From: Naegleria gruberi
Taxonomy: Eukaryota
Assembly (NCBI GenBank): GCA_000004985.1
Contig: GG738855.1
Reading direction: 5' to 3' (one strand)
DNA: 64,000 nt
In this document: one piece after another, positions 1 to 64,000 of the stretch
Layout of the letters: each line of letters begins with the position of its first letter
How positions within the stretch are numbered: position 1 is the first letter of the stretch
Notes under the pieces: model-generated
Databases searched by the model: none
What the model was told of the DNA's origin: nothing
What the model saw: the letters and a program-made list of their open reading frames with translations, nothing else
Made by a program: the position numbers and the translations under genes

Positions 1-2019
1 TATCAGCCAACAGCTGGTGCCGTTACAGAAACTGGAATGTTATGGACATGGGGATCGAATGGTTTTGGTCAAATGGGTGTGAATAATGCAACATTGACAA
101 GTAGTGAAACACCACAACAGGCAATCATTTCAAATGTTAAGAGTATTGTATTTGGATTTGGACATTTGTTAATTATTTTGAAGGATGGTCAAATGTATGG
201 ATGTGGTGATGGTTCCATGAGTGAAATTACTGGAATACCAGGTTCAACTTATTTCATTCCAACATTAATCAACGTTCCACAAACACCTATTGACTGCTCT
301 CTATCCTTGAGATATACAGCATGTATTATGAATGATGGTAAATTGTACACTTGGGGAGATAGTACTAAACTAGCTCACTCAGATTCAGCATACTACTTAC
401 CAGCTGATGTTCCAAATAATGAAAACACAACCCACATTCAAATCCTTGCAGAGAATGCAGTTGCATACACCTCAGAGGGTCATTCAGTTGTTTGGGGATC
501 ATCCAATTCTGATTCACTTGGAGCTCTAGGTGATGAGAAACAAGTGAGATATCCAACTAAATTGCCCACTCCTTCCTTCACTGCCAATGAAAACATTACA
601 GTTTTGAGGGTGGTTTCCTCCAGTACATGTACTTACCTCCTATCACACCCAAATGAGAATGGATTGAAGAATACTTTGGAATATTGGGGACCTTGTAGTA
701 ATGGATTGTCCTTTTCAGAGCCAAATTACAGTCCCTATCCAGCTCCAAGTACATTAACTGATTCGGGTGTTGTGGATGTGAGCTATAATATTGATTTTGC
801 TATTGGATTGACCAGTGATGGATCAGTTTATGGTTGGGGACAGTCTTCTAACTCAAATATGGGACAACCTGATGCAACTTTAACAAGTGCAACATTGCTC
901 TACACAGGAGATGTCCAATTAATATGTGCTGGATCGTCAACAAGCTTTATTCTCTTGAATAATGGAACATTGTTGGGCGTTGGATTGAATAGTTTGGGAG
1001 AGTTGGGATTAGGTCATACCTTATTGGTTAGCTCATACACTCCAGTGAATACTTCCTTCCTCTCCAGTGGTGAAACAATTGTCGACATGAAAACAGGTGA
1101 AAAAACAACCTACATATTAACAAGTATGGGAAATGTTTACGGAGCTGGATCAAATACTGATGGATATATTTCATCGAGTGGTGATTCAAATTTTGATCAT
1201 TTTGTACTTGTGAGCTCACCAGTGAAAATTAAGAAAATCTTTGTGGGATACTATAACAATCTTATGACCATCTCAACAAGTGGCGATGCTTACTATTTTT
1301 CTGGAGCCATGTATAAGATTTCATTTCCATCCAACGATTCATACATTATCGATTTGTTTGGCTATTCCAGATCTTACTATTTCATTACCAAGAGAGGAAG
1401 TGTCTATACCAGTGGAACCAATCAATACTATCAGATATCTTCACAGAATGGATTAGATGAAATTATGATTACCTCTCCAAAACTCTATGTCAGTAGAAAT
1501 GACTTGGATGGAATTCCATATACAGGAGCAGCTGGTGAAGGAAGAGCCATTCTCATTACCAGATATGAATATACATGTGGAGGAATCAACTCAACTGATG
1601 AAAATGTCTGTTCTTCAAAAGGACATTGTAAAAGTCCTGATGTGTGTGAATGTTTTGATGAGTATTCAGGATCCAATTGTGAAACGTTCTATTGTAATGG
1701 AATTGCAAAGAGTAATACTTCATTCGTTTGCTCTGGAAGAGGAACATGCAATGCTCCAAATCAGTGCACTTCATGTCAGAATTCTATTGGAAACTATTGT
1801 GAGATTAATCTCTGTTATGGAATTGCACAGAATGATACAATGAATGTTTGTTCTGGAAGAGGTCAATGTGTTGGATTTAACACCTGTCAATGCTCTCAGG
1901 GATTTTATGGAAATAATTGTCAATTTTTTTCATGTTTCGACTCACTTTCGAATTCAGTATTGAAACAAACAAGTATTGCAAATAGATTTTGTCAAAAAAT
2001 CAACAAGTATTTAAAATGA
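1..2019 (+). CDS. RCC1-like repeat protein with C-terminal EGF/tenascin-like cysteine-rich repeats. It is 5'-partial: the reading frame is open to the window start.
   Basis: Repeated Gly-rich beta-propeller blade motifs (WTWGSNGFGQMG, YGCGDGSMSE, YTWGDSTKLAH, VVWGSSNSDSLGALG, VYGWGQSSNSNMGQ, LGVGLNSLGELGLG) are typical of RCC1 repeats. The C-terminal 150 aa contains CxCxxGYxGxxC EGF-like modules (CSGRGTCNAPNQCTSC, CSGRGQCVGFNTCQC). Codons 1–36 are in frame without a stop, so the true start lies upstream of the window. Confidence 0.6.
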   Translation, partial: YQPTAGAVTETGMLWTWGSNGFGQMGVNNATLTSSETPQQAIISNVKSIVFGFGHLLIILKDGQMYGCGDGSMSEITGIPGSTYFIPTLINVPQTPIDCSLSLRYTACIMNDGKLYTWGDSTKLAHSDSAYYLPADVPNNENTTHIQILAENAVAYTSEGHSVVWGSSNSDSLGALGDEKQVRYPTKLPTPSFTANENITVLRVVSSSTCTYLLSHPNENGLKNTLEYWGPCSNGLSFSEPNYSPYPAPSTLTDSGVVDVSYNIDFAIGLTSDGSVYGWGQSSNSNMGQPDATLTSATLLYTGDVQLICAGSSTSFILLNNGTLLGVGLNSLGELGLGHTLLVSSYTPVNTSFLSSGETIVDMKTGEKTTYILTSMGNVYGAGSNTDGYISSSGDSNFDHFVLVSSPVKIKKIFVGYYNNLMTISTSGDAYYFSGAMYKISFPSNDSYIIDLFGYSRSYYFITKRGSVYTSGTNQYYQISSQNGLDEIMITSPKLYVSRNDLDGIPYTGAAGEGRAILITRYEYTCGGINSTDENVCSSKGHCKSPDVCECFDEYSGSNCETFYCNGIAKSNTSFVCSGRGTCNAPNQCTSCQNSIGNYCEINLCYGIAQNDTMNVCSGRGQCVGFNTCQCSQGFYGNNCQFFSCFDSLSNSVLKQTSIANRFCQKINKYLK

Positions 2020-2032
2020 TAATATTTTTAAT

Positions 2033-2620
2033 TTATTCAGAAAGTAATTTTACAATATCTTGTTCAATTTCGGAAGGTTCTGTATTTGGAGAATATCTTT
2101 TTAGTACTTTTCCTGTTTTGGAAACTAAAAATTTAGTGAAATTCCATTTAATTGCTTTGAATAGTTTGCCTTCTCCTTCCTTTTTAAGATATTTATAGAG
2201 AGGAATAGTTTCACTGCCATTGACATGTGTTTTGGCGAATATTTTGAAAGAAACTTTAAATTTGTTTCTTGCGAATGCACAAATTTCATCATTCGATCCT
2301 CTTTCCTACACAGAATATATTAATAGATTAATTTAATTAGTAGAATAAAAATAATAAAAATTATTAGAAACTTATTCGAAATTCAAATTCTATTAGAAAC
2401 TTACTTGGAAAGCAAACTGATTACAAGGGAATGCAATAATTTCAAATCCTTGATCTTTATACTTATCATATAAAGCTTGCAAACCTTCATACTGCGGAGT
2501 CAACCCACAACTACTTGCGACATTCACTACCATCACAACTTTTCCCTTGTAATCGGAGAGGGAAACTTCATTACCTTGAGCATCAGGAACGGTGAAACTG
2601 TAAAATTCGGATTCTGTCAT
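2033..2620 (-). CDS. Glutathione peroxidase (Cys-type), two exons: 2405..2620 and 2033..2306, with a GTAAGT...TAG intron at about 2307..2404.
   Basis: Exon 1 encodes ...[42 protein letters not shown], which carries the GPx signatures VASxCGxT and FPCNQF. Exon 2 encodes [46 protein letters not shown]...[39 protein letters not shown]. Its WNFTKFLV motif and the overall match to GPx are clear. The donor is GTAAGT and the acceptor is TAG. Confidence 0.8.
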
Positions 2621-3110
2621 TAGAATGTACTCTATGTTTGATATTTTTTTATAATTGAGTTTAGTTAAGTTTCGTTAATTGAATATTTAGTGTCGTGTGT
2701 TAATTTGGTCAACTGACTTTCGCAGTATGCGGTCGTACTTGGAGGTAGTCCTTGTACCAACTATCAACTTTGGTAAGTCATTTAGGATAGTGGTGGACGT
2801 ACTTGTTAGAAACTATTCGAGAAATAGTTTAAAAATTCACCTTAATTAAACACCACATAGTTTTTAAGTCAAAAACCTAAAACATTGTTCAGTTGACCAA
2901 AATGAATTTTAAGTTTAATTTTTCAATCTGTGAATGGACTTGAAAAGCTCATGTGACTTTCAAAATCTATTTTTATTCTTCAAATTCTGAGATGAAACTG
3001 TTTCACACAATAAAATCCATCAAAATTTCAATGATTTCCAAATGAAAAAACAAAAAAACCAAACAATCAGATCTATTGATCGCTAATCTATTGCTAACTG
3101 TGTAAAAATC

Positions 3111-3737
3111 ATGACTGTCAAAACTCTCACTGTAAATAATACTGCCACCAATCAAACTAAATCTTTCCTTTCTAAGAACGATCAAATTGCTGAAGAAGAA
3201 ACAATTTGGCTTAAGAAGAAGGAACGCTTTCTAACTTGTAAAGAAGCAATTAATAGAATCATGTGGGATTCTGATTTAAATGATGCTTACCTTCACTTGT
3301 CAATGATTTACAAAGACAGATTTGAAGGTGACACTTTTATTTCATATGAAGAATTCTTAAATAGTGATTTGGCTGAAGAACTTCCACAACATCGAATCCA
3401 ACAATTGATTTATAGAGATGAATATGTATTTTGGGATAAAAATAACAGAATTGACTTGTTGTCAAATGGTCAATTGGGAGAATTGATTTCCAAATTCAAA
3501 AAGAAAGATCAAGAAAGATTTGCTAGAGAACAAGCTGAATTTACAACTGTTTTACAACCAATTCCTAAAGTTTCCAACTCTAATTCTTCACAAAAGAAGA
3601 ATAAGAAAAATAAGAAAATTATGAAGGAATTTGTAAGAAATCAAGAAACATGTAAACAAACAACTTCATCTGATGATGAATATGAACAATATATGGAAGA
3701 ATATGATGAACAATATTCAATCTATTCAAAATATTAA
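3111..3737 (+). CDS. Conserved hypothetical protein, possibly DUF504/MJ1316-like, with an acidic Tyr-rich tail.
   Basis: Intronless 208 aa ORF. The motifs RIMWD...YKDRFEGD...YEEF...HRIQQLIYRDEYVFWDKNNRID resemble the DUF504 (MJ1316) domain. The C-terminus is K-rich then acidic (DDEYEQYMEEYDEQY). Confidence 0.35.
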   Translation: MTVKTLTVNNTATNQTKSFLSKNDQIAEEETIWLKKKERFLTCKEAINRIMWDSDLNDAYLHLSMIYKDRFEGDTFISYEEFLNSDLAEELPQHRIQQLIYRDEYVFWDKNNRIDLLSNGQLGELISKFKKKDQERFAREQAEFTTVLQPIPKVSNSNSSQKKNKKNKKIMKEFVRNQETCKQTTSSDDEYEQYMEEYDEQYSIYSKY

Positions 3738-3796
3738 ATAAAACTATTCAGAACTTTATTTACACAATAAATTACAAAATTGAAATGTATGATTGA

Positions 3797-4726
3797 CTAT
3801 TTAAATTGATCTGCATGATCAACAAAGAATTGCAATGCAGAACGAGGATTCTTACCAGTTACAATCTTGAAATCTCCACAAATATTTGCAGTAATTCCCT
3901 CAATCTTATACATTTGATATAATTTAACTAACATCCAAATGACAAATGATGGAACTTGCTTAAAGTTTTCTGCGAATTGATCTTCACTAATTGGAACATG
4001 TTTAACTTCCTTACCAATGGCTTGTGTTAAAACTTGTGCCAATTGATCGTAGGTGAATGTATCTGGTCCAGTAATATTGTACGATTGACCTGCATGTTTT
4101 TCTGGATTTTCTGTCAAGACAACTGCACTCAAATCACCAATATCTCTAACATCTACATGACTAATATGATAACCATCCCCTAAATCATGTTTAACTCTAT
4201 AGAAACAACCTTGAGATTTGATTGTTTGTAAATCTTGTGTGAGGAAATTTTGTAAAAACAAATTAGGTCTCAAAATTGTCAATTTCACTTTCGAATGTTC
4301 GACCAATCTCTGAACTGCTCTCTCAGAATCATTGTGCCATCTCATCAAACAATTGATATCTCTTTCTGGACTATTTCCCAATGCTGAAACTCTTACAATT
4401 TGTTGTAAATGTTTACAATATTTAACAGCAAGATTTACAAATCCGTGTTCACTTCTAGCTTGAAATGGTGATGAAATGGTCAATAAAAACATTCTCTCCA
4501 CATTCTCATATAATTCATCAATATTAACAGTTTCCAAATCATTCAAATCTCCTTCCACTATTTTTCCCTCCAAATTTTCGTATAATTTCAAAACTTCACT
4601 TGCCTTGTCTTTGTTTCTTGTTAGGAGTTTGACTGAAATCTTGGAAGAGGGAGATGCCTTTTCATTCAATGCACGGAGAACTTCCTTACCAACTGTTCCT
4701 GTTGAACCAACGATGAGTATTGACAT
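3797..4726 (-). CDS. NmrA-like / atypical short-chain dehydrogenase with an NAD(P)-binding Rossmann fold.
   Basis: The N-terminal motif MSILIVGSTGTVGKEVLRAL (GxxGxxG), the 309 aa length and the overall pattern are typical of the NmrA/PCBER family. No intron is needed. Confidence 0.6.
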   Translation of the reverse strand: MSILIVGSTGTVGKEVLRALNEKASPSSKISVKLLTRNKDKASEVLKLYENLEGKIVEGDLNDLETVNIDELYENVERMFLLTISSPFQARSEHGFVNLAVKYCKHLQQIVRVSALGNSPERDINCLMRWHNDSERAVQRLVEHSKVKLTILRPNLFLQNFLTQDLQTIKSQGCFYRVKHDLGDGYHISHVDVRDIGDLSAVVLTENPEKHAGQSYNITGPDTFTYDQLAQVLTQAIGKEVKHVPISEDQFAENFKQVPSFVIWMLVKLYQMYKIEGITANICGDFKIVTGKNPRSALQFFVDHADQFK

Positions 4727-5163
4727 TTTATAAAATAATTCAATGATCTGTGTTGTTTTCGTTGTTGCTTTTTTTGTGTCTTGATCAAATTATAACAACA
4801 CCAATGAGCAATGTGGAACCAATATTTGATTAAAATATGAACTTGGCTGAGTGAGGTGGTTGTTGGGATCTATAAAAGAGTCCGAGTTGTGTCGACACAA
4901 CTGGAAATTGTTTAAATTTGGTAAATTAAAAATGTTTATTATCCATATCTCTCCATTTGAGCCTCATCTCTTGCATGATTTATTGAAATAATTTACAATA
5001 TTTCTGAATGTAATAGTATTAGTAATTTTATTATTCACATTATTTTGACCTAGATTGTTGCTGTTGATGATGTTGATGATGCTGATGATTGGTTTTTAAA
5101 GAGTTTGCTGTGTGTGTGGGAGGATTTTCACACACTCAATAATCTATATTGTATGTACACACA

Positions 5164-6294
5164 TTAAATTTTCTGATAATTTGGATTCAATGGATGGAAA
5201 TTATTGTAATCGAAATGATAATTTTTCAATTCACTTGGGAAGAATGGATTTTGAGATTCAACACTTCCAGCCAATTGTTCAACATCTGAGAAATTTCTCT
5301 TGAACATTGCAACAGGAGTTGAAGGAGTGGTTGAATTTCTTTGAGTATTTCTGATAAAATCCATGAGATAGGCACTCTTTCTATTATCGGTAATGAATTT
5401 GATGGATGGAATGCATTCTTCTTGGAATATATCTAAAATTCTCTTCTTTGAAGATTGAATTGAAATGATTGGAAGATTATCTTGCTGTGTTGTGGATGTG
5501 GAAACATTTGGATGATTATTCGAAACATGTGAAGAACCATTCTTCTTTTTAAAGAATCCTAATACCTGACTTTTAGTCAATTCACTCTTATTTCTCTTTA
5601 AAATATAACTTCCATCATTGTAATCTTCTTCTGTTTGATTTAATTTATGATTTTTTTCATTTTCCTCTTCATCCATCATTTCCATTTCGTCTCGTTTCTC
5701 TTCTGTCATTTCTTCTTCAATAGATTCTTCATAAATTGGATATTTCAAAGGTCCAAAAGTTAATTCCATTTGAATTTCATACTTCTTCATATTCAAATTT
5801 TCATTCTGAATCAAATCAATTAATTCTGCTTTACATTTCTCTCTCAATTTAATAATTCTCTGTTCATGTTTCTTTTTTATAATTTTTGGCCACAATTTGT
5901 AAATCATTAGAGAAATTCCAAAAGTTGGAACCAATGAAACAATTGCTAAAATTAGTAATATCTTTTTTCTGTTCATTTCTTTTAATTTATCGGAATTTGT
6001 TAATTGTTTATCATCTAAATCTCTGTCGGATGTTGAATGGACATGACTTGTTGTTGGAGAATTGATTGGTGACATTAAAATTGCTTCCTTGTCAATTAAT
6101 TCTTGATAATTCATGAGTATTGTATTGGCCTTCTTTAGTATTCTATTAAAATCATCTTGTTCTAATTGAAAACTTTTAAATTGTGGGAAATAACGTGAAG
6201 GAACAAAACATCCACAAGTTTGAAATGATGTTTCGGTTTGATGTTTGGCAGCCGTGGCAGTTGGCACGAATTGCACAGTATGGAAGTTGTGCAT
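5164..6294 (-). CDS. Hypothetical membrane protein with one predicted TM helix and an acidic coiled region.
   Basis: Continuous 376 aa ORF. It has a hydrophobic segment ILLILAIVSLVPTFGISLMIY and E/K-rich stretches. I recognise no family. Confidence 0.35.
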   Translation of the reverse strand: MHNFHTVQFVPTATAAKHQTETSFQTCGCFVPSRYFPQFKSFQLEQDDFNRILKKANTILMNYQELIDKEAILMSPINSPTTSHVHSTSDRDLDDKQLTNSDKLKEMNRKKILLILAIVSLVPTFGISLMIYKLWPKIIKKKHEQRIIKLREKCKAELIDLIQNENLNMKKYEIQMELTFGPLKYPIYEESIEEEMTEEKRDEMEMMDEEENEKNHKLNQTEEDYNDGSYILKRNKSELTKSQVLGFFKKKNGSSHVSNNHPNVSTSTTQQDNLPIISIQSSKKRILDIFQEECIPSIKFITDNRKSAYLMDFIRNTQRNSTTPSTPVAMFKRNFSDVEQLAGSVESQNPFFPSELKNYHFDYNNFHPLNPNYQKI

Positions 6295-6749
6295 GGTAGA
6301 GAGAGGAAGGTGGGTGCTTGTGAGGCAATTTTTTTGGTGATTTTAAAGGGAATTTGCGTTTGCCGTTGAAGTTTTTATTTTTACTTGACAAGAGACATGC
6401 ACAAGTGGAAGGAAAATGTGGACGATTCGATTGCATTTTCATGAAGATGGATAATGAAAGTTATCCATTAGATCAAAGTTATTGCGAAGATGATTATTTT
6501 TCATTCTTACTGTCTGTGCATGTACTGAAACTAATGAGGTTTGTTGATTGGTGAGAATCATGAAGAATCTTGGACGATTCGAAACTCAAAATTCCTTGTT
6601 GATATAGAAGAAGTATTTCCTTAATAATTTGCAATTAATTGATTTGCTCAATCAGATGAATAAGTTGCTTTTTTAATGTTTTGAATAAGTTCACATGTGG
6701 AAATCTCTCGTTTATTCTCTTCTCAAAAAATCTTTTGAAAACGAAAAAT

Positions 6750-7622
6750 TCAAAATTTAAATTTGTAATAATAATCATTGGAATCTTCCTTTTCCACAAA
6801 TACAAATCCCTTCGATCCAATATTTAATTCTGGTTTCTCCTCTTCTTGATGAATGATAGTGGTCAGGTTTTGTTCAATCTCTTCATTTCGAATAGAATTT
6901 TTTTGATTGTCCGCTTGTTTGGAATTACAATTAGATGAGAAAGGAATTGGAGGGAGAGGCTTTCTTATTGGTGGATTGACCACATTGTCTGATGATTTCT
7001 TTTCAATGGCTACCACTGGATCCAAGTCAATTAGTTGTGTTGACAATTTTAGTGAATTTCCATCAGAGAGAGATTTTCCAAAAAGTCCGACCATTGAGGA
7101 AACTGAAGTAATCTTCAATGGAGAATTACTAATCAAGTCCTCACTCGATAAATTATTGAAAAATTTAAAATATTCTAAGAAATGCAATGTTAATTTTTCA
7201 AAATTTAAACAATCCTTATACGAATCCAATTTAAACTGTGAATATTCATAATGAGATTTCATTTCTAGAGTGGAATGAGCCAATTGCCACACCAATTCAC
7301 ATTCCTTCTCAATATTGACACTTGCATTATCTGGATTCTTGATGTGTTTTGGAAAATAATGATGCATGATACATATGAGTAATAGTCCACTCTTGATGCA
7401 GAAGGAATCTTGTTTGTACAATAGAGAAAGTAAATGTTGAATTTCTAACAGTTGGTGATGAGGAGTTGAGAAGGAAATATCGGAAACTTGTTCTTGCTGA
7501 AGAATTTTCAATTGATGAGTGGGTGTGCAATTTTCACGAATGTAGAGAAGATGAGAGACACTGGAAAAGTGAGTGCATATTTGAGTGATCCATTCGGTAA
7601 ACAATGTGATGAGAGTTGTCAT
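6750..7622 (-). CDS. Hypothetical protein. Further 5' exons may lie around 7534..7728.
   Basis: Continuous 290 aa ORF with no recognisable domain. The boundaries are uncertain. Confidence 0.3.
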   Translation of the reverse strand: MTTLITLFTEWITQICTHFSSVSHLLYIRENCTPTHQLKILQQEQVSDISFSTPHHQLLEIQHLLSLLYKQDSFCIKSGLLLICIMHHYFPKHIKNPDNASVNIEKECELVWQLAHSTLEMKSHYEYSQFKLDSYKDCLNFEKLTLHFLEYFKFFNNLSSEDLISNSPLKITSVSSMVGLFGKSLSDGNSLKLSTQLIDLDPVVAIEKKSSDNVVNPPIRKPLPPIPFSSNCNSKQADNQKNSIRNEEIEQNLTTIIHQEEEKPELNIGSKGFVFVEKEDSNDYYYKFKF

Positions 7623-7802
7623 GTAGTTCAGTTGGGTTGAATTTTTTTTTGTGATTGGTTTCTGTCTTGGATGTTTGACAATCGGATGTGGAATGACTCC
7701 ATTTAAGAGTATTGCTAATTGTTGGCATGTTAAAATGATAATTGAATAAATAAAGAAAATATTATTTTAAATTTGTAAAATGTTATTCGTACAATTAAAT
7801 AA

Positions 7803-9413
7803 TTATTGCCTAATCTCATATCCACCACTTGTTGTGATATATCTGACCCATGGTAAGGCATTGTAACCAGACTTGTCCATAATTTTCAGATAACGAACTT
7901 GAAGACCAGAAACAGTAAAGTATGGAATCTCAAAAGTGATACGGATTGGACGCTTACGTGATTCGACAAAGCTCTTTCTTGTTTTTGAACTATTGGATGA
8001 GGAGTCTTCGTCTTGGTTTTGATCCTTGTGGAGAGCTTCAGCAAAACGAGTTGATGTAGATCCAGCTGGTTCCAAATCTTCATTGGAAACAGTTGGCAGA
8101 CCAACTTCTGCATGGAAAGTAAATTCCTTTCCACCTGGGAATTGTTTGATATTCCAACAAATACAATCCTCTTCAGGTACATATTCGCCATTACCAATCA
8201 TACTACTAAATGTTGGAGAATCAGCATCTTTTGGTACAGGTATAAAGATTTTTACATTATTGGCTGCTGATTTCTTCTTAAATTGAGCTTTGGCTTTGAT
8301 ATTATATTCTACACGAGTCAATCCATGCATAGTGGCATGACATTCAATTAAAAATAGTGGCTTGATTCTAGTTGATAATCTATAACTCATTAATACAAAT
8401 TCTCCATCAGGAGGAACGAATGAAATTATTCTATCAGTTTCGAATTTGTTCAAACGAACACATTGGTGGAACTTTACATCTTCTAAATCTACAGAGTGAC
8501 CTTTCTTGTTGGCCTTTCCAAAATTTTCAAATAAAACCTTATCATTGAGACCCAATTTCAACTCAGGCATACCAGTCAAAAAAACTCTCATATTTAAATT
8601 ACCTTCAATTTGTGATCTTAATGTTGTACCTGTGTTTGAAACGAGAAGACTCACACTCTCAACAACATCAAGGAAACATTCATTCTTCTTATAGACAATA
8701 CCTTCCTTACGCCAGGAAATTGTTTGTGTGAAATTTCTTGGAATTGTAAGTTTTGATGAATTTTCTTCAACATCATTATTACCTTTGGTAATACTTCCTA
8801 AATTTGATGTTAATTGTTTTGTAAGAATTGAAAAACCTGTTTGTAAACCTGCTGTGAATTGTTGAAGATTGATGCCTTGTCCTCCATTTCCATTGTCGGC
8901 AGAAATTCCCATCAATTCGGTCCAAAATTTCAAGTTATCAAGTTGTTGTAATTTGTGAGATTCATTCTTGATGAATTCTTGAAGGATCTTTGGTTCCGTT
9001 GATTGTGGATAGCCAAAATCCATCATTTCATCAAGTAATTCATAAACAACAACAAAGTTGTCTTTTATACTTTCTTCTTCAACTTCTTTAAAGTAGTCTT
9101 CAAATACCTTGTATGATTCATAGAGGAAACAGATCATTTCCATGGCATTACAATTTGATGCTGCAACCAGCACGACTATCCTATGTTAATCCTCATAGTA
9201 CTAAATGTACTTACAGTACAAATCCTTCTTTTGAATAAAACAAAATGAATATCCATCCTCCTCAAAAACAGGTGTAATATTCTCATCCTCTTCCTTGATT
9301 ACTCTTCGAACAAATTTTTCTATAATGTTTCTAGGTAAATTACCCCTAAAATCACGATGAATAATATTCTTTCCTTTCAAATCAAGGATAAAGTAGGCGC
9401 TTGGACCTGACAT
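7803..9413 (-). CDS. Clathrin adaptor complex AP-1 mu (medium) subunit, two exons: 9211..9413 approximately, and 7803..9175 approximately.
   Basis: Exon 1 MSGPSAYFILDLKGKNIIHRDFRGN... aligns with AP1M1 MSASAVYVLDLKGKVLICRNYRGD. Exon 2 contains [69 protein letters not shown] and a C-terminus VRYLKIMDKSGYNALPWVRYITTSGGYEIRQ, all close to AP-1/AP-2 mu. A very short intron (about 30 nt, GTACAT...ATAG) joins KKDLYCK to IVVLVAASNC. A roughly 60 aa low-complexity insert (DQNQDEDSSSNSSKTRKS...) sits before the final beta strands. Confidence 0.8.
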
Positions 9414-9667
9414 TTTTTTATGTGATTGCTATTAAAAAATAATTGAATTAACGTTGCTGATGATGTAATTACGTCATTTGATTATTATTTTGATTTTTAC
9501 AGTTTTAAAAATTATTATCATCAATTGCCGTTTTTTTAATGAGCAAAGATGAATAGTATCCACTAGTGTGGAAGAGCATTTGATCACCTTGTTGCACTCA
9601 GGAACAGAATGGATGATTATTTAATATTTGATTCAAGCCAATCGGATCAAGAAAACCGTATTGTGTT

Positions 9668-9675
9668 TTTCGCGC
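9668..9675. promoter_or_regulatory. E2F-like motif TTTCGCGC about 35 bp upstream of the 9706 ATG.
   Basis: Exact match to the E2F consensus TTTSGCGC in a GC-poor region. A second weaker TTTCGCGT lies at about 17906 in the divergent promoter between the collagen-like and beta-mannosidase genes. Confidence 0.2.
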
Positions 9676-9705
9676 CTTTTTTAAAAACAAAAACAGCTTG
9701 AAAAA

Positions 9706-12342
9706 ATGCAACGATACCAACAGAGGATGGACAACAGGCAACAACCTTCTAAGGGACAACAACATCGCCGAACTCTGTATGAGGATGATGAGGAAAACAG
9801 TAGTAGTGCTGATGAGGATATTTATGATCGTATTGCCATTTTGGCCAAAGAATATGGAGAGGAATATGAAGATGATGAGGAAGAAGAGAATTCCTCCCTT
9901 ACTATGAGACGAAATTATCCAAAACACAAGAACATACCCGAAGATACTCCAACTTCAGAAACCAATGACCCTTTCTCGGAAGATGATAAAGAAGATTCTG
10001 AAGACCAACAGGAAATTCAAATGAAAGTTCAAACCAGAAAGGCATTAAAAGACTCTAAAAAGTTTCTCCATACCACGACCAGAAAAATGGAAAACAAGAT
10101 GAATATTTCTCATAACCAATCTGTATTATCAAATGCTCTATCAAAAGAAAAGAATGATCTTTATGAAGCAACAATTAATCAAATTACTAGTAAGGATAAT
10201 TGGATTTTGAGTACGAGTTTTGATAAGTGTTTTGAAAAGATTAGGAAACAAGTCATGTCCGATGTTTACAGTAGAGAGAAATCAAAGAACAGACCTATGG
10301 AAACATATTCAAGGAAACCTGTTGTTAGAACATCCCAAACCTCAAAAGGAAAAACAATCGAAAAGAAACCTGTTATACAACTTGTCACCAATTATGATGA
10401 CAAGCCTCTTCCTACAAATAATAGAAGAAATTATGATGATATTCCAATAAGACAACCAAAGCAACAAGAGCAACAGCCAATAGAATCAAAAGAGCCTCCA
10501 AAAAAGAAGCAACAAGAGCAAGCTCCCATTCCAACAACTCAAAAAGACAAGTCGAGAAGACAATCAAAACAAAAACCTATTAGTATTGAGCCATATGAAG
10601 CAACTGAATCGGAATTGAATGCTTTGGAAGGATTTTTTGGAAGTAAGAAGACTTTGAAAATTGTTAGTGTTGGTTCAGTATTTGTAAGGGTACAAAAGTT
10701 TTGGAGAGCCAACAGAAAGTACAACCGAAATAAGGCTGTCCTTGATTTGAGAGAAATGTGGAGAACTACAGTTTTTGAAATGGAACGAGCACAATATGAC
10801 CATTTAGACACCTCAGAGTACAAGAGACAATTGAAATACTTTGCTGCCCAATTCTGTAAGGAAATGCATCCTCAAAAACCTTTTACACCAGGTGGAAAGA
10901 AACCATCTTCAAAAGATAAGCATACCTTCCTACATAGAAAGCAACAGCCTGCATTCCTTAAGAATGTTAACAAGAAGAGGTCCCATTCTAAATCTTCTAC
11001 ACCTGCCACCCCACCTGATACACCAACACAACTAACACCAACAAATATTTCTCCTCCATCAAATGCATTCTCCACCCCCCTTAGATCTCCACCAACAAGA
11101 CCAAAAGAGGAGATTGAATTTACTCCTCCAATAAGCCAATCTCCTCGAAAAGATCCACAACAAAAACGACCTGTAGCTTCTAACGACGAAACACAATTTA
11201 CAACCCCTAAAAAGTCCAACGGTATGAGACGATCCTTATCTAGCAGAGTGTTCAGGTTGGAAACAAGAGCCAACATTGAAAATACTCCCCTCTCTGAACA
11301 AGAGGCCACCCCATTCAAAGAAGGACCAGAGCTTAATTTGACTTCAAATAGTGATTCAACTTCCATTCAACCTCTTCAACAGACCCCAAATAATATGAAA
11401 TCTAGCCCTAGAAATAGCCCAAGGAAGATGACACAAAAGCAAGTCTCCTCCCCAAACACTACCCTCAATCAATCTGAAAATAATACTACCATCATGTCAG
11501 AAGAAAAACAACCAAACAATAGCGTTCTCTCAACCCCAACTAAAAGTGTAACAAATGAAATTTCCCAAAACACATCATTGAATAATATAACAGTTTCCCC
11601 AATATTGAGAAAAGCACCACCACCACCTATTGAGGTAAAATTTTTGAATAGCAATGATAATGAGCAAGAGGATCCATATGAAGAAGACGATGAAATGGAA
11701 GGTTATAATGACAATCATGAAAATGATTATTCTGAACATTCAGACTCATTAATAGAGGATAACCAATTTGATAATGAGGATTCTGAGTTGATTGAAGAAT
11801 TAGAGCAAAGTTCCACACCTGAAAGAAGTACTGAGACAAAAAAGGCGGAAGAAACATCAGCCTCCTTGAATCGAGCAGAAGAGAATACAAACAACAACTC
11901 TAGCTCCCTCAACAATAATATTGAAAGATTCAGTCTTACCTACAGAGAAGAGGAAGTGAAGAAAAAAGCCGAAGCTCTCTACAATAGGACAACTGGAACC
12001 CTTAGCGATTTACTAAGTCCCAGAGGTCGACAATCCACGGAAATTGTTCAACCTGTCCCATCTAAGCAGCCAGAGGAAGACCCAAAACAAAGTGAAGTAA
12101 AGAGTGTGGAAAGAATCCTGGTGGAGGAAACCAATTTGTCCATTTCCTCACATGGAAGTAGTGTAGAAAAGGTACCGAAACCACCTTCCCGAAAGCCACC
12201 ACAACCAACTCTTTCCTTAGAAGAATCTATGGAAAGAGATAGAACAAGATTTGCCGAGTTGGAAAACTTATGTTTTTCAGTAGATGAATCTTCTATTATT
12301 TATCAATTCGATAAGGAGTTTGTGTATAATGGATTACAATAG
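9706..12342 (+). CDS. Low-complexity S/T/P/E-rich protein with an IQ-like basic motif. Function unknown.
   Basis: Continuous 878 aa ORF. It has acidic DEEE stretches and many S/T/P/Q runs. One segment, VRVQKFWRANRKYNRNKAV, resembles an IQ calmodulin-binding motif. No other domain is recognised. Confidence 0.45.
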   Translation: MQRYQQRMDNRQQPSKGQQHRRTLYEDDEENSSSADEDIYDRIAILAKEYGEEYEDDEEEENSSLTMRRNYPKHKNIPEDTPTSETNDPFSEDDKEDSEDQQEIQMKVQTRKALKDSKKFLHTTTRKMENKMNISHNQSVLSNALSKEKNDLYEATINQITSKDNWILSTSFDKCFEKIRKQVMSDVYSREKSKNRPMETYSRKPVVRTSQTSKGKTIEKKPVIQLVTNYDDKPLPTNNRRNYDDIPIRQPKQQEQQPIESKEPPKKKQQEQAPIPTTQKDKSRRQSKQKPISIEPYEATESELNALEGFFGSKKTLKIVSVGSVFVRVQKFWRANRKYNRNKAVLDLREMWRTTVFEMERAQYDHLDTSEYKRQLKYFAAQFCKEMHPQKPFTPGGKKPSSKDKHTFLHRKQQPAFLKNVNKKRSHSKSSTPATPPDTPTQLTPTNISPPSNAFSTPLRSPPTRPKEEIEFTPPISQSPRKDPQQKRPVASNDETQFTTPKKSNGMRRSLSSRVFRLETRANIENTPLSEQEATPFKEGPELNLTSNSDSTSIQPLQQTPNNMKSSPRNSPRKMTQKQVSSPNTTLNQSENNTTIMSEEKQPNNSVLSTPTKSVTNEISQNTSLNNITVSPILRKAPPPPIEVKFLNSNDNEQEDPYEEDDEMEGYNDNHENDYSEHSDSLIEDNQFDNEDSELIEELEQSSTPERSTETKKAEETSASLNRAEENTNNNSSSLNNNIERFSLTYREEEVKKKAEALYNRTTGTLSDLLSPRGRQSTEIVQPVPSKQPEEDPKQSEVKSVERILVEETNLSISSHGSSVEKVPKPPSRKPPQPTLSLEESMERDRTRFAELENLCFSVDESSIIYQFDKEFVYNGLQ

Positions 12343-13172
12343 TTCAACAACTTGTTTCTTCAATTACATTATCTATTTAAACAGATAAACTGCAGAAAAG
12401 ATTATGTGCCTCTTTAATAGCGCGGTTTACAATACAAAACAGAGAACTACAACACCAAAACTTGAAATATCCACCTCAAAAACGAAACTGACTAAAAAAC
12501 ATGGTAATATTTCTGTTTGACTAATTCAAGGTATTTTCCTCCCTTCTTAATTCTCGCATCAACTCATTATGCTTGATTCTCTTTCCATAATTTGAATCGT
12601 ACAATGAGCCATCTAGATTTTCATGATTTGCAATTGATACTCGCTAATGCTGTGCCCAAATGCAAAACCTAGTTGTTCTATTTAACTGACTCATTATTGT
12701 TTTTGAACACGATTTATCATGTAAAGAAACAATGCCGGTTCAATTGTACCCAATCCTCTTCTACAAAGTCAACTCTTTACTCCATCCATCATTGGTATTA
12801 AAAACAAATAACGCCAAAGAGGTAAGTCAATCCCCGATCCAATACAAAACACTCAACGGCCATTCACCAAATAAGAAAATGGTAAGGCATTTTTGATACC
12901 CTCTCAACATTTTCAGAGAGCAAACCTATAGAGTTAGCATGAATATCACAAAACATTCTCTCCCAATACAACACATCAAAAAAAACAAAATTCATTACGA
13001 CGATTGTTGCTGCTTCTTTGCTGAGATACGTTCACTAGTCTGTACCTGTATTTCTGCTGCGCGCTCACCACCTTGTAATACTGCTCAACCAAATTTTGCG
13101 TCATACATATTTCATTACTACTAGTGCCAAATATCAGATAATTCAAATATCATTATCCAAGTCCTCCATATA

Positions 13173-16100
13173 TTGAAAATGGTGCGTCAGATAAATAACT
13201 CTAAAGTATATACCAGCAATGATTCCTCCTCCTCTTCATTGTCGTCGTCATCATCATCTCTAAAGAAACTGCTCATTGCAATGTTTCAAATCCTTCTAGT
13301 ACTCTTTCTCATCACACAACACGAAGAAGTGAAAGGACAAATCTTTCCTCTGGTTGCCGAATCATCAATTTATAAGAATGCCATTATTATGCCTCCTCCT
13401 ACATCAAAGTTTGAACCTAAATTTGCTTTACAATGGGAAGAAATAACAAGTGCTTCAACAATTTCCACCAATTATTTAAATTTCCACTCCCAGTGTGCTC
13501 TAGGTACTGATAAAATTGTAAAAACATCAGATATTGACAATATCAATAATAATTTAAATAATGGGTTAAAGGTAATCAAATGGAAATTAACAGTTGGTGT
13601 GGGTAGCAATTTTCATAATGCATTGTTCGGATTTTCTGATGGTTCTGCAAATGGTTGGACTAAAATGAAGAATGTCATGTCAAACAATGCTGCCTATTCC
13701 TCTACAGTTAATGGTAAATGGAGTACTAGCAGTTCAACTACCAGTTTCAAGACAAATTTCTATTCCTCTCTTGTTTATCCACCACAGGTTTATAGATTTG
13801 ATAAGGGAGAAGTTAATACTAGACCAAATTTACAAGGATATGCTTCAATGTCATCACTCAACATGACTTTCTATGACATGTTCTCAGGATCAAAACTCTT
13901 GTATAACAATCAAGCTTTCCTATCTAGTAATAGTAAGAATGCGTTGCCATTAGTAATTTCGGGAGATCTTATTGATGCTATGTATAATTCTGATCCAAGT
14001 AATGCGACCATTGCTAAAATAGCTTCTATTCGTGAAGGTTTTAGAAATGAAGATGACCTTTCCTATCTATATGGACCTGATGGTACTAGTTCTATTGGTG
14101 GTTTTTTAAGAAGTCGTTCTCAATCTAATTGGACAGATATGTCTTCTACACCTTCTGATTTTGTTGTTCTATCCAGTTATGAGAATTATGTTTATGGTAC
14201 TGACTTTTATTTCACAACCACTAATTGCTTTAATGATTTGGTCAATAGCAATTCAACAAGTGGAAATGAATTATACTTTTTCGTTTCCCTTTTCAATTAT
14301 TACACACTTCTTAGTAGCAAGTTTAGTTCTAGAATTGACAATTCCTACAATAACAATGTCTTGAAGATGTTCCTTGCTTTTAACATGACACAATTATTGA
14401 CTACTCCAAATGGAAACAAAATGTTTCCAACCATGATGCAAAGTTCATCATCTGCTACTACTCCTTCATTCAAGGATTCTACAGCAAGATATTTCATTTC
14501 AGAATTCCATTACAATACTCTTACTACTTATCAACAATTGAGATATTTGAGAACTACTCACGTTTTCTTCTATGGTTTGATTATTATGACCATTCTCTTC
14601 ATGTTTAGAAAGCAACAACCTGTCAAGTCCAGATTTATGATCAACGCTTCTGTATGTGGTGTTGCTATTTTCTATGGTCTCTTTGGTATTATCATGGCTG
14701 CTGCAGTTCCAGATTATGACGGTATTGTAAGTGCTGCTGAAGTTTTATTCTACTTGGTCTTGGGTTTCTTATACGTCTTGTCTGCTGTTAGATATTTCTT
14801 CTCCAGAAATTTGTATAGAACTATGAGAATTAACTTCTCAAAGGAAAAGAAAAAGAAGGAAAAGAAAGATTCTGATACTTTTGAAGAAAAGCAATTGAAA
14901 TTGCTTAGATTGTTGGCTAATTTGGCTTCATGGAAAGTTTTCCTTGTTGGTGTTATTGCAGTAGTAGTTTTAATTGCTGGTCTTTCCATTTTCATTTTGG
15001 TTTCTATTTTGACTGGTGCTGCTGATAATTTCACTGTTTCAATTTCACAAGTCGCTACCTATGTCAAGTTGGCTGGTTTGTTGGGCTTGGTCTTTCCTAC
15101 TGCTATTATTTCTATCATTCTTGATGCTAGTATCAATTTTAAGAGAATCTTCAGAAAGGGTGGTCTTAAATGGTATCTCATTCAAGATGACCCTCTCTTA
15201 TTTAGAGCCGAATTTGCTGTCTTTATACCAACTGTTTGTTTGGGTGTTTTACTCTTTGGATTGGATCAATTTTACAATGGTTTACCTTGGTGGGATTTGG
15301 AGCAAAAAGCTGCCACTTATCTTGGTCACGGTTTAGTCTATACTGTATTTGAAGTTTCACTTCTCTTGTTAGGTTGTGGTGGTTTCATTGTCATTGTCCA
15401 AACAATTCAAACAGTTCGTATCGCCATCCGTAGAGGTTCACTTTTTGATAAGTCTGATACCGATGTCAGTAAATCCAAATCAGGAGGATTAGGTCTTGGT
15501 GAGAAGACTGAATTTGAACTCTTTATGGAAAGTGTTGAAGCAAGAGCCGTCTTGAAACAATATTGTGAAAGCGAATTTTCATTGGAAAATTACTTGCTTT
15601 TCGAATTGGTAGAAGATTTGCACAAACTTGTGCTCATTGAACAGACTCAAGGTGTTTTACAGGAACCTGTCGCCAAACCAAAACCAAAGCAATTATTAAC
15701 TGTTCAACATTCAAATTCTTTCAGAATGAGTGGTGATTTCAATGGGGCATCTCCTTCTGGTCTTCAACCTAACACTACCACAAATAGTGGAGCTCCAACA
15801 ACTATTACCCCAAATGGATTGTTAAATCCAGCTGATAACACTTCAATGACTACATCATTTACTTCATCTGGTTCAGAGGTTGTCTTTTTGAATAATGAAG
15901 ATCCAACTTCACCAACCAGTCCATCGACAATTTCAGAGCCATACTCTCCTTCTAAATTATCAACAAACGGACCAAACAAGGAAAAGGATAAGAATAAGGG
16001 ACCAGGTGATGTAACCCTCCAAATTGATAGAATGATTGTCAAGATTTTAAAGACATACTTGAGTGAAAACTCTGTTTTGGAAGTCAACTTACCAAACACA

Positions 16101-16382
16101 ACTCGTAAACAAGTTTTACATGCCTTCCGTAAACGTGTCTATCCAGATGACATGTCTAAGACAGGAAGTGCTTCTGGCTCAAAGAATTTTGATAAATCAC
16201 CAAGATCTCAAAGACCAGATACAGACAAGAAACCAGAATCAATTGACGTTGAAATTTTGGCAATTTTGAAACAAGATGTATGGTTGAATTTGAAAGATAC
16301 TTTTGGTAGATTGCAATTGACAAACGAATATCAATTGTTAAAGAAGAAACAAGCTTTGGAAAAGGAATTGAACGTTGTATAA
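13173..16382 (+). CDS. Receptor-like protein: signal peptide, ~460 aa ectodomain, seven TM helices and a C-terminal RGS (regulator of G-protein signalling) domain.
   Basis: The N-terminal hydrophobic LLIAMFQILLVLFLIT follows a poly-Ser tract. Seven hydrophobic helices are present (HVFFYGLIIMTILFMF, MINASVCGVAIFYGLFGIIMAAAV, VLFYLVLGFLYVLSAV, VFLVGVIAVVVLIAGLSIFILVSIL, LAGLLGLVFPTAIISIIL, FAVFIPTVCLGVLLFGL, LVYTVFEVSLLLLGCGGFIVIV). The RGS-box signature is FELFMESVEARAVLKQYCESEFSLENYLLFELVEDLHKL ... MIVKILKTYLSENSVLEVNL. Confidence 0.65.
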   Translation: MKMVRQINNSKVYTSNDSSSSSLSSSSSSLKKLLIAMFQILLVLFLITQHEEVKGQIFPLVAESSIYKNAIIMPPPTSKFEPKFALQWEEITSASTISTNYLNFHSQCALGTDKIVKTSDIDNINNNLNNGLKVIKWKLTVGVGSNFHNALFGFSDGSANGWTKMKNVMSNNAAYSSTVNGKWSTSSSTTSFKTNFYSSLVYPPQVYRFDKGEVNTRPNLQGYASMSSLNMTFYDMFSGSKLLYNNQAFLSSNSKNALPLVISGDLIDAMYNSDPSNATIAKIASIREGFRNEDDLSYLYGPDGTSSIGGFLRSRSQSNWTDMSSTPSDFVVLSSYENYVYGTDFYFTTTNCFNDLVNSNSTSGNELYFFVSLFNYYTLLSSKFSSRIDNSYNNNVLKMFLAFNMTQLLTTPNGNKMFPTMMQSSSSATTPSFKDSTARYFISEFHYNTLTTYQQLRYLRTTHVFFYGLIIMTILFMFRKQQPVKSRFMINASVCGVAIFYGLFGIIMAAAVPDYDGIVSAAEVLFYLVLGFLYVLSAVRYFFSRNLYRTMRINFSKEKKKKEKKDSDTFEEKQLKLLRLLANLASWKVFLVGVIAVVVLIAGLSIFILVSILTGAADNFTVSISQVATYVKLAGLLGLVFPTAIISIILDASINFKRIFRKGGLKWYLIQDDPLLFRAEFAVFIPTVCLGVLLFGLDQFYNGLPWWDLEQKAATYLGHGLVYTVFEVSLLLLGCGGFIVIVQTIQTVRIAIRRGSLFDKSDTDVSKSKSGGLGLGEKTEFELFMESVEARAVLKQYCESEFSLENYLLFELVEDLHKLVLIEQTQGVLQEPVAKPKPKQLLTVQHSNSFRMSGDFNGASPSGLQPNTTTNSGAPTTITPNGLLNPADNTSMTTSFTSSGSEVVFLNNEDPTSPTSPSTISEPYSPSKLSTNGPNKEKDKNKGPGDVTLQIDRMIVKILKTYLSENSVLEVNLPNTTRKQVLHAFRKRVYPDDMSKTGSASGSKNFDKSPRSQRPDTDKKPESIDVEILAILKQDVWLNLKDTFGRLQLTNEYQLLKKKQALEKELNVV

Positions 16383-16510
16383 TTTTTTGCAAATTTCATA
16401 AAGTTTCATTTTGTTAAATTTGTGTCTTAATAGTAATTAATGAAACGAATTTGGCAATTAAATAATAAATTTATTTTCAAATTACCAATTTTAAGAAATC
16501 TTTTAAAAAA

Positions 16511-17825
16511 TTATTTACAAGAATTCTTAATATAAGGTCCAGAATATTCAATAGTTGGTTGTCTCAACATTTGAGAAGTGGATCCAACAACATATAAATA
16601 ATATTCAATAAAACATTGAATCATGCTCAATGCACCACAATCCAATGGATCAACCTTGATTGAAATTTCATATTGAACTGGTCCCATACTCAATTGATCC
16701 TTTGTAACAAGGAATTGAACCCAAGGAGTGAAAGAAATTGATTTACCAGTCTCTGCAACAATATGCTTGGTCTTTTTCTCTCTAACTTGCAAGATGAAAT
16801 TCTTGGCATAGATGGCAGGAGAGGCCAAAATTGTGACATATTGAGGTTCAGCAACATTGACAGTATAAACATCAGCTTGCAATGAACCAATACTAGCAAC
16901 CATGAAACTAGTATCCAATTTACCAGCAGCAGATAATTCCATAGCTCTTGACTTGGAATAATCTTCAAAAAGTGGCCATTGAACAGTTGTTTTAGAATCC
17001 CAAGCAACTTTGAGTGAAGTTTGAATATTACCCTTGGAATCAACATAATCTCCATTATCATTCTTTTGATAATTATGAATACCCATCATACCAAGAGGAC
17101 CCAAAGGACCTAATGGACCCAAAGGACTGTAATTGTACAATTATAATTATATTGTAAAAATTTCAATATAGTTACAATATCAACTTACCCCAAAGGACCC
17201 AAAACAGACCAAACACCCAAACCTTGCATGTGCTTGGTAAGATCATTAATCAAAGGCATTACCTTATAGTAAGCATCACCCAAAGGTCCAGCATTTGAAA
17301 GTGGATTTTGAACATTGTCAGTCATTAAAAATTTAAAACTATCCAAACTTGAACTACCCATGATTTGTTTAGTAAAATCTTGCATAATTTTAACAACACC
17401 GTTAGGACTAGGAATCTCGTGTGAAAGTGGTCCCAAAGAAGCCAATGGTCTATCAAAATTAATTTTAAATTTAATTTTTAAAAATGGTCAATTCACACAC
17501 ATTTCAATAATTTAATTCCACCCGATTGTAATCCACAAAGATAAACTTACCCAGATGCACCCAAAGGACCAGCCCATCCCAAACAACTCATAGCATTAAT
17601 ATATAAATCACATGTTCCAGTAGGTCCTGGACAAACCTTTGGTGCAGGTGAAACAAAACTTCCATAAAAAGTTCCAGAAAGTGAGGCAATAGAATCGGAA
17701 GAAGTGTAACGGTAACATGTTTTAGATGCGGACAAGGGGTTTCTTGATCTTGCTTGATGACTTGGAAGTGTCAAGCAAGCTATCAATAAGAAAACTGCTA
17801 AAATGTAGACAGTGGCAGTTGACAT
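16511..17825 (-). CDS. Secreted protein with short collagen-like Gly-Pro-Leu triplet runs. Three exons (17557..17825 approximately, 17189..17460 approximately, 16511..17140) with two GTAAGT...AG introns.
   Basis: Exon 1 begins with a signal peptide MSTATVYILAVFLLIACLTLPS and ends ...LGWAGPLGASG. Exon 2 is PLASLGPLSHE...VLGPLG. Exon 3 begins SPLGPLGPLGPLGMMG and continues into a roughly 190 aa globular C-terminal domain. Both introns are AT-rich with GTAAGT donors and AG acceptors, and they fall at the GPLG repeat boundaries. Confidence 0.55.
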
Positions 17826-18096
17826 TTTTTTTTAAGATGATGTTTCAGGTTTGACATGAAGTAGCCACCTTCATTTGGAGCGATTTCCATTACAGAAATT
17901 GGTTTTTTCGCGTTTTTTCAAAGTGTGTCACCAACAACAAAGCGAATAACCCTTTCGAACAGTAAATACGAATCATTCTGTTGTAAAGTGAATTTGATTC
18001 CTCTGATGTGCACTCTCAACTGTTACCCCTGTTGTATCGAATATTAATATTGGACTATACATATTGTTTAATTATTTGTAAAGGAGTATTAAAAAA

Positions 18097-21050
18097 ATGC
18101 GAAATCTTCTCTTCATTCCATTAGCATCAAAACAAGGCACAGTTAGTGATAGTGATCAGAAGAACAATGAATTCATCATTCAATCATGTGAATGGTCGCT
18201 CTCCCTTGTAAATTATCGGAACGGAAGAGATTTGATGAAAAATCATATTGATCAAGAATTAATTCCCGAATTTACAAATGATGAAACTCTTGAGGTAAGC
18301 TTAATAAAATTTAAGTATATATGTAATGATGGTTGTATGGTGATGATGATGATGGTGGTTAGAAAAGTCAATATGAAAATATTAAATTTAATCATGATGG
18401 AATTTCAAATACGGTTCATATGATTTTGTATGATGATCATCATAACCATGATGTTGATCATCGGATTGGAAATCCATATTATAGATTTGAAGAGTTGAAA
18501 CAATTGTGGATTGGAAATTCCGATTGGAAGATGGAATGTAAGATTAAAGTAAATAGTAAGAATCAGAGAGCAATGTTTTTGGTATTTGAAGGTGTGGACA
18601 CAGTCGCAGATATCAAGATAAAAAGAAATGATAATGGACAAGTAGTTGTATTGGAAAAACAGGTAGATAATATGTTTCAATACTATGCATTGGATGTTTC
18701 TAAATGCTTGAGTGGATGTGATGAGTTTTCCATTGAGGTTTTATTGAAATCAGCTCTACAGGAATGCAGGGAACGATTGCAAAGACATTATGAAGAGGAA
18801 CAGTATGAAATTCCTTGCCCTTCCTACACTCGAGATTTCCACACAAGAGGAAGGAATTTTCTGAGAAAGGAGGGATGTTCATTTGGATGGGATTGGGCTC
18901 CTTGTTTTGCCACTTCTGGCCTTCACAGACCTTGTTACTTGGTTGTTTCATCCAATGAAGTGGAATATTCCTCTTTCATTAAGGATGTGGCTGTATTTCA
19001 GAGGGATTTTAAATTTAATAGAGTTGGATCTGTGACTTGTGAATCTCTGAATGCAAATGTAAAAGTTTACTTGCACGGAAATTATTTGAATTATCAGGAT
19101 TTGAGAAAGGATATCAATTCCATTCAATGGAAATTGCATAAGGAAGGTTTCGAATTAACTAATACAGTAACTGAATGGATGATTTCAAAAGATGAAGAGT
19201 TGGAAAATACTTTTATTATAACCTTTGCAATTGAATCTTTGAAAGATGTTGAATTGTGGTATCCTAATGGTTATGGATCTCAAGCACTGTACAATTTTGA
19301 AATAATAATTGATGGACCAAATGCTCAATCCAAATCCACCAATCTCGGATTTAGAAAAGTAGAGTTGGATACTTCTAAAGATGAATTTGGAGAGAAATTC
19401 CAATTCAAAGTAAATGAAATTCCCATCTATGCCAAGGGAAGTAACTGGATTCCTACCGACTGTTTCTCTTCACGTTCCATGAAAGGAAAAGATCACCTGG
19501 AATTCCTCTTGAAGAGTGCACACGATTGCCACATGAATTGTATGAGAGTTTGGGGAGGTGGTCAATATGAATCAGAGCATTTCTATAACTTGTGCGATAA
19601 GTATGGTATTCTGTTGTGGCATGACTTGATGTTTGCATGTTCTCTGTATCCATCTTCTCCTGAGTTTCTGGAGACTTGTCGTGTAGAGGCAGTTCAACAA
19701 TTGAGAAGATTACAGCATCATCCATGCATTGCTCTGTATGCAGGAAATAACGAGAATGAGGAAGCTCTCCTTTCTTGGCCAGAATGTATTGAATCTCCTC
19801 ACAAACAACGACTCTTTGTCGATTATCATAAGCTCTATTATGATACTCTGCATAGAGTAGTATCGAAGGAGGATAACTCGAGACCTTATTGGCCTAGCAG
19901 CCCATCGAATGGTATCATGAAGTATGGCAATCCTCAAGATCTCACTAGAGGTGACGCTCATTATTGGAGGGTGTGGCACGGAGGAAAATCATTTGATAAT
20001 TATCTCACTGTAACTCCAAGATTTAGTTCAGAATTTGGATTTCAATCATTGCCAAGTTATGAATCTTTAATTCCATTCATTAATGATCCCAACTCGCTAG
20101 ATCAATCACAAGATGCTAACATCTCCTCTCCAGTGATGGAATTCAGACAGAGAAGCTATATGGTAGGAAATAAGTGTATTTTGGAACATGTATCTAGAGA
20201 ATTTAGATTCCCAAAGAGCTTCAAAGAACTGGTGTACATTTCTCAAATCTTACAAGGTCTCTCTATCAAGACAGCATGTGAACACTGGAGAAGACAAAGC
20301 AAGATTTGTTCTGGTGTCTTGTATTGGCAATTGAATGATGCTTGGGTTGGAAACTCTTGGTCAAGTTTGGAGTGGAACGGAAAGTGGAAACTTTTACAAT
20401 ATTATGCAAGAGATTTTCTAGCACCTTCACTATTGTCTTGTGTGGAAAATAAGGAGAATGCTTGTCTGGATATTTGGTTCACTACAGATTCATTACAATC
20501 CCTGAAATTGAGCAAGTTAACAATTGAATTGATTTCCTTTGGGAATGGTACACAATTACTCAAAAAGGTAATTGATATTGAGAAGCAAGTTGCAGAAGCA
20601 TCTAGCCAAATAATTTATTCGCTAGACATTAAGGAAGTTGAAAAGAGTAGAACTAAAGGATTTTTGAAATTCAAATTGGATGTAACAGGTCAAGAATCAA
20701 TTGCCAATTACCATTTCCTGACAGAGTTGAAAAAGGCCACTCTCAACTATAGTCCTGTGCGTGTTGCATCTCTTGTGGAGGACGATACCAATACCTTTCT
20801 GGAAATGGAATTGGAATGTGGATCTACTGCACCATCGTTATTTACCTACATTGTTATTGAGAATGACAGTCAAGATACCACCTCTAAAACCTCTCTCGAA
20901 TTTGATTTGGATCATTTGAGTGATAATGGTTTCCATCTTATGCCAGGAGAAGTGAAGAAGATTACCATTCACAAGAGACCTAGTTGGAGAGGCACCTCGT
21001 CTCAATACGCACCACTCATTCATATTATGAATTTGAGAGATAGTTATTAA
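18097..21050 (+). CDS. Beta-mannosidase (glycoside hydrolase family 2), two exons: 18097..18294 and 18363..21050, separated by a 68 nt GTAAGC...TAG intron.
   Basis: NPYYRFEELKQLWIGNSDW, ILEGVDTV-like VFEGVDTVADIKI and the block KGSNWIPTDCFSSR...HMNCMRVWGGGQYESEHFYNLCDKYGILLWHDLMFACSLYP...HPCIALYAGNNENEEAL all match lysosomal beta-mannosidase (MANBA). Exon 1 is 66 codons and ends ...NDETLE, followed by a GTAAGC donor. The frame re-joins after GGTTAG. Confidence 0.8.
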
Positions 21051-21101
21051 CAGACTGTCATGTATGTACATTACAAATAAATTTAAATGAATAAATTAAA
21101 T

Positions 21102-22391
21102 TTATTCCTTTTCAGCAGCTGCTTTTTGTTGAGATTCAAACCAAATATCTGTTAAATTTTGTGAAACAAATTCAAAAACTGAAAACATGATACCAGTTGA
21201 TAGTGTCACCCACATAACTCTAGGAGTGATACCTTTGAAAAATCCTCTCCAACCATCATCTTGTTTAATCTTTCTGAACATGGCAACAAAGCCACCCTTA
21301 AATGTTGTCGAGGTTTGTAATCTAGTCTTGATGACATCAATTGGATTACTCAGTGAGGCAGCCATAGCACCTGCAGTACCACCAACAACTATCGACTCTG
21401 AAAAGGTTAATTTCTGAGCAGATTTTAAGGATTCTTGTGGGTCTTTAAGTGTTGAATTTTTCAAATCATCTCTGTATTGATCCATCTTTCTATTTAAAAT
21501 TGAATTTTTCAATACTTCATAAATTAAAAATTGAGTCATACTGTATGGAATATCTCTGACCATTGTTGCAGAATAACCTCTAAATAATCCACGAATTCCC
21601 TCACTCCTAGCAACTTGATAAAAAGTTTTAAGTGTAGATTGTGAATATTGTGCAGATGAAAGTGAATTTGTTTGAAATCTACATTTTATCAATTCAGATG
21701 GCACAAAAACCAAAGATCCCATAAACTCTGCTGAACTACCTGCCAACATGTACGCAAAATTTTTATGTTCTCTCAAGAATTCTGAATTCTCCAAAAGTAA
21801 TCTCTTCATTGATTCATAAGTTCCAAAATAGATAGCTCCTGCAGGTAAACTCCCATAAAGCGTTGGTACCCATCCTCTAAAAAGTCCTCTCCTTCCCTCA
21901 GTCTTTGCAATTGTAATAAAAGCATCCAAAGTATTCTTATAAACAAATCTATTAGAAGTTGATAAATCTCCAACAAATTGTTGTCTAGTTTTCACTGTAT
22001 CCAATGGTTGTAACAATGTATCTGAAACTATAGATGCAATAGATCCAGAAATAAAATCAATAGCACGTAATCTCTCTCTCTTGGTTGTTGATTGTAAATT
22101 ACTTAATTCCTTATCATCTTGTTCATCTAAATCCGATTGTTCTTGTTGTTGAATCATGTAGGGATGAGGTGGAAGAAATGCATGATGTTGAGCATGATGA
22201 TGATGTGGATTATTTGAATTATTAGGATTATTAGGATTTGATAATAATGAATTATTATTAATATTATTTGTAATATTCATATTATTAATATTATTAATAT
22301 TATTATTGGTAGTGGTGGAGGAGGAGGTATTAGGAGAAGAGGAAGGAGAAGATAATTGGGAATTTGTGGTGGTCATTGGAGAATTAGGCAC
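21102..22391 (-). CDS. Mitochondrial carrier family (SLC25) protein with an N-terminal poly-N/His low-complexity extension.
   Basis: Three carrier signature repeats, PLDTVKTRQQ, VPSELIKCRFQ and NPIDVIKTRLQ (Px[DE]xx[KR]), each preceded by a hydrophobic helix. The roughly 110 aa N-terminus is NNNINNINNMN...HHHHAQHH. Confidence 0.75.
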   Translation of the reverse strand: MPNSPMTTTNSQLSSPSSSPNTSSSTTTNNNINNINNMNITNNINNNSLLSNPNNPNNSNNPHHHHAQHHAFLPPHPYMIQQQEQSDLDEQDDKELSNLQSTTKRERLRAIDFISGSIASIVSDTLLQPLDTVKTRQQFVGDLSTSNRFVYKNTLDAFITIAKTEGRRGLFRGWVPTLYGSLPAGAIYFGTYESMKRLLLENSEFLREHKNFAYMLAGSSAEFMGSLVFVPSELIKCRFQTNSLSSAQYSQSTLKTFYQVARSEGIRGLFRGYSATMVRDIPYSMTQFLIYEVLKNSILNRKMDQYRDDLKNSTLKDPQESLKSAQKLTFSESIVVGGTAGAMAASLSNPIDVIKTRLQTSTTFKGGFVAMFRKIKQDDGWRGFFKGITPRVMWVTLSTGIMFSVFEFVSQNLTDIWFESQQKAAAEKE

Positions 22392-22817
22392 TAAAGATGA
22401 TAATTTAGAATTTAATATAATATTTAAATTAAATGATGATGTAATAGATAGTATAATAATATTATATCAATGATTATTATAAATTATATATTGTTATTAT
22501 TATATGAAACTCTATTCGGGACGACGGCTTTTACTTTCGGAGGAGTTTTTTCCTCTTTTTTTGGATTCAATGAAAATAACGACTCGAAATTCACACACTC
22601 TCTAGAAAGAGATTGGAATTGATTGGGTTAGAGGGAGAAACAGAAGGTGAATAGATAATGGAAGAAATTAATAATGAATGTATGAATATATATTGAATGA
22701 ATGTGTTAAACTTTATTGTCGGATGGAGTTTCATAGAGGGATGATGATGAGGAATCAACAATTCCCATGGCAGTAGCATCTTCTTGAGTTGAATTGGAGT
22801 TTTGATGATGATTTTCA

Positions 22818-25800
22818 TCAAGTATTTGAATGCTCTGGGAAGAACCAATGTTGTTGGTAGTGTAGTGGCTGTGTGGTGGTGATATTGGAATTGTTTGTTG
22901 TTGGAATGGTATTAAGCTCAGTGTCCTTATCATTATCTGCTGCTGGAGTGACAACAATGATTGGAGTGCCACCTGGTGAGGTGTTATGGAGTGGTGTTGG
23001 AGTGGTTGGAGTTTGAGAGGGTTGGACTGTGTGTCCATTGATGTGACCATGACCATTTAAGGTTGTAGATGGTGGAATAGTTGCTAAATTACTATTCGAG
23101 GATTTGGTAAGGGCCTTTGCTTTTTGAATGGCCTGAAGTGAAACTGAATTCTTCTTAACAATCTCAAACCATTCCTTATATTCGGCAGTGAGCTGGAGAC
23201 GACGGAAGGTATCTCTCAAATTCTTCACAACCTCTGAAATGACAATATCCAAATCATTGACAAAATATTCGCTCTTGAGATAGTCATCAGTGAAGAAATC
23301 CTTGGCAGCCCACTTGTTGAAAATAGTCTTAGAAAAACTTGACAAATTGACAGTCATTGGAGCATTATCAGGAATGTATGTGTTGTAAATGTTTTCTCTG
23401 AGTTCTGTTGTGGCCTTGGCAATTTCTTCCTCTGTTAAATTTTGTTTCAATAGTGGACGATAGAATGGGCGATCTGAGGATGGTGATTTACCAGTTATGG
23501 ATCTAGGACGAGCTACAGCCATGAATAATTGAGTATAGACCTTTTCCATATCACTGATAAATGCAAGATTTTCAATGGAGAATTCAGTTTTAGCGTATTG
23601 TCTAATGAGTTCAAATCCCTTCTCATCAATGAATAATCTGGCCAATTCATCTCCCAACAAGTCAAGATATGGAGAGTTTCTAATTGTTCTAAATTTGATA
23701 ATTTCACCTGCATCAAGTTCAATACTTGTTTCTTTAAGGTTATCATCATTGTGATCGGCATATCTATCGAACAAAAATCCAATTCCTTCAGCACACTGAT
23801 TACTCAAACGAATTCTCTCATAGAGTGTCATGAGACAAATGAATCCACCACCAGAGGCCATCAGTTCCAAAAAGATGGCGATCAATTCAAGTGGCAATGC
23901 AACAAATGTGGCCAAAATGACAGAAGGAGCATAGGTATTGGAGAGGAGAACGACCATATCGTCAGTTCTGGACATGGCAATGGATCTAACCACACCCATA
24001 GAAACATAAAAGACAATTGAAATGATGTGAACAAGCATTTCCAATCTATAGTAGAGTCTGTCATTTCTCACAAAGTATGCCTTCAATTTACAGCCTAATA
24101 TGAGTTTCTTATTGGCCACTATATCAATACTAAAGGCAACAATTACCAAGAAGACTGCAAATGCAACCAATAAGCCACCAATTGCTTGAATGGCAATCAA
24201 AACATTCGGAGCTGGAACAGTAAAAAGGAGAGGAATAATGATCGAGTAGATAATAATCAAGACAATAGCCATAAAGGTTACTGTGAAAATCTTGACCTTC
24301 TTGGATCTAGCCCAACGGAATGTTAACTGCTTAGCTTTTTCTGAAGTATTGAGTGAGCTGGCATCGGATCCCTTTCTCTCTCCAATTGGTTTGTCATTAG
24401 ACCCTGAACTTGAAGGAGAGTTATTGAGTTGAGCAAGGGATGAAGATCCACTTGATTGATTCTTCCTCTCAAATGATTCACGTTTCAGTTTGTTGTACAT
24501 TTCAGCATAGACCTTTCTCTTATAAAAGAAGAAGAGAGTATTCATAAAATAGATCAGATAAGATCCACTGAGTAAACCAAATGTTATGAATGTAAATATC
24601 ATGAGCAAGTATTCTTCTCCCCAAAACGATTGCAACAAAACTCTACAAAAATTAATAACAACCTGGAAGAGTACAAGGTATGGCAAATATCCTCTCGAAG
24701 CTCTAGGTTCAGTTTTCCTGAAATAAATTAAAAAGAAGAGAATAATCAATCCAGTGATTCCATTCACAACTACAACCAATGTAGAGATGGCATAGTTGGC
24801 ACTGACAACTCTTCTCTGCATGGTCAGTGTTGGATCTTCAAGATCAGAATTTAGGGAAACAGTATCTTCAAAAAATACATTGCTATCTCCAAAGATTACA
24901 TTCGTTGGAAGTGGAAATTGAACTTGAGAATTTTTAGAAGCATAAACCTTGAATTCGAATTGAGTTCCCAAATTCGAAACCAATAATTCACTTAGCGTTG
25001 GAACACTTTCAACCCTATCACCCTCATCCATTGGATGTTCCAATGCAGAACGAAGTAAATCCTCCAATTTCGCCTGCACAGTAAACTCAGTACCAAAGAA
25101 TGCCTTTCTTATTCTCACCGGTTTAATATAGACATAGTCAGTGAGTGGATTTTTCATTTGTGGTTCATTAATAATAATACCATCATTCATTCCAATATTT
25201 GTTGTGGAATTGATAACCAATTGCTGACCTACGAGGGCAATTCTTCTGACCTCTCCTGCCTCAACATTGACTGTACTACTATCTTCAGCAATACCTCTAA
25301 TACCTCTACTATTATTATTAGTATTATTATCATTATTAGATGTATTATTCATGGTGAGAGAAGTAGAAGTAGATGATTCTGTCGTATTAAAATCAATATC
25401 TGTAAATAATTCAAAATAGAGTGGAGCCAATCGAGGTTGATAAGCCATTGCCCACAAATTAGTTTCATAAAAAGTCGAATTATTAATGATATTGATGGAC
25501 AATCCAAAGAGTGTTTGTCTCAGAATGTTGGCTGTAACTGTAATCATTGTAACTTCAATGCTGGTTGGACAATCAACGATGGTACCTGCTGGAGTGGTCC
25601 TTTTTTGCATATCCGTGAGTGAACCTAATAGTTTCCAATTTCCGTAAACATTTGGAAGAAACTTGTATTCGTGGCTTGAGGTGAGTTTGTTGTATGTTTC
25701 TATTGGCATTCGACAATTACTCGCAAAATTGGTCAGTGGAGAAGCCTGTATTATTATTGTTTGATGCCATACTATTAAAAGAAGAAGAAGAAATAATGAT

Positions 25801-25847
25801 GATGAAAATGTATTCGAAATGTTTCGAACAAAATTATGCCTGCTCAT
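22818..25847 (-). CDS. Second receptor-like signal-peptide / ectodomain / 7TM / RGS-domain protein, with the same architecture as 13173..16382.
   Basis: The N-terminal signal is FSSSLFLLLLLIVWHQTIIIQASP. Seven hydrophobic helices follow (LVVVVNGITGLIILFFLIY ... VILATFVALPLELIAIFLELMA). The C-terminal RGS-box is FELIRQYAKTEFSIENLAFISDMEKVYTQLF ... LRENIYNTYIPDNAPMTVNL. The tail is Thr/Pro/Asn-rich. Confidence 0.6.
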   Translation of the reverse strand: MSRHNFVRNISNTFSSSLFLLLLLIVWHQTIIIQASPLTNFASNCRMPIETYNKLTSSHEYKFLPNVYGNWKLLGSLTDMQKRTTPAGTIVDCPTSIEVTMITVTANILRQTLFGLSINIINNSTFYETNLWAMAYQPRLAPLYFELFTDIDFNTTESSTSTSLTMNNTSNNDNNTNNNSRGIRGIAEDSSTVNVEAGEVRRIALVGQQLVINSTTNIGMNDGIIINEPQMKNPLTDYVYIKPVRIRKAFFGTEFTVQAKLEDLLRSALEHPMDEGDRVESVPTLSELLVSNLGTQFEFKVYASKNSQVQFPLPTNVIFGDSNVFFEDTVSLNSDLEDPTLTMQRRVVSANYAISTLVVVVNGITGLIILFFLIYFRKTEPRASRGYLPYLVLFQVVINFCRVLLQSFWGEEYLLMIFTFITFGLLSGSYLIYFMNTLFFFYKRKVYAEMYNKLKRESFERKNQSSGSSSLAQLNNSPSSSGSNDKPIGERKGSDASSLNTSEKAKQLTFRWARSKKVKIFTVTFMAIVLIIIYSIIIPLLFTVPAPNVLIAIQAIGGLLVAFAVFLVIVAFSIDIVANKKLILGCKLKAYFVRNDRLYYRLEMLVHIISIVFYVSMGVVRSIAMSRTDDMVVLLSNTYAPSVILATFVALPLELIAIFLELMASGGGFICLMTLYERIRLSNQCAEGIGFLFDRYADHNDDNLKETSIELDAGEIIKFRTIRNSPYLDLLGDELARLFIDEKGFELIRQYAKTEFSIENLAFISDMEKVYTQLFMAVARPRSITGKSPSSDRPFYRPLLKQNLTEEEIAKATTELRENIYNTYIPDNAPMTVNLSSFSKTIFNKWAAKDFFTDDYLKSEYFVNDLDIVISEVVKNLRDTFRRLQLTAEYKEWFEIVKKNSVSLQAIQKAKALTKSSNSNLATIPPSTTLNGHGHINGHTVQPSQTPTTPTPLHNTSPGGTPIIVVTPAADNDKDTELNTIPTTNNSNITTTQPLHYQQHWFFPEHSNT

Positions 25848-26563
25848 TGTATGTGCTGGCTTGTGGGGCGTGAACTATTTTGATGATAACGTTTTTTTAA
25901 AGTGAGACTTGAAAGGTGGATAACAAGTCTTGATGGTTGGACGAAAACGTATGAAATTGGTATGTATCGAATAAAACTCCTTATTAAAAATACAAGTCTT
26001 CGTATCCGATGGCCGATGTTATTCTTGTTGTTAAATTTAACCACAGTTACTTTAATTACTCAAACAGTAAAGTTATTGTTTATCTGCTGTTTTGCAAAGG
26101 TTAATTGTTGATGATGAGAAATGAGAGCTTTCGAATATCTTGTGGGATTTTTTAATTAATGCATGCAGGGTTTCGGCAAAGTTGCTATTATATTTCAACA
26201 CATGACAAGAATAAAGTTGTATTGTGCCCAACAACATAAATATTAAAATGGAACCTATTCACGTTTTCTGAAACATTTAAAATTAGGTTGTTGCCATATT
26301 CGAAATGAAAGGAAAATAGTGTTGAACGGTGAACGACTAAGAATCATGTTTGGTCTTTGTTAAGTTATTATCTCAAATATTCAAATAAATTGTAAATATT
26401 TAAATTTTTAACCTTTCTTTAATATTGAACTTTAGAATTAATATTATCCTGAAAGATGACATTTTGTTGAAATTGACACAATGAAACTGAACTCTTTTGA
26501 ACAGTGGCAAAAAAGAAGAACTGGTTCCTTTTGTAAAGATTACATGTAAATATTTCAATTTAT

Positions 26564-27244
26564 TTAAACATTACAAGTATACTTGAAATCAGAATATCTC
26601 TCACATCTCAACAAACCAGTACTGCTGCCATAATATCCTCCAACAGGTTTCTTACAACCAGAATCCTTATAAGTAGTGGTTGTAAAATAGGAATTAGTAC
26701 AAGTGGTAGTTGAGTATTCACCAGAGAATGAATTTGCAACTGGACCACATGAATTAATTCGTTGACCCTTAGCACTGACAACATTAATTGGAGCAAGTTT
26801 ATCAACATCACAACTGGAAGCATAATCACCCCATGGATAGCTGAGTCTCCACAACATGTCATCTGGAATATCAATAACCAATGGTCCACAAGCTGTCAAG
26901 GTAGATTCAGTGGCAGTGTTAACACATCCCTTAACTTTGACATTTCTAGTGGAATCACATCTTCCACATCCCTTAGTACAGAGTGATTGGACTATTCCAT
27001 AATCACCATTACAAACTGAGTTTGACCAACCATACTTTTCCCTGTAACACATACTGGTAGCATGGAACAATTCGACAGTATTCAAATCTTTAATGAGACA
27101 GCCAGGACGAAGGAATTTATAGATCTGAACAAAGTTTCCCTTTCTATTGACTGGAACAGCCAATGAAAAGCTGCTCAAACAAATAATGCAACAGAGGAGA
27201 GCAAGGAGAGAAATTGCCTTGTGGATGCTATTGGAGGTGAACAT
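26564..27244 (-). CDS. Small secreted cysteine-rich protein. Family unknown.
   Basis: 226 aa with an N-terminal signal peptide (AISLLALLCCIICLSSFSLAVPV) and more than 20 Cys in the mature part (CTKGCGRCDSTRNVKVKGCVN...CGPVANSF...CTNSY...CKKP...CERYSDFKYTCNV). Confidence 0.45.
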   Translation of the reverse strand: MFTSNSIHKAISLLALLCCIICLSSFSLAVPVNRKGNFVQIYKFLRPGCLIKDLNTVELFHATSMCYREKYGWSNSVCNGDYGIVQSLCTKGCGRCDSTRNVKVKGCVNTATESTLTACGPLVIDIPDDMLWRLSYPWGDYASSCDVDKLAPINVVSAKGQRINSCGPVANSFSGEYSTTTCTNSYFTTTTYKDSGCKKPVGGYYGSSTGLLRCERYSDFKYTCNV

Positions 27245-28077
27245 TTTTTAGAGATGATATGGTGGGATATTTGCAGTAAATTCGCTTAAAATCTATTTTG
27301 ATACAGTAGTGGGCAGTTTGTTACAATGAATTGTTGTTGTTCCGTACCTTCCTTTGAAATTATCCAATAAATTGTTTCACAATTTCACAAACATTTCTAT
27401 GTTACTCTTGAATGAAATGATTGAGACGATACATCTCAATTCAAATATCAAGCAATCAGATAACATATATCAAATAACTGGCATCCAATAAGTGAAGATA
27501 TTCTATCTGATTGCTTGATTGTGGAGCGCAAGTTTTTTAGAAGAGATAAGTAGTGCCATTACTGTGTCTTGTACGGTATCGATTTGTATTACTCACACCT
27601 TACTATAAAGCAATCAGAACTTTGGCTCAATGCCCTTAATAATTTTCATCAATCGATCGTGAGTAACATGATAAAGTTTGGAAGAAAAAGAAAATTTGTC
27701 TTTTTACCCATCAATGAGTAAACTTTGAAGTAAACATATGAATCAAAGAATTTCTTACACACTAATTATACCGGCCCAATTAACCCGAACCTCTTGATCT
27801 AAGGCATCGAACATATTTAAGATATTTATAATACTATTAATATATTATCATGTACCATTTAAATTCAATAAACAATAGTGCTATCGTTCGCACTCTTAGG
27901 ACAAAAAAAAATTCTGTACATTTGCTATCCGTCCGTAATGATTCTTCATCGGATACACAAACTAGCGAAAAGTGGATGTCGAGTAATTGGCGATGATGAT
28001 AGTGTCATTGAAGTAGACACAAAATTTGGAGAATTATAATTCATCAAAAAAACAACAATATACCTATATAATACAAT

Positions 28078-28751
28078 ATGATTTATTGGATCCGAACATT
28101 ATATGTGCTCATCATGGCATTCCTGTTTGATGATTATTATGAAAAGAATAGTCTTCCATATGATGCCGACCACATTTATGAAATGAGAGTTTTACCATAC
28201 GATTTGGATATGAACTTTCACCTTAACAATGCTCAATATCTTTCCTTCATGGAACACGCCAGATTTGATATGATTTTGAAACATGCCAATGTTTTTAATA
28301 GATGTAGAAGAAAGGGCTATGGATGGGTTGTTGCTGGAGTTAGTTTCCAATTTAGAAGAAGTGCCAATTTATTTGATAAGGTCAGAATTGTAACCAATGT
28401 GTAAGTATTCATAATTCATTGTTTATTCATTGTTTATTAAGCTGTGGTGCCGATGAGAAATGGTTATACGTACAACAAAACTTTTATGTTGGTAAGAGAT
28501 TTATCGGCAGAGGTATTGTGAGAATGTGCACATTTGATAAGAATGGTGCTGTTTCGACTGCCAGATACTTTAAGGACATTTTACATGTTGATATTGAAAC
28601 TGCTGATCCAAAATTCAGAATGACTAAGGATGATTATGCCAAATTTGTTAATGCTGATTATTCAATTTCTGCCAGTGGTGACACTAGAGATGATATCATG
28701 ACCAGAGTCAGCAGTTTTGTTTTCCATGACGAAACTTTGAAGGAAAAATAA
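28078..28751 (+). CDS. Thioesterase-superfamily (hotdog fold, THEM6-like) protein, two exons: 28078..28401 and 28441..28751 approximately.
   Basis: YEMRVLPYDLDMNFHLNNAQYLSFMEHARFD matches the acyl-CoA thioesterase hotdog motif (YxxDxNxHLNNxxYL...E.AR). A GTAAGT...TTAAG intron of about 40 nt joins VRIVTNV to VCGADEKWLYVQQNF. Confidence 0.5.
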
Positions 28752-28816
28752 ATTGAATATTAAAATATTCAATATGTAAAGGAGCAATTTTATACAAGGA
28801 AATAAAGTTACAATTT

Positions 28817-30040
28817 CTACTTTTTATAGTAATTGGAATAAAAGTGGAGGGCAAGAATTAATTTAGCATCTGGCGTGATTCTTGGTGCCTCATCAATTGG
28901 AATAACTCTCAGAGTTATAAACTCGTTTTCATTCTCTGAACCTGTGAATTTACCTTTGAGTGAATTCAATTCCTCTCTAGAGATTGAAGTCTTGTAAAGG
29001 AAGAATCTCATAAATTCATCACTACCACCAGGACTCAAATAATGACCTGGGAATGGAGAGCCACTTCCAAAGCATAATTCTGTCAAATCTACAAGTTCAG
29101 TATCTTTAATTTCAATTCCAGTTTCTAATAAATTAATTAATAATACATTCACCAGTGAAATTGAAAATATTTGAATAATTATTTAAATAGTTGGGATTAA
29201 TTTAACACATACCTTCTTTTACTTCCTTTGCAGCAACACCAGAAAAATTTCCATTATCATCAAGAGAACCAGCTGGTAATTCAACAGATTTCAAAGTACC
29301 AATCGGAATTCTTGGTTGTTGCACTAACAGTAAATATTCCTTTCCTTCACATTCCAACACTATAAGAATTCCAACAGATCCTCCTCTATGTAAATCATTT
29401 CGAATGGTTCATAAATATTTACGGATTAAACCTACCTAGCAAATACAATTCCTGGTAATGGAACTAACTCTTCTTCATTTTGTGTAACAATTTTGGTATA
29501 GGTAGCTGATGTATTACTGGATCCATGTTTGGAGAGTGGTGTTCCAACTTGAACAGTCTTTTGAACTGTTCTAATTACCTTGATGAAAATATTAACTTTA
29601 AACTTTACAAAACCAATTTGAAATCTTGTTCCGAATGTATCAATAGATTGTATTTCAATGTCCTTAATGAAGAGATCTTTCCACTCTGCACCTGGAGCAA
29701 TTAATTCGGGATTAGGTGTCGAATGTAAAGATCTGTAATCTTCAATTGATTTCTTCATATTGACGAGCCAATTATTAAATTGTGGACTCGCAATGATATT
29801 CTCAATTTTTGTACATGCTTTAACTTCTAATTGACTGTCCATTTTCACCATTACTCTTTGATCATTAATATCCACATATTGTGCTACATTGTAATTTCTT
29901 CTAATGTTAGAAAATCCACCCATCCCATGTTGTGATGATGAAAATAATTTGCAATATGAAGATTTAATTAATGATGATGTATTCTTTGATAGATTGTGAA
30001 TAACGGATGCACAACTTGTTCTGGAAAGAAAACGAGACAT
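28817..30040 (-). CDS. Nudix hydrolase (ADP-sugar pyrophosphatase-like) with a mitochondrial-type presequence. Three exons: 29436..30040, 29213..29385 and 28817..29124.
   Basis: Exon 2 encodes RGGSVGILIVLECEGKEYLLLVQQPRIPIGTLKSVELPAGSLDDNGNFSGVAAKEVKE, and exon 3 begins ETGIEIKDTELVDL. Together these form the Nudix box Gx5Ex7[RK]EVKEETGI. The N-terminus MSRFLSRTSCASV... is rich in Arg/Ser. Introns are GTAGGT...ATAG and GTATGT...TTAG, and the phases are consistent. Confidence 0.6.
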
Positions 30041-30145
30041 TTTTTATGATGAGTGAAACATGATAAACAGTTGATACAATGTAGTGTGGATAGGAATGTG
30101 CGATTTGTTATTGTAATAATAATGAATACATTACAGATTGGATTA

Positions 30146-31327
30146 TTACCAATCAAAAAAGCCATTCAATAGAGGATATTCCAATTGTTGAGACTGAGAA
30201 GTAAATTGATTAATTTGAGAATAATCCAATGGCTTCATGGTTTGGTTTCTGAGCTGATACCCTCTTAGATAGGAATCAATGCAACAATCAATTTCATTAA
30301 CGTGCTCGAGTTCTTCTGTTTCAAAGGTTGTGGATTTCTTATGGGAATCAAATAGGTTGTGTAGTAATTTCAATTGGTTCAGATTGTTTACAATGAATTC
30401 TAAATATTCTTGGTTTGGAGTACAAGATACTACAATACCATTATCTTTAACTGTTTTGATGAAATCCATTCGTGCACCATTATCTGATTGAAATTTCCAT
30501 GGTATAATTCTTTCATGCTTTACCAATTTCATCCTATCGAGAATATAGACAAGAGTTGGATGTGTTTGAGTGAAATCATCTTCAATACTCAACTCTTTCA
30601 ATAAATACTTGATAAAGTGATGACAATTACAGGAGAGCTTGGCAAATTGTTTGTAGCTGTTCCAATAAGTACACACTGTTGCAATAGTTGTGATTGCATT
30701 CTTTACATTTTCTCTGCCTCTAATTGTATGATATTGGTAACACATTACAGCGGATGCAGCTCTAAACATGTCACATTTTAATTTGACAAAACTTGAATCG
30801 TTCCAATCTATCTTGTAAGGTCCAATAATAATAAAAGGATGATTGACTCCTATTAAATTCCCTCTAAACAAAGTATTGGTAATTAACTTTTTACAAGGAT
30901 ATTCTAATTGTGAAACTCCTATCCAAATATTTAAAAAATAGGCTTCATCAGTTGCAGAACAGGAATGTTCGATGACACTGTCAGCCATATCAATTTTCAC
31001 TTGTTCTTCCATCATCATTATGTTATTTTCAATATTTGACGAAGGACTATTTACTAGATTCAAATTATTGTTATTATTTTCACAATTCCGTAATTGATGA
31101 TTACTTGTAATATGAATATCCACCATTTGTTTTCCAATACTCTCCACATTCATCACATGTTTTAGAAATAATTCTTCATTCACCAAATATTCAATAATTT
31201 GCAAATTGGATGATGGTAATGTTTTCCTCTTCTTCCTCCTAATATTTTCCATTCTCTTCTTTACCTCTTCCGACATTTTATCTTCTCCTCTCGAAGAATC
31301 CAATTGTTCGCGTCGTTCTTCCATCAA
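30146..31327 (-). CDS. Hypothetical protein, 393 aa. No recognised domain.
   Basis: Continuous ORF with a basic/acidic N-terminus (MMEERREQLDSSRGEDKMSEEVKKRMENIRRKKRK) followed by a Cys/His-containing globular region. Confidence 0.35.
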   Translation of the reverse strand: MMEERREQLDSSRGEDKMSEEVKKRMENIRRKKRKTLPSSNLQIIEYLVNEELFLKHVMNVESIGKQMVDIHITSNHQLRNCENNNNNLNLVNSPSSNIENNIMMMEEQVKIDMADSVIEHSCSATDEAYFLNIWIGVSQLEYPCKKLITNTLFRGNLIGVNHPFIIIGPYKIDWNDSSFVKLKCDMFRAASAVMCYQYHTIRGRENVKNAITTIATVCTYWNSYKQFAKLSCNCHHFIKYLLKELSIEDDFTQTHPTLVYILDRMKLVKHERIIPWKFQSDNGARMDFIKTVKDNGIVVSCTPNQEYLEFIVNNLNQLKLLHNLFDSHKKSTTFETEELEHVNEIDCCIDSYLRGYQLRNQTMKPLDYSQINQFTSQSQQLEYPLLNGFFDW

Positions 31328-31460
31328 TACATTTTTTTAAATAATTATTTAAATTATCATCAAATGATGTTGAAATAATTCATTAGGCCATTACGCATAA
31401 GAGGTTGAACTTGTAGATGAAATTGGCGCCAAAAATTGGAACCAACAACAACCTTAAAAA

Positions 31461-34400
31461 ATGGAACAACCCGAATGTTCCATCCCGACCTCAGCTACAA
31501 CAATTCAACAGTTACCGAGACCACCATCGGTTATGGACGATGATGAGGATATAGAGTTTGAGGTTTTTAATGTACCTAAAAAAACAAGTAATGAAAATTT
31601 AGGGACATTTAATGATAATAACAATATATCGGAACAAGTAATAGTGGATAGGATACCTAGGAGTAATAGTAAAAGTTCATATTCTTCTTCACAACCTCCT
31701 GTGGATGGTGTTGCTGACGATGTTGAAAATGAGGATCAAATTGAAATTGAAACAACAGGAAGCAGTACCGGGAGTCATGCAAGTACGATTAAATATGAAA
31801 ATGATAAACATGCACAAGTAATGGCTCACAGTGAGCAACAATTCATGACTGCCTCAGCAACAATTATAAAAACAAATGAATTCGATCATTTATTCGAACA
31901 TTCGGCTCGAGAAACGGAAAAGGAAAGAAAAAAAAAAGACAGAAGAATTATTGGACATTTAGTGAGGAAGAGAGTTGAAAATTTTTTAAAGATATTTGAT
32001 GCATATGGTGAAGGGATTGATGGTCCTCAAATCCGAAGAAAGACAGTGATGGGGTCTTTCGTCTCTGTAATTATGAGGTTTATTGTAATAGTATTAATTG
32101 CTTGGAAAATGTATAAGGTATTGAGTATGACTAGGTCTGAAGATATTGGCGATATAATATCTATAAATTATAATAGATCTGGATCAATGTATTTTATGGA
32201 TATTCCAACATTACAAATGAATGTCTCGAGTAAGATTTTGTTTTTTGAGAGGGCTGAGGACGGTCCTTCGTTACAGAGGATTGACATCATTGATATGTAT
32301 GGATTGGAAAAGACATTTTCAACATTGAGTCCAAGTGAGAGTTTTACTCTGCGGAAACCCTTAACGAAATCAATTTTTGGAAATGCTAATATTGGATTGA
32401 ATTCTTTTTTTCCTAGAAATAGAGATGCTGAAACAGGATTTGACTCGGTGAATACTTTTTCAACAAAAACGTCTACAGTTTCTTCAATTCTGGATCCTGC
32501 TGAGGCATTATATATTCAATCAAATCAGGATAAGGATTTTATTGAGCATACAGTTCATTTATATTTGAGATTTTTGGATAATTTGAGAGGAATCAAACCT
32601 TGTCAACTTCAGATTGGAATGATAAACTCTGGTATTCTTGCGCTATTGGAAGATGTTGATGAGTATGGAAATATAATTTTTGAACATCAATTACAGTCAC
32701 ACGAGGATGTTTATTTTGCAACTGATTCTTCCACTTGGGCAATGTCAAATATTATCCCTAATGAGACAGAGAGAGCTTCTCCTAAAGTACTGAGTGAAGG
32801 CATTTCCAATAGCCAATTTTACCTCACAACAAACTTTACAACATCGAACTTGGTTTCCTTTCTTCAGAAAAAATCAGTCAATGGAAATTTGAGAAATATT
32901 GCCCAGATATTTCTCGATAGAGGGATATCTTTGCCTCTCTTTAACGAATGGACCTTTATAATTAATTACATGAACAACTTTGTATATACTAGTAACAAGC
33001 TTATTTGTGACGATTACGAGCAAGATATAGATGAAAGCTCTCAAACCAACCCTAGGTTAATTCTCAATAACTCCTTCATTCGAAAAAAATTATTTCCAAC
33101 AGATGTCAGAATTATTTCCAATAATTTGGGAGAGAATGATACTACTGTATTGGGATTTGTTAAAGGTGATTTATCACAACAGCCACCATTCTACATGATT
33201 ATTGCAGGATTTTCAGGACATTCAGAGGTTGTAACTGTTTCAAGTATGGAAATAACTCAAGGTAATAATAACACAGATGATTATAGAGCTGTGTTATTCA
33301 ATGTTGAAAGATCCACATCAATTCCATTTGCAGATGTTGATATTTATGCACCTGATGATTTTCAAGAGCAGGTAGCAAATTATCAAACACTAACTAATTT
33401 ACCAAAAGCTTTACCAATCAATTGGATACAACAAGGTTTGTGGAAGTGCTCCCCCGAAAAGTATGGAGATGGTTTTTGTGATTGCGACTGTGGCTTTGTC
33501 AACGATACACTCACAGTAAGGGACATTGATTGCAATACTATACTTCCGAACCTTTTCAACTCTGAAAATCCAATCTCTAAATTATCCAAAGTATCATGTA
33601 CCTCTAAGGGATTACTGTGCTCAAATAGTGGCCAGTGCATTTCACCTTCTTTCATCCAAGGTAGTAAACCATGCCTGTATAAGGCATCAACATTTGGACA
33701 AAAGAAGGTAACAGGATTTTTTGGAACAACAAACGATTTTTACAAATCTGGTGGAGGAAAATACTGCTCTGAATGTGAAGGTTACAATATCAATAATGAA
33801 CAATCTACATACAGCAGCCACAACTCGAGATTTATGTGCCAAGTTGCCCCAAAAGGATATGTTTTTGGCATTGATTATTTGAAGAAAATAGAGTCTGATA
33901 CAAGTATTTGTTTTCCAATAAGAACCAAAGTAGGAGAAATGCCATTCCCTACCATTATTTCCCAATTTGAAGAACTTGCGATGGTGTCAATTAATCGGGG
34001 CATGAAAACAAAATTAATGAACGTTTCTGAAACAAGTTCAATTAACAGTGCCAAATATTTAAGCTCAAAGAATGAATTGTTTGGTTCTTCAGCTTTTAAT
34101 ATCCAAACCATTTGCATAGGAAAAGACCATGAGAAGTTAGCATCTTTCGGAAGAGTTGTCTCCTACAACCCCTTCTCTAAATCCCTAATAGTTTCAAAGG
34201 AATTTGGATTGGAATTTTCTCAACGGATAATACCCAGCTCTGTTCAATTTTATGTTGGAAAAACATTTTCAGAAGATGTGGTACTTGACAAGATAAATCA
34301 ACAACCTCTCATGGTTCAAATTGAAAGTCTGGTAGATATGGGAAATTACCAACATTTGACATTGCAGAAGGCTGTTGACATCTCTATGAATTTGTACACC

Positions 34401-36041
34401 ATTACTTTTATTAATGGAACTAGAATAACTATTGAAACCATAATGCCCTCAAAACAATCACCAACAGGTGGGCAAAAGTTTGTGGTGAGAAAATCTATCC
34501 ACGACTTCTCCCTAATTCAAGAGTCTACCTTTTCAATTTTAACTATTACTAGTAACACCTCACTAGAAATTATAACCCAAACTGAATTGAAATCCTACTT
34601 TTCGATAGGTTCCATTATTGAGTTTTTCACCGAGGACATCTATGTTGGTTCCAGCTCTATTGATATTGAATATTTTCAGGAAAATTACAAGTTTAACATG
34701 TATGATCCTGGTGATAGATGGAAGTCTGTGAGCTACCAACCTTTGACTTCTTTGCAAATTGAGTATGCTTTATTTGTGGTTCCTATAAGGAAAACATTCA
34801 AAACATCTACTACTAGTGCTACCCCACTCGATTTATGTCCAAGAGAGCACTCTTTTCTTCTCAATTCATCATTTCCTGATTTTAAAATAGATCCTCAGAG
34901 ACAACATTATTTCACATGCTCATTAGAGGCCACCAAGGATTGTACTGAATATCCTGAACAAGATTTTTGCCCATCAATATCATTTCTAGATGCAGAGCCT
35001 ACATACAAGTTTGAATTTGATCATCTCTTTCAATTGAATAACAAGTGGAAAACTATGGGTAATTCACTAGAAAAAGACATTGCACTAGGTGGTGCAACAG
35101 AAGTTGAGTATAAATACTCATTCTCTCAGGAGTATCATTTTCAACATGATTCCAGTTCCAATGATGTTGATGCTGAATTTACCAAAGGGTTCAATGTGAA
35201 TTCAAATTCTACATCCAATATATTCAATGGAAGATTGAACTTTTTAGGTAGGTCTCTTGATGATGCTGGAATACCTGCCCATTCTCCAATACTTGATTTT
35301 GAAGTGAAGATTGACCTGTCTCCGTTTTGTGGAGAAGATATTGTCAAGTATGGAGATGGCATTTTACAAGATATATTTTCTGGAATTTTGAAAGAAACAG
35401 GATCTTGGAGATATACCTTTCGAGAGAATGCTAAAAATGCAGAAGGAGCTCAACAATATGCTCGAAAGGTCTTCACCTCTCCTCTCACCATCAAGTGGGA
35501 TCTTTCTACATTGGGAGAGTACAATACGAATGACAAACTAATTTTGAGTCCAGGATACGAATTCGATTTTAGAGCTACTCTGAGAGCTACAAGCGTATAT
35601 TCCTCAGGATTTACTGGAAATGCTGACATTAAGGAGGTGAAATTATCAATTGATAGTACTAGTGTTTCCAAGACAGCTTTAGATTTTTCCAACAGAAATA
35701 AGCTTGTCTTGAATTATATTATTCAAATCGATCTTACCCAGAGTAATCAAGTCTTTCTCATTGCTGAATCATCAGTCTTGCTGGATTTAATGACTGATGT
35801 AGGTGGAGCTATGGGAGTGCTTTCACTTGGTGCATTATTCTTAAAATTCTGGCAAATGCTAGTTGGTCAGCCATCTGTCTTTTTGAGAGATGTTATTTTG
35901 GCAGATGAACGTAAGGAAGAACGAAGAAAAGCCTCTCCAACCTTCCTAGATAGAGTATCTTCATTACTATTTGGTAGGAAAAGGAGAAATAGAATTGCAC
36001 ACTTACATCCTCACTCTCAAGCTGCTTATGAATTGAAATAA
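31461..36041 (+). CDS. Large, 1526 aa, predicted two-pass membrane protein with a huge ectodomain of about 1,300 aa including a Cys-rich module. Family unknown.
   Basis: An N-terminal acidic cytosolic region is followed by TM1 VMGSFVSVIMRFIVIVLIAWKMY. The long ectodomain contains a Cys cluster at residues ~655–800 (WKCSPEKYGDGFCDCDCGF...CSECEGYN). TM2 is FLIAESSVLLDLMTDVGGAMGVLSLGALFLKFW, followed by a basic C-tail. The ORF is continuous. Confidence 0.5.
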   Translation: MEQPECSIPTSATTIQQLPRPPSVMDDDEDIEFEVFNVPKKTSNENLGTFNDNNNISEQVIVDRIPRSNSKSSYSSSQPPVDGVADDVENEDQIEIETTGSSTGSHASTIKYENDKHAQVMAHSEQQFMTASATIIKTNEFDHLFEHSARETEKERKKKDRRIIGHLVRKRVENFLKIFDAYGEGIDGPQIRRKTVMGSFVSVIMRFIVIVLIAWKMYKVLSMTRSEDIGDIISINYNRSGSMYFMDIPTLQMNVSSKILFFERAEDGPSLQRIDIIDMYGLEKTFSTLSPSESFTLRKPLTKSIFGNANIGLNSFFPRNRDAETGFDSVNTFSTKTSTVSSILDPAEALYIQSNQDKDFIEHTVHLYLRFLDNLRGIKPCQLQIGMINSGILALLEDVDEYGNIIFEHQLQSHEDVYFATDSSTWAMSNIIPNETERASPKVLSEGISNSQFYLTTNFTTSNLVSFLQKKSVNGNLRNIAQIFLDRGISLPLFNEWTFIINYMNNFVYTSNKLICDDYEQDIDESSQTNPRLILNNSFIRKKLFPTDVRIISNNLGENDTTVLGFVKGDLSQQPPFYMIIAGFSGHSEVVTVSSMEITQGNNNTDDYRAVLFNVERSTSIPFADVDIYAPDDFQEQVANYQTLTNLPKALPINWIQQGLWKCSPEKYGDGFCDCDCGFVNDTLTVRDIDCNTILPNLFNSENPISKLSKVSCTSKGLLCSNSGQCISPSFIQGSKPCLYKASTFGQKKVTGFFGTTNDFYKSGGGKYCSECEGYNINNEQSTYSSHNSRFMCQVAPKGYVFGIDYLKKIESDTSICFPIRTKVGEMPFPTIISQFEELAMVSINRGMKTKLMNVSETSSINSAKYLSSKNELFGSSAFNIQTICIGKDHEKLASFGRVVSYNPFSKSLIVSKEFGLEFSQRIIPSSVQFYVGKTFSEDVVLDKINQQPLMVQIESLVDMGNYQHLTLQKAVDISMNLYTITFINGTRITIETIMPSKQSPTGGQKFVVRKSIHDFSLIQESTFSILTITSNTSLEIITQTELKSYFSIGSIIEFFTEDIYVGSSSIDIEYFQENYKFNMYDPGDRWKSVSYQPLTSLQIEYALFVVPIRKTFKTSTTSATPLDLCPREHSFLLNSSFPDFKIDPQRQHYFTCSLEATKDCTEYPEQDFCPSISFLDAEPTYKFEFDHLFQLNNKWKTMGNSLEKDIALGGATEVEYKYSFSQEYHFQHDSSSNDVDAEFTKGFNVNSNSTSNIFNGRLNFLGRSLDDAGIPAHSPILDFEVKIDLSPFCGEDIVKYGDGILQDIFSGILKETGSWRYTFRENAKNAEGAQQYARKVFTSPLTIKWDLSTLGEYNTNDKLILSPGYEFDFRATLRATSVYSSGFTGNADIKEVKLSIDSTSVSKTALDFSNRNKLVLNYIIQIDLTQSNQVFLIAESSVLLDLMTDVGGAMGVLSLGALFLKFWQMLVGQPSVFLRDVILADERKEERRKASPTFLDRVSSLLFGRKRRNRIAHLHPHSQAAYELK

Positions 36042-36597
36042 ACATTCCAAGCACCTCTCGCTCTATTAATTAGAAGAATTGATAATTCCTTAATATTATT
36101 ATTTAATATTTTAAAAAACTGTAAAAAATTTCCACACAGATAAGGAACCTTTCAGTCCAGTTATTGCTAGTTTAATGACCACTGCGAAATGGTGTGGGCT
36201 TGAATAATGTATTGGGATGCTTGCTCTAAAACCATTTTTATAGGTTGTGCCCATTATAAGGAAATATTCTCTGGAAAAGGAAGAAATATTCAATATCTGT
36301 TATTATTTGCAATGATGATGGTTTTGTGCCTTATCATGTGCAATAGTGATGATATTACTTCGGATCAATAGATTGGTTAATAGTAGTAGTTGCCACTTCA
36401 TACATTAATAATCGCGAACTAATGCCCTATTGCTTGCCAGGTACGAAATAGTTTTTGGATGCAAAGAAGCCATTCTTGAACTATGAACGGTATTTTGAAA
36501 ATTACAATCCAACGCTTAAAAAATACCTTCTGTTTATTGTGCTGATTAGTGACAGGTCAAAATCCACTGCTAACAACAACTGAACAACAACAAGACC

Positions 36598-38607
36598 ATG
36601 TCGGTTAGGACATCAATAACCGAGCCCAATTTCCATGACAATTTCATTACAACTCTAAATGATTCATCATCATCTTCAAGTCGTCCAGCCACAACAACAA
36701 GTATAGATTTATTCATGAGAGGAGAACCAATTCTTGTAGATTTGCTTTTACATCATGATGAGGATATTTGTCTGCAGGATATTGACGATCATCAGTCGGC
36801 GATGGATAAAGAAATGTCGACAATTACGAATAATCTTCCTCATCAACAACAACATATTATCGGTCAACAACACGAATTATCATCATCACCTGTTGTTGCT
36901 ATTACTTGTACTCCTCCACTACTAACTAATTTAGACATGACATTCAATTATGACAAAACTGATAATCAGCAGCAGCAACAAGAAGTAAATACAACTAATA
37001 GTAATAATATTGTATTTAATAATGATATAGTAATTGTGGAAGATTCTAATAGCAATAATAATAATAATAATAATAATCGAATGAACATGGTGAATATTGT
37101 TGATGGTAGTTCTATTATATTAAATAATACACCTCAACTCTTTATTGAAACAAAACAAGATAATTCTAAAGGGTTAGTTCTACCTTTAAATTTATCTAAT
37201 GATAATTCTCCAGTCAATTCAGAGATTTCATCGGCTGTGAGTGTGACCTCCTATGGGTCAAGTCTTCCATCGACTCCAAATAATTCCCATCAATCTTCAA
37301 GCTTTTTCAATTCATCAACAACAATGGTAACCAATGATGAAACTGATTGGGAAATTATTGTAAAGAATAGAAATGCTCAACAAATAGCACGTATGGCCTC
37401 TGCTACTGGTTTAGTATTTCATAATAATCTATCCTCCTCACCATCAACTACTTCATCTTTATCGTCTTCAAATCTATCAAATCAACATCATCACTGTGTT
37501 ACCACTCCAAAATTGGATACATCTTCTTTAAATGAAACATCATTCAGAAAGAACTTTATCACTCGACATAGTTCTGATCAGAGAATTGCAATCTCTAGTA
37601 ATAATAGTAGTGGTAGTACATGTAATGAAGAGTCCACATTTGGTACTGGGTCAAGCAAGCAGAGAAGCAAGACAAGTTTTTTGTGGGGAAGATCTTTAGA
37701 GAGGAAGAATTCTGCAAACAGCAATACTTGTATGCCTCCAATAGAGGATTCTAAGAATGCTCAACTCGATATTTCGGCCTCTTCAATAGAGAGTAGTGCC
37801 ACCAATGTTGCATCAGATGAGAGCTTTTTAGAGTTTTTACAGAGTGTAGATTGTCGAATGAATGTTATTTCGATAGAGTCAATTGATTCTGCCTCTACAC
37901 AAGACACATCATCCAAAGAGACTTTGAAAAAGTCCAAATTTTGGGATAGACTCAAGATTATCAAAAAGGCAATTAAGAAACAGCTTATGGAAGAAGAAAA
38001 ACCTAACAGCACCCAACAAACACTTCACACTCAACAACCATCTAAACACTCGAGAACCAATAGTATTACAAGTAATCCACATACACTTGATTTGGATTGT
38101 AAAAGTACATCATCTTCCTCTCTGACAAGCGTTAGTGATGAAGACAAGTATACGGTTGTTATTACTAAACCAGCAATAGTCTCTAATAGTGCAATTAGAT
38201 CTGCTGAGGATGAAATGAGACATTGTCTTAATGATCCAATTTGTTTACAATTATTTGATGAATTTTGTTGTCAGGAATGCTCTCAAGAGAATTTACTTCT
38301 TTGGAAGGAGCTCAATAAGGTCAAGACTAATTTCAAGAAACTTTCAGATAAGAGAAGAAGCAAAACCCTTCGAACCATTCACTCGAAATTCTTCTCTGAG
38401 AAGAATGAAAATTTCGATGTAAATGTTAGTGGTCGAACTAAAGTTCAAATAGAGGAACAAGCAAATAGCAAGAGAGTTAGTTTAGCATCTGGCGCACACG
38501 TTTTAAATAGCTTACAACGAGATTGTATCAACAATTTATGTGACAGCTTTTCGAGGTTTATTCTCACTGAGGATTACAAACTATGGAAACAAAACTTTGA
38601 TAGGTAA
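36598..38607 (+). CDS. Ser/Asn-rich protein with a C-terminal RGS domain.
   Basis: Continuous 669 aa ORF with long poly-N/poly-S/Q tracts. The C-terminal RGS box is PICLQLFDEFCCQECSQENLLLWKELNKVK ... LRTIHSKFFSEKNENFDVNVSGRTK. Confidence 0.55.
   Translation: MSVRTSITEPNFHDNFITTLNDSSSSSSRPATTTSIDLFMRGEPILVDLLLHHDEDICLQDIDDHQSAMDKEMSTITNNLPHQQQHIIGQQHELSSSPVVAITCTPPLLTNLDMTFNYDKTDNQQQQQEVNTTNSNNIVFNNDIVIVEDSNSNNNNNNNNRMNMVNIVDGSSIILNNTPQLFIETKQDNSKGLVLPLNLSNDNSPVNSEISSAVSVTSYGSSLPSTPNNSHQSSSFFNSSTTMVTNDETDWEIIVKNRNAQQIARMASATGLVFHNNLSSSPSTTSSLSSSNLSNQHHHCVTTPKLDTSSLNETSFRKNFITRHSSDQRIAISSNNSSGSTCNEESTFGTGSSKQRSKTSFLWGRSLERKNSANSNTCMPPIEDSKNAQLDISASSIESSATNVASDESFLEFLQSVDCRMNVISIESIDSASTQDTSSKETLKKSKFWDRLKIIKKAIKKQLMEEEKPNSTQQTLHTQQPSKHSRTNSITSNPHTLDLDCKSTSSSSLTSVSDEDKYTVVITKPAIVSNSAIRSAEDEMRHCLNDPICLQLFDEFCCQECSQENLLLWKELNKVKTNFKKLSDKRRSKTLRTIHSKFFSEKNENFDVNVSGRTKVQIEEQANSKRVSLASGAHVLNSLQRDCINNLCDSFSRFILTEDYKLWKQNFDR
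37054..37077. repeat. (AAT)n microsatellite encoding poly-Asn inside the 36598 CDS.
   Basis: aataataataataataataataat, read directly from the sequence. Confidence 0.9.
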
Positions 38608-38785
38608 ATTTTGGAAAATCAATACCCCAAAGTTAAATTTGTGTAAATATTTGAAGAGAGTGAATTCAAAAGGATTCAATTATTTCAATTTTCTTTAATT
38701 AAACTTGTTTTTAATTACAATTAATTTGATTATTATTATGGCGCCATGATGAACTCGAATTAAAATAAAAAATAAATATTAAAAA

Positions 38786-39538
38786 ATGTCTCAAGATCAA
38801 ACGGAAAAGCTTTTGAGAAAAAGATCAACATCAAGTGGTTTGAAGATTATTGGTAATTATCAAATTTTAAATGGCGGAATATGTTTATTATGATGATCAG
38901 TTCCTGAACCTGTTTTTAAAAAGTTGGATTTACAAACTGTTTCTACTCTGATCGGAAAGGAAAATGCTTTGTTTATTGATGTAAGGTATGATTATTATTG
39001 TTGTATTTTATAAATCAACATCATCATGATTGTACGATCGGATCATCATAGAGATGAAGACTATGAAGGAGGTCATATTAAGGGATCTATTCATCAACCA
39101 TTTTCTTCTTTCGATGAGTTGTGTCCATCTCTTGTTACCCTTGTTGAAGAGAAGGCATCCACTTTGGACACTCTTGTTTTCTATTGTATGTTTTCGGAAC
39201 AAAGATCTCCTCAGTGTGCTGCTGCTTTTGCTGAAAAGATTTCTGGAAACAAGGCTTTGGAACATTTAAAGATGTAAGTTATTGGATAATTTAATGTATG
39301 ATTAATTGTGATGATCGGATTAATGAATTGTAATATGCTATTATTATAATAATAATATTATAGAATTATTCTTTCTGGAGGATTTAATTCATTCTTGAAA
39401 AAGTATACACCACCAAATGATCTTATTGAGGAATATAATGCTGAATGTTATAAGGAAGTTGATGGACAATTATTGCACATGATCGATGCTCAGTATTTGG
39501 ATGTCATTACCGATAAGAATGTCAGTGTTAGCGAATAA
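38786..39538 (+). CDS. Small rhodanese-fold Cdc25/ACR2-like phosphatase, four exons (about 38786..38851, 38899..38986, 39049..39276 and 39360..39538).
   Basis: The spliced product is MSQDQTEKLLRKRSTSSGLKII / VPEPVFKKLDLQTVSTLIGKENALFIDVR / DEDYEGGHIKGSIHQPFSSFDEL...LVFYCMFSEQRSPQCAAAF...LEHLK / IIILSGGFNSFLKKYTPP.... The CX5R active-site loop is C-MFSEQ-R, and DVRxxxEYxGGHIxGS is typical of the Cdc25 / arsenate-reductase ACR2 / Ych1 family. All introns have GTA(A/T)G donors and AG acceptors with consistent phases. Confidence 0.6.
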
Positions 39539-39596
39539 AATAGCTAGCTCAGAAATTAAGATCTAGTAGTAAAACTGCAGATGAGGAACCACAATT

Positions 39597-42500
39597 TTAT
39601 TTCTTTTTTCGTTTGAAAAATTGGAAAGCAGATGAGGAACCACTATCTGAAGAGGAGCCTCCCTTCTCAAGGGATTGAGTAAGCATTTCAATAATGTCGT
39701 CACAAGGAACATGAGACGATTTGGCAATATCTAATGGTGTTTTACCTTGCTTATTTTTCAAGTGTAAAACCTTGTACATTAATGTTTGTTTTGGTTCTAC
39801 TCTTGGACTCGATAGATTTGTAGTTGAAGCACTTCTACTATTTTCTCTTGGTGTTGAAAGGAGACCTCCTGAAGTTGGAGTGGTATTTTGATTTGGTGAT
39901 AAATTTGCAACAGAGCTAGCTGCAACACTAGGTCTCTTGTTCATTTGAACACCAACAATATTATACAGTGATAGGAGATATCTTACAGCAAATGTATTGC
40001 TGTCGCTACAAGCATATGCAAGACAAGTTTGATGTTTGTCATTATCTGGTTCCATCAACAACTCATTGAGGACTTCAATATTTTCTTGAGACTCTTCGTC
40101 ATATTTTTGTTTTTCTGCAAGCTTTTGTTCTGGTGTGAGCTCTACATTCTTTGGTGCTAATCTGAGGGCCGATCCTAATGTACTCTTTCTAGGTTGAAGT
40201 AGCTCATTAATAATCAATTGCATGGATTTCAAATCACCCTTAATTACACAATCGTGTAGAATATTTCTTCCATGATAATTTTGACTCTTCAAAACTTTAA
40301 TGAATTGCTCTCTAGAAATGTATGGCAAAATTGCCTCCAAAATTGGTTGTTTTCGTTTCAGTACACTGTTGTTGTTACTTTCTGTTGATGAATTGTTGGT
40401 TTGAGAATTATTCTTGCTTAGTTCAGGATTGAGTTTCTTAGCTCTCTCTGAAGGATCATTGTAAAACAAGTCACGAGCCTCTTGTTCACTCAAGCCATAG
40501 AATTTTTTAGCTGAGAGAATGAGTGTCTTGGTTGACCATCCCATTTGAGGAACAAGCAACTCCATGGCTTTGAACATAATATTCTTCTTCAATTGGAATT
40601 CATCTTGAAGGAAGTGACTAATGTGATTAGGGAATCTAGAACCATTTGTATTGGTTTTGGAATTGGCTGGAGAGGGTGATGAATTATTTTGAATTGGGCT
40701 TGATTTAATCTTGATAGAATCTTCAAGAAGGACACCTTGTTGATTACTGGTATAACCTCCTCCTGCCATTCCATTAATACCTGAAAGAGCAGCCAATGAG
40801 TCTGATCTCATTTTGAGTGCAGCAGGAAGCTTGAGAGGTTCTCTCTTCTTTCTTCTATCGTTTGTTAAGAGTTTGTTCTTATTTTCATAATTGACTTCAC
40901 CAGATTCACCAACAAACATTTCATCCAATTCTTGGAAAATATCAGCAGAAACGTCAGTATCACAACTAGAAACACTAGTTGTTGGTGATGGAGCTCTATT
41001 CGAAATTGGAGTATTATCACTATGTTCTGATGATTGTTTAACTGAGTCAACTCTAGGTGAGTCATATTTAGTTGATTCATTGATGGTATCCTCATCTTTT
41101 TCCTTGGACATTTCATGTTCGAGAAGGAATTCTTCAATCAAAAGTAAATCTTCATCTGGTACTTGAGATGATTCTCTCTTTGATTCTACCGATTTTTCAT
41201 CAGCAGCATTAATTACATCCTTTGTTGAGTTTTGTGAGGAGAGAGTTCTTGGTGAAGGTTGAGTTGGCACTTGTTGTACCTCAACTTCTCTCCCAACAAG
41301 ATTGAAGAGTGGAACACATCCTTTTTGATCCTTCTTTAGTAAAATAGCTCCCTTCTGAATGAGATAAACTATTCTATCCAATGGTAATTCGAAACAAGCA
41401 CGGTGCAACATGGTTTCACCTCCACGAATTGTAGTATCCAATGAAGCACCAAACAAAATGAGCATGTCACACACTGCAAAGCAACCTCTCTTCAATGCTA
41501 CATAAAATACATTGTATCCAAATTCATCATCCACTTGTTGAATAATCTTTTCCAATGCATTGTTATTATATGGAGATGAAGCTCCAGTAGCAGGAGATGA
41601 ACTAGTTGGTGAAGGAACATCTGCCTTATTCTTATTACCGAAAAAGCTCTTTCTTCCAGAGCCTCCTCCACTATTAGAATGTGGATTGGCCACAAGTTCT
41701 GATCCATTTCTAGCTCTTGAAACTCCTGTCTTGATTGTTGAACTCTTAATTTTCGTACACAAGAATGCACAGCTCTCAGTAGCATTAAAGAAGGAAGTAT
41801 AAAAGAGTGGAGTCATTTTCATGGCATCCGAAACAAATAAGAAATCAGGTCCACATTCATCAAATAACCATTCCATAATAACACTCTGATTGTACTTGGA
41901 TGCCAAGTGCATTAGTGTACACTTTTGAATAGAATTAAACTTGGTATTGAGTAAATATTTAGTCCACAATAATTTCAAAGATGGTTCCGTTGCAAATTTA
42001 AATTGTTTCCAAGTGTCGAGAACGTCCTCTTTCATGGAGGTAAATTCCTTCCTTGACATGACTTCAACTTCACGTGTAGGTGATCCAGTACTACTTGATG
42101 GACTGCCAAGAGATTGGAGGTCTGCGAATCTAGTACTGTTCCTGTTTAGTTTTATACTATTTCTATTAACACTGAGACTGTTACTGACAGTAAGAGTTGA
42201 TGATTCGTTACCACTCAATTTCATAGATCCAGTTGTAAAGAAGAAGAATCTAAAGTAGAGTAATTGTTTCAATCGGTAGAGAGAATGAATAGAAATGTGA
42301 TAGAGACCACTCAAGTCCATTAAAGCACTTCCCTTTGAAGATAATACCGAAGTTGTGGTATCTAAAATTATTGATTTGGCACTAGTTTCCGCAACTGTAT
42401 CTTTTTCAATCAATGGCTCAACTTGGCTGGTTTCGTTTGCTTTCGAATGCTTTCTGTTAACTTTCTTCTTCTTGGCAGATAAATGTTGTGATGATGGAAC

Positions 42501-43085
42501 AAAGCAATTCAACACCAACTCCTTCCAAGTATCTTCATCCAACGAAGAAGCATCTAAATTATCAAAGAATTGAGCCACTTTAACAATATCAATATCATTA
42601 TAAATTGTTGTACTATTTGTACTTCCGTGATAACTGTGAGTAGAACTACTTCTACTCAGAAAACCATTTCCACTCAACTCTCCCATATCATCGACCAGTT
42701 TACCAATTTGGTCTAAATTCATTGGAGTTATTGGAGATGAATAATTATTATTAACATTTTCAATGGATTGTCTGTTTGTTTGACTCGGTGTTATTGTTGT
42801 TGTTGATGGTGGCATCATTGGAGTAGTGTGATTATTATTATTTGATGAAGGAGTTGAAAATTGGTTATTATTATTTGGAGGAGAAGTGGTAGTTGAGTAG
42901 TGGTGGTTATCAGTTGTTGTTATTATTGAAGAAGTATTCGTCATTATGGAAGCCTTTCGAGGGGTAGAAGGAGAGTTAGCAGAGTTTAATGTAATGGTTT
43001 CATCGGTGGTGGTAGAAGTATTACTAATGGGCTGTTCAGGTTGAGTTATTCTGGATGATGATGTTGATGATTCTATTGAAGTCAT
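39597..43085 (-). CDS. Ankyrin-repeat protein with a long Ser/Thr/Asn-rich N-terminal region.
   Basis: Continuous 1162 aa ORF. Ankyrin-like repeats include TLMHLASKYNQSVIMEWLFD, GYNVFYVALKRGCFAVCDMLILFGASLD, GETMLHRACFELPLDRIVYLIQKGAI, HGRNILHDCVIKGDLKSMQLII and NKQGKTPLDIAKSSHVPCDDIIEML. Confidence 0.5.
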   Translation of the reverse strand: MTSIESSTSSSRITQPEQPISNTSTTTDETITLNSANSPSTPRKASIMTNTSSIITTTDNHHYSTTTSPPNNNNQFSTPSSNNNNHTTPMMPPSTTTITPSQTNRQSIENVNNNYSSPITPMNLDQIGKLVDDMGELSGNGFLSRSSSTHSYHGSTNSTTIYNDIDIVKVAQFFDNLDASSLDEDTWKELVLNCFVPSSQHLSAKKKKVNRKHSKANETSQVEPLIEKDTVAETSAKSIILDTTTSVLSSKGSALMDLSGLYHISIHSLYRLKQLLYFRFFFFTTGSMKLSGNESSTLTVSNSLSVNRNSIKLNRNSTRFADLQSLGSPSSSTGSPTREVEVMSRKEFTSMKEDVLDTWKQFKFATEPSLKLLWTKYLLNTKFNSIQKCTLMHLASKYNQSVIMEWLFDECGPDFLFVSDAMKMTPLFYTSFFNATESCAFLCTKIKSSTIKTGVSRARNGSELVANPHSNSGGGSGRKSFFGNKNKADVPSPTSSSPATGASSPYNNNALEKIIQQVDDEFGYNVFYVALKRGCFAVCDMLILFGASLDTTIRGGETMLHRACFELPLDRIVYLIQKGAILLKKDQKGCVPLFNLVGREVEVQQVPTQPSPRTLSSQNSTKDVINAADEKSVESKRESSQVPDEDLLLIEEFLLEHEMSKEKDEDTINESTKYDSPRVDSVKQSSEHSDNTPISNRAPSPTTSVSSCDTDVSADIFQELDEMFVGESGEVNYENKNKLLTNDRRKKREPLKLPAALKMRSDSLAALSGINGMAGGGYTSNQQGVLLEDSIKIKSSPIQNNSSPSPANSKTNTNGSRFPNHISHFLQDEFQLKKNIMFKAMELLVPQMGWSTKTLILSAKKFYGLSEQEARDLFYNDPSERAKKLNPELSKNNSQTNNSSTESNNNSVLKRKQPILEAILPYISREQFIKVLKSQNYHGRNILHDCVIKGDLKSMQLIINELLQPRKSTLGSALRLAPKNVELTPEQKLAEKQKYDEESQENIEVLNELLMEPDNDKHQTCLAYACSDSNTFAVRYLLSLYNIVGVQMNKRPSVAASSVANLSPNQNTTPTSGGLLSTPRENSRSASTTNLSSPRVEPKQTLMYKVLHLKNKQGKTPLDIAKSSHVPCDDIIEMLTQSLEKGGSSSDSGSSSAFQFFKRKKK

Positions 43086-43513
43086 CTCGTTTGTTTTATT
43101 TGAAATAATAATGTGTGTATATATATTCGAAGAAAGTATTACTCGAGGTGTTTTTGTAGAGCAAAATTTCTTCTTCTTGAAAGATAATATTATATCTTGT
43201 GATTTGGCAAACGGTTTTTGAATTTGATTTTTTTAACCGGAATGTTGGTGATGATTGTTAATTTGCGCCAAGTTTACTTGTGCTATTTTGTGTGGTGGAA
43301 AAATGAGAGTGCTGACACTAAACATGGACAAACCAAATGGGTTGTTTGATGCTAAGAAAGTTATTGAACTCTAACAATTAATTGGCTATTCGTTTCGTTT
43401 AGTTTATTTGATGGGATAACAAAATTTCTGCTTTTAAACAGTTTGAAAATCGATCGACTTAGACAATCATTAGTATTTAATGAGTTTCATGGATTTTCAT
43501 TCAAATATGTGTG

Positions 43514-43534
43514 GGGGTCATGGCGCAGTCGGTA
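43514..43534 (+). tRNA. 5' fragment of an elongator tRNA-Met(CAU) gene: acceptor 5' strand, D-stem and D-loop.
   Basis: GGGGTCA-TG-GCGC-AGTCGGTA is the acceptor strand, positions 8–9, the D-stem and the D-loop with a pol III A-box (TGGCGCAGTCGG). It pairs with the 3' fragment at 44387..44441. Beyond nucleotide 21 the sequence diverges. Confidence 0.6.
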
Positions 43535-43550
43535 TTATTAATAGATTTTA

Positions 43551-43585
43551 GGGTAGGTAACGCTCTCAATCTACCTCAACGTAAC
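43551..43585 (+). repeat. Motif copy A: GGGTAGGTAACGCTCTCAATCTACCTCAACGTAAC.
   Basis: Shares GGTAGG..GCTCT...TCAACGTAAC with copies C and D, and is followed by TTTAAAT as in copy C. Confidence 0.5.
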
Positions 43586-43616
43586 TTTAAATATAAACTT
43601 TATTTATTTTTAGAAA

Positions 43617-43647
43617 GGGTGGTTTGCGCTCTCAAGCAATGTTGCTC
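43617..43647 (+). repeat. Motif copy B (degenerate): GGGTGGTTTGCGCTCTCAAGCAATGTTGCTC.
   Basis: Shares GGTTTGCGCTCT.AAG with copies C and D but lacks the CAACGTA tail. Confidence 0.4.
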
Positions 43648-44006
43648 TTTAATGTACTGTTGCTATACTTTACATTGAATTGAATTTATTGATTAATTAT
43701 TTCAACTTTTGAAGATTTCTTACTATTTTTCATACTATTAATAATTTTTAATTTTCTTTCTTTTCTTAATTCTTCATCATATTCAATTTCTTCTGTATAA
43801 AAACTAATATCACTATAATTTAAATTTGATTGTTTGGAATAATTTGGAAAATAATTATTTTCTGATTCATTAAATTCTTGAATTGTTTTTGATATTTTTT
43901 CAATTTCATTATCAATAAATTCATAAATTTGTTCATGTTTTTTAAAATTAATTTTCATTGATAAAATTAAATTTAAAAATAATAATCCTTTTCTAAAAAT
44001 AGATAA

Positions 44007-44041
44007 GGTAGGGTTGCGCTTTCATTAATACTCAACGTAAC
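44007..44041 (+). repeat. Motif copy C: GGTAGGGTTGCGCTTTCATTAATACTCAACGTAAC.
   Basis: The first 14 nt, GGTAGGGTTGCGCT, are identical to copy D. It ends TCAACGTAAC followed by TTTTAAAAT. Confidence 0.55.
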
Positions 44042-44357
44042 TTTTAAAATAAAAAACTTACCCAAAAATTTTACATTGAAAATTATCATCTTCAGATTTA
44101 AAATTAATTAAATTAATTTCATCTGATAAATTTGTTTCATCAATATGTTCTCTAAAATTTTCATTTGTTGTAAAAATTAAAAATGAATTTGAATTATGAA
44201 TTATATCTTCTCCTAATTCATCTGAAATTTCACTAATTCTAATTATTTGTAAATTTTTAATTATTGAATATAATCTTCCAAAATTAATACAAATTGGTGA
44301 ATGTTTACAATTTGATTTAATTATAAATGTATCATTATCTTTTAAATAATAAAATTA

Positions 44358-44389
44358 GGTAGGGTTGCGCTCTTAAGTATATCAACGTA
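44358..44389 (+). repeat. Motif copy D: GGTAGGGTTGCGCTCTTAAGTATATCAACGTA, abutting the tRNA-Met 3' fragment.
   Basis: It contains the GCGCT...AGCGC inverted repeat. Its terminal GTA is shared with the tRNA D-loop. Confidence 0.55.
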
Positions 44390-44441
44390 GCGCGTAGGTC
44401 TCATAATCCTAAGGTCGTGAGTTCGATCCTCACTGACCCCA
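44387..44441 (+). tRNA. 3' fragment of elongator tRNA-Met(CAU): D-stem 3' strand, anticodon arm, variable loop, T-arm and acceptor 3' strand.
   Basis: The sequence is GTA-GCGC-G-TAGGT-CTCATAA-TCCTA-AGGTC-GTGAG-TTCGATC-CTCAC-TGACCCC-A. The anticodon loop CU-CAU-AA carries CAU (Met). The T-loop GTTCGATCC is a canonical B box. The acceptor strand TGACCCC complements GGGGTCA at 43514. A T6 run follows at 44444..44449. Confidence 0.65.
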
Positions 44442-44443
44442 AC

Positions 44444-44449
44444 TTTTTT
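44444..44449 (+). terminator. Pol III terminator T-run (TTTTTT) three nt after the tRNA-Met 3' end.
   Basis: ccccaAC-TTTTTT-g, read from the sequence. Pol III terminates at T-runs of four or more. Confidence 0.5.
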
Positions 44450-44988
44450 GCTAGTTGGATCTAACAAATTCTAGAATAGCACCATTTATTGAAACAGCTT
44501 GCCATACAAATTCTCTATCTCTTTTCAAGGCATTAATCAAAATTTTGTGGTTCAAGTTTGATCGATTCCTATGCTAATTACCTGTCATATCTAAATTGCT
44601 CTCGAACAAACCTCAATACTAACCAATCCTTGAAGGAGTTCAATGTCATTTCTCAATCTTTCAAGAAATAAACTGAATGGCTAATCCAGATGATTTCAGT
44701 CTTTCAATCACTTGATGCATATGTAAACAAGAACCAGTTCCGTCTTCTAAAGATTTATATCCATTAAAGCAGGTCTCAAGGCTGAATCACCTTAAAGGTG
44801 AAACAGTCCCTGAGCTTTAATACCCATTAGTATAATTACTTGTTCTCAATCTTGTTTTTATTAATTTGCAAGGTAACATCTTCAATTCATTAGATCCATA
44901 TGAATATGATCTTGGTCTAGAATCTTATTATTCTCTGAGAAGGATTTATGTTTTGCACGATTTTGCCTTAATTGCAACATACACACCA

Positions 44989-45071
44989 GCCCGCGTAGCA
45001 GAGTGGTCAAATGCGTAAGACTTAAGATCTTATCCCGAATGGGTTCGTGGGTTCGAACCCCACCGCTGGCA
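44989..45071 (+). tRNA. tRNA-Leu(UAA), type II with a long variable arm.
   Basis: The sequence is GCCCGCG-TA-GCA-GAGTGGTCAAA-TGC-G-TAAGA-CTTAAGA-TCTTA-TCCCGAATGGGTTC-GTGGG-TTCGAAC-CCCAC-CGCTGGC-A. The anticodon stem is perfect (TAAGA/TCTTA) and the anticodon is UAA. The 14 nt variable arm has a CCC/GGG stem. The T-loop is canonical. The acceptor stem has one C4:U69 mismatch. A T-run lies at about 45086..45091. Confidence 0.75.
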
Positions 45072-45351
45072 TTTCCTTTTCTTTTTTGTTTTCTGTGCAT
45101 TGGTGATGTCTTTGCAACTTGAATGGAAAGTTTTCTGAATTTGAATTATATTCTTATAGACCAGATGCTTTTCCAATAACTATAATAACTCATAAAAACA
45201 GATTCCTTCCTTGAAAAAGCTTTTAATTATATTAATTTTCCAAGAGAGAATTCAAAGAGCTATTTTCTACATGGCTTGTCCATTATGATTGATTCAAAAC
45301 TCATAAGGTCTTTGCCTTAATTATATTTTCTTTATTTATTACAACAACTGA

Positions 45352-46100
45352 TTAATCTTTACTGATATACCGAATTTCACAATCTTTAAAAAAAAATGAA
45401 ATATAACAAAAAAATCTACACAATCCTTCTAAGGTATCTAGATTTGTGCAATATATATCAACCTCATTAATTAATCTCTCACCCATTAGAATGAAGGCAA
45501 TATAAACTCTCTCGTAATTCATCATAAAAAATAAATTATTACTTGATCTCTTGTCCACACTTTTTTCGAAATGGTATTTCAGCATAGAAAAGAATAAATT
45601 CTTTACCTCAGTTTCATTTTCAAAATCACAATTATCCAAATTACGTTTTGAAAATTTACCATAAATATTATTTCCAATTACAATCATTTCTTCATCCAAT
45701 CAAACATTTTTTTGGTTGATACTTCTTGTTCTTTTCCTTGAGAGGAAGAAACCATTTTGATAATACTATTTCTATAATACTATCCTGAACAATATAACTC
45801 TACTGCTGTAGTATTACCCGTATGATCATATATGGTTTCCCACCACGAAGACGTCTTTTCCTCATCCAATGAACATTTATGCAAAAATTCAACCCATGGA
45901 TGTCAAGGTTCACTCTCTATCATGTCGAGAGGAATTTTATGATTAAATATTCCCAATTTTTCATTGAATTTATACTGAGGGTCTTTCTGATAAAACGTGT
46001 TTTCCTCAATTCCGAAGGTGTAAATTTGTGCATTATTTTTACTTAATTTTACAAAACTAAGGAGTGACTTAGGAATCATCCAACCATTGTGTAGGATTTA
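45352..46100 (-). pseudogene. Cluster of short, stop-interrupted minus-strand ORFs downstream of tRNA-Leu. Possibly a degenerate gene or a relic of a tRNA-associated element.
   Basis: ORF 45352..45699 (115 aa) plus at least three further in-frame stretches of 20–60 codons (e.g. ...NAQIYTFGIEENTFYQKDPQYKFNEKLGIFNHKIPLDMIESEP*, HPWVEFLHKCSLDEEKTSSWWETIYDHTGNTTAVELYCSG*). Each ends in a stop, with no clean splice signals linking them. Confidence 0.2.
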
Positions 46101-46371
46101 TAAACATGTATTGATGGCTGAACAACATGAGTATTATGTCTAAATGTACACAACCTCAGCCAATAAAAAGTCATCAATTTGTTATAATAGATATATATTA
46201 TGAGTGGTAAAATATTTATTTGCCAACAGTAGATGGTGATAGTTAAAATTGATCAACAATAGTTGCTCCACAAATTGAGGATCATCCACTACTGAAGCGC
46301 TTATGAAGTTTGTCGCACAAAAACGCAATCGATTATCAACAATCATTACAAAATTCTAAAAAAAAATGCTC

Positions 46372-47563
46372 TCTTGGTTAAATGGTGATTCAGCAAATGT
46401 TTTTTCCTTTCCGTCTAAACCAGAGGTAACAATTTTGAAGGAACCACAAAGTTCTGACTCTCCTATTATTGTTGATGGTATTAAATTATTTTCATACAAG
46501 GGTTTGTTTTAATTGCATGTCATGATGGATTGACCAGTAGTATAATAACTGTAACTCTCTTTTGTATTGAAAACTTCATCAAATTAATTATCAATCATTT
46601 GATACAAACAAACAAATGGAATTACAATGTTGGTTGGTTAATGAATCATTGAAGATATACTTGCCATTCGTGAGGAAATAGCAAACGAGGAGGATTATGA
46701 AATTCTCTATGAGGAACCTGAAAATTATCGTAAAATGTTCATCAAGAAGAGAGGAGAGGGTTCAACAGGTGAAATTAAACGACACAAATATACTAGAACA
46801 AATTTTCCATCCTCTCCAAAGGAAATGTTTGTTGCTGTTAGGGATTTTGAGAGGAGAAAGAGTTGGGATGACAGACTGGAGGAGAGAAATGTCATGAGAG
46901 TTTTTAAATTTACTGATAAGGAGTAGGTTTCTTTTTGATGATTGGATAATCTTATCCTAAACCTATTTTTGTTATTACGGATCGATGTTATATTGTATCA
47001 CAATACTACTCTACTATATTAATTACTGATGATAATTTAAATTATAACTATGATGTAAATAATTATTTAGAACTGGTAAAGTTGTTATCAATTCAATTGA
47101 GAGAACTGCACATAAGGGTGCTTTTCCTGTTCAAGGAAGAGATTTCATATCTCTTACTGGTGTTGTTATTATGAATGAAAATCACTACTTGACTCGTTCT
47201 CATGCCCTCGAATACAGTTTACTTCCATACGCCACAAATGGAAATAAGAAGGAAAATCCACCTCCTCTTCCACAAGATAAATATGGACCTTCTGAGGGTT
47301 TCAATGGTTACATTAGAGGTTGTAACAAGTTTTTTGCAAATGAATGTTTTGGAAATGAAACAACAACTACTTACACAACAGTTTTAGAGACTGATGTTCG
47401 TGGTTGGGTTCCATCAACAGTTTATAATTGGTTTGTAAAATTTATTCCTGCCAATGGTGAAGTCAATCTAGGAAAAGGATTGGAATGGAGAAGGACAAAC
47501 TCAATTTCAAACGAATTGAATGATTTTTATTATAATATTGATTCACCATTGTTTAAATAGTGG
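46372..47563 (+). CDS. START-domain (StAR-related lipid transfer / Bet v1-like) protein, three exons (about 46372..46499, 46638..46922 and 47071..47563).
   Basis: The spliced product is MLSWLNGDSANVFSFPSKPEVTILKEPQSSDSPIIVDGIKLFSYK / DILAIREEIANEEDYEILYEEPENYRKMFIKKRGEGSTGEIKRHKYTRTNFPSSPKEMFVAVRDFERRKSWDDRLEERNVMRVFKFTDKE / ETGKVVINSIERTAHKGAFPVQGRDFISLTGVVIMNENHYLTRSHALEYSLLPYATNGN...TDVRGWVPSTVYNWFVKFIPANGEVNLGKGLEW. The pattern (R..WD, a VRG[WF][IV]P block near the C-terminus) matches START domains. Donors are GTTTGT and GTAGGT, acceptors are AG, and the phases are consistent. Confidence 0.55.
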
Positions 47564-47668
47564 ATTACATCCATGTAATTAATTGTATATATAGAACTAT
47601 ACTTGTAAATATATTCCTTTAAATTATTTGATTTTATAAATCAGTTTGTAATAAATTTCCGTTACAAT

Positions 47669-49363
47669 TTATTTACGATTGATAAATTTTTGAATTGGAA
47701 TTGCACCACTATCACTACCTGTTGCGATACATTTAATAAATTCAGTTGGTTCCAACATTGTAATATCACAAAAGTATTTAAATCTATTTGCAACATATTG
47801 AGCTTCCTTATATCCCATAAATTGAGTGAGATAGTCAACTTGTTGATCGTCCTCTTGGTAGCTTTGTTCCAATTTCTTCAAAAATGACTGGACAAGTAGT
47901 GAATTAATAAAGTGTGCTTCCTCAAAAAGTGTTGGGAACGCCTTAGAAAAGGTATAGCCCTTCTTCCATACTGCATTTCTCTTTTGATTACTCGAGTAAA
48001 TGTCCATATAATATTGATCATAATCCAAAATTAGATATTTCTCACTGTAGTACAAGGTTCTGAATCCTACATTATTGGAAAATACTGGCGAAACTGACAA
48101 TCCAACCATGGCAAAATTATTCTTGGTGTTACCCAAATCATTAACCTTATTGGGTTGTTGGTTTCTGAATAATCTGAATTGATCCTTATGCAAGTGACCG
48201 TACAGAATGGTGGTAATCATTTCACTATATTTTGACACAAGTGCCAAGAATTGAGATTCATACATTGGCTTCCACAATGATTTGTTATCAAATGAATTTT
48301 GACTTGCTGGAATATGGGTTACAATGTAAACAGTTACATCTCTAATTGAGAGTTCACTTCTTGCCTTTAACAATTCCATTTCCATCCAGGCAAGTTGTCC
48401 TGATGGATCACTTGGTGGCTCAGCTCCATTTGTCATATTTGGATATCTATTCGCAGAGTATAAAAGTGAATTTAAAACAAGAATAACCAACTTGGATTCT
48501 CTTCCCTGAGAAGTCTTGACAATTTCATACTTGTAATATCCACCCTTCAAGAAGGTATTTCTTTGATAGTCCTCAGTGAGTCCAAACATTTTTCCCCATC
48601 CAACAGGTCCAGTCCACAAACTTTGATACCAAGTCAAAGCTTCATTTCCATGATCAGGATCTTCAATATATGGCAAATAATAATCAGGATACAAATCATT
48701 ATTTCCAATGCATGGCAATATTGGCAAATCATAAACATTTAACTGTTTTGCCAAGGTAGATTGCAACATTTTCGTCACATCCAATGTATTTTGCAAAACA
48801 AATGATCCATTAGGCAAGTGATGAGCATTGTAATCTCCATTCATGACAATAAAATCTGGTAAAATTCCATTATGCTCCCTAATAACTTGTGCAATTTGTG
48901 AAAATGTGCTTTCCACAAGTGTCTTTGGAGCATCACATCCATATCTTCCGTACATTGCATAATCAGTAAAATTCGTATCAATTCCCTCGAAAGAAGGTGA
49001 ACTAGAATTACGAATCAAAATTTTTCTCTTTTCCTCAATAAACAAAAAATCTTGGATTTTTTGTTTGGTATTTCTCAAATGATGAAACTCTTGTTGAACA
49101 CGTTCTGGCTGATTTTCCGTAACTACTTGTTGTGGTTTTCTACAAAAGTATTGATGATTAGGAATGGTTGGATCATAGAATGGATCATAGTGAATATCAG
49201 TCATCCACAAAAAGTAACCAAATGCCGATTGTTCTCCTCCTCGTGATTTTAATGATGAGAATTTATTAACTTGTTGTGTTGTTGAACATATTGTTGAAGA
49301 AAACAACAAAATGATGAAGAAGGAGAATAAATAATTGGGTGATGATGAAACATGTTGAGACAT
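47669..49363 (-). CDS. Secreted acid sphingomyelinase-like phosphodiesterase (calcineurin-like metallophosphoesterase).
   Basis: Signal peptide MSQHVSSSPNYLFSFFIILLFSSTICS. Metallophosphoesterase motifs WMTDIHYDPFY, VMNGDYNAHH, CIGNNDLYPDYY and GHLHKDQF are in the order typical of ASM / SMPDL3 proteins. Continuous 564 aa ORF. Confidence 0.75.
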   Translation of the reverse strand: MSQHVSSSPNYLFSFFIILLFSSTICSTTQQVNKFSSLKSRGGEQSAFGYFLWMTDIHYDPFYDPTIPNHQYFCRKPQQVVTENQPERVQQEFHHLRNTKQKIQDFLFIEEKRKILIRNSSSPSFEGIDTNFTDYAMYGRYGCDAPKTLVESTFSQIAQVIREHNGILPDFIVMNGDYNAHHLPNGSFVLQNTLDVTKMLQSTLAKQLNVYDLPILPCIGNNDLYPDYYLPYIEDPDHGNEALTWYQSLWTGPVGWGKMFGLTEDYQRNTFLKGGYYKYEIVKTSQGRESKLVILVLNSLLYSANRYPNMTNGAEPPSDPSGQLAWMEMELLKARSELSIRDVTVYIVTHIPASQNSFDNKSLWKPMYESQFLALVSKYSEMITTILYGHLHKDQFRLFRNQQPNKVNDLGNTKNNFAMVGLSVSPVFSNNVGFRTLYYSEKYLILDYDQYYMDIYSSNQKRNAVWKKGYTFSKAFPTLFEEAHFINSLLVQSFLKKLEQSYQEDDQQVDYLTQFMGYKEAQYVANRFKYFCDITMLEPTEFIKCIATGSDSGAIPIQKFINRK

Positions 49364-49792
49364 TTTTTAATAATTTAAAATTTTCAAATAACTATTTTGA
49401 AAATCTACCAATATTTTCACATGGTGCATGTGCTGAGAATGTTAATATTGCTGATATTTGAATAATTTAATTTTATTAAGGAATTTGTAAAATTTTATTA
49501 AAAATAATTAAATATTCGTTTTTAAAAGAAAAGGAGAAAATTAAGAAATAAACCCTTAACTCCTTATCTTACACAACAAAACAATCAAAATAAACACTAT
49601 TAATATTGATAATACTAATAATATATCCAGATGAAAAAGAAGAACTTTTAATATCCATTTTTGAACCTTTCCAATCTTTATGAACAAAAACAGGCTCCAA
49701 AATAAATTTTTAGAAAACTAGTCGCACAAAATGCCGACCTTAAAATATCCAAATAAGCGCAGTAAATTTGTATAAAATAAAATCATAAAAAA

Positions 49793-51166
49793 ATGCAACA
49801 ACTTAATACTAATTTATCATCTGCTACCACTGGTCAAGAGCAACCACATACTCCAAAGACACCAAAAACACCAGGTTCTTTCCCTGTTGTTGCTGCCACT
49901 GGTAAATCAAGTCAAGATGAAGCAGTTCCAATCTTTTGTAGACAATACAAGATTATTTGTAAGAATTCTATCGGAAAGGTTGTTTTGAGAGAATTCGATT
50001 CTATTGAATGTGATGGTACTGTTGTTATTGAAGGTTTGTATTTTAAAATTTGTTAAGCTTAACACAATCTTGTTAGGTTTCCCATCTGAAGAAGGAATGA
50101 CTGCTATCATGACTGCCAATTATATTATTAAACAATTACAGCTTCCATTGGTTGGTGATATTGTTTCTCCATACTTTACTCCTCTTGGTGTTGTCAGAGA
50201 TGGTTTGGTATGTTTAATACAATTAATTGCTAATTATCTAACATTTATTTTAATGATTGGACTTTATTGTGTGTTGTATAACATTTAATTGTTATTGTAT
50301 TAATCATCAATATTAAATTGATGTAAAATTTTACTATCCTACCATTCACCATGTGTTGAACAAAATAATAATCAACATGATGACAAATATTATAACACAA
50401 TGTTCTTGTTAAATTTAATTATTTAAAGCCTTCTCATGGTATTAGAATTTATGGTAACAAGAAGATTGTTGTTTTCGTTTCTGAATATGAAATCAAGGAT
50501 CCAGAAATTCAAAATGATGTCATTGATGCTGTTTATGATTTCTGTCAAAGACACAGATCCAAGTGTTTAATTTCTGTTGATGGTTTGGACATGGACCCAA
50601 CTGTTAAGAAACAACCTTCCGATGATATCAAGATTGGTATTCAAGCTGCTGGAGGTGCTGGTGAAGAAGGTGATGATGAAGAAGGAGAAGATGAAGAAGG
50701 TGATGAAATGATGAGCTTTGAAGATGAAGATGCTCCAAAGACCACAGAAGAACTTCTTAAACTTTTGGAACAAGAAGATTACAAGGAAAAGGTTTGGTAT
50801 GTTACCAACAATGAACATTATGCCAAGAAATTGCAAGAAATGAACGCTACTGTCGCAATTGAAGTTGCTTGTACAGGTATCAGTGGTGGTATTCTTGCTG
50901 AAGCTCCATTTAGAGGTGTTCCAGTTTTGAGCTTGTTCGCTCCACTCAATCGTTTCCTCAAGATTGGTACCAGAGCTAGTATTGCTCTCATTCATGCTCT
51001 TAACAAACTCATCAGTGAAGATCAAACAAGTATTCTCATTGATACTTCTGAATTGGATAAGACTGCTAAGGAATTGGAATCTAAGTTAAAGGATGTTTTG
51101 GGTAAGATGGGTGCTACTGGTGATGAAAAGGTCCCAGGTTCTGCATTCCACTCAATGTATATGTAA
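49793..51166 (+). CDS. PAC2-family (proteasome assembly chaperone 2-like) protein, three exons (about 49793..50033, 50077..50209 and 50429..51166).
   Basis: The junctions are ...DGTVVIEG / FPSEEGMTAIMTANYIIKQLQLPLVGDIVSPYFTPLGVVRDGL / PSHGIRIYGNKKIVVFVSEYEIKD.... The GFPSxGMtaimtanyiI.qL.l.lVGdI.SpyF.P..vvrdG block resembles the archaeal/eukaryotic PAC2 family (GFPGVGLVG...L.L..V..I.SP.FPP). An acidic insert follows (GEEGDDEEGEDEEGDE). Donors are GTTTGT and GTATGT. Confidence 0.4.
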
Positions 51167-51542
51167 ATTTAATTGTAAAAATTGTAATTATAATTTTAAG
51201 GGAATTGTTTTTAATTCGATTGATAATCATTCAATTGAGCTCATTTTACTGTTGAATTGTTTCCATCAACATTTGATATTTGCAAATGTGAATATCGTCA
51301 TTGGAAAGGTGTGAAAACAACAATGTGATTCTCAAAATCCCTTATGTCCAAAAGCAGACCTATCCAATTTTGCCAATTGTGATTTCTTTTGACCGAAATA
51401 AGACTCGAGTATCTAGTTTAGTTTAGGTTCTCTTCAACAATTTCAAAAAAAAAAAATATGACACCACTTACTAGAGAAGACTTTTCAACCTTCACAACCG
51501 ATCAAGTGTGAATTTTTCAAACAACACAAGTGTCCAGACAGA

Positions 51543-52364
51543 GTGTTGAATTGTAAGTTTTCAATTTATTTGACGACTCTTAATTTCTTTCTTTTTATTA
51601 TTTATTTTGTTAATTTCTATTCGAAAGTATTGCGTGAGAAAGATTATAATGGAGTTAAAGTTCTCTCCTCCACAAAGGACGACTATTTGAAGGAGGGAAT
51701 TTCACAGGCCTCTTGTGTGCTATTGGTGAGGGAATTGGAAAAGGTTCTCAATCCAACTATTAACAATTCAGTTTCTACACAACCTGCATTGGAAACATCG
51801 GCAGAAACTAAAAAGTTATTAGAAAAAGGAATGAAATGTATGGAAAATAATGATCTCCAAGGATGTTTTAATGCCTTCTTTGATGCCTCACAGAATTTGG
51901 ATGATCCAACCATAATTACTGAATATTTTGACAAGCTATATAAGGCAGGATTCACAGATGAAAAATCGTATGCACTCCTCATGGAGTATTTTCTGATTCA
52001 GGCTGAAACTGGGGATGCATTCTCATCTAATATGATTGGACAACTTCATTGTGGATATTGTGGACATGCAAAGGAAAGTAAAAAGGCCTTATTATGGTTT
52101 GAAAAGGCAGCTAAACAAGGAGAAGTTTCTGCTCAATTCAATTTAGCTAAATTATATTTGGATGGAGATGGTGAGCATGTACCAATCGATTATTCAAATG
52201 CTCTGAAATGGTTCAGAAGAGCAGGTTTAGAAAATTCACATCCAGACTCACTTTACTACCTCTGCACAATGTATGAAAAAGGTTTAGGTGTGAGTGCAGA
52301 TTTGAATTTAGCAGAGGAATATTTTGAAAGAGCTAAAGCTTTGGGTTCAATACTTACTCAATAA
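51543..52364 (+). CDS. Sel1-like (TPR-related) repeat protein. The N-terminal exon structure is uncertain.
   Basis: Repeats of the form A...LG.MY..G.GV..D...A..W...AA.QG: SNMIGQLHCGYCGHAKESKKALLWFEKAAKQGEVSAQFNLAKLYLDGDGEHVPIDYSNALKWFRRAGLENSHPDSLYYLCTMYEKGLGVSADLNLAEEYFERA. The first in-frame ATG of the track may not be the real start, because a GTAAGT at 51549 suggests an upstream exon. Confidence 0.5.
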   Translation: MLNCKFSIYLTTLNFFLFIIYFVNFYSKVLREKDYNGVKVLSSTKDDYLKEGISQASCVLLVRELEKVLNPTINNSVSTQPALETSAETKKLLEKGMKCMENNDLQGCFNAFFDASQNLDDPTIITEYFDKLYKAGFTDEKSYALLMEYFLIQAETGDAFSSNMIGQLHCGYCGHAKESKKALLWFEKAAKQGEVSAQFNLAKLYLDGDGEHVPIDYSNALKWFRRAGLENSHPDSLYYLCTMYEKGLGVSADLNLAEEYFERAKALGSILTQ

Positions 52365-52518
52365 TTAGAGTAAATCAGTGTAATTTATTTTCAAACATTT
52401 TTGAATACCATTATGAACACAATATTCAACCTGGGGACCAACCCAGCAAAACTCTTCCTTTATGATGATTTCAAATCTAGACATGTTTAGAGAAAATCCA
52501 AAACATCCTACTTATAAT

Positions 52519-54004
52519 TTACATGATAGTACAACAACCCTTTTTACCTCCACCTTCACAGTTGGCAAGCTTCTTTTCTAATTCCTCAATTCTAGCCTTC
52601 AGCTTCTTTTCGTTTTCTAAAAGCTCAGCAATCTTTTCTAACCTTGGATCTCCTCTAGAAACTCTGAGTTTGTTCTTAATTTGCTTGGCTCTATCAGAAA
52701 AGTAGAGAGTGCTCAAGGTCTCTTCACTATTTACATCTGCTGAAGAAACACATGATATCATTACACAAAATGCATTACCTCCAATGGAATCTTTCAATAA
52801 CCGAGTCAGGATTGAATTTCTGTATGGTACAAAGTTTGTTTTCTTCACAAGGGCATTAATGACATTACCCAAGTTGGATAAACTGAGATTGATATTTGCT
52901 CCTTCCTTCAACCGGTCTCCTGTAGCTTCTGTTGATGAGGCTCTTTCACTACCAGCAAGATCGACCAGTGAAATCTTGTTGGATCTCAAACTGAGACCAT
53001 CTTCATCACCTTTATCAACTTGATCCATGTAAATTGTCAGAACAGCGTGAGATCTTGAGGAGAATTGATTCATTTTGGTTTCGCCAACAGTTCTCCTACT
53101 AGCTCCTTCATCCAACAACTCGTTCAATTCCTCTTCACTTCCGATTGGCCTTTCAATGAGATTTGTAACAATAATTCCCTTCACCTTATCTTCTCTAACA
53201 TCATATTTTAACTTTTCAGTTCTATTGTGGAGAAGATCGTGAATATTTTCATTATAAATTTCAATATATGAAGCCTTAATGGTAATATCCGTTTTCTTTT
53301 GTTCCTTTCTCACATATTCAAAGAGCTCTCTCACAAAACGAGTCATTATTCCTTGTTGTTGTTGATCTCCTTTCACACCTTCCATTGTGTAGGTTTTTCC
53401 ACTTGATGTTTGACCGTATGCAAAGATACAAGCCTGAATTCAAATACAACCTTAATGAAAAGATTAGTCTTTAAAAACATACATTATATCCCAATATAAA
53501 TCTCTCCAAACACATTGCTCCTGTAGCTTTATAAATTTCAGTTTGAGCAGAAGTTTCATCAAAAACTCCATCAAAGAAAAATTCCTTATCTTCCTTATCC
53601 TTTCTCACCAGTTTGATTTTTCCTTCCGATTTGCCTATCGATAAGCAAGAACTACTCTTGAGAGATAATTCTCTCTGATTCAATGGTCTTGATCTCACCA
53701 CAACTTTAATATTAGTCTCGTCAACTGCTGACACCATCGTATTGATAGCTTCTAAAGCAACTTGTTGTGACTTTTCTTCCTCCTTCCTAGGCGAAACAAT
53801 AATGGTTGTGGTACCAGCACTCAATTTTGAATTATCCTTCTTTTCATTATTTGTTGATGAAATTGCCGATCCAGGAGCACTTCCTGCCTTCTTCTTCTCT
53901 ACTGCAGTGGTTGTAGCAGTAGCAGTGGAGGGACTCTTTGCTGCTTTAGGATTTTTGTTATTAGTATTAGCAGCAGGCGCATTTGTTCCTTTTGATGCAA
54001 CCAT
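52519..54004 (-). CDS. Kinesin-like motor protein (about 478 aa), two exons: 53483..54004 and 52519..53433. The C-terminus is CTIM, a CaaX prenylation box.
   Basis: Exon 1 encodes ...IKVVVRSRPLNQRELS...FFFDGVFDETSAQTEIYKATGAMCLERFILGYN. Exon 2 encodes ACIFAYGQTSSGKTYTMEG (P-loop) ... NQFSSRSHAVLTIY (switch I SSRSH) ... KISLVDLAGSE (switch II DLAGSE) ... then a coiled coil and GGGKKGCCTIM*. The 49 nt intron runs from a GTATGT donor to a TTCAG acceptor. Confidence 0.8.
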
Positions 54005-54437
54005 TTTTTTTAAAGAATTTTTTGAGGTCAGTTAAGGTCGGTTGAGGTGGTTATTGTTTGGCGTAGGTGTTTTTGGAAAAATTTAAAGTTCCTTAAAGAT
54101 ATGTGAAGAATAGGAGAATTGGAAGGAAATTTGAAATACATATATGAATGGGCCAAACCTCTTATAGTTGATTAAGAATAAGTATTCATTGCATGATATC
54201 AAATGTAATGTTGAACATTCAACTCAGATACTCTCAATTAATGTCATTTCTCCAAATCCAAGTATCACTGTGAAACCAGTAGCCCATTTTACAATAAATT
54301 CAATATTGAAATTAATCTTACAACAGTAACATGAAAATCAATGAGCGCGCGATACTACATTTGCGGTGGTTGTTTCAATCAAAACACAGATTTTTTCTTG
54401 AATTTTTAAAAAATACAAAAAAATCAATTTCATCATC

Positions 54438-56483
54438 ATGCACAACAATAAAACATTTGCCTGTTGTTGTGCAACTCTCTTGGTGGTGCTATTGAGCATT
54501 TTGATGATCTCATCGAGGGATGCTCTCGTATTTGGAAAGTTTATCATCAACAACAAAAAAGTAATGCCAACCATTACTTTTGAAGAGTTGAAAAAGTTAT
54601 TGCCAAAGGAAGATTTGAGCAAGTTGAAGGCCGAAGCCTTGATTAATACAGTATCTATTTATTGTTCATCATCAGCATCATCAACAAGTAAATATTATTT
54701 GAAGGAAACATCGACATCATTTACCTATACATTTGGTAATTATGATTTTGATAAAGCCATCGCTGTTGGTATTCTCTATGATGGTTATTCACCAGTTTTG
54801 AATAATCAAACTGATGCTGTTGATGGTTGGATGCGTTTGTGGGTCTCTACCTTCACCAATGTTAATAGAGAATCAAGTGGTGTTGATGCTTGTTATAAAT
54901 CGGAAATTAACAGACAATATGCTGCTGGTATGGTTGAAGGTTTATTGACACAACCACAAATTTACAACTTTTTCCAAAATCAATATAGTAATTGGAAGTT
55001 TGCAAAGAATAATGTGGATTTGAAGGCCAAGTTTGGTGACAATAATGAATGGGTCAAGTCACACGAAAGATTCAGGTCATCTCAACAACAAGGAAGAAAT
55101 AGTTCTAATTATTATTTCCCATCTGCATTGGTTGCCTACATGCAAGACAATTACAATTGGTTGAATCAACAAGTTGCTTCCAATCCAACATCTAATTATT
55201 GGAAACAAGTTGGTGGAACTTTGACTCAATTCAATGGTCTTGTTCAAGGTTATACTATTCGTGCCGAACAAGAAAAGAATGAAGTTTATGGAAGTTTGAA
55301 TTGGTTGGATTTATACTTTTTACAAGCTGCAGGTGATATGGAAACTTTGGAAACAGCTATTAAGGATCCATCAACCACTACCAGATCCAGAAATAATAAT
55401 AATAATAATGGAATTGTTCTCCCAGATGAAGAAACCATGACTGATTGTAGTGCTCTCATTAAGATTACACCAGATTGCCTTAACCTTTTCGCAGGACATA
55501 CAACATGGAGAGGATACAACATTATCAACAAGATGTACAAGGTCTATAGTTTATTGTTGAACAATGTTGCCTCAAAGACTGTATCATTTGCTTCATCTCC
55601 AAGCTTTTTGAGTAGTAAGGATGATTTCTATGTCACTGAAAATGGTCTCGTCACTATGGAAACAACCAATGATGTTTTCAATGAAACCCTCTTCCAATAT
55701 ATTACACCAAAGAGTGTCTTGTGTTGGGTTCGTTCCATTGTTGCCAACAGACTTGCTACAACCTCTAAGGAATGGGTCTACTATTTTGGACTCTACAATT
55801 CTGGTACTTATAACAATCAATGGATGGCTTTGGATTACAAGAACTTTAAACCTGGAGTATGTCATTTGCCAAAGGATTCTTTCTGGATTTTGGAACAAAT
55901 TCCTGGATCCGTCATGACTAGAGATGTTACTGATGTTTTGAATAAGCAATCCTTCTGGAGCTCTTTTAATATTCCTTATTTTGAACATATTTATAACATT
56001 TCAGGATATCAACAAGCCAAGCAAAAGTTTGGTAATGATTATGATTATAATTTGTGTTCTAGAGCTCTCATTTTCAAGAGAGAACAAGCCAAGATTGGAG
56101 CTGATAGATCTAAACCAGTTGATTATAAGGATTTCGGTAGAGTTTTACAATTCAATGAATGGAAGACTGATCCATACAGTTTAGGCGATCCTAGCAAAGC
56201 TGTCTCATCTAGATATGATTTGAGAGATCTAAGATTCGCTGCCTTTGGTGGTATTGATACTAAGGTTACTGACTATGTCAAGAATTTGAAACACACTTCC
56301 ATGTGGGGTATTTGTGGTCCTACCCATCAAGACGAATCTCAAACTCCACCATTCACTTGGACTGATAAATTCAAGGCCACCCATTTGGGCCAACCTCAAA
56401 CTTATAATTTCGATTGGGTTGATTTGGAAGATGTTGACTCCTTCTATTCCTCTCTTTCACAAAAATCTAAAAGAAGAAATTAA
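54438..56483 (+). CDS. Phospholipase B-like (PLBD / LAMA-like lysosomal) protein.
   Basis: Signal peptide MHNNKTFACCCATLLVVLLSILMIS. The conserved block DCSALIKITPDCLNLFAGHTTWRGYNIINKMYKVY matches the PLB-like family motif (DCSALIK...HNTW..Y..MLR..K.Y). Continuous 681 aa ORF. Confidence 0.7.
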   Translation: MHNNKTFACCCATLLVVLLSILMISSRDALVFGKFIINNKKVMPTITFEELKKLLPKEDLSKLKAEALINTVSIYCSSSASSTSKYYLKETSTSFTYTFGNYDFDKAIAVGILYDGYSPVLNNQTDAVDGWMRLWVSTFTNVNRESSGVDACYKSEINRQYAAGMVEGLLTQPQIYNFFQNQYSNWKFAKNNVDLKAKFGDNNEWVKSHERFRSSQQQGRNSSNYYFPSALVAYMQDNYNWLNQQVASNPTSNYWKQVGGTLTQFNGLVQGYTIRAEQEKNEVYGSLNWLDLYFLQAAGDMETLETAIKDPSTTTRSRNNNNNNGIVLPDEETMTDCSALIKITPDCLNLFAGHTTWRGYNIINKMYKVYSLLLNNVASKTVSFASSPSFLSSKDDFYVTENGLVTMETTNDVFNETLFQYITPKSVLCWVRSIVANRLATTSKEWVYYFGLYNSGTYNNQWMALDYKNFKPGVCHLPKDSFWILEQIPGSVMTRDVTDVLNKQSFWSSFNIPYFEHIYNISGYQQAKQKFGNDYDYNLCSRALIFKREQAKIGADRSKPVDYKDFGRVLQFNEWKTDPYSLGDPSKAVSSRYDLRDLRFAAFGGIDTKVTDYVKNLKHTSMWGICGPTHQDESQTPPFTWTDKFKATHLGQPQTYNFDWVDLEDVDSFYSSLSQKSKRRN

Positions 56484-56680
56484 ACTGCCAAAAATCAATA
56501 AATATTTATTGAACCTGTACAGATTTTCTCTTGATTTTCACCTTCTCCAACTCATTGAACCAACACTTTCACTTTTTCACACCCACTCAACCAATTCATT
56601 TCAACACACACAATGTTAACTATTTAACTCGACGCTAAAAAGAATCACACATTGAAAAATATCTTTGAAATTAAAAAAAA

Positions 56681-57889
56681 ATGCCAAACACGCGCCACCA
56701 TCACGTAATTTCCAAATATTTATTTACTCACTTTGAACGGAGAGATCTTTCGTTATTGATGAATGGTTATGTAAATTATCAACAAGATGATCAGATAAAT
56801 ACTCTTCCGTATGTAGCATCCATTCCGATTGATATATCGGAAGATGAAGGGTTGATGGGAGGTAAAATTGGTACATTGGTTGGATTATTTATTTTGAGTG
56901 TTGTATTTGGTATATTGCCATATATTGTTCATCATTTATCTCAATTGGAAAGATTGAAAAAGTTAAAGAAGGCACTTCATATTGTTCAACTTATTTTCGG
57001 ATATTGTAATGCTATTGCTGCTGGTGCAATTTTGGGAAGTGGATTGACTCACTTGTTACCTGATAGTATTGAATGTTTTAATAATTATTTTGAATTGTAT
57101 AATCATCAGTTTGATAATTCAACATTGAGTTCAGTAGTTTTTGGTGATTCACCAACTACTAATGGTACATTTACTCCAATTTCGGATACAGTTGTTGATT
57201 ATCCTTGGTCAATGATGATTGCTGGTACTATTAGTTTGTTTTTGGTTGGTTTGGATAGAGTTTTCTCTGAACATTCACATGGATCTTCGAATAGTTATGG
57301 AGGACATTCTCACTCACATAAAGGAGAGGAAGACCATTTAATTGTAAATTCTGAGGAAAGACATGAAATGTACAGTGAATTGGAACATGAAGAAAATAAG
57401 GAACGTCACAAGTATTCCTTCCTTGTCAAATCATTGCTTTTTACATTTGCTATTTGTGTCCATTCAGTTTTTGAAGCATTTGCACTTGGGTTGGAGACAA
57501 ATACTGAATCATTTGTATCCTTGCTAGTTCCTATTGTAGCTCACAAGGGTTTCGAATCATTGACAACAGGATTCATTGTATTGAGATATACATTGTGTAA
57601 ATCATGGTTCCAGGTTCTTATTTTGATACAGGTTGCCATCTATGCATTGAGTACACCTATTGGAATGGGAATTGGTATGGCCATCAGCAGTGGCGATTTG
57701 TCCTTTTCTTACTATATGATTTCAGGTATTATTCAAAGTATTGCTTGTGGGTCTTTCCTTTTCATTGCTTGTTTCGAAATTATTCCAACAAGTTTGGAGG
57801 AAAATTTTGGATTGTGGGATAGAGCTTTGAAAATGTTCTTGATTTGTTTAGGATTTGGAGTCATGTGTATTTTGGCTGCCTTCTCATAA
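56681..57889 (+). CDS. ZIP-family (SLC39) metal ion transporter.
   Basis: Multiple TM helices. A His-rich cytosolic loop HSHGSSNSYGGHSHSHKGEEDH sits between TM3 and TM4. ZIP signature helices are present: HSVFEAFALGLE (HxxxE) and VAHKGFESLTTGF. Confidence 0.7.
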   Translation: MPNTRHHHVISKYLFTHFERRDLSLLMNGYVNYQQDDQINTLPYVASIPIDISEDEGLMGGKIGTLVGLFILSVVFGILPYIVHHLSQLERLKKLKKALHIVQLIFGYCNAIAAGAILGSGLTHLLPDSIECFNNYFELYNHQFDNSTLSSVVFGDSPTTNGTFTPISDTVVDYPWSMMIAGTISLFLVGLDRVFSEHSHGSSNSYGGHSHSHKGEEDHLIVNSEERHEMYSELEHEENKERHKYSFLVKSLLFTFAICVHSVFEAFALGLETNTESFVSLLVPIVAHKGFESLTTGFIVLRYTLCKSWFQVLILIQVAIYALSTPIGMGIGMAISSGDLSFSYYMISGIIQSIACGSFLFIACFEIIPTSLEENFGLWDRALKMFLICLGFGVMCILAAFS

Positions 57890-57945
57890 ATCAATTTATT
57901 AGCTTTGAAATCTCGATTACTTGCATCCAAATTTCTAATCAAGCA

Positions 57946-60900
57946 TTATTGTTGTAACTGGTTTCGGATTGTGTTTGCTTCATAAGAAGAGATAATACTT
58001 CTTCCTCTAGTTTTCCTAGTTACTGCTTCCTCTTTTTGTTCGATACTTTGTGCAGAGGTCCTCATAAATTCATTCATTTCTTCATCGGTTGGCATTGGTT
58101 TCGTGTGGTGTTCATCATTCAGCAAGTAACATTTTGTCATTCCCTTTCCTTTCACTTCGATATTCCTCTCCTCAAAAACAAATCCCAAATCATGAACTCT
58201 CTCATAGGTTGATCTGGTTATCTGTATTCTTCCTGAAAGAGATGTTGATTCCATTCGAGAAGCTGTGTTAACTGCATCACCCCACAAATCGTAGGCAAAC
58301 TTTTTGGTTCCAATCACACCAGCCACAACTGACCCAGTATTGATACCAATGAATGTATCACCTCTCTTCAATCGTTGGGCAACTGATTCAGGTAAGATAT
58401 TCTTCAATAGATTTTCAGAGTGTTTCTTCTCGTCTTCCAACAGAGCTGCTGCCTTTTTTTCTGAGGTGATATCCTTTATGGTTAAAATAATTAGAACGCC
58501 CTTTCCTGATACCTTAACTGTGAAAAGATTGAGTTTTGTTGGGAATTTTGTTCCATTTTTTCTTAAACATTCGGATTCTAATGAATCATGACCTCCACTA
58601 TCATTTCCTGAAAACTCATTTACGAGGGCACTCACTGATTTTCTGACAGATTCTTTTGTTTTCCCTTCCTCGAATATGGAATAGAAGGAGGTTCCAAGGA
58701 TTTCCTGTGTTGCAAGACCAAGCATATTAAGGGCTGGTGTGTTGATTAGTTCCACTTCTCCTTCTGTATTGATGATTATTGAACCATCAACACTTGAATT
58801 AATTACAGAGCATACGCCCGAATAAGATCCTTGTCCTTCATCTGATTGCCTTTCTGATTTTAGACTAAACTTATTAGACAATGGATCTGAGAATAGATTG
58901 TAGAGTGCTAAATTCTTCAATCTCTCATTGTTTTCGAGAGTTTCAATAGGAATATAATTCAATAGCATCTTTGTGTAGTAATATTGATTAGAATTCGACC
59001 CCATAATTGAGAGAATCAATTTACAAAAAATTAAAGAAATACAAGTACCCAAAATAGTAAATAACAATACAGAAACATAACTGGATTTCTGAAGAAACTC
59101 TTGCAAATTCTTGCATAAATGATGCTAGTTTTAGAGAGAGAGGATATGACCTAGCTTGATTAGTGTAATGTTCAAAAAACAAGGTACTAATTTCTTGCAT
59201 TGTAAAGTTGGTTGACTGGTATTTGTAGAATTTCTTAGTTAACTCAGACACTTTGGATGAAGTTGAAACAAATTCAGACATCATATATTCGACACCAATA
59301 CAATAACTATAGTAATTTTGCACATTAAATGTAAAATTATTTGCTTGCAAATATTCAGTACAATTATCTGAAACTCCAAATTTCAATGTCTTGTCCATCG
59401 ATGGATAGATACCAACAAGAGGTGTATCGTATGCTAAATATTATGGAAATTATCAGTAATTAAATTGAGGTTGAAACTTACGAATATTAATATTACCAAA
59501 TATCAGATCCGTATAATTAGACGAAAGTCCATCAATTTGATCCAAAAGAATGTGGCTCAGCTCGTCAAATGTAGAACTAGTTCTTAAAAACGGATGGGCA
59601 ATGTTAGTAGCCCCAAAGTTGTTGGTATTTCCTAAACCATAAACGGATAAAAGTTCTGATAAGTAGTATCCACAAATTTGTACAAAATAAATTACTCTAG
59701 CTCCAGCTTGAATATTATAATAAGTTTTGAGTGCGCTTACTGCATTTCCATTAATTTCATTATAAAACATTCCCAAACAAAATGGGTTGACTAAAACCAA
59801 AACCATGACTGAAACTATGAGGGTGTACTTGGCTTTGGTAATTTTCGAAATCAAACTGGAATCAAGTGAAGAGTCAATAGATGATTGCTTGGAAAGTGAC
59901 TGATATATTCTAGCTATCTTGTCTCTTGGAGTCTCCTTCTTGATTGTTTTTACCAATCTTTTAAGGTAGTACTGTCTGTAAAGAACAGTAATAATGAAGC
60001 ACATAGCGATTGGCAACAATGCTAAACTACCAGCTACGAGATAGATTTGAAAATACGATAATAATGAAGTTGTGGATAATTGGCTAGAATCTACATAATT
60101 CGAACAAAATGCAGACAGAACATCAAATGCATTATCTCTGTTACTCCAATAATACATGAAACTATAGTCCTGTATAGAATTCATGAAAGTACCATTAATA
60201 ACAGACCTAACGAGCTGATCTCTTGTTGATTGAGAAATTGTTGTGGAGTTGGACAATAACAATAAATCATTGAGAGGAAAACTTTCTTGGATTCTTTCTA
60301 AGAAGCTTTTCAGATTATTGGTAAATTCATTGACTGATATTCTTCTTATTTGCACTGTACCTGAATAGTATCCATTGTCTCTAATCGTAGGAATTAATGC
60401 TGTGTGTTCTCCTGCACCGTAACTATTTATGAAATTAGCAAAAGAGCTCAATAAACTTACGCTGTATAGATAGGAGCATCAAAAACACCTTTTTGTGCAA
60501 GTAATATCAAATCGTGTAGAACATTCTTGTCATTTTCCATTCTATGAAGATAGTTTTGGATATATTCCTTTAGTAAGAGTTAGAGAATGTTATATTGGAG
60601 GGATACTACTTACCTGAAAGGTTTCTGTTGGGAGACTATCATATTCTGTCTTCCAATCACTTCCATAATTAATATAATAATTAATTGCACTTTGCATACT
60701 TCTGACATTTCTTATTACAGACATTCCAACTTCCTCAGTCAAACAAGCAGAATTCAAGTTTACAACACCAACTCTAATCGAAGATCCAATGTAAATAGCA
60801 AAAGAAGCGCCTCCTAAACCAACACTGAAAATGATCACAAAAATTAAAATAAACAGACTGTTTCTCAAACTTTCGTTTGGTTTGTTCCTAATTCCATTCC

Positions 60901-62833
60901 TGAACAATAGGTCCTTGTGCATTTCATGTTCTTCTTCTTCGTCTACCTCACTTACTGGTGCTTCAGAGAATAAATCAGATTCGGTAGGATCGAATGAAGT
61001 TGGTACTACTTGTGACTCTTTTCTAGGCCTTTTAGCACTCATGTACAAACCTCTTGCATCCTTTTCCAATCGATTGGCTTCTTCATAGAGGGTTTCAGAT
61101 TTCACCTTGTCAAACTGAAAAAGCTCAACGTACGTGGCATACAACCTGAGAATCTGTTTACTTCTCTTACTTCCCATTAATTCCTCAAACATTTGATTAC
61201 ATTCCACTGTAATCTCTGCAATCTTATTTGCAATCTTTTCAATGGTCGAGTATTGTGGTGATTCTTCAATAAGTTCCTTCCAAAAGTCTCTGTGGAGAGA
61301 CAGAAGCATATCCTGATTGTATTTCAATTCTTTGATGGTTCCATCGTCACCCAAATCAGAACTATTAATTGATGAGATATTTAGCCTATGCTCTTGCAAT
61401 TCTAATGATTTGTATAGGGAAATAGTTCTCATAAAAATATTCTTTGAATGTCTAACAATATGGTAGAGTATATCAATGGATTTGTCCAAATTGATGCTCT
61501 CATCTTCTTCTGCATGAGCTAACAGCATGGAAATGTAAAATAAACATTTAGGATCTCTGATATTCTTATTTATGAGCGTCTTGGCAGTAAGTAAATATAA
61601 TTCCCTTTCTGTCACATCTCCAGCAACAATTGCATGCTTTATTCTATGGTATTGACTAAAATAGAAGCTTAATTTAGAGAAATATCCTCTTCCATGATTC
61701 TCTTGCATAATATTTGTACAATTTACATCAACGCATGCAAGAATTGACTTTCTGTCAGATGATTTCAGATCAATCCCACTGAGTAGGGTTTTTCTGACTG
61801 AGTTGATTATCAAGCGCTGGTACAATTCCATCAAGATTATGAAAATAACAAAGAAAATGATTGCCAAGCCAAATGTCAAAGGCAGGCCAATTATTTGTAA
61901 ATAGAAATTATTTCCCTTCAGTATAGTAGAAACCAGTGAACCAATAGAAACGCCTGTTCTAGCACCTGCAACAGCAAATAATATTGAATTATCAACAGTA
62001 TTAAAACATGTCTTGAAATAGAATGTAACTGAAGCAAATATCAAGCTCATTACAATATTCAATGAATCTGAGATGATCTTGTATTCCAATGGAATTGAAA
62101 ATATGAGTAATACACCCATAAAGTTTACAATGTCAAGCGTCATAATATGAATGGGATAAGATGAGCAAAAAGGAACCCTATCATAAGTATTCATGTCACT
62201 AACAATCAATCTATTCAGGATTATTAATGCAAAGAGTATTGCCAAACATCCAATAGCTAATACAATTACTACCATGTTTCCAGAATCAATACAAGATACT
62301 TGATTGTACCTGTACAATAGTCGCTCCAATGTAGTTTCATTAATGAGATTCGAACAATTATAAAATCCCACCAGTATGTTTACGAAAAGAGGAGAAAGTA
62401 CAAGAAGTAAATTACCAAATATCCATAATCCTATTCTTACATATCTAATATTATCGAGTGCTTTCGTAACTACCCACACAGAGGCAATGCAAAGAACCAA
62501 ATTCATCATGACAAACATCATAACACCCAAACCTATTCCAATACTTGCATAATATCCCCACATGTCCACCAGCAATGTAATGGGGAAATTGATTATTGAA
62601 TATATTATATTCGAGTATAACTCTCCTACCTCTCCATTTCTAATCGAAGGAATAAACACAGAAATATACAGAAATAAGGAATGAAACAATAGAGTTGATA
62701 GATACCATTTCCATCCACGCTTTGAACCCTGTATCTTTACGGAAAGGAATGTGGAGAGAGTATTTTGGAGAGTCTTATTATTGAGGTTGGCTCTAATCAA
62801 ATTCTGACTAATCGAACTGCCAATATCAGTCAT
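57946..62833 (-). CDS. Polytopic membrane protein with a PAS domain and a truncated class-III nucleotidyl-cyclase homology domain. It has several exons (62833..60590, 60451..59453, about 59398..59110 and 59106..57946) and the internal junctions are unresolved.
   Basis: The N-terminal exons encode more than 12 hydrophobic helices (FHSLFLYISVFIPSI, LGVMMFVMMNLVLCIASVWVV, LLLVLSPLFVNILVGFY, VVIVLAIGCLAILFALIIL, LPLTFGLAIIFFVIFIILMELY, ...). The 3' exon has a PAS-like segment (INTEGEVELINTPALNMLGLATQEILGTSFYSIFEEGKTKESVRKSV...NGTKFPTKLNLFTVKVSG), then LLKNILPESVAQRLKRG followed directly by DTFIGINTGSVVAGVIGTKKFAYDLWGDAVNTASRMESTS. This is the C-terminal half of a class III cyclase catalytic domain (R-IGIHTG-VVAGVIG...YD.WG..VN.ASRME). 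The roughly 90-residue metal-binding half is missing. Confidence 0.5.
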
Positions 62834-63328
62834 CCTTTTTTTTAATTTCCTACTCTGATGAATTGTAGATGATGAGAATATTAGAAAAATTCATTATATA
62901 ATTGGAGAGATTATAATTATTATGGATGATTATTGAATCTCTAGAAATATATATATTATGAAATAGAGATGGAGATGGAATAATTATAATTTAATAATAT
63001 TAGCTGTTACGTATGATGGTTAGTGCTGTTTTCCTAATTTTGATCGGATCGTAGCAGTAAAGTGCTCACTAGCCATCAAACATTTTTACATTTTTTTAAT
63101 TGTTATGTTTAACGAGAGAAGTGAATTGGTGGTGATATTATTTCCACGTTCCTGTTCAATTACAACAAGCAATGTTACATCATTCTAATCTAGAATTATA
63201 GTGATGATACTCGACTTCCACTATTGAAAACAAGTGAAAATTAAAAACTTTTTATAAATTTGTAAGTTTCTCTTAAATTTGTTCGATTTGACAAATTGTA
63301 AATGGAAATTAAAAGTTACAATTATATC

Positions 63329-64000
63329 TTATGCAACATTCTTTGCCTTCTTCATTCTGGCTCGTATGAAAAGTGCAATCACAACAGCAAGAAGAACACC
63401 AGCAACGCACACGACAACTACTCCACCAACTGATGAGGCTACTACAGCAATTAACACTGTGTTGTCGTTCACTAGGATTGGTTCTGAGTTTTCTGGTTCT
63501 CTTCCCTTTGTGTTTGCCTTTTTATAGTTTTGGTCAATTACTGCAAAGGAAGTCAAGTGACTAGTTCTGCAACTCATTGAAAAAGTAACAATATTTGAGG
63601 AGGGAGAAAATTTCAAATCATTAATTGTCGTTTCTATGCCGTCTGTCTTCCACTCCTTGTCTGAATTATCAAAAAACATGCAGGTGAAATTTAATAACGC
63701 ATTTGTATCTTTGGCAGTTGACAAATTGGAGAAGTACAATTCGATAGGTTCTTCCAGGTCAACTATTGGAATTTTCTCATCATTGATATTGAACATGGAA
63801 ATTGTTACCACTGAACTAATTGCATAAGCTTCCTCACTTGAAGGACCACTTGAAGAAGAAACTGAGCTAATCACCTTTACCACCTCAGTTGAATTAAATC
63901 CTCTTTCATTGATAAGATAATCTTTCACTGCTGTAGGAAAATTGACTGTTACTGAACTTCCAAACTTTGTGAACGTGATATTCTGGTTATTAACCTCTTT
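63329..64000 (-). CDS. C-terminal part of a type-I membrane protein (ectodomain, single TM, short basic tail). The gene extends beyond the window end.
   Basis: The ORF is open to the window edge. It ends ...NTVLIAVVASSVGGVVVVCVAGVLLAVVIALFIRARMKKAKNVA*, a single TM helix followed by a basic tail. Upstream is a Ser-rich ectodomain with N-glycosylation sequons. Confidence 0.45.
   Translation of the reverse strand, partial: KEVNNQNITFTKFGSSVTVNFPTAVKDYLINERGFNSTEVVKVISSVSSSSGPSSEEAYAISSVVTISMFNINDEKIPIVDLEEPIELYFSNLSTAKDTNALLNFTCMFFDNSDKEWKTDGIETTINDLKFSPSSNIVTFSMSCRTSHLTSFAVIDQNYKKANTKGREPENSEPILVNDNTVLIAVVASSVGGVVVVCVAGVLLAVVIALFIRARMKKAKNVA

What the first reader, a model, noticed from the sequence alone, without database searches (positions are those of the whole stretch)
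13173..25847. Two paralogous signal-peptide / large-ectodomain / 7TM / C-terminal RGS-box receptors on opposite strands, plus a third RGS-box gene 11 kb away
Both 13173–16382 (+) and 22818–25847 (−) encode a predicted secretory signal, an N-terminal extracellular domain of about 450 aa, seven hydrophobic helices and then a recognisable RGS box: FELFMESVEARAVLKQYCESEFSLENYLLFELVEDLHKL with a downstream ...YLSENSVLEVNL, and FELIRQYAKTEFSIENLAFISDMEKV with a downstream ...IYNTYIPDNAPMTVNL. A 7TM–RGS fusion is the architecture of plant AtRGS1, a receptor-like GAP for G-alpha, and is rare elsewhere. Here it additionally carries a big ectodomain, suggesting ligand-regulated GAP activity. A third gene (36598–38607) has an RGS box at its C-terminus (LQLFDEFCCQECSQENLLLWKELNKVK ... 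FFSEKNENFDVNV) after a long S/N-rich region. So three RGS-box genes occur in about 25 kb.
Basis: partly seen in the sequence, partly recalled or inferred. Interest (0 to 1): 0.55.

Follow-up and report, generated by a model that had tools for sequence, protein, structure and literature searches.

The report
Naegleria membrane receptors fused to RGS
The window is Naegleria gruberi DNA, and the two flagged genes really do encode receptor-like proteins with seven membrane helices and a built-in G-protein "off-switch" (RGS) domain, but this design is already known to be common in Naegleria, so the finding is correct and ordinary.

Summary
The window is Naegleria gruberi.

- **Gene A** (13179-16382 +) is NAEGRDRAFT_78910, 1067 aa.
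- **Gene B** (22818-25847 -) is 1009 aa. The public model is cut short to 930 aa and lacks the signal peptide.
- **Architecture of A and B:** each has an N-terminal hydrophobic leader, a glycosylation-sequon-rich ectodomain, seven TM helices with positive-inside topology, and a cytosolic RGS domain. The ectodomain is about 405 aa in A and about 310 aa in B, not 450.
- **RGS evidence for A and B:** low-complexity inserts split the RGS boxes, so the raw Pfam scores fall below threshold (17.8 and 22.6 bits; cutoff 23.9). With the inserts removed, both pass at about 30.5 bits. A family profile hits only RGS structures in the PDB (best E = 6e-8). The B model superposes on RGS4 at 1.9 Å. All key RGS4 contact residues for G-alpha are conserved.
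- **Gene C** (36598-38607 +) is a soluble RGS protein (40.3 bits).
- **Relationship of A and B:** they are homologous only across the 7TM and RGS parts (23% identity; hhalign probability 98.9%). Their ectodomains are unrelated orphans.

N. fowleri has 28 7TM-RGS proteins, many with large ectodomains, and GAP activity has been shown for three of them. N. gruberi has 229 RGS genes. Verdict: new, uncharacterised members of a known kind. Interest is low.

The parts
13179..16382 (+). Gene A, NAEGRDRAFT_78910 (1067 aa): 7TM-RGS protein with an orphan ectodomain
   Evidence: The uninterrupted ORF is identical to the public protein.
13266..13316 (+). A: hydrophobic leader (residues 30-46), either a signal peptide or a signal anchor, preceded by KK
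   Evidence: Hydropathy peak of 2.19; sequence shown.
13332..14546 (+). A: extracellular domain, about 405 aa (residues 52-456). Rich in S, T and N, with 7 N-x-S/T sequons in the N-terminal region (residues 1-458), 2 Cys and no known domain
   Evidence: Composition and sequons. No Pfam hit, no PDB hit, no homologue found, and no similarity to B's ectodomain.
14553..15407 (+). A: seven-TM domain (residues 459-743), including the conserved TM5-ICL3-TM6 motif D..N.K...(4-5 aa).K.Y....D...FR.E and GGF in TM7
   Evidence: Hydropathy and positive-inside counts. hhalign against the B family gives 98.9% probability. Family alignment.
15513..16346 (+). A: RGS domain (residues 779-1056), split by a low-complexity insert of about 100 aa (after helix 4) and a second insert of about 30 aa
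   Evidence: Pfam scores 17.8 bits on the raw protein and 30.4 bits with inserts removed. Local HMM shows three segments. Contact residues are conserved.
22818..25847 (-). Gene B (1009-aa ORF; the public model is 930 aa starting at Met80): 7TM-RGS protein
25743..25847 (-). B: signal peptide region (residues 1-35), missing from the public gene model
   Evidence: Hydropathy. The leader aligns with that of orthologue P0003.
24804..25742 (-). B: extracellular domain, about 310 aa (residues 36-348), with 9 N-x-S/T sequons in the N-terminal region (residues 1-351), 2 Cys and no known domain. It is conserved in orthologues from N. lovaniensis and N. fowleri
   Evidence: The profile finds nothing in the PDB and there is no Pfam hit.
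23853..24794 (-). B: seven-TM domain (residues 352-665), with an 81-aa basic ICL2 and the conserved ICL3 motif
23163..23651 (-). B: RGS domain (residues 733-895), with an insert of about 45 aa
36598..38607 (+). Gene C, NAEGRDRAFT_64846 (669 aa): soluble protein with an S/N/T-rich N-terminal 540 aa and a C-terminal RGS domain
   Evidence: No TM peaks.
38221..38580 (+). C: RGS domain (residues 542-661)
   Evidence: Pfam scores 40.3 bits, E = 4.6e-10. RGS10 in the PDB matches at E = 6.4e-6.

Best explanation
A and B are two divergent members of the expanded Naegleria family of seven-transmembrane RGS proteins.

Proposed layout (inferred from sequence and models):
- The N-terminal leader puts a glycosylated, family-specific ectodomain outside the cell.
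- A GPCR-fold seven-helix bundle spans the membrane.
- The C-terminal RGS domain sits in the cytosol next to membrane-bound G-alpha.

Proposed mechanism (inferred by analogy):
- The RGS domain accelerates GTP hydrolysis on G-alpha, switching it off.
- An extracellular cue acting on the ectodomain or 7TM bundle would relieve or relocate the GAP, as proposed for AtRGS1 and the N. fowleri 7TM RGS proteins.

C is an ordinary soluble RGS protein.

The three genes lie close together mainly because N. gruberi carries about 229 RGS genes, not because they form a functional unit.
For: - Organism and gene identities.
- Seven TM helices with positive-inside topology.
- G-alpha contact residues of RGS4 (E83, S85, E87, N88, N128, D163, S164 as S or T, R167) are conserved in A, B and C. 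The RGS4 numbering was checked against 1agr_E. The same columns are invariant across the family.
- Homology of A and B.
- Literature: N. fowleri has 28 7TM RGS proteins. Nf 7TM RGS2-4 are GAPs for Nf G-alpha, including the self-activating G-alpha5 and G-alpha7 (PMC9283941).
Against: - No biochemical data exist for A, B or C.
- The raw Pfam scores of A and B are below the gathering threshold.
- The RGS boxes carry large inserts (over 100 aa in A) whose effect on folding or GAP activity is unknown.
- RGS4 Leu159 is replaced by Asn in all three proteins.
- The ectodomains match no known ligand-binding fold, and the models there have low confidence. Ligand regulation is therefore pure inference.
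- The AF2 model of the 7TM region has only moderate confidence (mean pLDDT 66.6) and shows no preference for any GPCR class.
- The N. fowleri proteins tested biochemically are much larger, different family members.
Confidence: 0.85

Rival explanations
1. The 7TM bundle is only a membrane anchor. A and B would be constitutive, membrane-tethered GAPs controlled by abundance or trafficking, for example by endocytosis as in AtRGS1. The ectodomain would serve adhesion or a structural role rather than ligand sensing.
For: - No ligand-binding domain is recognisable in either ectodomain.
- The ectodomains of A and B are unrelated even though the 7TM-RGS core is conserved.
- The long basic, Ser-rich ICL2 and the RGS inserts look like phosphoregulatory or trafficking segments.
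Against: - B's ectodomain is conserved across three Naegleria species, which argues for a specific function.
- The strongly conserved TM5-ICL3-TM6 motif lies where GPCRs transmit conformational change.
- The literature favours a receptor-like role (PMC9283941).
Confidence: 0.25
2. The RGS boxes of A and B are degenerate, non-catalytic RGS-homology modules, comparable to those of GRK, axin or SNX. They would scaffold or bind G-alpha as an effector without GAP activity.
For: - Full-length Pfam scores are below threshold.
- Large inserts interrupt the domain.
- Leu159 of RGS4 is replaced by Asn.
Against: - All the residues recalled here as switch-contacting in RGS4, including Asn128, are conserved and are invariant family-wide.
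- Superposition on RGS4 gives 1.9 Å rmsd at 24% identity.
- The inserts fall between helices, not within them.
Confidence: 0.12
3. The three RGS genes form a functional or recently duplicated gene cluster.
For: Three RGS genes lie within 25.4 kb. About 0.14 would be expected from 229 genes (PMC5784254) in a genome of about 41 Mb (genome size from my own knowledge of the genome paper). The Poisson probability of three or more in a given window is about 4.5e-4 (own calculation).
Against: - With about 1,600 such windows in the genome, about 0.7 cases are expected by chance.
- A and B are only 23% identical, lie on opposite strands, and are separated by a GH2 glycosidase, a mitochondrial carrier and other genes.
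- C lacks the TM domain entirely.
- At least one other N. gruberi member of this 7TM-RGS family, NAEGRDRAFT_71988, lies on a different scaffold.
Confidence: 0.08

Closest known systems
Naegleria fowleri 7TM RGS proteins (28 genes; Nf 7TM RGS1-4 studied, PMC9283941)
   Same: - Same genus and the same order of parts: N-terminal extracellular region, 7TM, C-terminal RGS.
- B has N. fowleri orthologues or paralogues (P0004; P0006 = FDP41_005195), all annotated only as RGS domain-containing or hypothetical.
- Canonical G-alpha contact residues are present.
   Different: - The four N. fowleri proteins that were studied are far larger, with RGS domains at residues 1036-2459. They carry EGF-like, lectin and GPS modules.
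- A and B have no GPS, EGF or lectin match and only 2 Cys in the ectodomain.
- A and B have never been tested.
Arabidopsis AtRGS1 (plant 7TM-RGS, a GAP for the self-activating GPA1)
   Same: The overall 7TM plus cytosolic RGS-box architecture is shared, and so is the presumed logic of a receptor-like GAP acting on G-alpha.
   Different: - AtRGS1 has essentially no ectodomain (my own knowledge). A and B have 300-400 aa outside the membrane.
- No sequence relationship of the 7TM parts was detectable. An exhaustive phmmer search with B returned only 13 proteins. The named ones are Naegleria proteins, the rest are unnamed environmental sequences, and none carries a plant annotation.
- Common origin versus convergence was not resolved.
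R4-type RGS domains (RGS4, RGS8, RGS16; Pfam PF00615)
   Same: - The E83/S85/E87/N88/N128/D163/S164/R167 contact set is conserved.
   Different: - Long low-complexity inserts lie between helices.
- Asn replaces Leu159.
- The domain is fused to a 7TM domain.
GPCR 7TM fold (classes A, B, C, F, T, Ste2)
   Different: - No sequence-level membership of any GPCR family was found. There is no Pfam 7tm hit for A or B, and the 7TM profile finds no GPCR in the PDB.
- Only one distant relative (P0010) gives a sub-threshold 7tm_3 hit.

Membership tests
RGS domain superfamily (Pfam PF00615) | Significant match to the RGS sequence profile | tested here: met
   C scores 40.3 bits. A and B score 17.8 and 22.6 bits as full-length proteins, below the 23.9 cutoff, but 30.4 and 30.7 bits once the inter-helix inserts are excised. 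The family profile finds 34 PDB chains, all RGS proteins, best E = 6.2e-8.
RGS domain superfamily (Pfam PF00615) | All-helical RGS fold | tested here: met
   [not shown]
RGS domain superfamily (Pfam PF00615) | Conserved G-alpha switch-contact residues, including the Asn128 equivalent | tested here: met
   E83, S85, E87, N88, N128, D163, S164 (as S or T) and R167 are conserved in A, B and C. L159 is replaced by Asn. The numbering was verified. The identity of the contact set comes from my own knowledge of the RGS4-Gi-alpha1 structure.
RGS domain superfamily (Pfam PF00615) | GTPase-accelerating activity on a G-alpha subunit | not testable with these tools
   This needs recombinant protein and GTPase or SPR assays of the kind reported in PMC9283941.
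7TM-RGS receptor-like GAPs (AtRGS1 / Naegleria 7TM RGS architecture) | Seven transmembrane helices N-terminal to the RGS box in a single polypeptide | tested here: met
   Hydropathy shows seven segments in A and in B. The AF2 model of B shows seven long helices. Both are single uninterrupted ORFs. No dedicated TM predictor was available.
7TM-RGS receptor-like GAPs (AtRGS1 / Naegleria 7TM RGS architecture) | N-out / C-in topology that places the RGS domain in the cytosol | tested here: met
   K+R counts in the cytosolic loops are 2/13/5 (A) and 4/17/7 (B), against 0/0/1 in the external loops. The N-terminal regions carry 7 and 9 N-x-S/T sequons. This is inferred from sequence rules only.
7TM-RGS receptor-like GAPs (AtRGS1 / Naegleria 7TM RGS architecture) | Homology of the 7TM domain to other 7TM-RGS proteins | tested here: met
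   A matches the B family by hhalign at 98.9% probability. Further 7TM-RGS relatives (P0007-P0010, P0014) share the ICL3 and TM7 motifs. Homology to AtRGS1 itself was not tested, because its sequence could not be fetched.
Adhesion-GPCR-like 7TM RGS (GPS/GAIN-bearing subset described in N. fowleri) | GPS motif or GAIN domain immediately before TM1 | tested here: not met
   A and B give no Pfam GPS hit. Each ectodomain has only two Cys, and there is no C..W..C..C.HLT pattern before TM1. A genuine GPS motif does occur elsewhere in the window, at 63332-64000 (-).
Established GPCR classes (Pfam 7tm_1/2/3, Frizzled, cAR/Dicty_CAR etc.) | Sequence-profile match to a class-specific 7TM family | tested here: not met
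   A, B and the family's 7TM segments give no such Pfam hit. The 7TM profile against the PDB returns only a spurious ORM2 loop match. Fold-level similarity to all classes is about equal.

The most novel reading that the evidence does not exclude
A, B and their few relatives (N. gruberi NAEGRDRAFT_71988, N. fowleri FDP41_005195, N. lovaniensis C9374_010641 and a handful of environmental protist sequences) may form a distinct 7TM-RGS subfamily. It would be defined by the invariant TM5-ICL3-TM6 motif D..N.K...(4-5 aa).K.Y....D...FR.E and by the TM7 GG(G)F motif. Its Cys-poor, mutually unrelated ectodomains would be new ligand-binding folds. The conserved cytosolic motif could be the element that couples the 7TM state to the fused RGS domain or to G-alpha.
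Probability: 0.3. Interest if true: 0.4.

Novelty: new member of a known kind. Interest (0 to 1): 0.2.

Why it matters
7TM-RGS proteins are the proposed "inverse receptors" of organisms whose G-alpha subunits activate themselves. In these organisms, signalling is gated by a receptor-linked GAP rather than by a receptor GEF. Naegleria has the largest known expansion of this system, and the pathogen N. fowleri makes it medically relevant.

The genes here add only modestly to that picture:
- They show a subfamily with orphan ectodomains that lack GPS, EGF and lectin modules.
- They show a conserved ICL3 motif that may be worth mutating.
- They yield a corrected N-terminus, with its signal peptide, for one N. 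gruberi gene model.

None of this changes the established view.

Tried and rejected
- **Full-length AF2 model of B** (4-sequence alignment). Mean pLDDT was 38.6 and the ectodomain was uninterpretable. Only the RGS part could be used.
- **Word-indexed homologue search with A.** It found only A itself. Repeating the search with the B-family alignment added nothing.
- **Exhaustive phmmer search with B.** It gave only 13 hits, so the family is narrow.
- **7TM profile against the PDB.** The only match was a spurious ORM2 hit in the low-complexity loop. Pfam on the 7TM segments gave nothing above threshold.
- **Ectodomain searches against the PDB.** The B-family profile and A as a single sequence both gave no hit better than E = 0.09.
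- **Single-sequence phmmer of the A and B RGS boxes against the PDB.** The results were not significant (E about 0.1). Significance needed the family profile.
- **afdb50 fold library.** It was not installed, so no structural comparison with AtRGS1 or other AlphaFold models was possible.
- **Key papers.** Anantharaman et al. 2011 and Bradford et al. 2013 are not held.
- **GPS/GAIN idea for A and B.** Rejected.
- **Recent tandem duplication idea.** Rejected.
- **Scan of other window ORFs for hidden RGS boxes.** None found.


Full report
**What is there**

The window has about 34% G+C and is densely packed with long, mostly uninterrupted ORFs. ORF B is 100% identical to a Naegleria gruberi 'predicted protein', and ORF A is identical to NAEGRDRAFT_78910.

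**Gene models**

- Gene A starts at the ATG at 13179. The TTG at 13173 is only how the ORF lister reports it. Its 1067-aa product equals the public model.
- Gene B is a 1009-aa ORF, but the public model (930 aa) begins at Met80, and the full-length sequence is not in the protein collection. The extra 79 residues contain the hydrophobic leader and a motif (NC..LT.SH.YKF.PN.YG.W). That motif is conserved in the N. lovaniensis and N. fowleri relatives and in a metagenomic relative. The upstream ATG at 25847 is therefore the better start, and the public model lacks its signal peptide.
- Gene C equals NAEGRDRAFT_64846.

**Membrane architecture**

- Hydropathy gives a leader plus seven TM segments in both A (459-743) and B (352-665).
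- K+R counts fit the positive-inside rule. The cytosolic loops have 2/13/5 (A) and 4/17/7 (B), against 0/0/1 for the external loops in both. The N-terminal regions carry 7 and 9 N-x-S/T sequons.
- This places the N-terminal domain outside the cell and the RGS domain in the cytosol.
- The ectodomains are about 405 aa (A) and about 310 aa (B), not about 450 for both.
- A's hydrophobic core lies behind a 29-residue Ser-rich N-region ending in KK. It could be a signal anchor instead of a cleaved signal peptide. Either way the ectodomain ends up outside.
- C has no TM segment.

**RGS domains**

- Against Pfam PF00615, the full-length proteins score 17.8 bits (A) and 22.6 bits (B), both under the 23.9 cutoff. 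C scores 40.3 bits.
- The reason is that low-complexity inserts split the box. A has one of about 100 aa and one of about 30 aa; B has one of about 45 aa.
- With the inserts removed, the scores are 30.4 and 30.7 bits (E about 5e-7), so both pass.
- A profile of the A/B family's RGS segments finds 34 PDB chains at E <= 0.01, every one an RGS protein, best E = 6.2e-8.
- I aligned the three domains to RGS4, after checking the RGS4 numbering against 1agr_E. The G-alpha switch-contact residues E83, S85, E87, N88, N128, D163, S164 (as S or T) and R167 are conserved in A, B and C. Only L159 differs, being Asn.
- The same columns are the invariant ones across the family. By sequence, then, the domains look GAP-competent. 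Activity itself is inferred.

**The 7TM domain**

- No Pfam GPCR family matches A or B.
- The 7TM profile finds nothing real in the PDB.
- It is therefore a GPCR-fold bundle of no recognisable class.

**Relationship of A and B**

- BLASTP aligns the whole 7TM region and the start of the RGS box collinearly (23% identity over 447 aa, E = 1e-8).
- hhalign of the B family against A gives 98.9% probability (E = 3.8e-17) over TM4-TM7.
- The shared signature is a cytosolic TM5-ICL3-TM6 motif, D..N.K...(4-5 aa).K.Y....D...FR.E, plus GG(G)F in TM7.
- The ectodomains are unrelated to each other and to anything in Pfam or the PDB. Each has only two Cys and no GPS motif.
- An exhaustive phmmer search with B over 1.84 billion representative proteins returned only 13 proteins. 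These were Naegleria orthologues and paralogues, including another N. gruberi gene on a different scaffold, plus a few environmental 7TM-RGS sequences.
- A and B lie on opposite strands and are separated by several genes, among them a GH2 glycosidase and a mitochondrial carrier. They are ancient paralogues, not a local duplication.

**Comparison with what is known**

- The architecture is published for this genus. N. fowleri encodes 28 7TM RGS proteins plus 79 other RGS proteins.
- The RGS domains of Nf 7TM RGS2-4 are GAPs for Nf G-alpha subunits, including self-activating ones (PMC9283941).
- Those tested proteins are much larger than A and B.
- 7TM-RGS proteins are also reported across many bikonts and some opisthokont protists (PMC3971589).
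- N. gruberi has 229 RGS genes and more than 30 G-alpha subunits (PMC5784254; 44 according to PMC8584482).
- With 229 genes in a genome of about 41 Mb (genome size from my own knowledge), a 25.4-kb span expects 0.14 RGS genes. The probability of three or more is about 4.5e-4 per window. That means about 0.7 such windows genome-wide by chance, so the clustering is not compelling.

**Mechanism**

- Shown here from sequence and models: the leader, ectodomain, 7TM and RGS order; the topology; the RGS fold; and the conserved contact residues.
- Inferred by analogy with AtRGS1 and the N. fowleri work: the cytosolic RGS domain deactivates membrane-bound, possibly self-activating, G-alpha. Extracellular input through the ectodomain or 7TM bundle modulates that GAP.
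- The main rivals are a constitutive tethered GAP regulated by trafficking and a non-catalytic RGS-homology scaffold. Neither is excluded, but the conserved contact residues make the scaffold idea less likely.

**Verdict**

These are uncharacterised members of a known, highly expanded Naegleria family. The useful by-products are a corrected N-terminus for gene B and the definition of a narrow subfamily with orphan ectodomains and a conserved ICL3 motif.

Noticed in passing
window 25611-25847 (-): The public N. gruberi gene model for B (930 aa) starts at Met80 of the ORF. The upstream 79 codons encode the signal peptide and a motif conserved in orthologues, so the database model appears to be cut short at the N-terminus.
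   Followed up: yes
window 63332-64000 (-), running off the right edge: A C-terminal gene fragment carries a bona fide GPS motif (Pfam PF01825, 23.5 bits; C..W..C..C.HLTSFAV). The motif is followed by a single TM helix, a short basic tail and a stop codon. This is a GPS plus 1-TM protein, not a 7TM protein and not an RGS protein.
   Followed up: partly
window 57946-62890 (-): Three collinear minus-strand ORFs look like one large membrane-bound nucleotidyl cyclase gene split by introns or frameshifts. The first is a multi-TM segment of at least 7 hydrophobic peaks plus TmcB-type TPR repeats (60593-62890). The second is a TM-containing middle piece (59456-60478). The third carries a PAS domain and an adenylate/guanylate cyclase catalytic domain (57949-59124).
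   Followed up: partly
window 37-2019 (+): This ORF combines RCC1-like beta-propeller repeats with C-terminal EGF-like (teneurin-type) repeats, which is an unusual pairing of domains.
   Followed up: no
window 9706-12342 (+) and 31461-36041 (+): Two long ORFs (878 aa and 1526 aa) have no Pfam match. The first is acidic, S/E/K-rich and has no TM segment. The second has a few hydrophobic peaks.
   Followed up: no
window 26564-27244 (-): A small Cys-rich ORF (17 Cys in 226 aa) has an N-terminal signal-like leader and no Pfam match. It lies immediately upstream of gene B's start (25847) on the same strand.
   Followed up: no
A residues 820-948 and 990-1022 (window about 15636-16022 and 16146-16244); B ICL2, residues 437-517 (window about 24297-24539): Long S/T/P/N-rich low-complexity inserts lie inside the RGS box of A and in intracellular loop 2 of the B family. 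Their length varies greatly between orthologues, from about 80 to over 250 aa. They could be regulatory or phosphorylation regions.
   Followed up: partly
P0010 (environmental 7TM-RGS relative, Logan assembly): One distant family member gives a sub-threshold match to the class C GPCR family 7tm_3 (22.2 bits, E = 1.3e-4, cutoff 33.5) over TM1-TM3. This is a weak hint about the origin of the 7TM domain that could not be confirmed.
   Followed up: partly

Follow-up and report, generated by a model that had tools for sequence, protein, structure and literature searches.

A short AT-rich insert with two reading frames and a family of repeat units, one of them intron-like, within a tRNA-Met gene of Naegleria gruberi

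In the 64,000-nucleotide stretch of Naegleria gruberi DNA analysed here (contig GG738855.1, assembly GCA_000004985.1; hereafter the window), a eukaryote-type elongator tRNA-Met(CAT) gene is interrupted in its D loop, between A21 and G22, by an insert of 855 bp (43535–44389, counting one copy of a GTA present at both ends), the sense strand of which is the minus strand, antisense to the tRNA. The insert carries two reading frames, ORF1 and ORF2, that are genuine coding sequence under an AT pressure much stronger than that on any host gene in the window, and four repeat units of 50–76 nt (A' to D') that form a true family, every unit in the sense orientation of the ORFs. One of these units, C', is a candidate GT-AG spliceosomal intron, with ORF2 and ORF1 as putative consecutive exons. 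The insert is a real oddity, yet it is most likely the outcome of an ordinary insertion event that involves no new mechanism: tentatively, and at somewhat less than an even chance, we attribute it to part of an intron-bearing gene from an AT-rich donor that was inserted recently, whether by end joining or with duplication of 3 bp (GTA). This reading is drawn from one copy (n = 1), the one in this 64-kb window. The window itself is nuclear DNA: eight of its ORFs match proteins of N. gruberi NEG-M exactly, all encoded on a 613-kb scaffold, and on these matches a bacterial or yeast origin was rejected.

The two parts of the interrupted gene, the only tRNA-Met gene in the window (n = 1), lie on the plus strand. 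The 5' fragment (43514–43534) comprises the acceptor 5' strand, the D-stem 5' strand and the D loop as far as A21, and contains the A box; the 3' fragment (44390–44441) holds the D-stem 3' strand, the anticodon arm (CAT), the variable loop, the T arm with the B box, the acceptor 3' strand and the discriminator A, and is followed by a Pol III terminator of six T residues at 44444–44449. Joined, the fragments give a clean 73-nt tRNA-Met with a standard cloverleaf and its anticodon at position 34, so that integration cost the gene zero nucleotides and left both halves undamaged; Rfam records a partial tRNA match at 44386–44435 (25.6 bits). The A and B boxes are now ~900 bp apart, and the tRNA-sense strand of the insert bears 18 runs of at least four T residues, the first of them at 43546, 12 nt inside the insert. 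With its promoter elements separated and a T run so close to the junction, Pol III should fail to make the tRNA, and this copy is almost certainly inactivated. N. gruberi has about 924 tRNA genes (PMC2888827), and since this is one dead gene among some 900 the effect on the organism should be nil.

The GTA occurs at 43532–43534 and again at 44387–44389, which makes the position of the junction ambiguous by 3 nt, and the first copy represents either a target-site duplication or junction microhomology. At the left junction GCAGTCGGTA is followed by TTATTAATAG, and at the right TATATCAACGTA is followed by GCGCGTAGG; with the GTA included, the right end of the insert is 44389, where 44386 had been given previously. 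The repeat search found no inverted repeat pairing the two ends. In composition the insert stands apart from its surroundings, at 20.2% GC against ~33%, and in 200-bp windows the values range from 14 to 23% within it and from 30 to 36% on either side. Nowhere else in the 64 kb does GC stay below 22% over several hundred bases, and nothing similar to the insert was found elsewhere in the window.

A reading made beforehand from the sequence only had proposed that four copies of a motif (A to D) organise the insert, and this has held: a repeat search of the window returns the copies at 43550, 43616, 44006 and 44357 as one 21-nt repeat family, significant against shuffles. Local alignment against shuffled sequences gives p<0.001 for A–C and C–D, p = 0.004 for B–C and B–D, and p ~0.025 for A–B and A–D, the A–C score being 44 against 15.3 ± 2.5 for shuffles and the C–D score 38 against 14.2 ± 2.5. 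The identical 14-nt core ascribed to C and D, GGTAGGGTTGCGCT, is exact at 44007 and 44358 and nowhere else in the 64 kb. With up to three mismatches it has four matches against 0.69 expected, a count reached by 0 of 100 shuffles; the four are copies B, C and D together with an unrelated site at 32631, copy A requiring more than three mismatches. Copies A and C both carry TCAACGTAACTTT(T)AAA and copy D continues directly into the tRNA, as had also been noticed.

The length of ~33 nt first assigned to the motif was an underestimate, as the units extend over ~50–76 nt. All lie on the minus strand. Unit C' (43993–44061, with the copy C core at 44007–44041) is a 69-nt intron-like interval running from GTAAGT to CTATTTTTAG. 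Unit A' (43535–43597, core 43551–43585) aligns to C' over ~63 nt, but is degenerate and has neither of the GT...AG ends, while the most diverged unit, B' (43598–43673, core from 43617), abuts A', begins 12 nt past the ORF1 stop codon, reads GTAAAG...AAAG, and matches the family only in the 5' half of copy B. Unit D' (44339–44389, core 44358–44389) has a 15-nt exact core in common with C; it lacks the first ~22 nt of C', the insert's right boundary truncating it at TACGTTGA, and its minus-strand end, TTTAAAAG, lies just inside ORF2. The 5' end in A', B' and C' takes the form (G/A)TAA(A)GT. Units thus stand at or near both ends of the insert, and its left boundary is the minus-strand 3' end of A'. 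Hairpins had been described in copies A and D, and they exist; they are not conserved from copy to copy and have no more stability than shuffled sequence (z-scores of −1.8 to +0.6), and the one in copy D takes its 3' arm from the tRNA D stem, that is, from host bases. With no conserved or unusually stable fold in any unit, the suggestion that the copies are structural sites is not borne out.

ORF1 (43686–43958, minus strand) is as originally described, with 90 codons, an ATG start and a TAA stop. For ORF2 (44058–44354, minus strand) the strand and the complete lack of Met stand, while the earlier extent of 44057–44347 and ~97 codons is corrected to 98 stop-free codons at 44061–44354 with a TAA stop at 44058–44060; it has no ATG, GTG or TTG start. 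The two occupy one common frame. When the insert is shuffled 2000 times with its dinucleotides preserved, the longest stop-free run equals or exceeds the observed 111 codons in 0.4% of cases, and the second-longest never reaches 98 codons (0/2000). GC by codon position is 26/16/4% in ORF1 and 25/23/1% in ORF2, G or C occupying the third position in 5 of 188 codons (binomial P = 1.7e-9), and the window contains 112 stop-free stretches of 80 codons or more, among which these two have the lowest GC3, ORF2 the lowest of all. A GC3 of 1–4%, against 26–29% in host genes, indicates that the DNA of the insert is foreign to this nucleus. That the ORFs might be paralogues was rejected, as they have no similarity (BLASTP E=7.5). 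An AlphaFold model of ORF2 alone reached a pLDDT of 44 and is unusable.

Deletion of C' fuses ORF2 and ORF1 in frame (44354–44062 joined to 43992–43686), giving 199 aa without a stop; in this spliced reading ORF1 would belong to an exon spanning 43686–43992, and ORF2 would be an internal exon ending at 44062. The interval opens with GTAAGT after a G and closes with CCTACCTTATCTATTTTTAG before an A, and so has GT...AG ends, a consensus donor and a pyrimidine-rich 3' end. Neither strand of the insert has another GTAAGT, or a GTATGT, and this one overlaps the ORF2 stop codon. At 69 nt, compared with 49 nt for the one host intron of the window (GTATGT...CAG), its length fits Naegleria, and the introns of N. 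lovaniensis have a median of 80 bp (PMC6125883). An in-frame join to ORF1 through C', with D' as a cut preceding intron, would explain why ORF2 has no ATG. A GTAAGT somewhere on the minus strand occurs in 22% of shuffles, and the case for splice sites therefore rests on position and frame match, judged post hoc. Usable GT...AG ends are present in one of the four units, C', and the position of A' and B' past the ORF1 stop codon is unusual for introns of a compact genome. The common frame, the GC3 of 1–4%, the in-frame join across GTAAGT...TAG and the 50–76-nt units are all additions to the sequence-only reading.

Searches for relatives were extensive. A word search of 5.8 billion proteins returned no match at E<=1 to ORF2 or ORF1, the parts of the spliced product, and a full HMMER scan of 1.84 billion representatives returned one, P0013 (63 bits), a protein with 13 near-identical BRC-type repeats. 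We treat this match as spurious: the 63 bits add up one weak match of ~28 bits (BLASTP) across the repeats, and the residues of the BRC signature are missing from ORF2. Pfam and PHROGs gave only sub-threshold noise for both ORFs, Pfam yielding no significant family, transposase or recombinase. No homologue of either ORF was found in PDB, nor in IMG/VR or GTDB when these were scanned in the manner of tblastn; phage and plasmid collections were likewise negative with blastn. A two-part pattern built on the units had 0 matches in IMG/VR, 0 in GTDB genomes and 2 in JGI metagenomes, the latter both in one and the same GC-normal, apparently protein-coding stretch, and these two were rejected as chance. 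At the RNA level, cmscan of 43300–44700 against Rfam (E<=10) detected no intron family, ribozyme or other non-tRNA family, and no tmRNA-like element was detected in the insert. An exact-protein look-up of ORF1 and of one neighbouring gene found neither in other assemblies, and a comparative search with the ankyrin neighbour gene returned only itself. In N. fowleri, the orthologue of the downstream gene falls within a block of rearranged synteny without tRNA genes, and is for that reason uninformative on the timing of the insertion.

In the explanation that we favour, an AT-rich element to which the nuclear spliceosome has access (a virus, plasmid or transposon) would have supplied the 3' portion of one gene, the product of which would have 199 aa or more, with C' as a 69-nt GT-AG intron and ORF2 and ORF1 as successive exons. 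D' would be the remnant of a preceding intron, cut at the insertion boundary, and B' and A' decayed unit copies lying past the stop codon. In the donor, the units would have been non-coding, introner-like elements similar to one another, and they would be neither tRNA relics nor structural RNA. Most likely a double-strand break in the tRNA gene was repaired with capture of a DNA fragment through the 3-nt GTA/TAC microhomology. The event appears recent, given that the tRNA stems and the ORFs are intact in neutrally evolving, stop-prone AT-rich DNA. To our knowledge, no nuclear-replicating element with ~3% GC3 has been described for Naegleria, which counts against this explanation. As to the donor, mtDNA is probably not the source, and the rDNA plasmid was rejected on composition, its non-rDNA part having 36.7% GC (PMC5805870).

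The same break-repair integration could have delivered a two-gene fragment of an AT-rich replicon that is not spliced at all (a cytoplasmic giant virus, plasmid, organelle-like genome or endosymbiont), which we hold to be somewhat unlikely. The units would then be intergenic signals of the donor (promoter, terminator, processing), one before each gene and two after the last, GTAAGT would be coincidental, and translation of ORF2 would begin at a codon other than ATG, unless its start has been lost. A GC3 of 1–4% is what genes of organelles, endosymbionts or AT-rich viruses typically show, a unit precedes each ORF at a similar distance from the ATTATTATTT(T)AAA stretch, and ORF1 has its own ATG; moreover, one GTAAGT per 855 nt is not rare, as the shuffles attest, and the recurrence of (G/A)TAA(A)GT at the 5' ends of A', B' and C' means that the apparent donor site may be a mere part of the unit. 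However, ORF2 offers no alternative GTG or TTG start, and the frames match across exactly GT...AG. The insert contains no bacterial-type terminator, and its promoter-like sites are at background level. No relative emerged from IMG/VR, phage, plasmid, GTDB or protein collections, zero numts are reported for this genome (PMC2820518), and others found no capsid-gene viral insertions in N. gruberi (PMC11702301). The more specific proposal of a numt, a nuclear copy of mitochondrial DNA with the units as mitochondrial intergenic elements, accords with an organelle-like base composition and GC3, N. gruberi mtDNA having ~22% GC. The unit core GAGCGCAACCC also resembles a conserved stretch of small-subunit rRNA. 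It is nevertheless very improbable: the BLAST survey of mtDNA (NC_002573) against the N. gruberi nuclear genome gave 0 numts (PMC2820518), no protein matched at E<=1 in a collection that should include the N. gruberi mitochondrial proteins, and no rRNA or tRNA signal is present in the insert. Barely credible is the notion, raised in the sequence-only reading, that the motif copies are degenerate tRNA fragments, as is a related version in which a functional intron of the tRNA (group I or endonuclease-spliced) is seen in the insert. The copies do start with GGTAG, like the boundary of the tRNA D loop and D stem (GGTAGCGC), and the tRNA halves are undamaged, yet local alignment of the units to the full tRNA-Met, on either strand, is no better than that of shuffles (p 0.5–0.96), and ARAGORN in default mode and Rfam find no tRNA-like element in the insert. 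Nor does ARAGORN in intron mode find a gene, or Rfam an intron or ribozyme at E<=10; the insertion lies at position 21/22 and not at the eukaryotic 37/38, and the 18 sense-strand T runs should stop Pol III.

We judge it unlikely that an uncharacterised mobile element targeting the tRNA-Met D loop, a safe multicopy target, gave rise to the insert as one of its non-autonomous copies. Units A and B on the left and D on the right, in direct orientation, would be binding sites for a recombinase or transposase, GTA a crossover or duplicated target, and the ORFs passenger or remnant genes. The insertion is precise, without loss of any tRNA nucleotide and with a 3-nt direct repeat at the junctions, and the direct subterminal repeats are found without inverted terminal repeats. 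Elements mobilised by serine recombinases (IS607-like) have a serine recombinase gene, direct subterminal repeats, no inverted terminal repeats, ~2-bp crossover identity and no target duplication; the direct repeats close to the two ends of the insert and its short shared GTA would be compatible with such an element, and Pfam shows no recombinase. A tRNA gene would also be a harmless target owing to the ~924 such genes of N. gruberi (PMC2888827), and insertion within tRNA genes is known from DNA transposons (Dada; PMC8869645). Against this, there is a single copy in the 64 kb, no transposase or recombinase accompanies it, and neither ORF belongs to a significant Pfam or PHROGs family; the internal unit C is unexpected for end-binding sites, D is shortened relative to A and C and hence not a complete end, and the circular junction of the insert ends has only GTA in common with the tRNA target. 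Units at both ends and a boundary coinciding with the end of A' fit a defined mobile element, not a random fragment, and GTA may be a true 3-bp target-site duplication; both observations run counter to the capture of a gene fragment. Several known classes were considered and rejected. A Helitron is contradicted by the junctions, no register of which, on either strand, gives 5'-TC...CTRR-3' with an A/T insertion site, and by the 3' subterminal hairpin, since the one close to the end of D can form only with host bases; Tc1/mariner (TA) and PIF/Harbinger (TWA) disagree with the end sequences, as does the spliceosomal GT-AG removal of the entire insert. Distinctly unlikely, in our estimation, is an unrecognised Naegleria element with introner-like introns in its gene, whether a tRNA-Met D-loop homing element or what remains of a nuclear-replicating virus or plasmid, extremely rich in AT, from the EG strain lineage; were it correct, Heterolobosea would gain their first reported introner-type family as well as their first insertion element internal to a tRNA gene.

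The insert has value as a marker: with ~3% GC3, intact frames and no relative among billions of proteins, it suggests that N. gruberi NEG-M recently met an undescribed genetic element. If the 69-nt unit is truly spliced, the donor element was nuclear and had repeated introns, which bears on the spread of introns, and if more copies reside in other tRNA-Met genes, they would constitute a new type of target-specific element in a deep-branching eukaryote.

Parallels to the favoured explanation exist. Organellar, plasmid and viral DNA is reportedly captured at chromosomal double-strand breaks, as numts and as the 'NUPAVs' of yeast (work attributed to Ricchetti et al. 1999 and to Frank & Wolfe 2009). 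Like the insert, such DNA is foreign, AT-rich, partly coding and shorter than 1 kb, with 0–4 nt of junction microhomology, essentially no loss from the recipient, no terminal inverted repeats and a gene truncated at the edge of the fragment. The present case differs in that the donor is apparently neither the mitochondrion nor the rDNA plasmid, in lying inside a tRNA gene and not beside it, and in its repeated unit, one copy of which is intron-like. Dada DNA transposons have fixed insertion sites inside tRNA and snRNA genes (PMC3706591, PMC8869645) and resemble the insert in entering, precisely, a small-RNA gene present in many copies, one of which can be lost without harm, and in having a short direct repeat. 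Known from animals, they make 6–7-bp duplications, encode a DDE transposase and use sites in the anticodon stem or at nucleotides 8–13 (PMC8869645), whereas here the repeat is at most 3 nt (GTA), the site is 21/22, and there is neither a transposase nor terminal inverted repeats. Introner elements are spliceosomal introns that multiply within a genome as families of near-identical copies (PMC12768974). As in those families, several sense-oriented copies occur in or beside one gene, one of them with GT-AG ends and an in-frame junction; unlike in introners, only one of the four units has usable splice sites, two lie past the stop codon, and no copies occur elsewhere in the window. A literature search found no report of introners in Naegleria. 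Johansen and colleagues are said to have described mobile group I introns in Didymium rDNA with antisense protein genes that bear small spliceosomal introns. The insert differs from these in having no ribozyme and no homing-endonuclease motif or family, and in its host, a Pol III tRNA gene and not rDNA; in common with them, it is an insertion in a structural-RNA gene of a protist, with an antisense ORF and an intron, a candidate in this case, of ~50–70 nt.

The motif-bearing stretch flagged by the sequence-only reading is the interior of an AT-rich insert that splits a tRNA-Met(CAT) gene in its D loop. The 5' part of this gene (43514-43534, plus strand; GGGGTCATGGCGCAGTCGGTA) reaches A21 of the D loop. 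Once it is joined to the remainder (44390-44441, plus strand), the resulting 73-nt tRNA-Met(CAT) folds into a standard cloverleaf whose anticodon sits at position 34; 3' of it, at 44444-44449 (plus strand), is a T6 Pol III terminator. The joined tRNA has a G1-C72 pair, a T54-containing T loop (GTTCGATCC), a U31-U39 mismatch, and an anticodon stem without three G-C pairs, a combination we take to mark an elongator, not an initiator. As it stands, the split gene is not called by ARAGORN or Rfam, with Rfam giving a partial tRNA match (25.6 bits) over its 3' part only. The insert itself (43535-44389, sense strand minus) is 855 bp long and 20.2% GC, its boundary being ambiguous by 3 nt because GTA occurs at both junctions (43532-43534 and 44387-44389); the end previously placed at 44386 describes the same element minus the second GTA. 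GC is 14-23% inside the insert versus 30-36% directly outside, and no second stretch of several hundred bases is equally AT-rich in the 64 kb. Below 22% GC, 300-bp windows otherwise occur only at 22201-22500 and 49251-49650, short stretches that lie at the ends of long ORFs and are far smaller than the insert.

The insert carries two minus-strand reading frames, which were correctly described from the outset: ORF1 (43686-43958, 90 aa, with an ATG) and, 5' of it on that strand, ORF2 (44061-44354, 98 codons, no Met). Both frames are genuine protein-coding sequence of foreign origin. When the insert was shuffled with its dinucleotides preserved, a longest stop-free run as long as that observed (111 codons) came up in 0.4% of cases, and a second longest of 98 codons never did. 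GC by codon position is 25/23/1% in ORF2 and 26/16/4% in ORF1; in three adjoining host genes it is 38-40/33-41/26-29%. G or C occupies five of the 188 third positions (binomial P = 1.7e-9 given the ORFs' own composition), and among the window's 112 stop-free stretches of 80 codons or more, ORF1 and ORF2 have the two lowest GC3 values (next lowest 14.6%, median 31.5%). This periodicity is produced by protein-level selection under very strong AT mutation pressure, and therefore the insert evolved elsewhere than in the nucleus of N. gruberi, or at least not in the way ordinary nuclear DNA does.

Around and between the frames lie the four motif copies, A to D, which are genuine; a repeat search places them in one family (at 43550, 43616, 44006 and 44357). 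The 14-mer GGTAGGGTTGCGCT is exact in C and D only; allowing up to three mismatches gives four matches where chance predicts 0.69, namely B, C, D and a site at 32631 unrelated to them, with the more diverged copy A falling outside this limit. In local alignments every pair of copies beats shuffles, A-C and C-D being the strongest. The length first proposed, 33 nt, was too short, as the aligned minus-strand units are longer: C' (44061-43993) has 69 nt, A' (43597-43535) can be aligned to almost its whole length, B' (43673-43598) has diverged furthest, and D' (44389-44339), without ~22 nt at its beginning, opens with TACGTTGA precisely at the insert boundary. A descent of the units from tRNA was not borne out, alignment to the tRNA on either strand being no better than chance (p 0.5-0.96), and nothing tRNA-like was found inside the insert by ARAGORN (default settings) or Rfam. 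The reported hairpins are present, that in copy D using GCGC of the tRNA, but they differ between copies and are no more stable than those of shuffled sequence, so a structural interpretation is not supported. The Rfam search matched the units to no ribozyme or other Rfam family; bacterial terminators are absent from them, and their promoter-like sites do not exceed background. On the minus strand the unit core at 44007-44021 is (G)AGCGCAACCCTACC. The sequence GAGCGCAACCC is the "1100" stretch conserved in bacterial and organellar 16S rRNA; Rfam gives no SSU rRNA match at E≤10, and the likeness is treated as a probable coincidence.

ORF1 and ORF2 share one minus-strand frame. ORF2 ends TTT GG/G TAA GT, placing its stop codon within a consensus splice donor, G/GTAAGT; neither GTAAGT nor GTATGT occurs anywhere else in the insert, on either strand. 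The frame reopens 69 bases downstream, after CCTACCTTATCTATTTTTAG, and a junction of 44062 with 43992 reads GG+A (Gly) followed by KGLLFLNLILS and the ORF1 ATG, for an uninterrupted predicted product of 199 aa. The candidate intron coincides exactly with C', and its length fits Naegleria: the sole host intron read in the window, in the kinesin gene (EFC47404; 53434-53482, minus strand, GTATGT...TTCAG), is 49 nt, and the median in N. lovaniensis is 80 bp (PMC6125883). The best explanation, though a tentative one, is that part of an intron-bearing gene was recently inserted from an extremely AT-rich element, at least one of whose short repeated units would be an apparent spliceosomal intron. D' would be the 3' remnant of an intron upstream of ORF2, cut off at the insertion boundary, which would explain both the missing start codon of ORF2 and the truncation of D. 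Since a GTAAGT arises somewhere in 855 nt in 22% of shuffles, the splice argument rests on its position and the frame match, both noticed post hoc. The 5' end of all three full units reads (G/A)TAA(A)GT, so the "donor" may simply belong to the repeat; after the ORF1 stop codon come B' (GTAAAG...AAAG) and A', which has neither a GT nor an AG end. An unspliced two-gene fragment, differing from the spliced gene only in the role of the units, is worth weighing, if rather unlikely.

Somewhat less likely again is a tRNA-Met-specific mobile element, a rival that departs from the main reading only in the way the piece moved. It would have duplicated 3 bp and would carry, close to each end, repeats to which its recombinase binds: units do lie at or near both insert ends, and the left boundary is the exact end of A', whereas one unit is internal, D' is truncated, and the insert contains no enzyme gene. 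Dada elements are known DNA transposons inside tRNA genes, with 6-7-bp duplications and an encoded transposase (PMC8869645); the insert was rejected as one, as Dada uses different tRNA sites and its own transposase, whereas the junctions here share GTA alone. There are no inverted repeats at the insert ends, and their sequences do not fit a Helitron, a TA or TWA target, or GT-AG removal of the whole insert. A tRNA intron was dismissed given the position, 21/22, and 18 runs of at least four T on the tRNA-sense strand, which begin 12 nt into the insert. The simplest mechanism is fragment capture during end joining: a DNA fragment would have been taken up, via 3-nt microhomology, where a heavily transcribed tRNA gene had broken. 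No tRNA nucleotides were lost. Capture of mitochondrial, plasmid and viral DNA at breaks is documented in yeasts. The insertion is a fresh example of an already known type of event, and is of modest interest unless further copies turn up across the genome. The undamaged tRNA stems, and two long frames still open in AT-rich DNA prone to stop codons, argue that it was recent; with ~924 tRNA genes in the genome (PMC2888827), loss of one costs nothing.

The ORF proteins have no significant Pfam or PHROGs family, no PDB relative, and no match at E≤1 in a collection of 5.8 billion proteins that includes N. gruberi and N. fowleri entries. The single match of an exhaustive HMMER scan, P0013, a 1318-aa protein with 13 near-identical BRC-type repeats, covers ORF2 residues 33-91 (window 44081-44258) at E = 2e-12, yet scores ~28 bits by pairwise BLASTP; it was discounted as one weak match summed over repeats, the BRC signature residues being absent from ORF2. 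No relative emerged when IMG/VR, JGI metagenomes, GTDB genomes, phages and plasmids were searched at the DNA and translated levels, the two chance matches lying in an apparently protein-coding stretch of normal GC. Composition excludes the rDNA plasmid as donor (non-rDNA part 36.7% GC; PMC5805870) and agrees for the mitochondrial genome, but a published BLAST survey counted 0 numts in N. gruberi (PMC2820518). Others found no capsid-gene viral insertions in this species (PMC11702301).

The surroundings are those of a 613-kb nuclear scaffold averaging ~33% GC in the window, with eight ORFs identical to annotated proteins of strain NEG-M, and ordinary eukaryotic genes beside the insert (an RGS-domain protein, an ankyrin-repeat protein and an acid-sphingomyelinase-like phosphoesterase). 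Downstream of the split gene, 547 bp away on the same strand, an intact tRNA-Leu(TAA) gene (44989-45071, plus strand) completes a small tRNA gene pair disrupted in the Met member only. Synteny between 31461-49363 and the N. fowleri locus L003 (1-21920) is partial and rearranged: N. fowleri has a CHD-type helicase, metallophosphoesterase and RGS protein in that order, and N. gruberi a 1526-aa ORF (matching the helicase in size alone), RGS, ankyrin (minus strand), tRNA-Met and tRNA-Leu, and metallophosphoesterase (minus strand). The rearranged N. fowleri block has no tRNA genes. Elsewhere in the window, C/D-box snoRNA family matches to snoZ182 (28 bits) and snoR1 (26 bits), both below gathering scores, at 2902-2989 (plus strand) and 47107-47189 (minus strand), are possibly real Naegleria snoRNAs.
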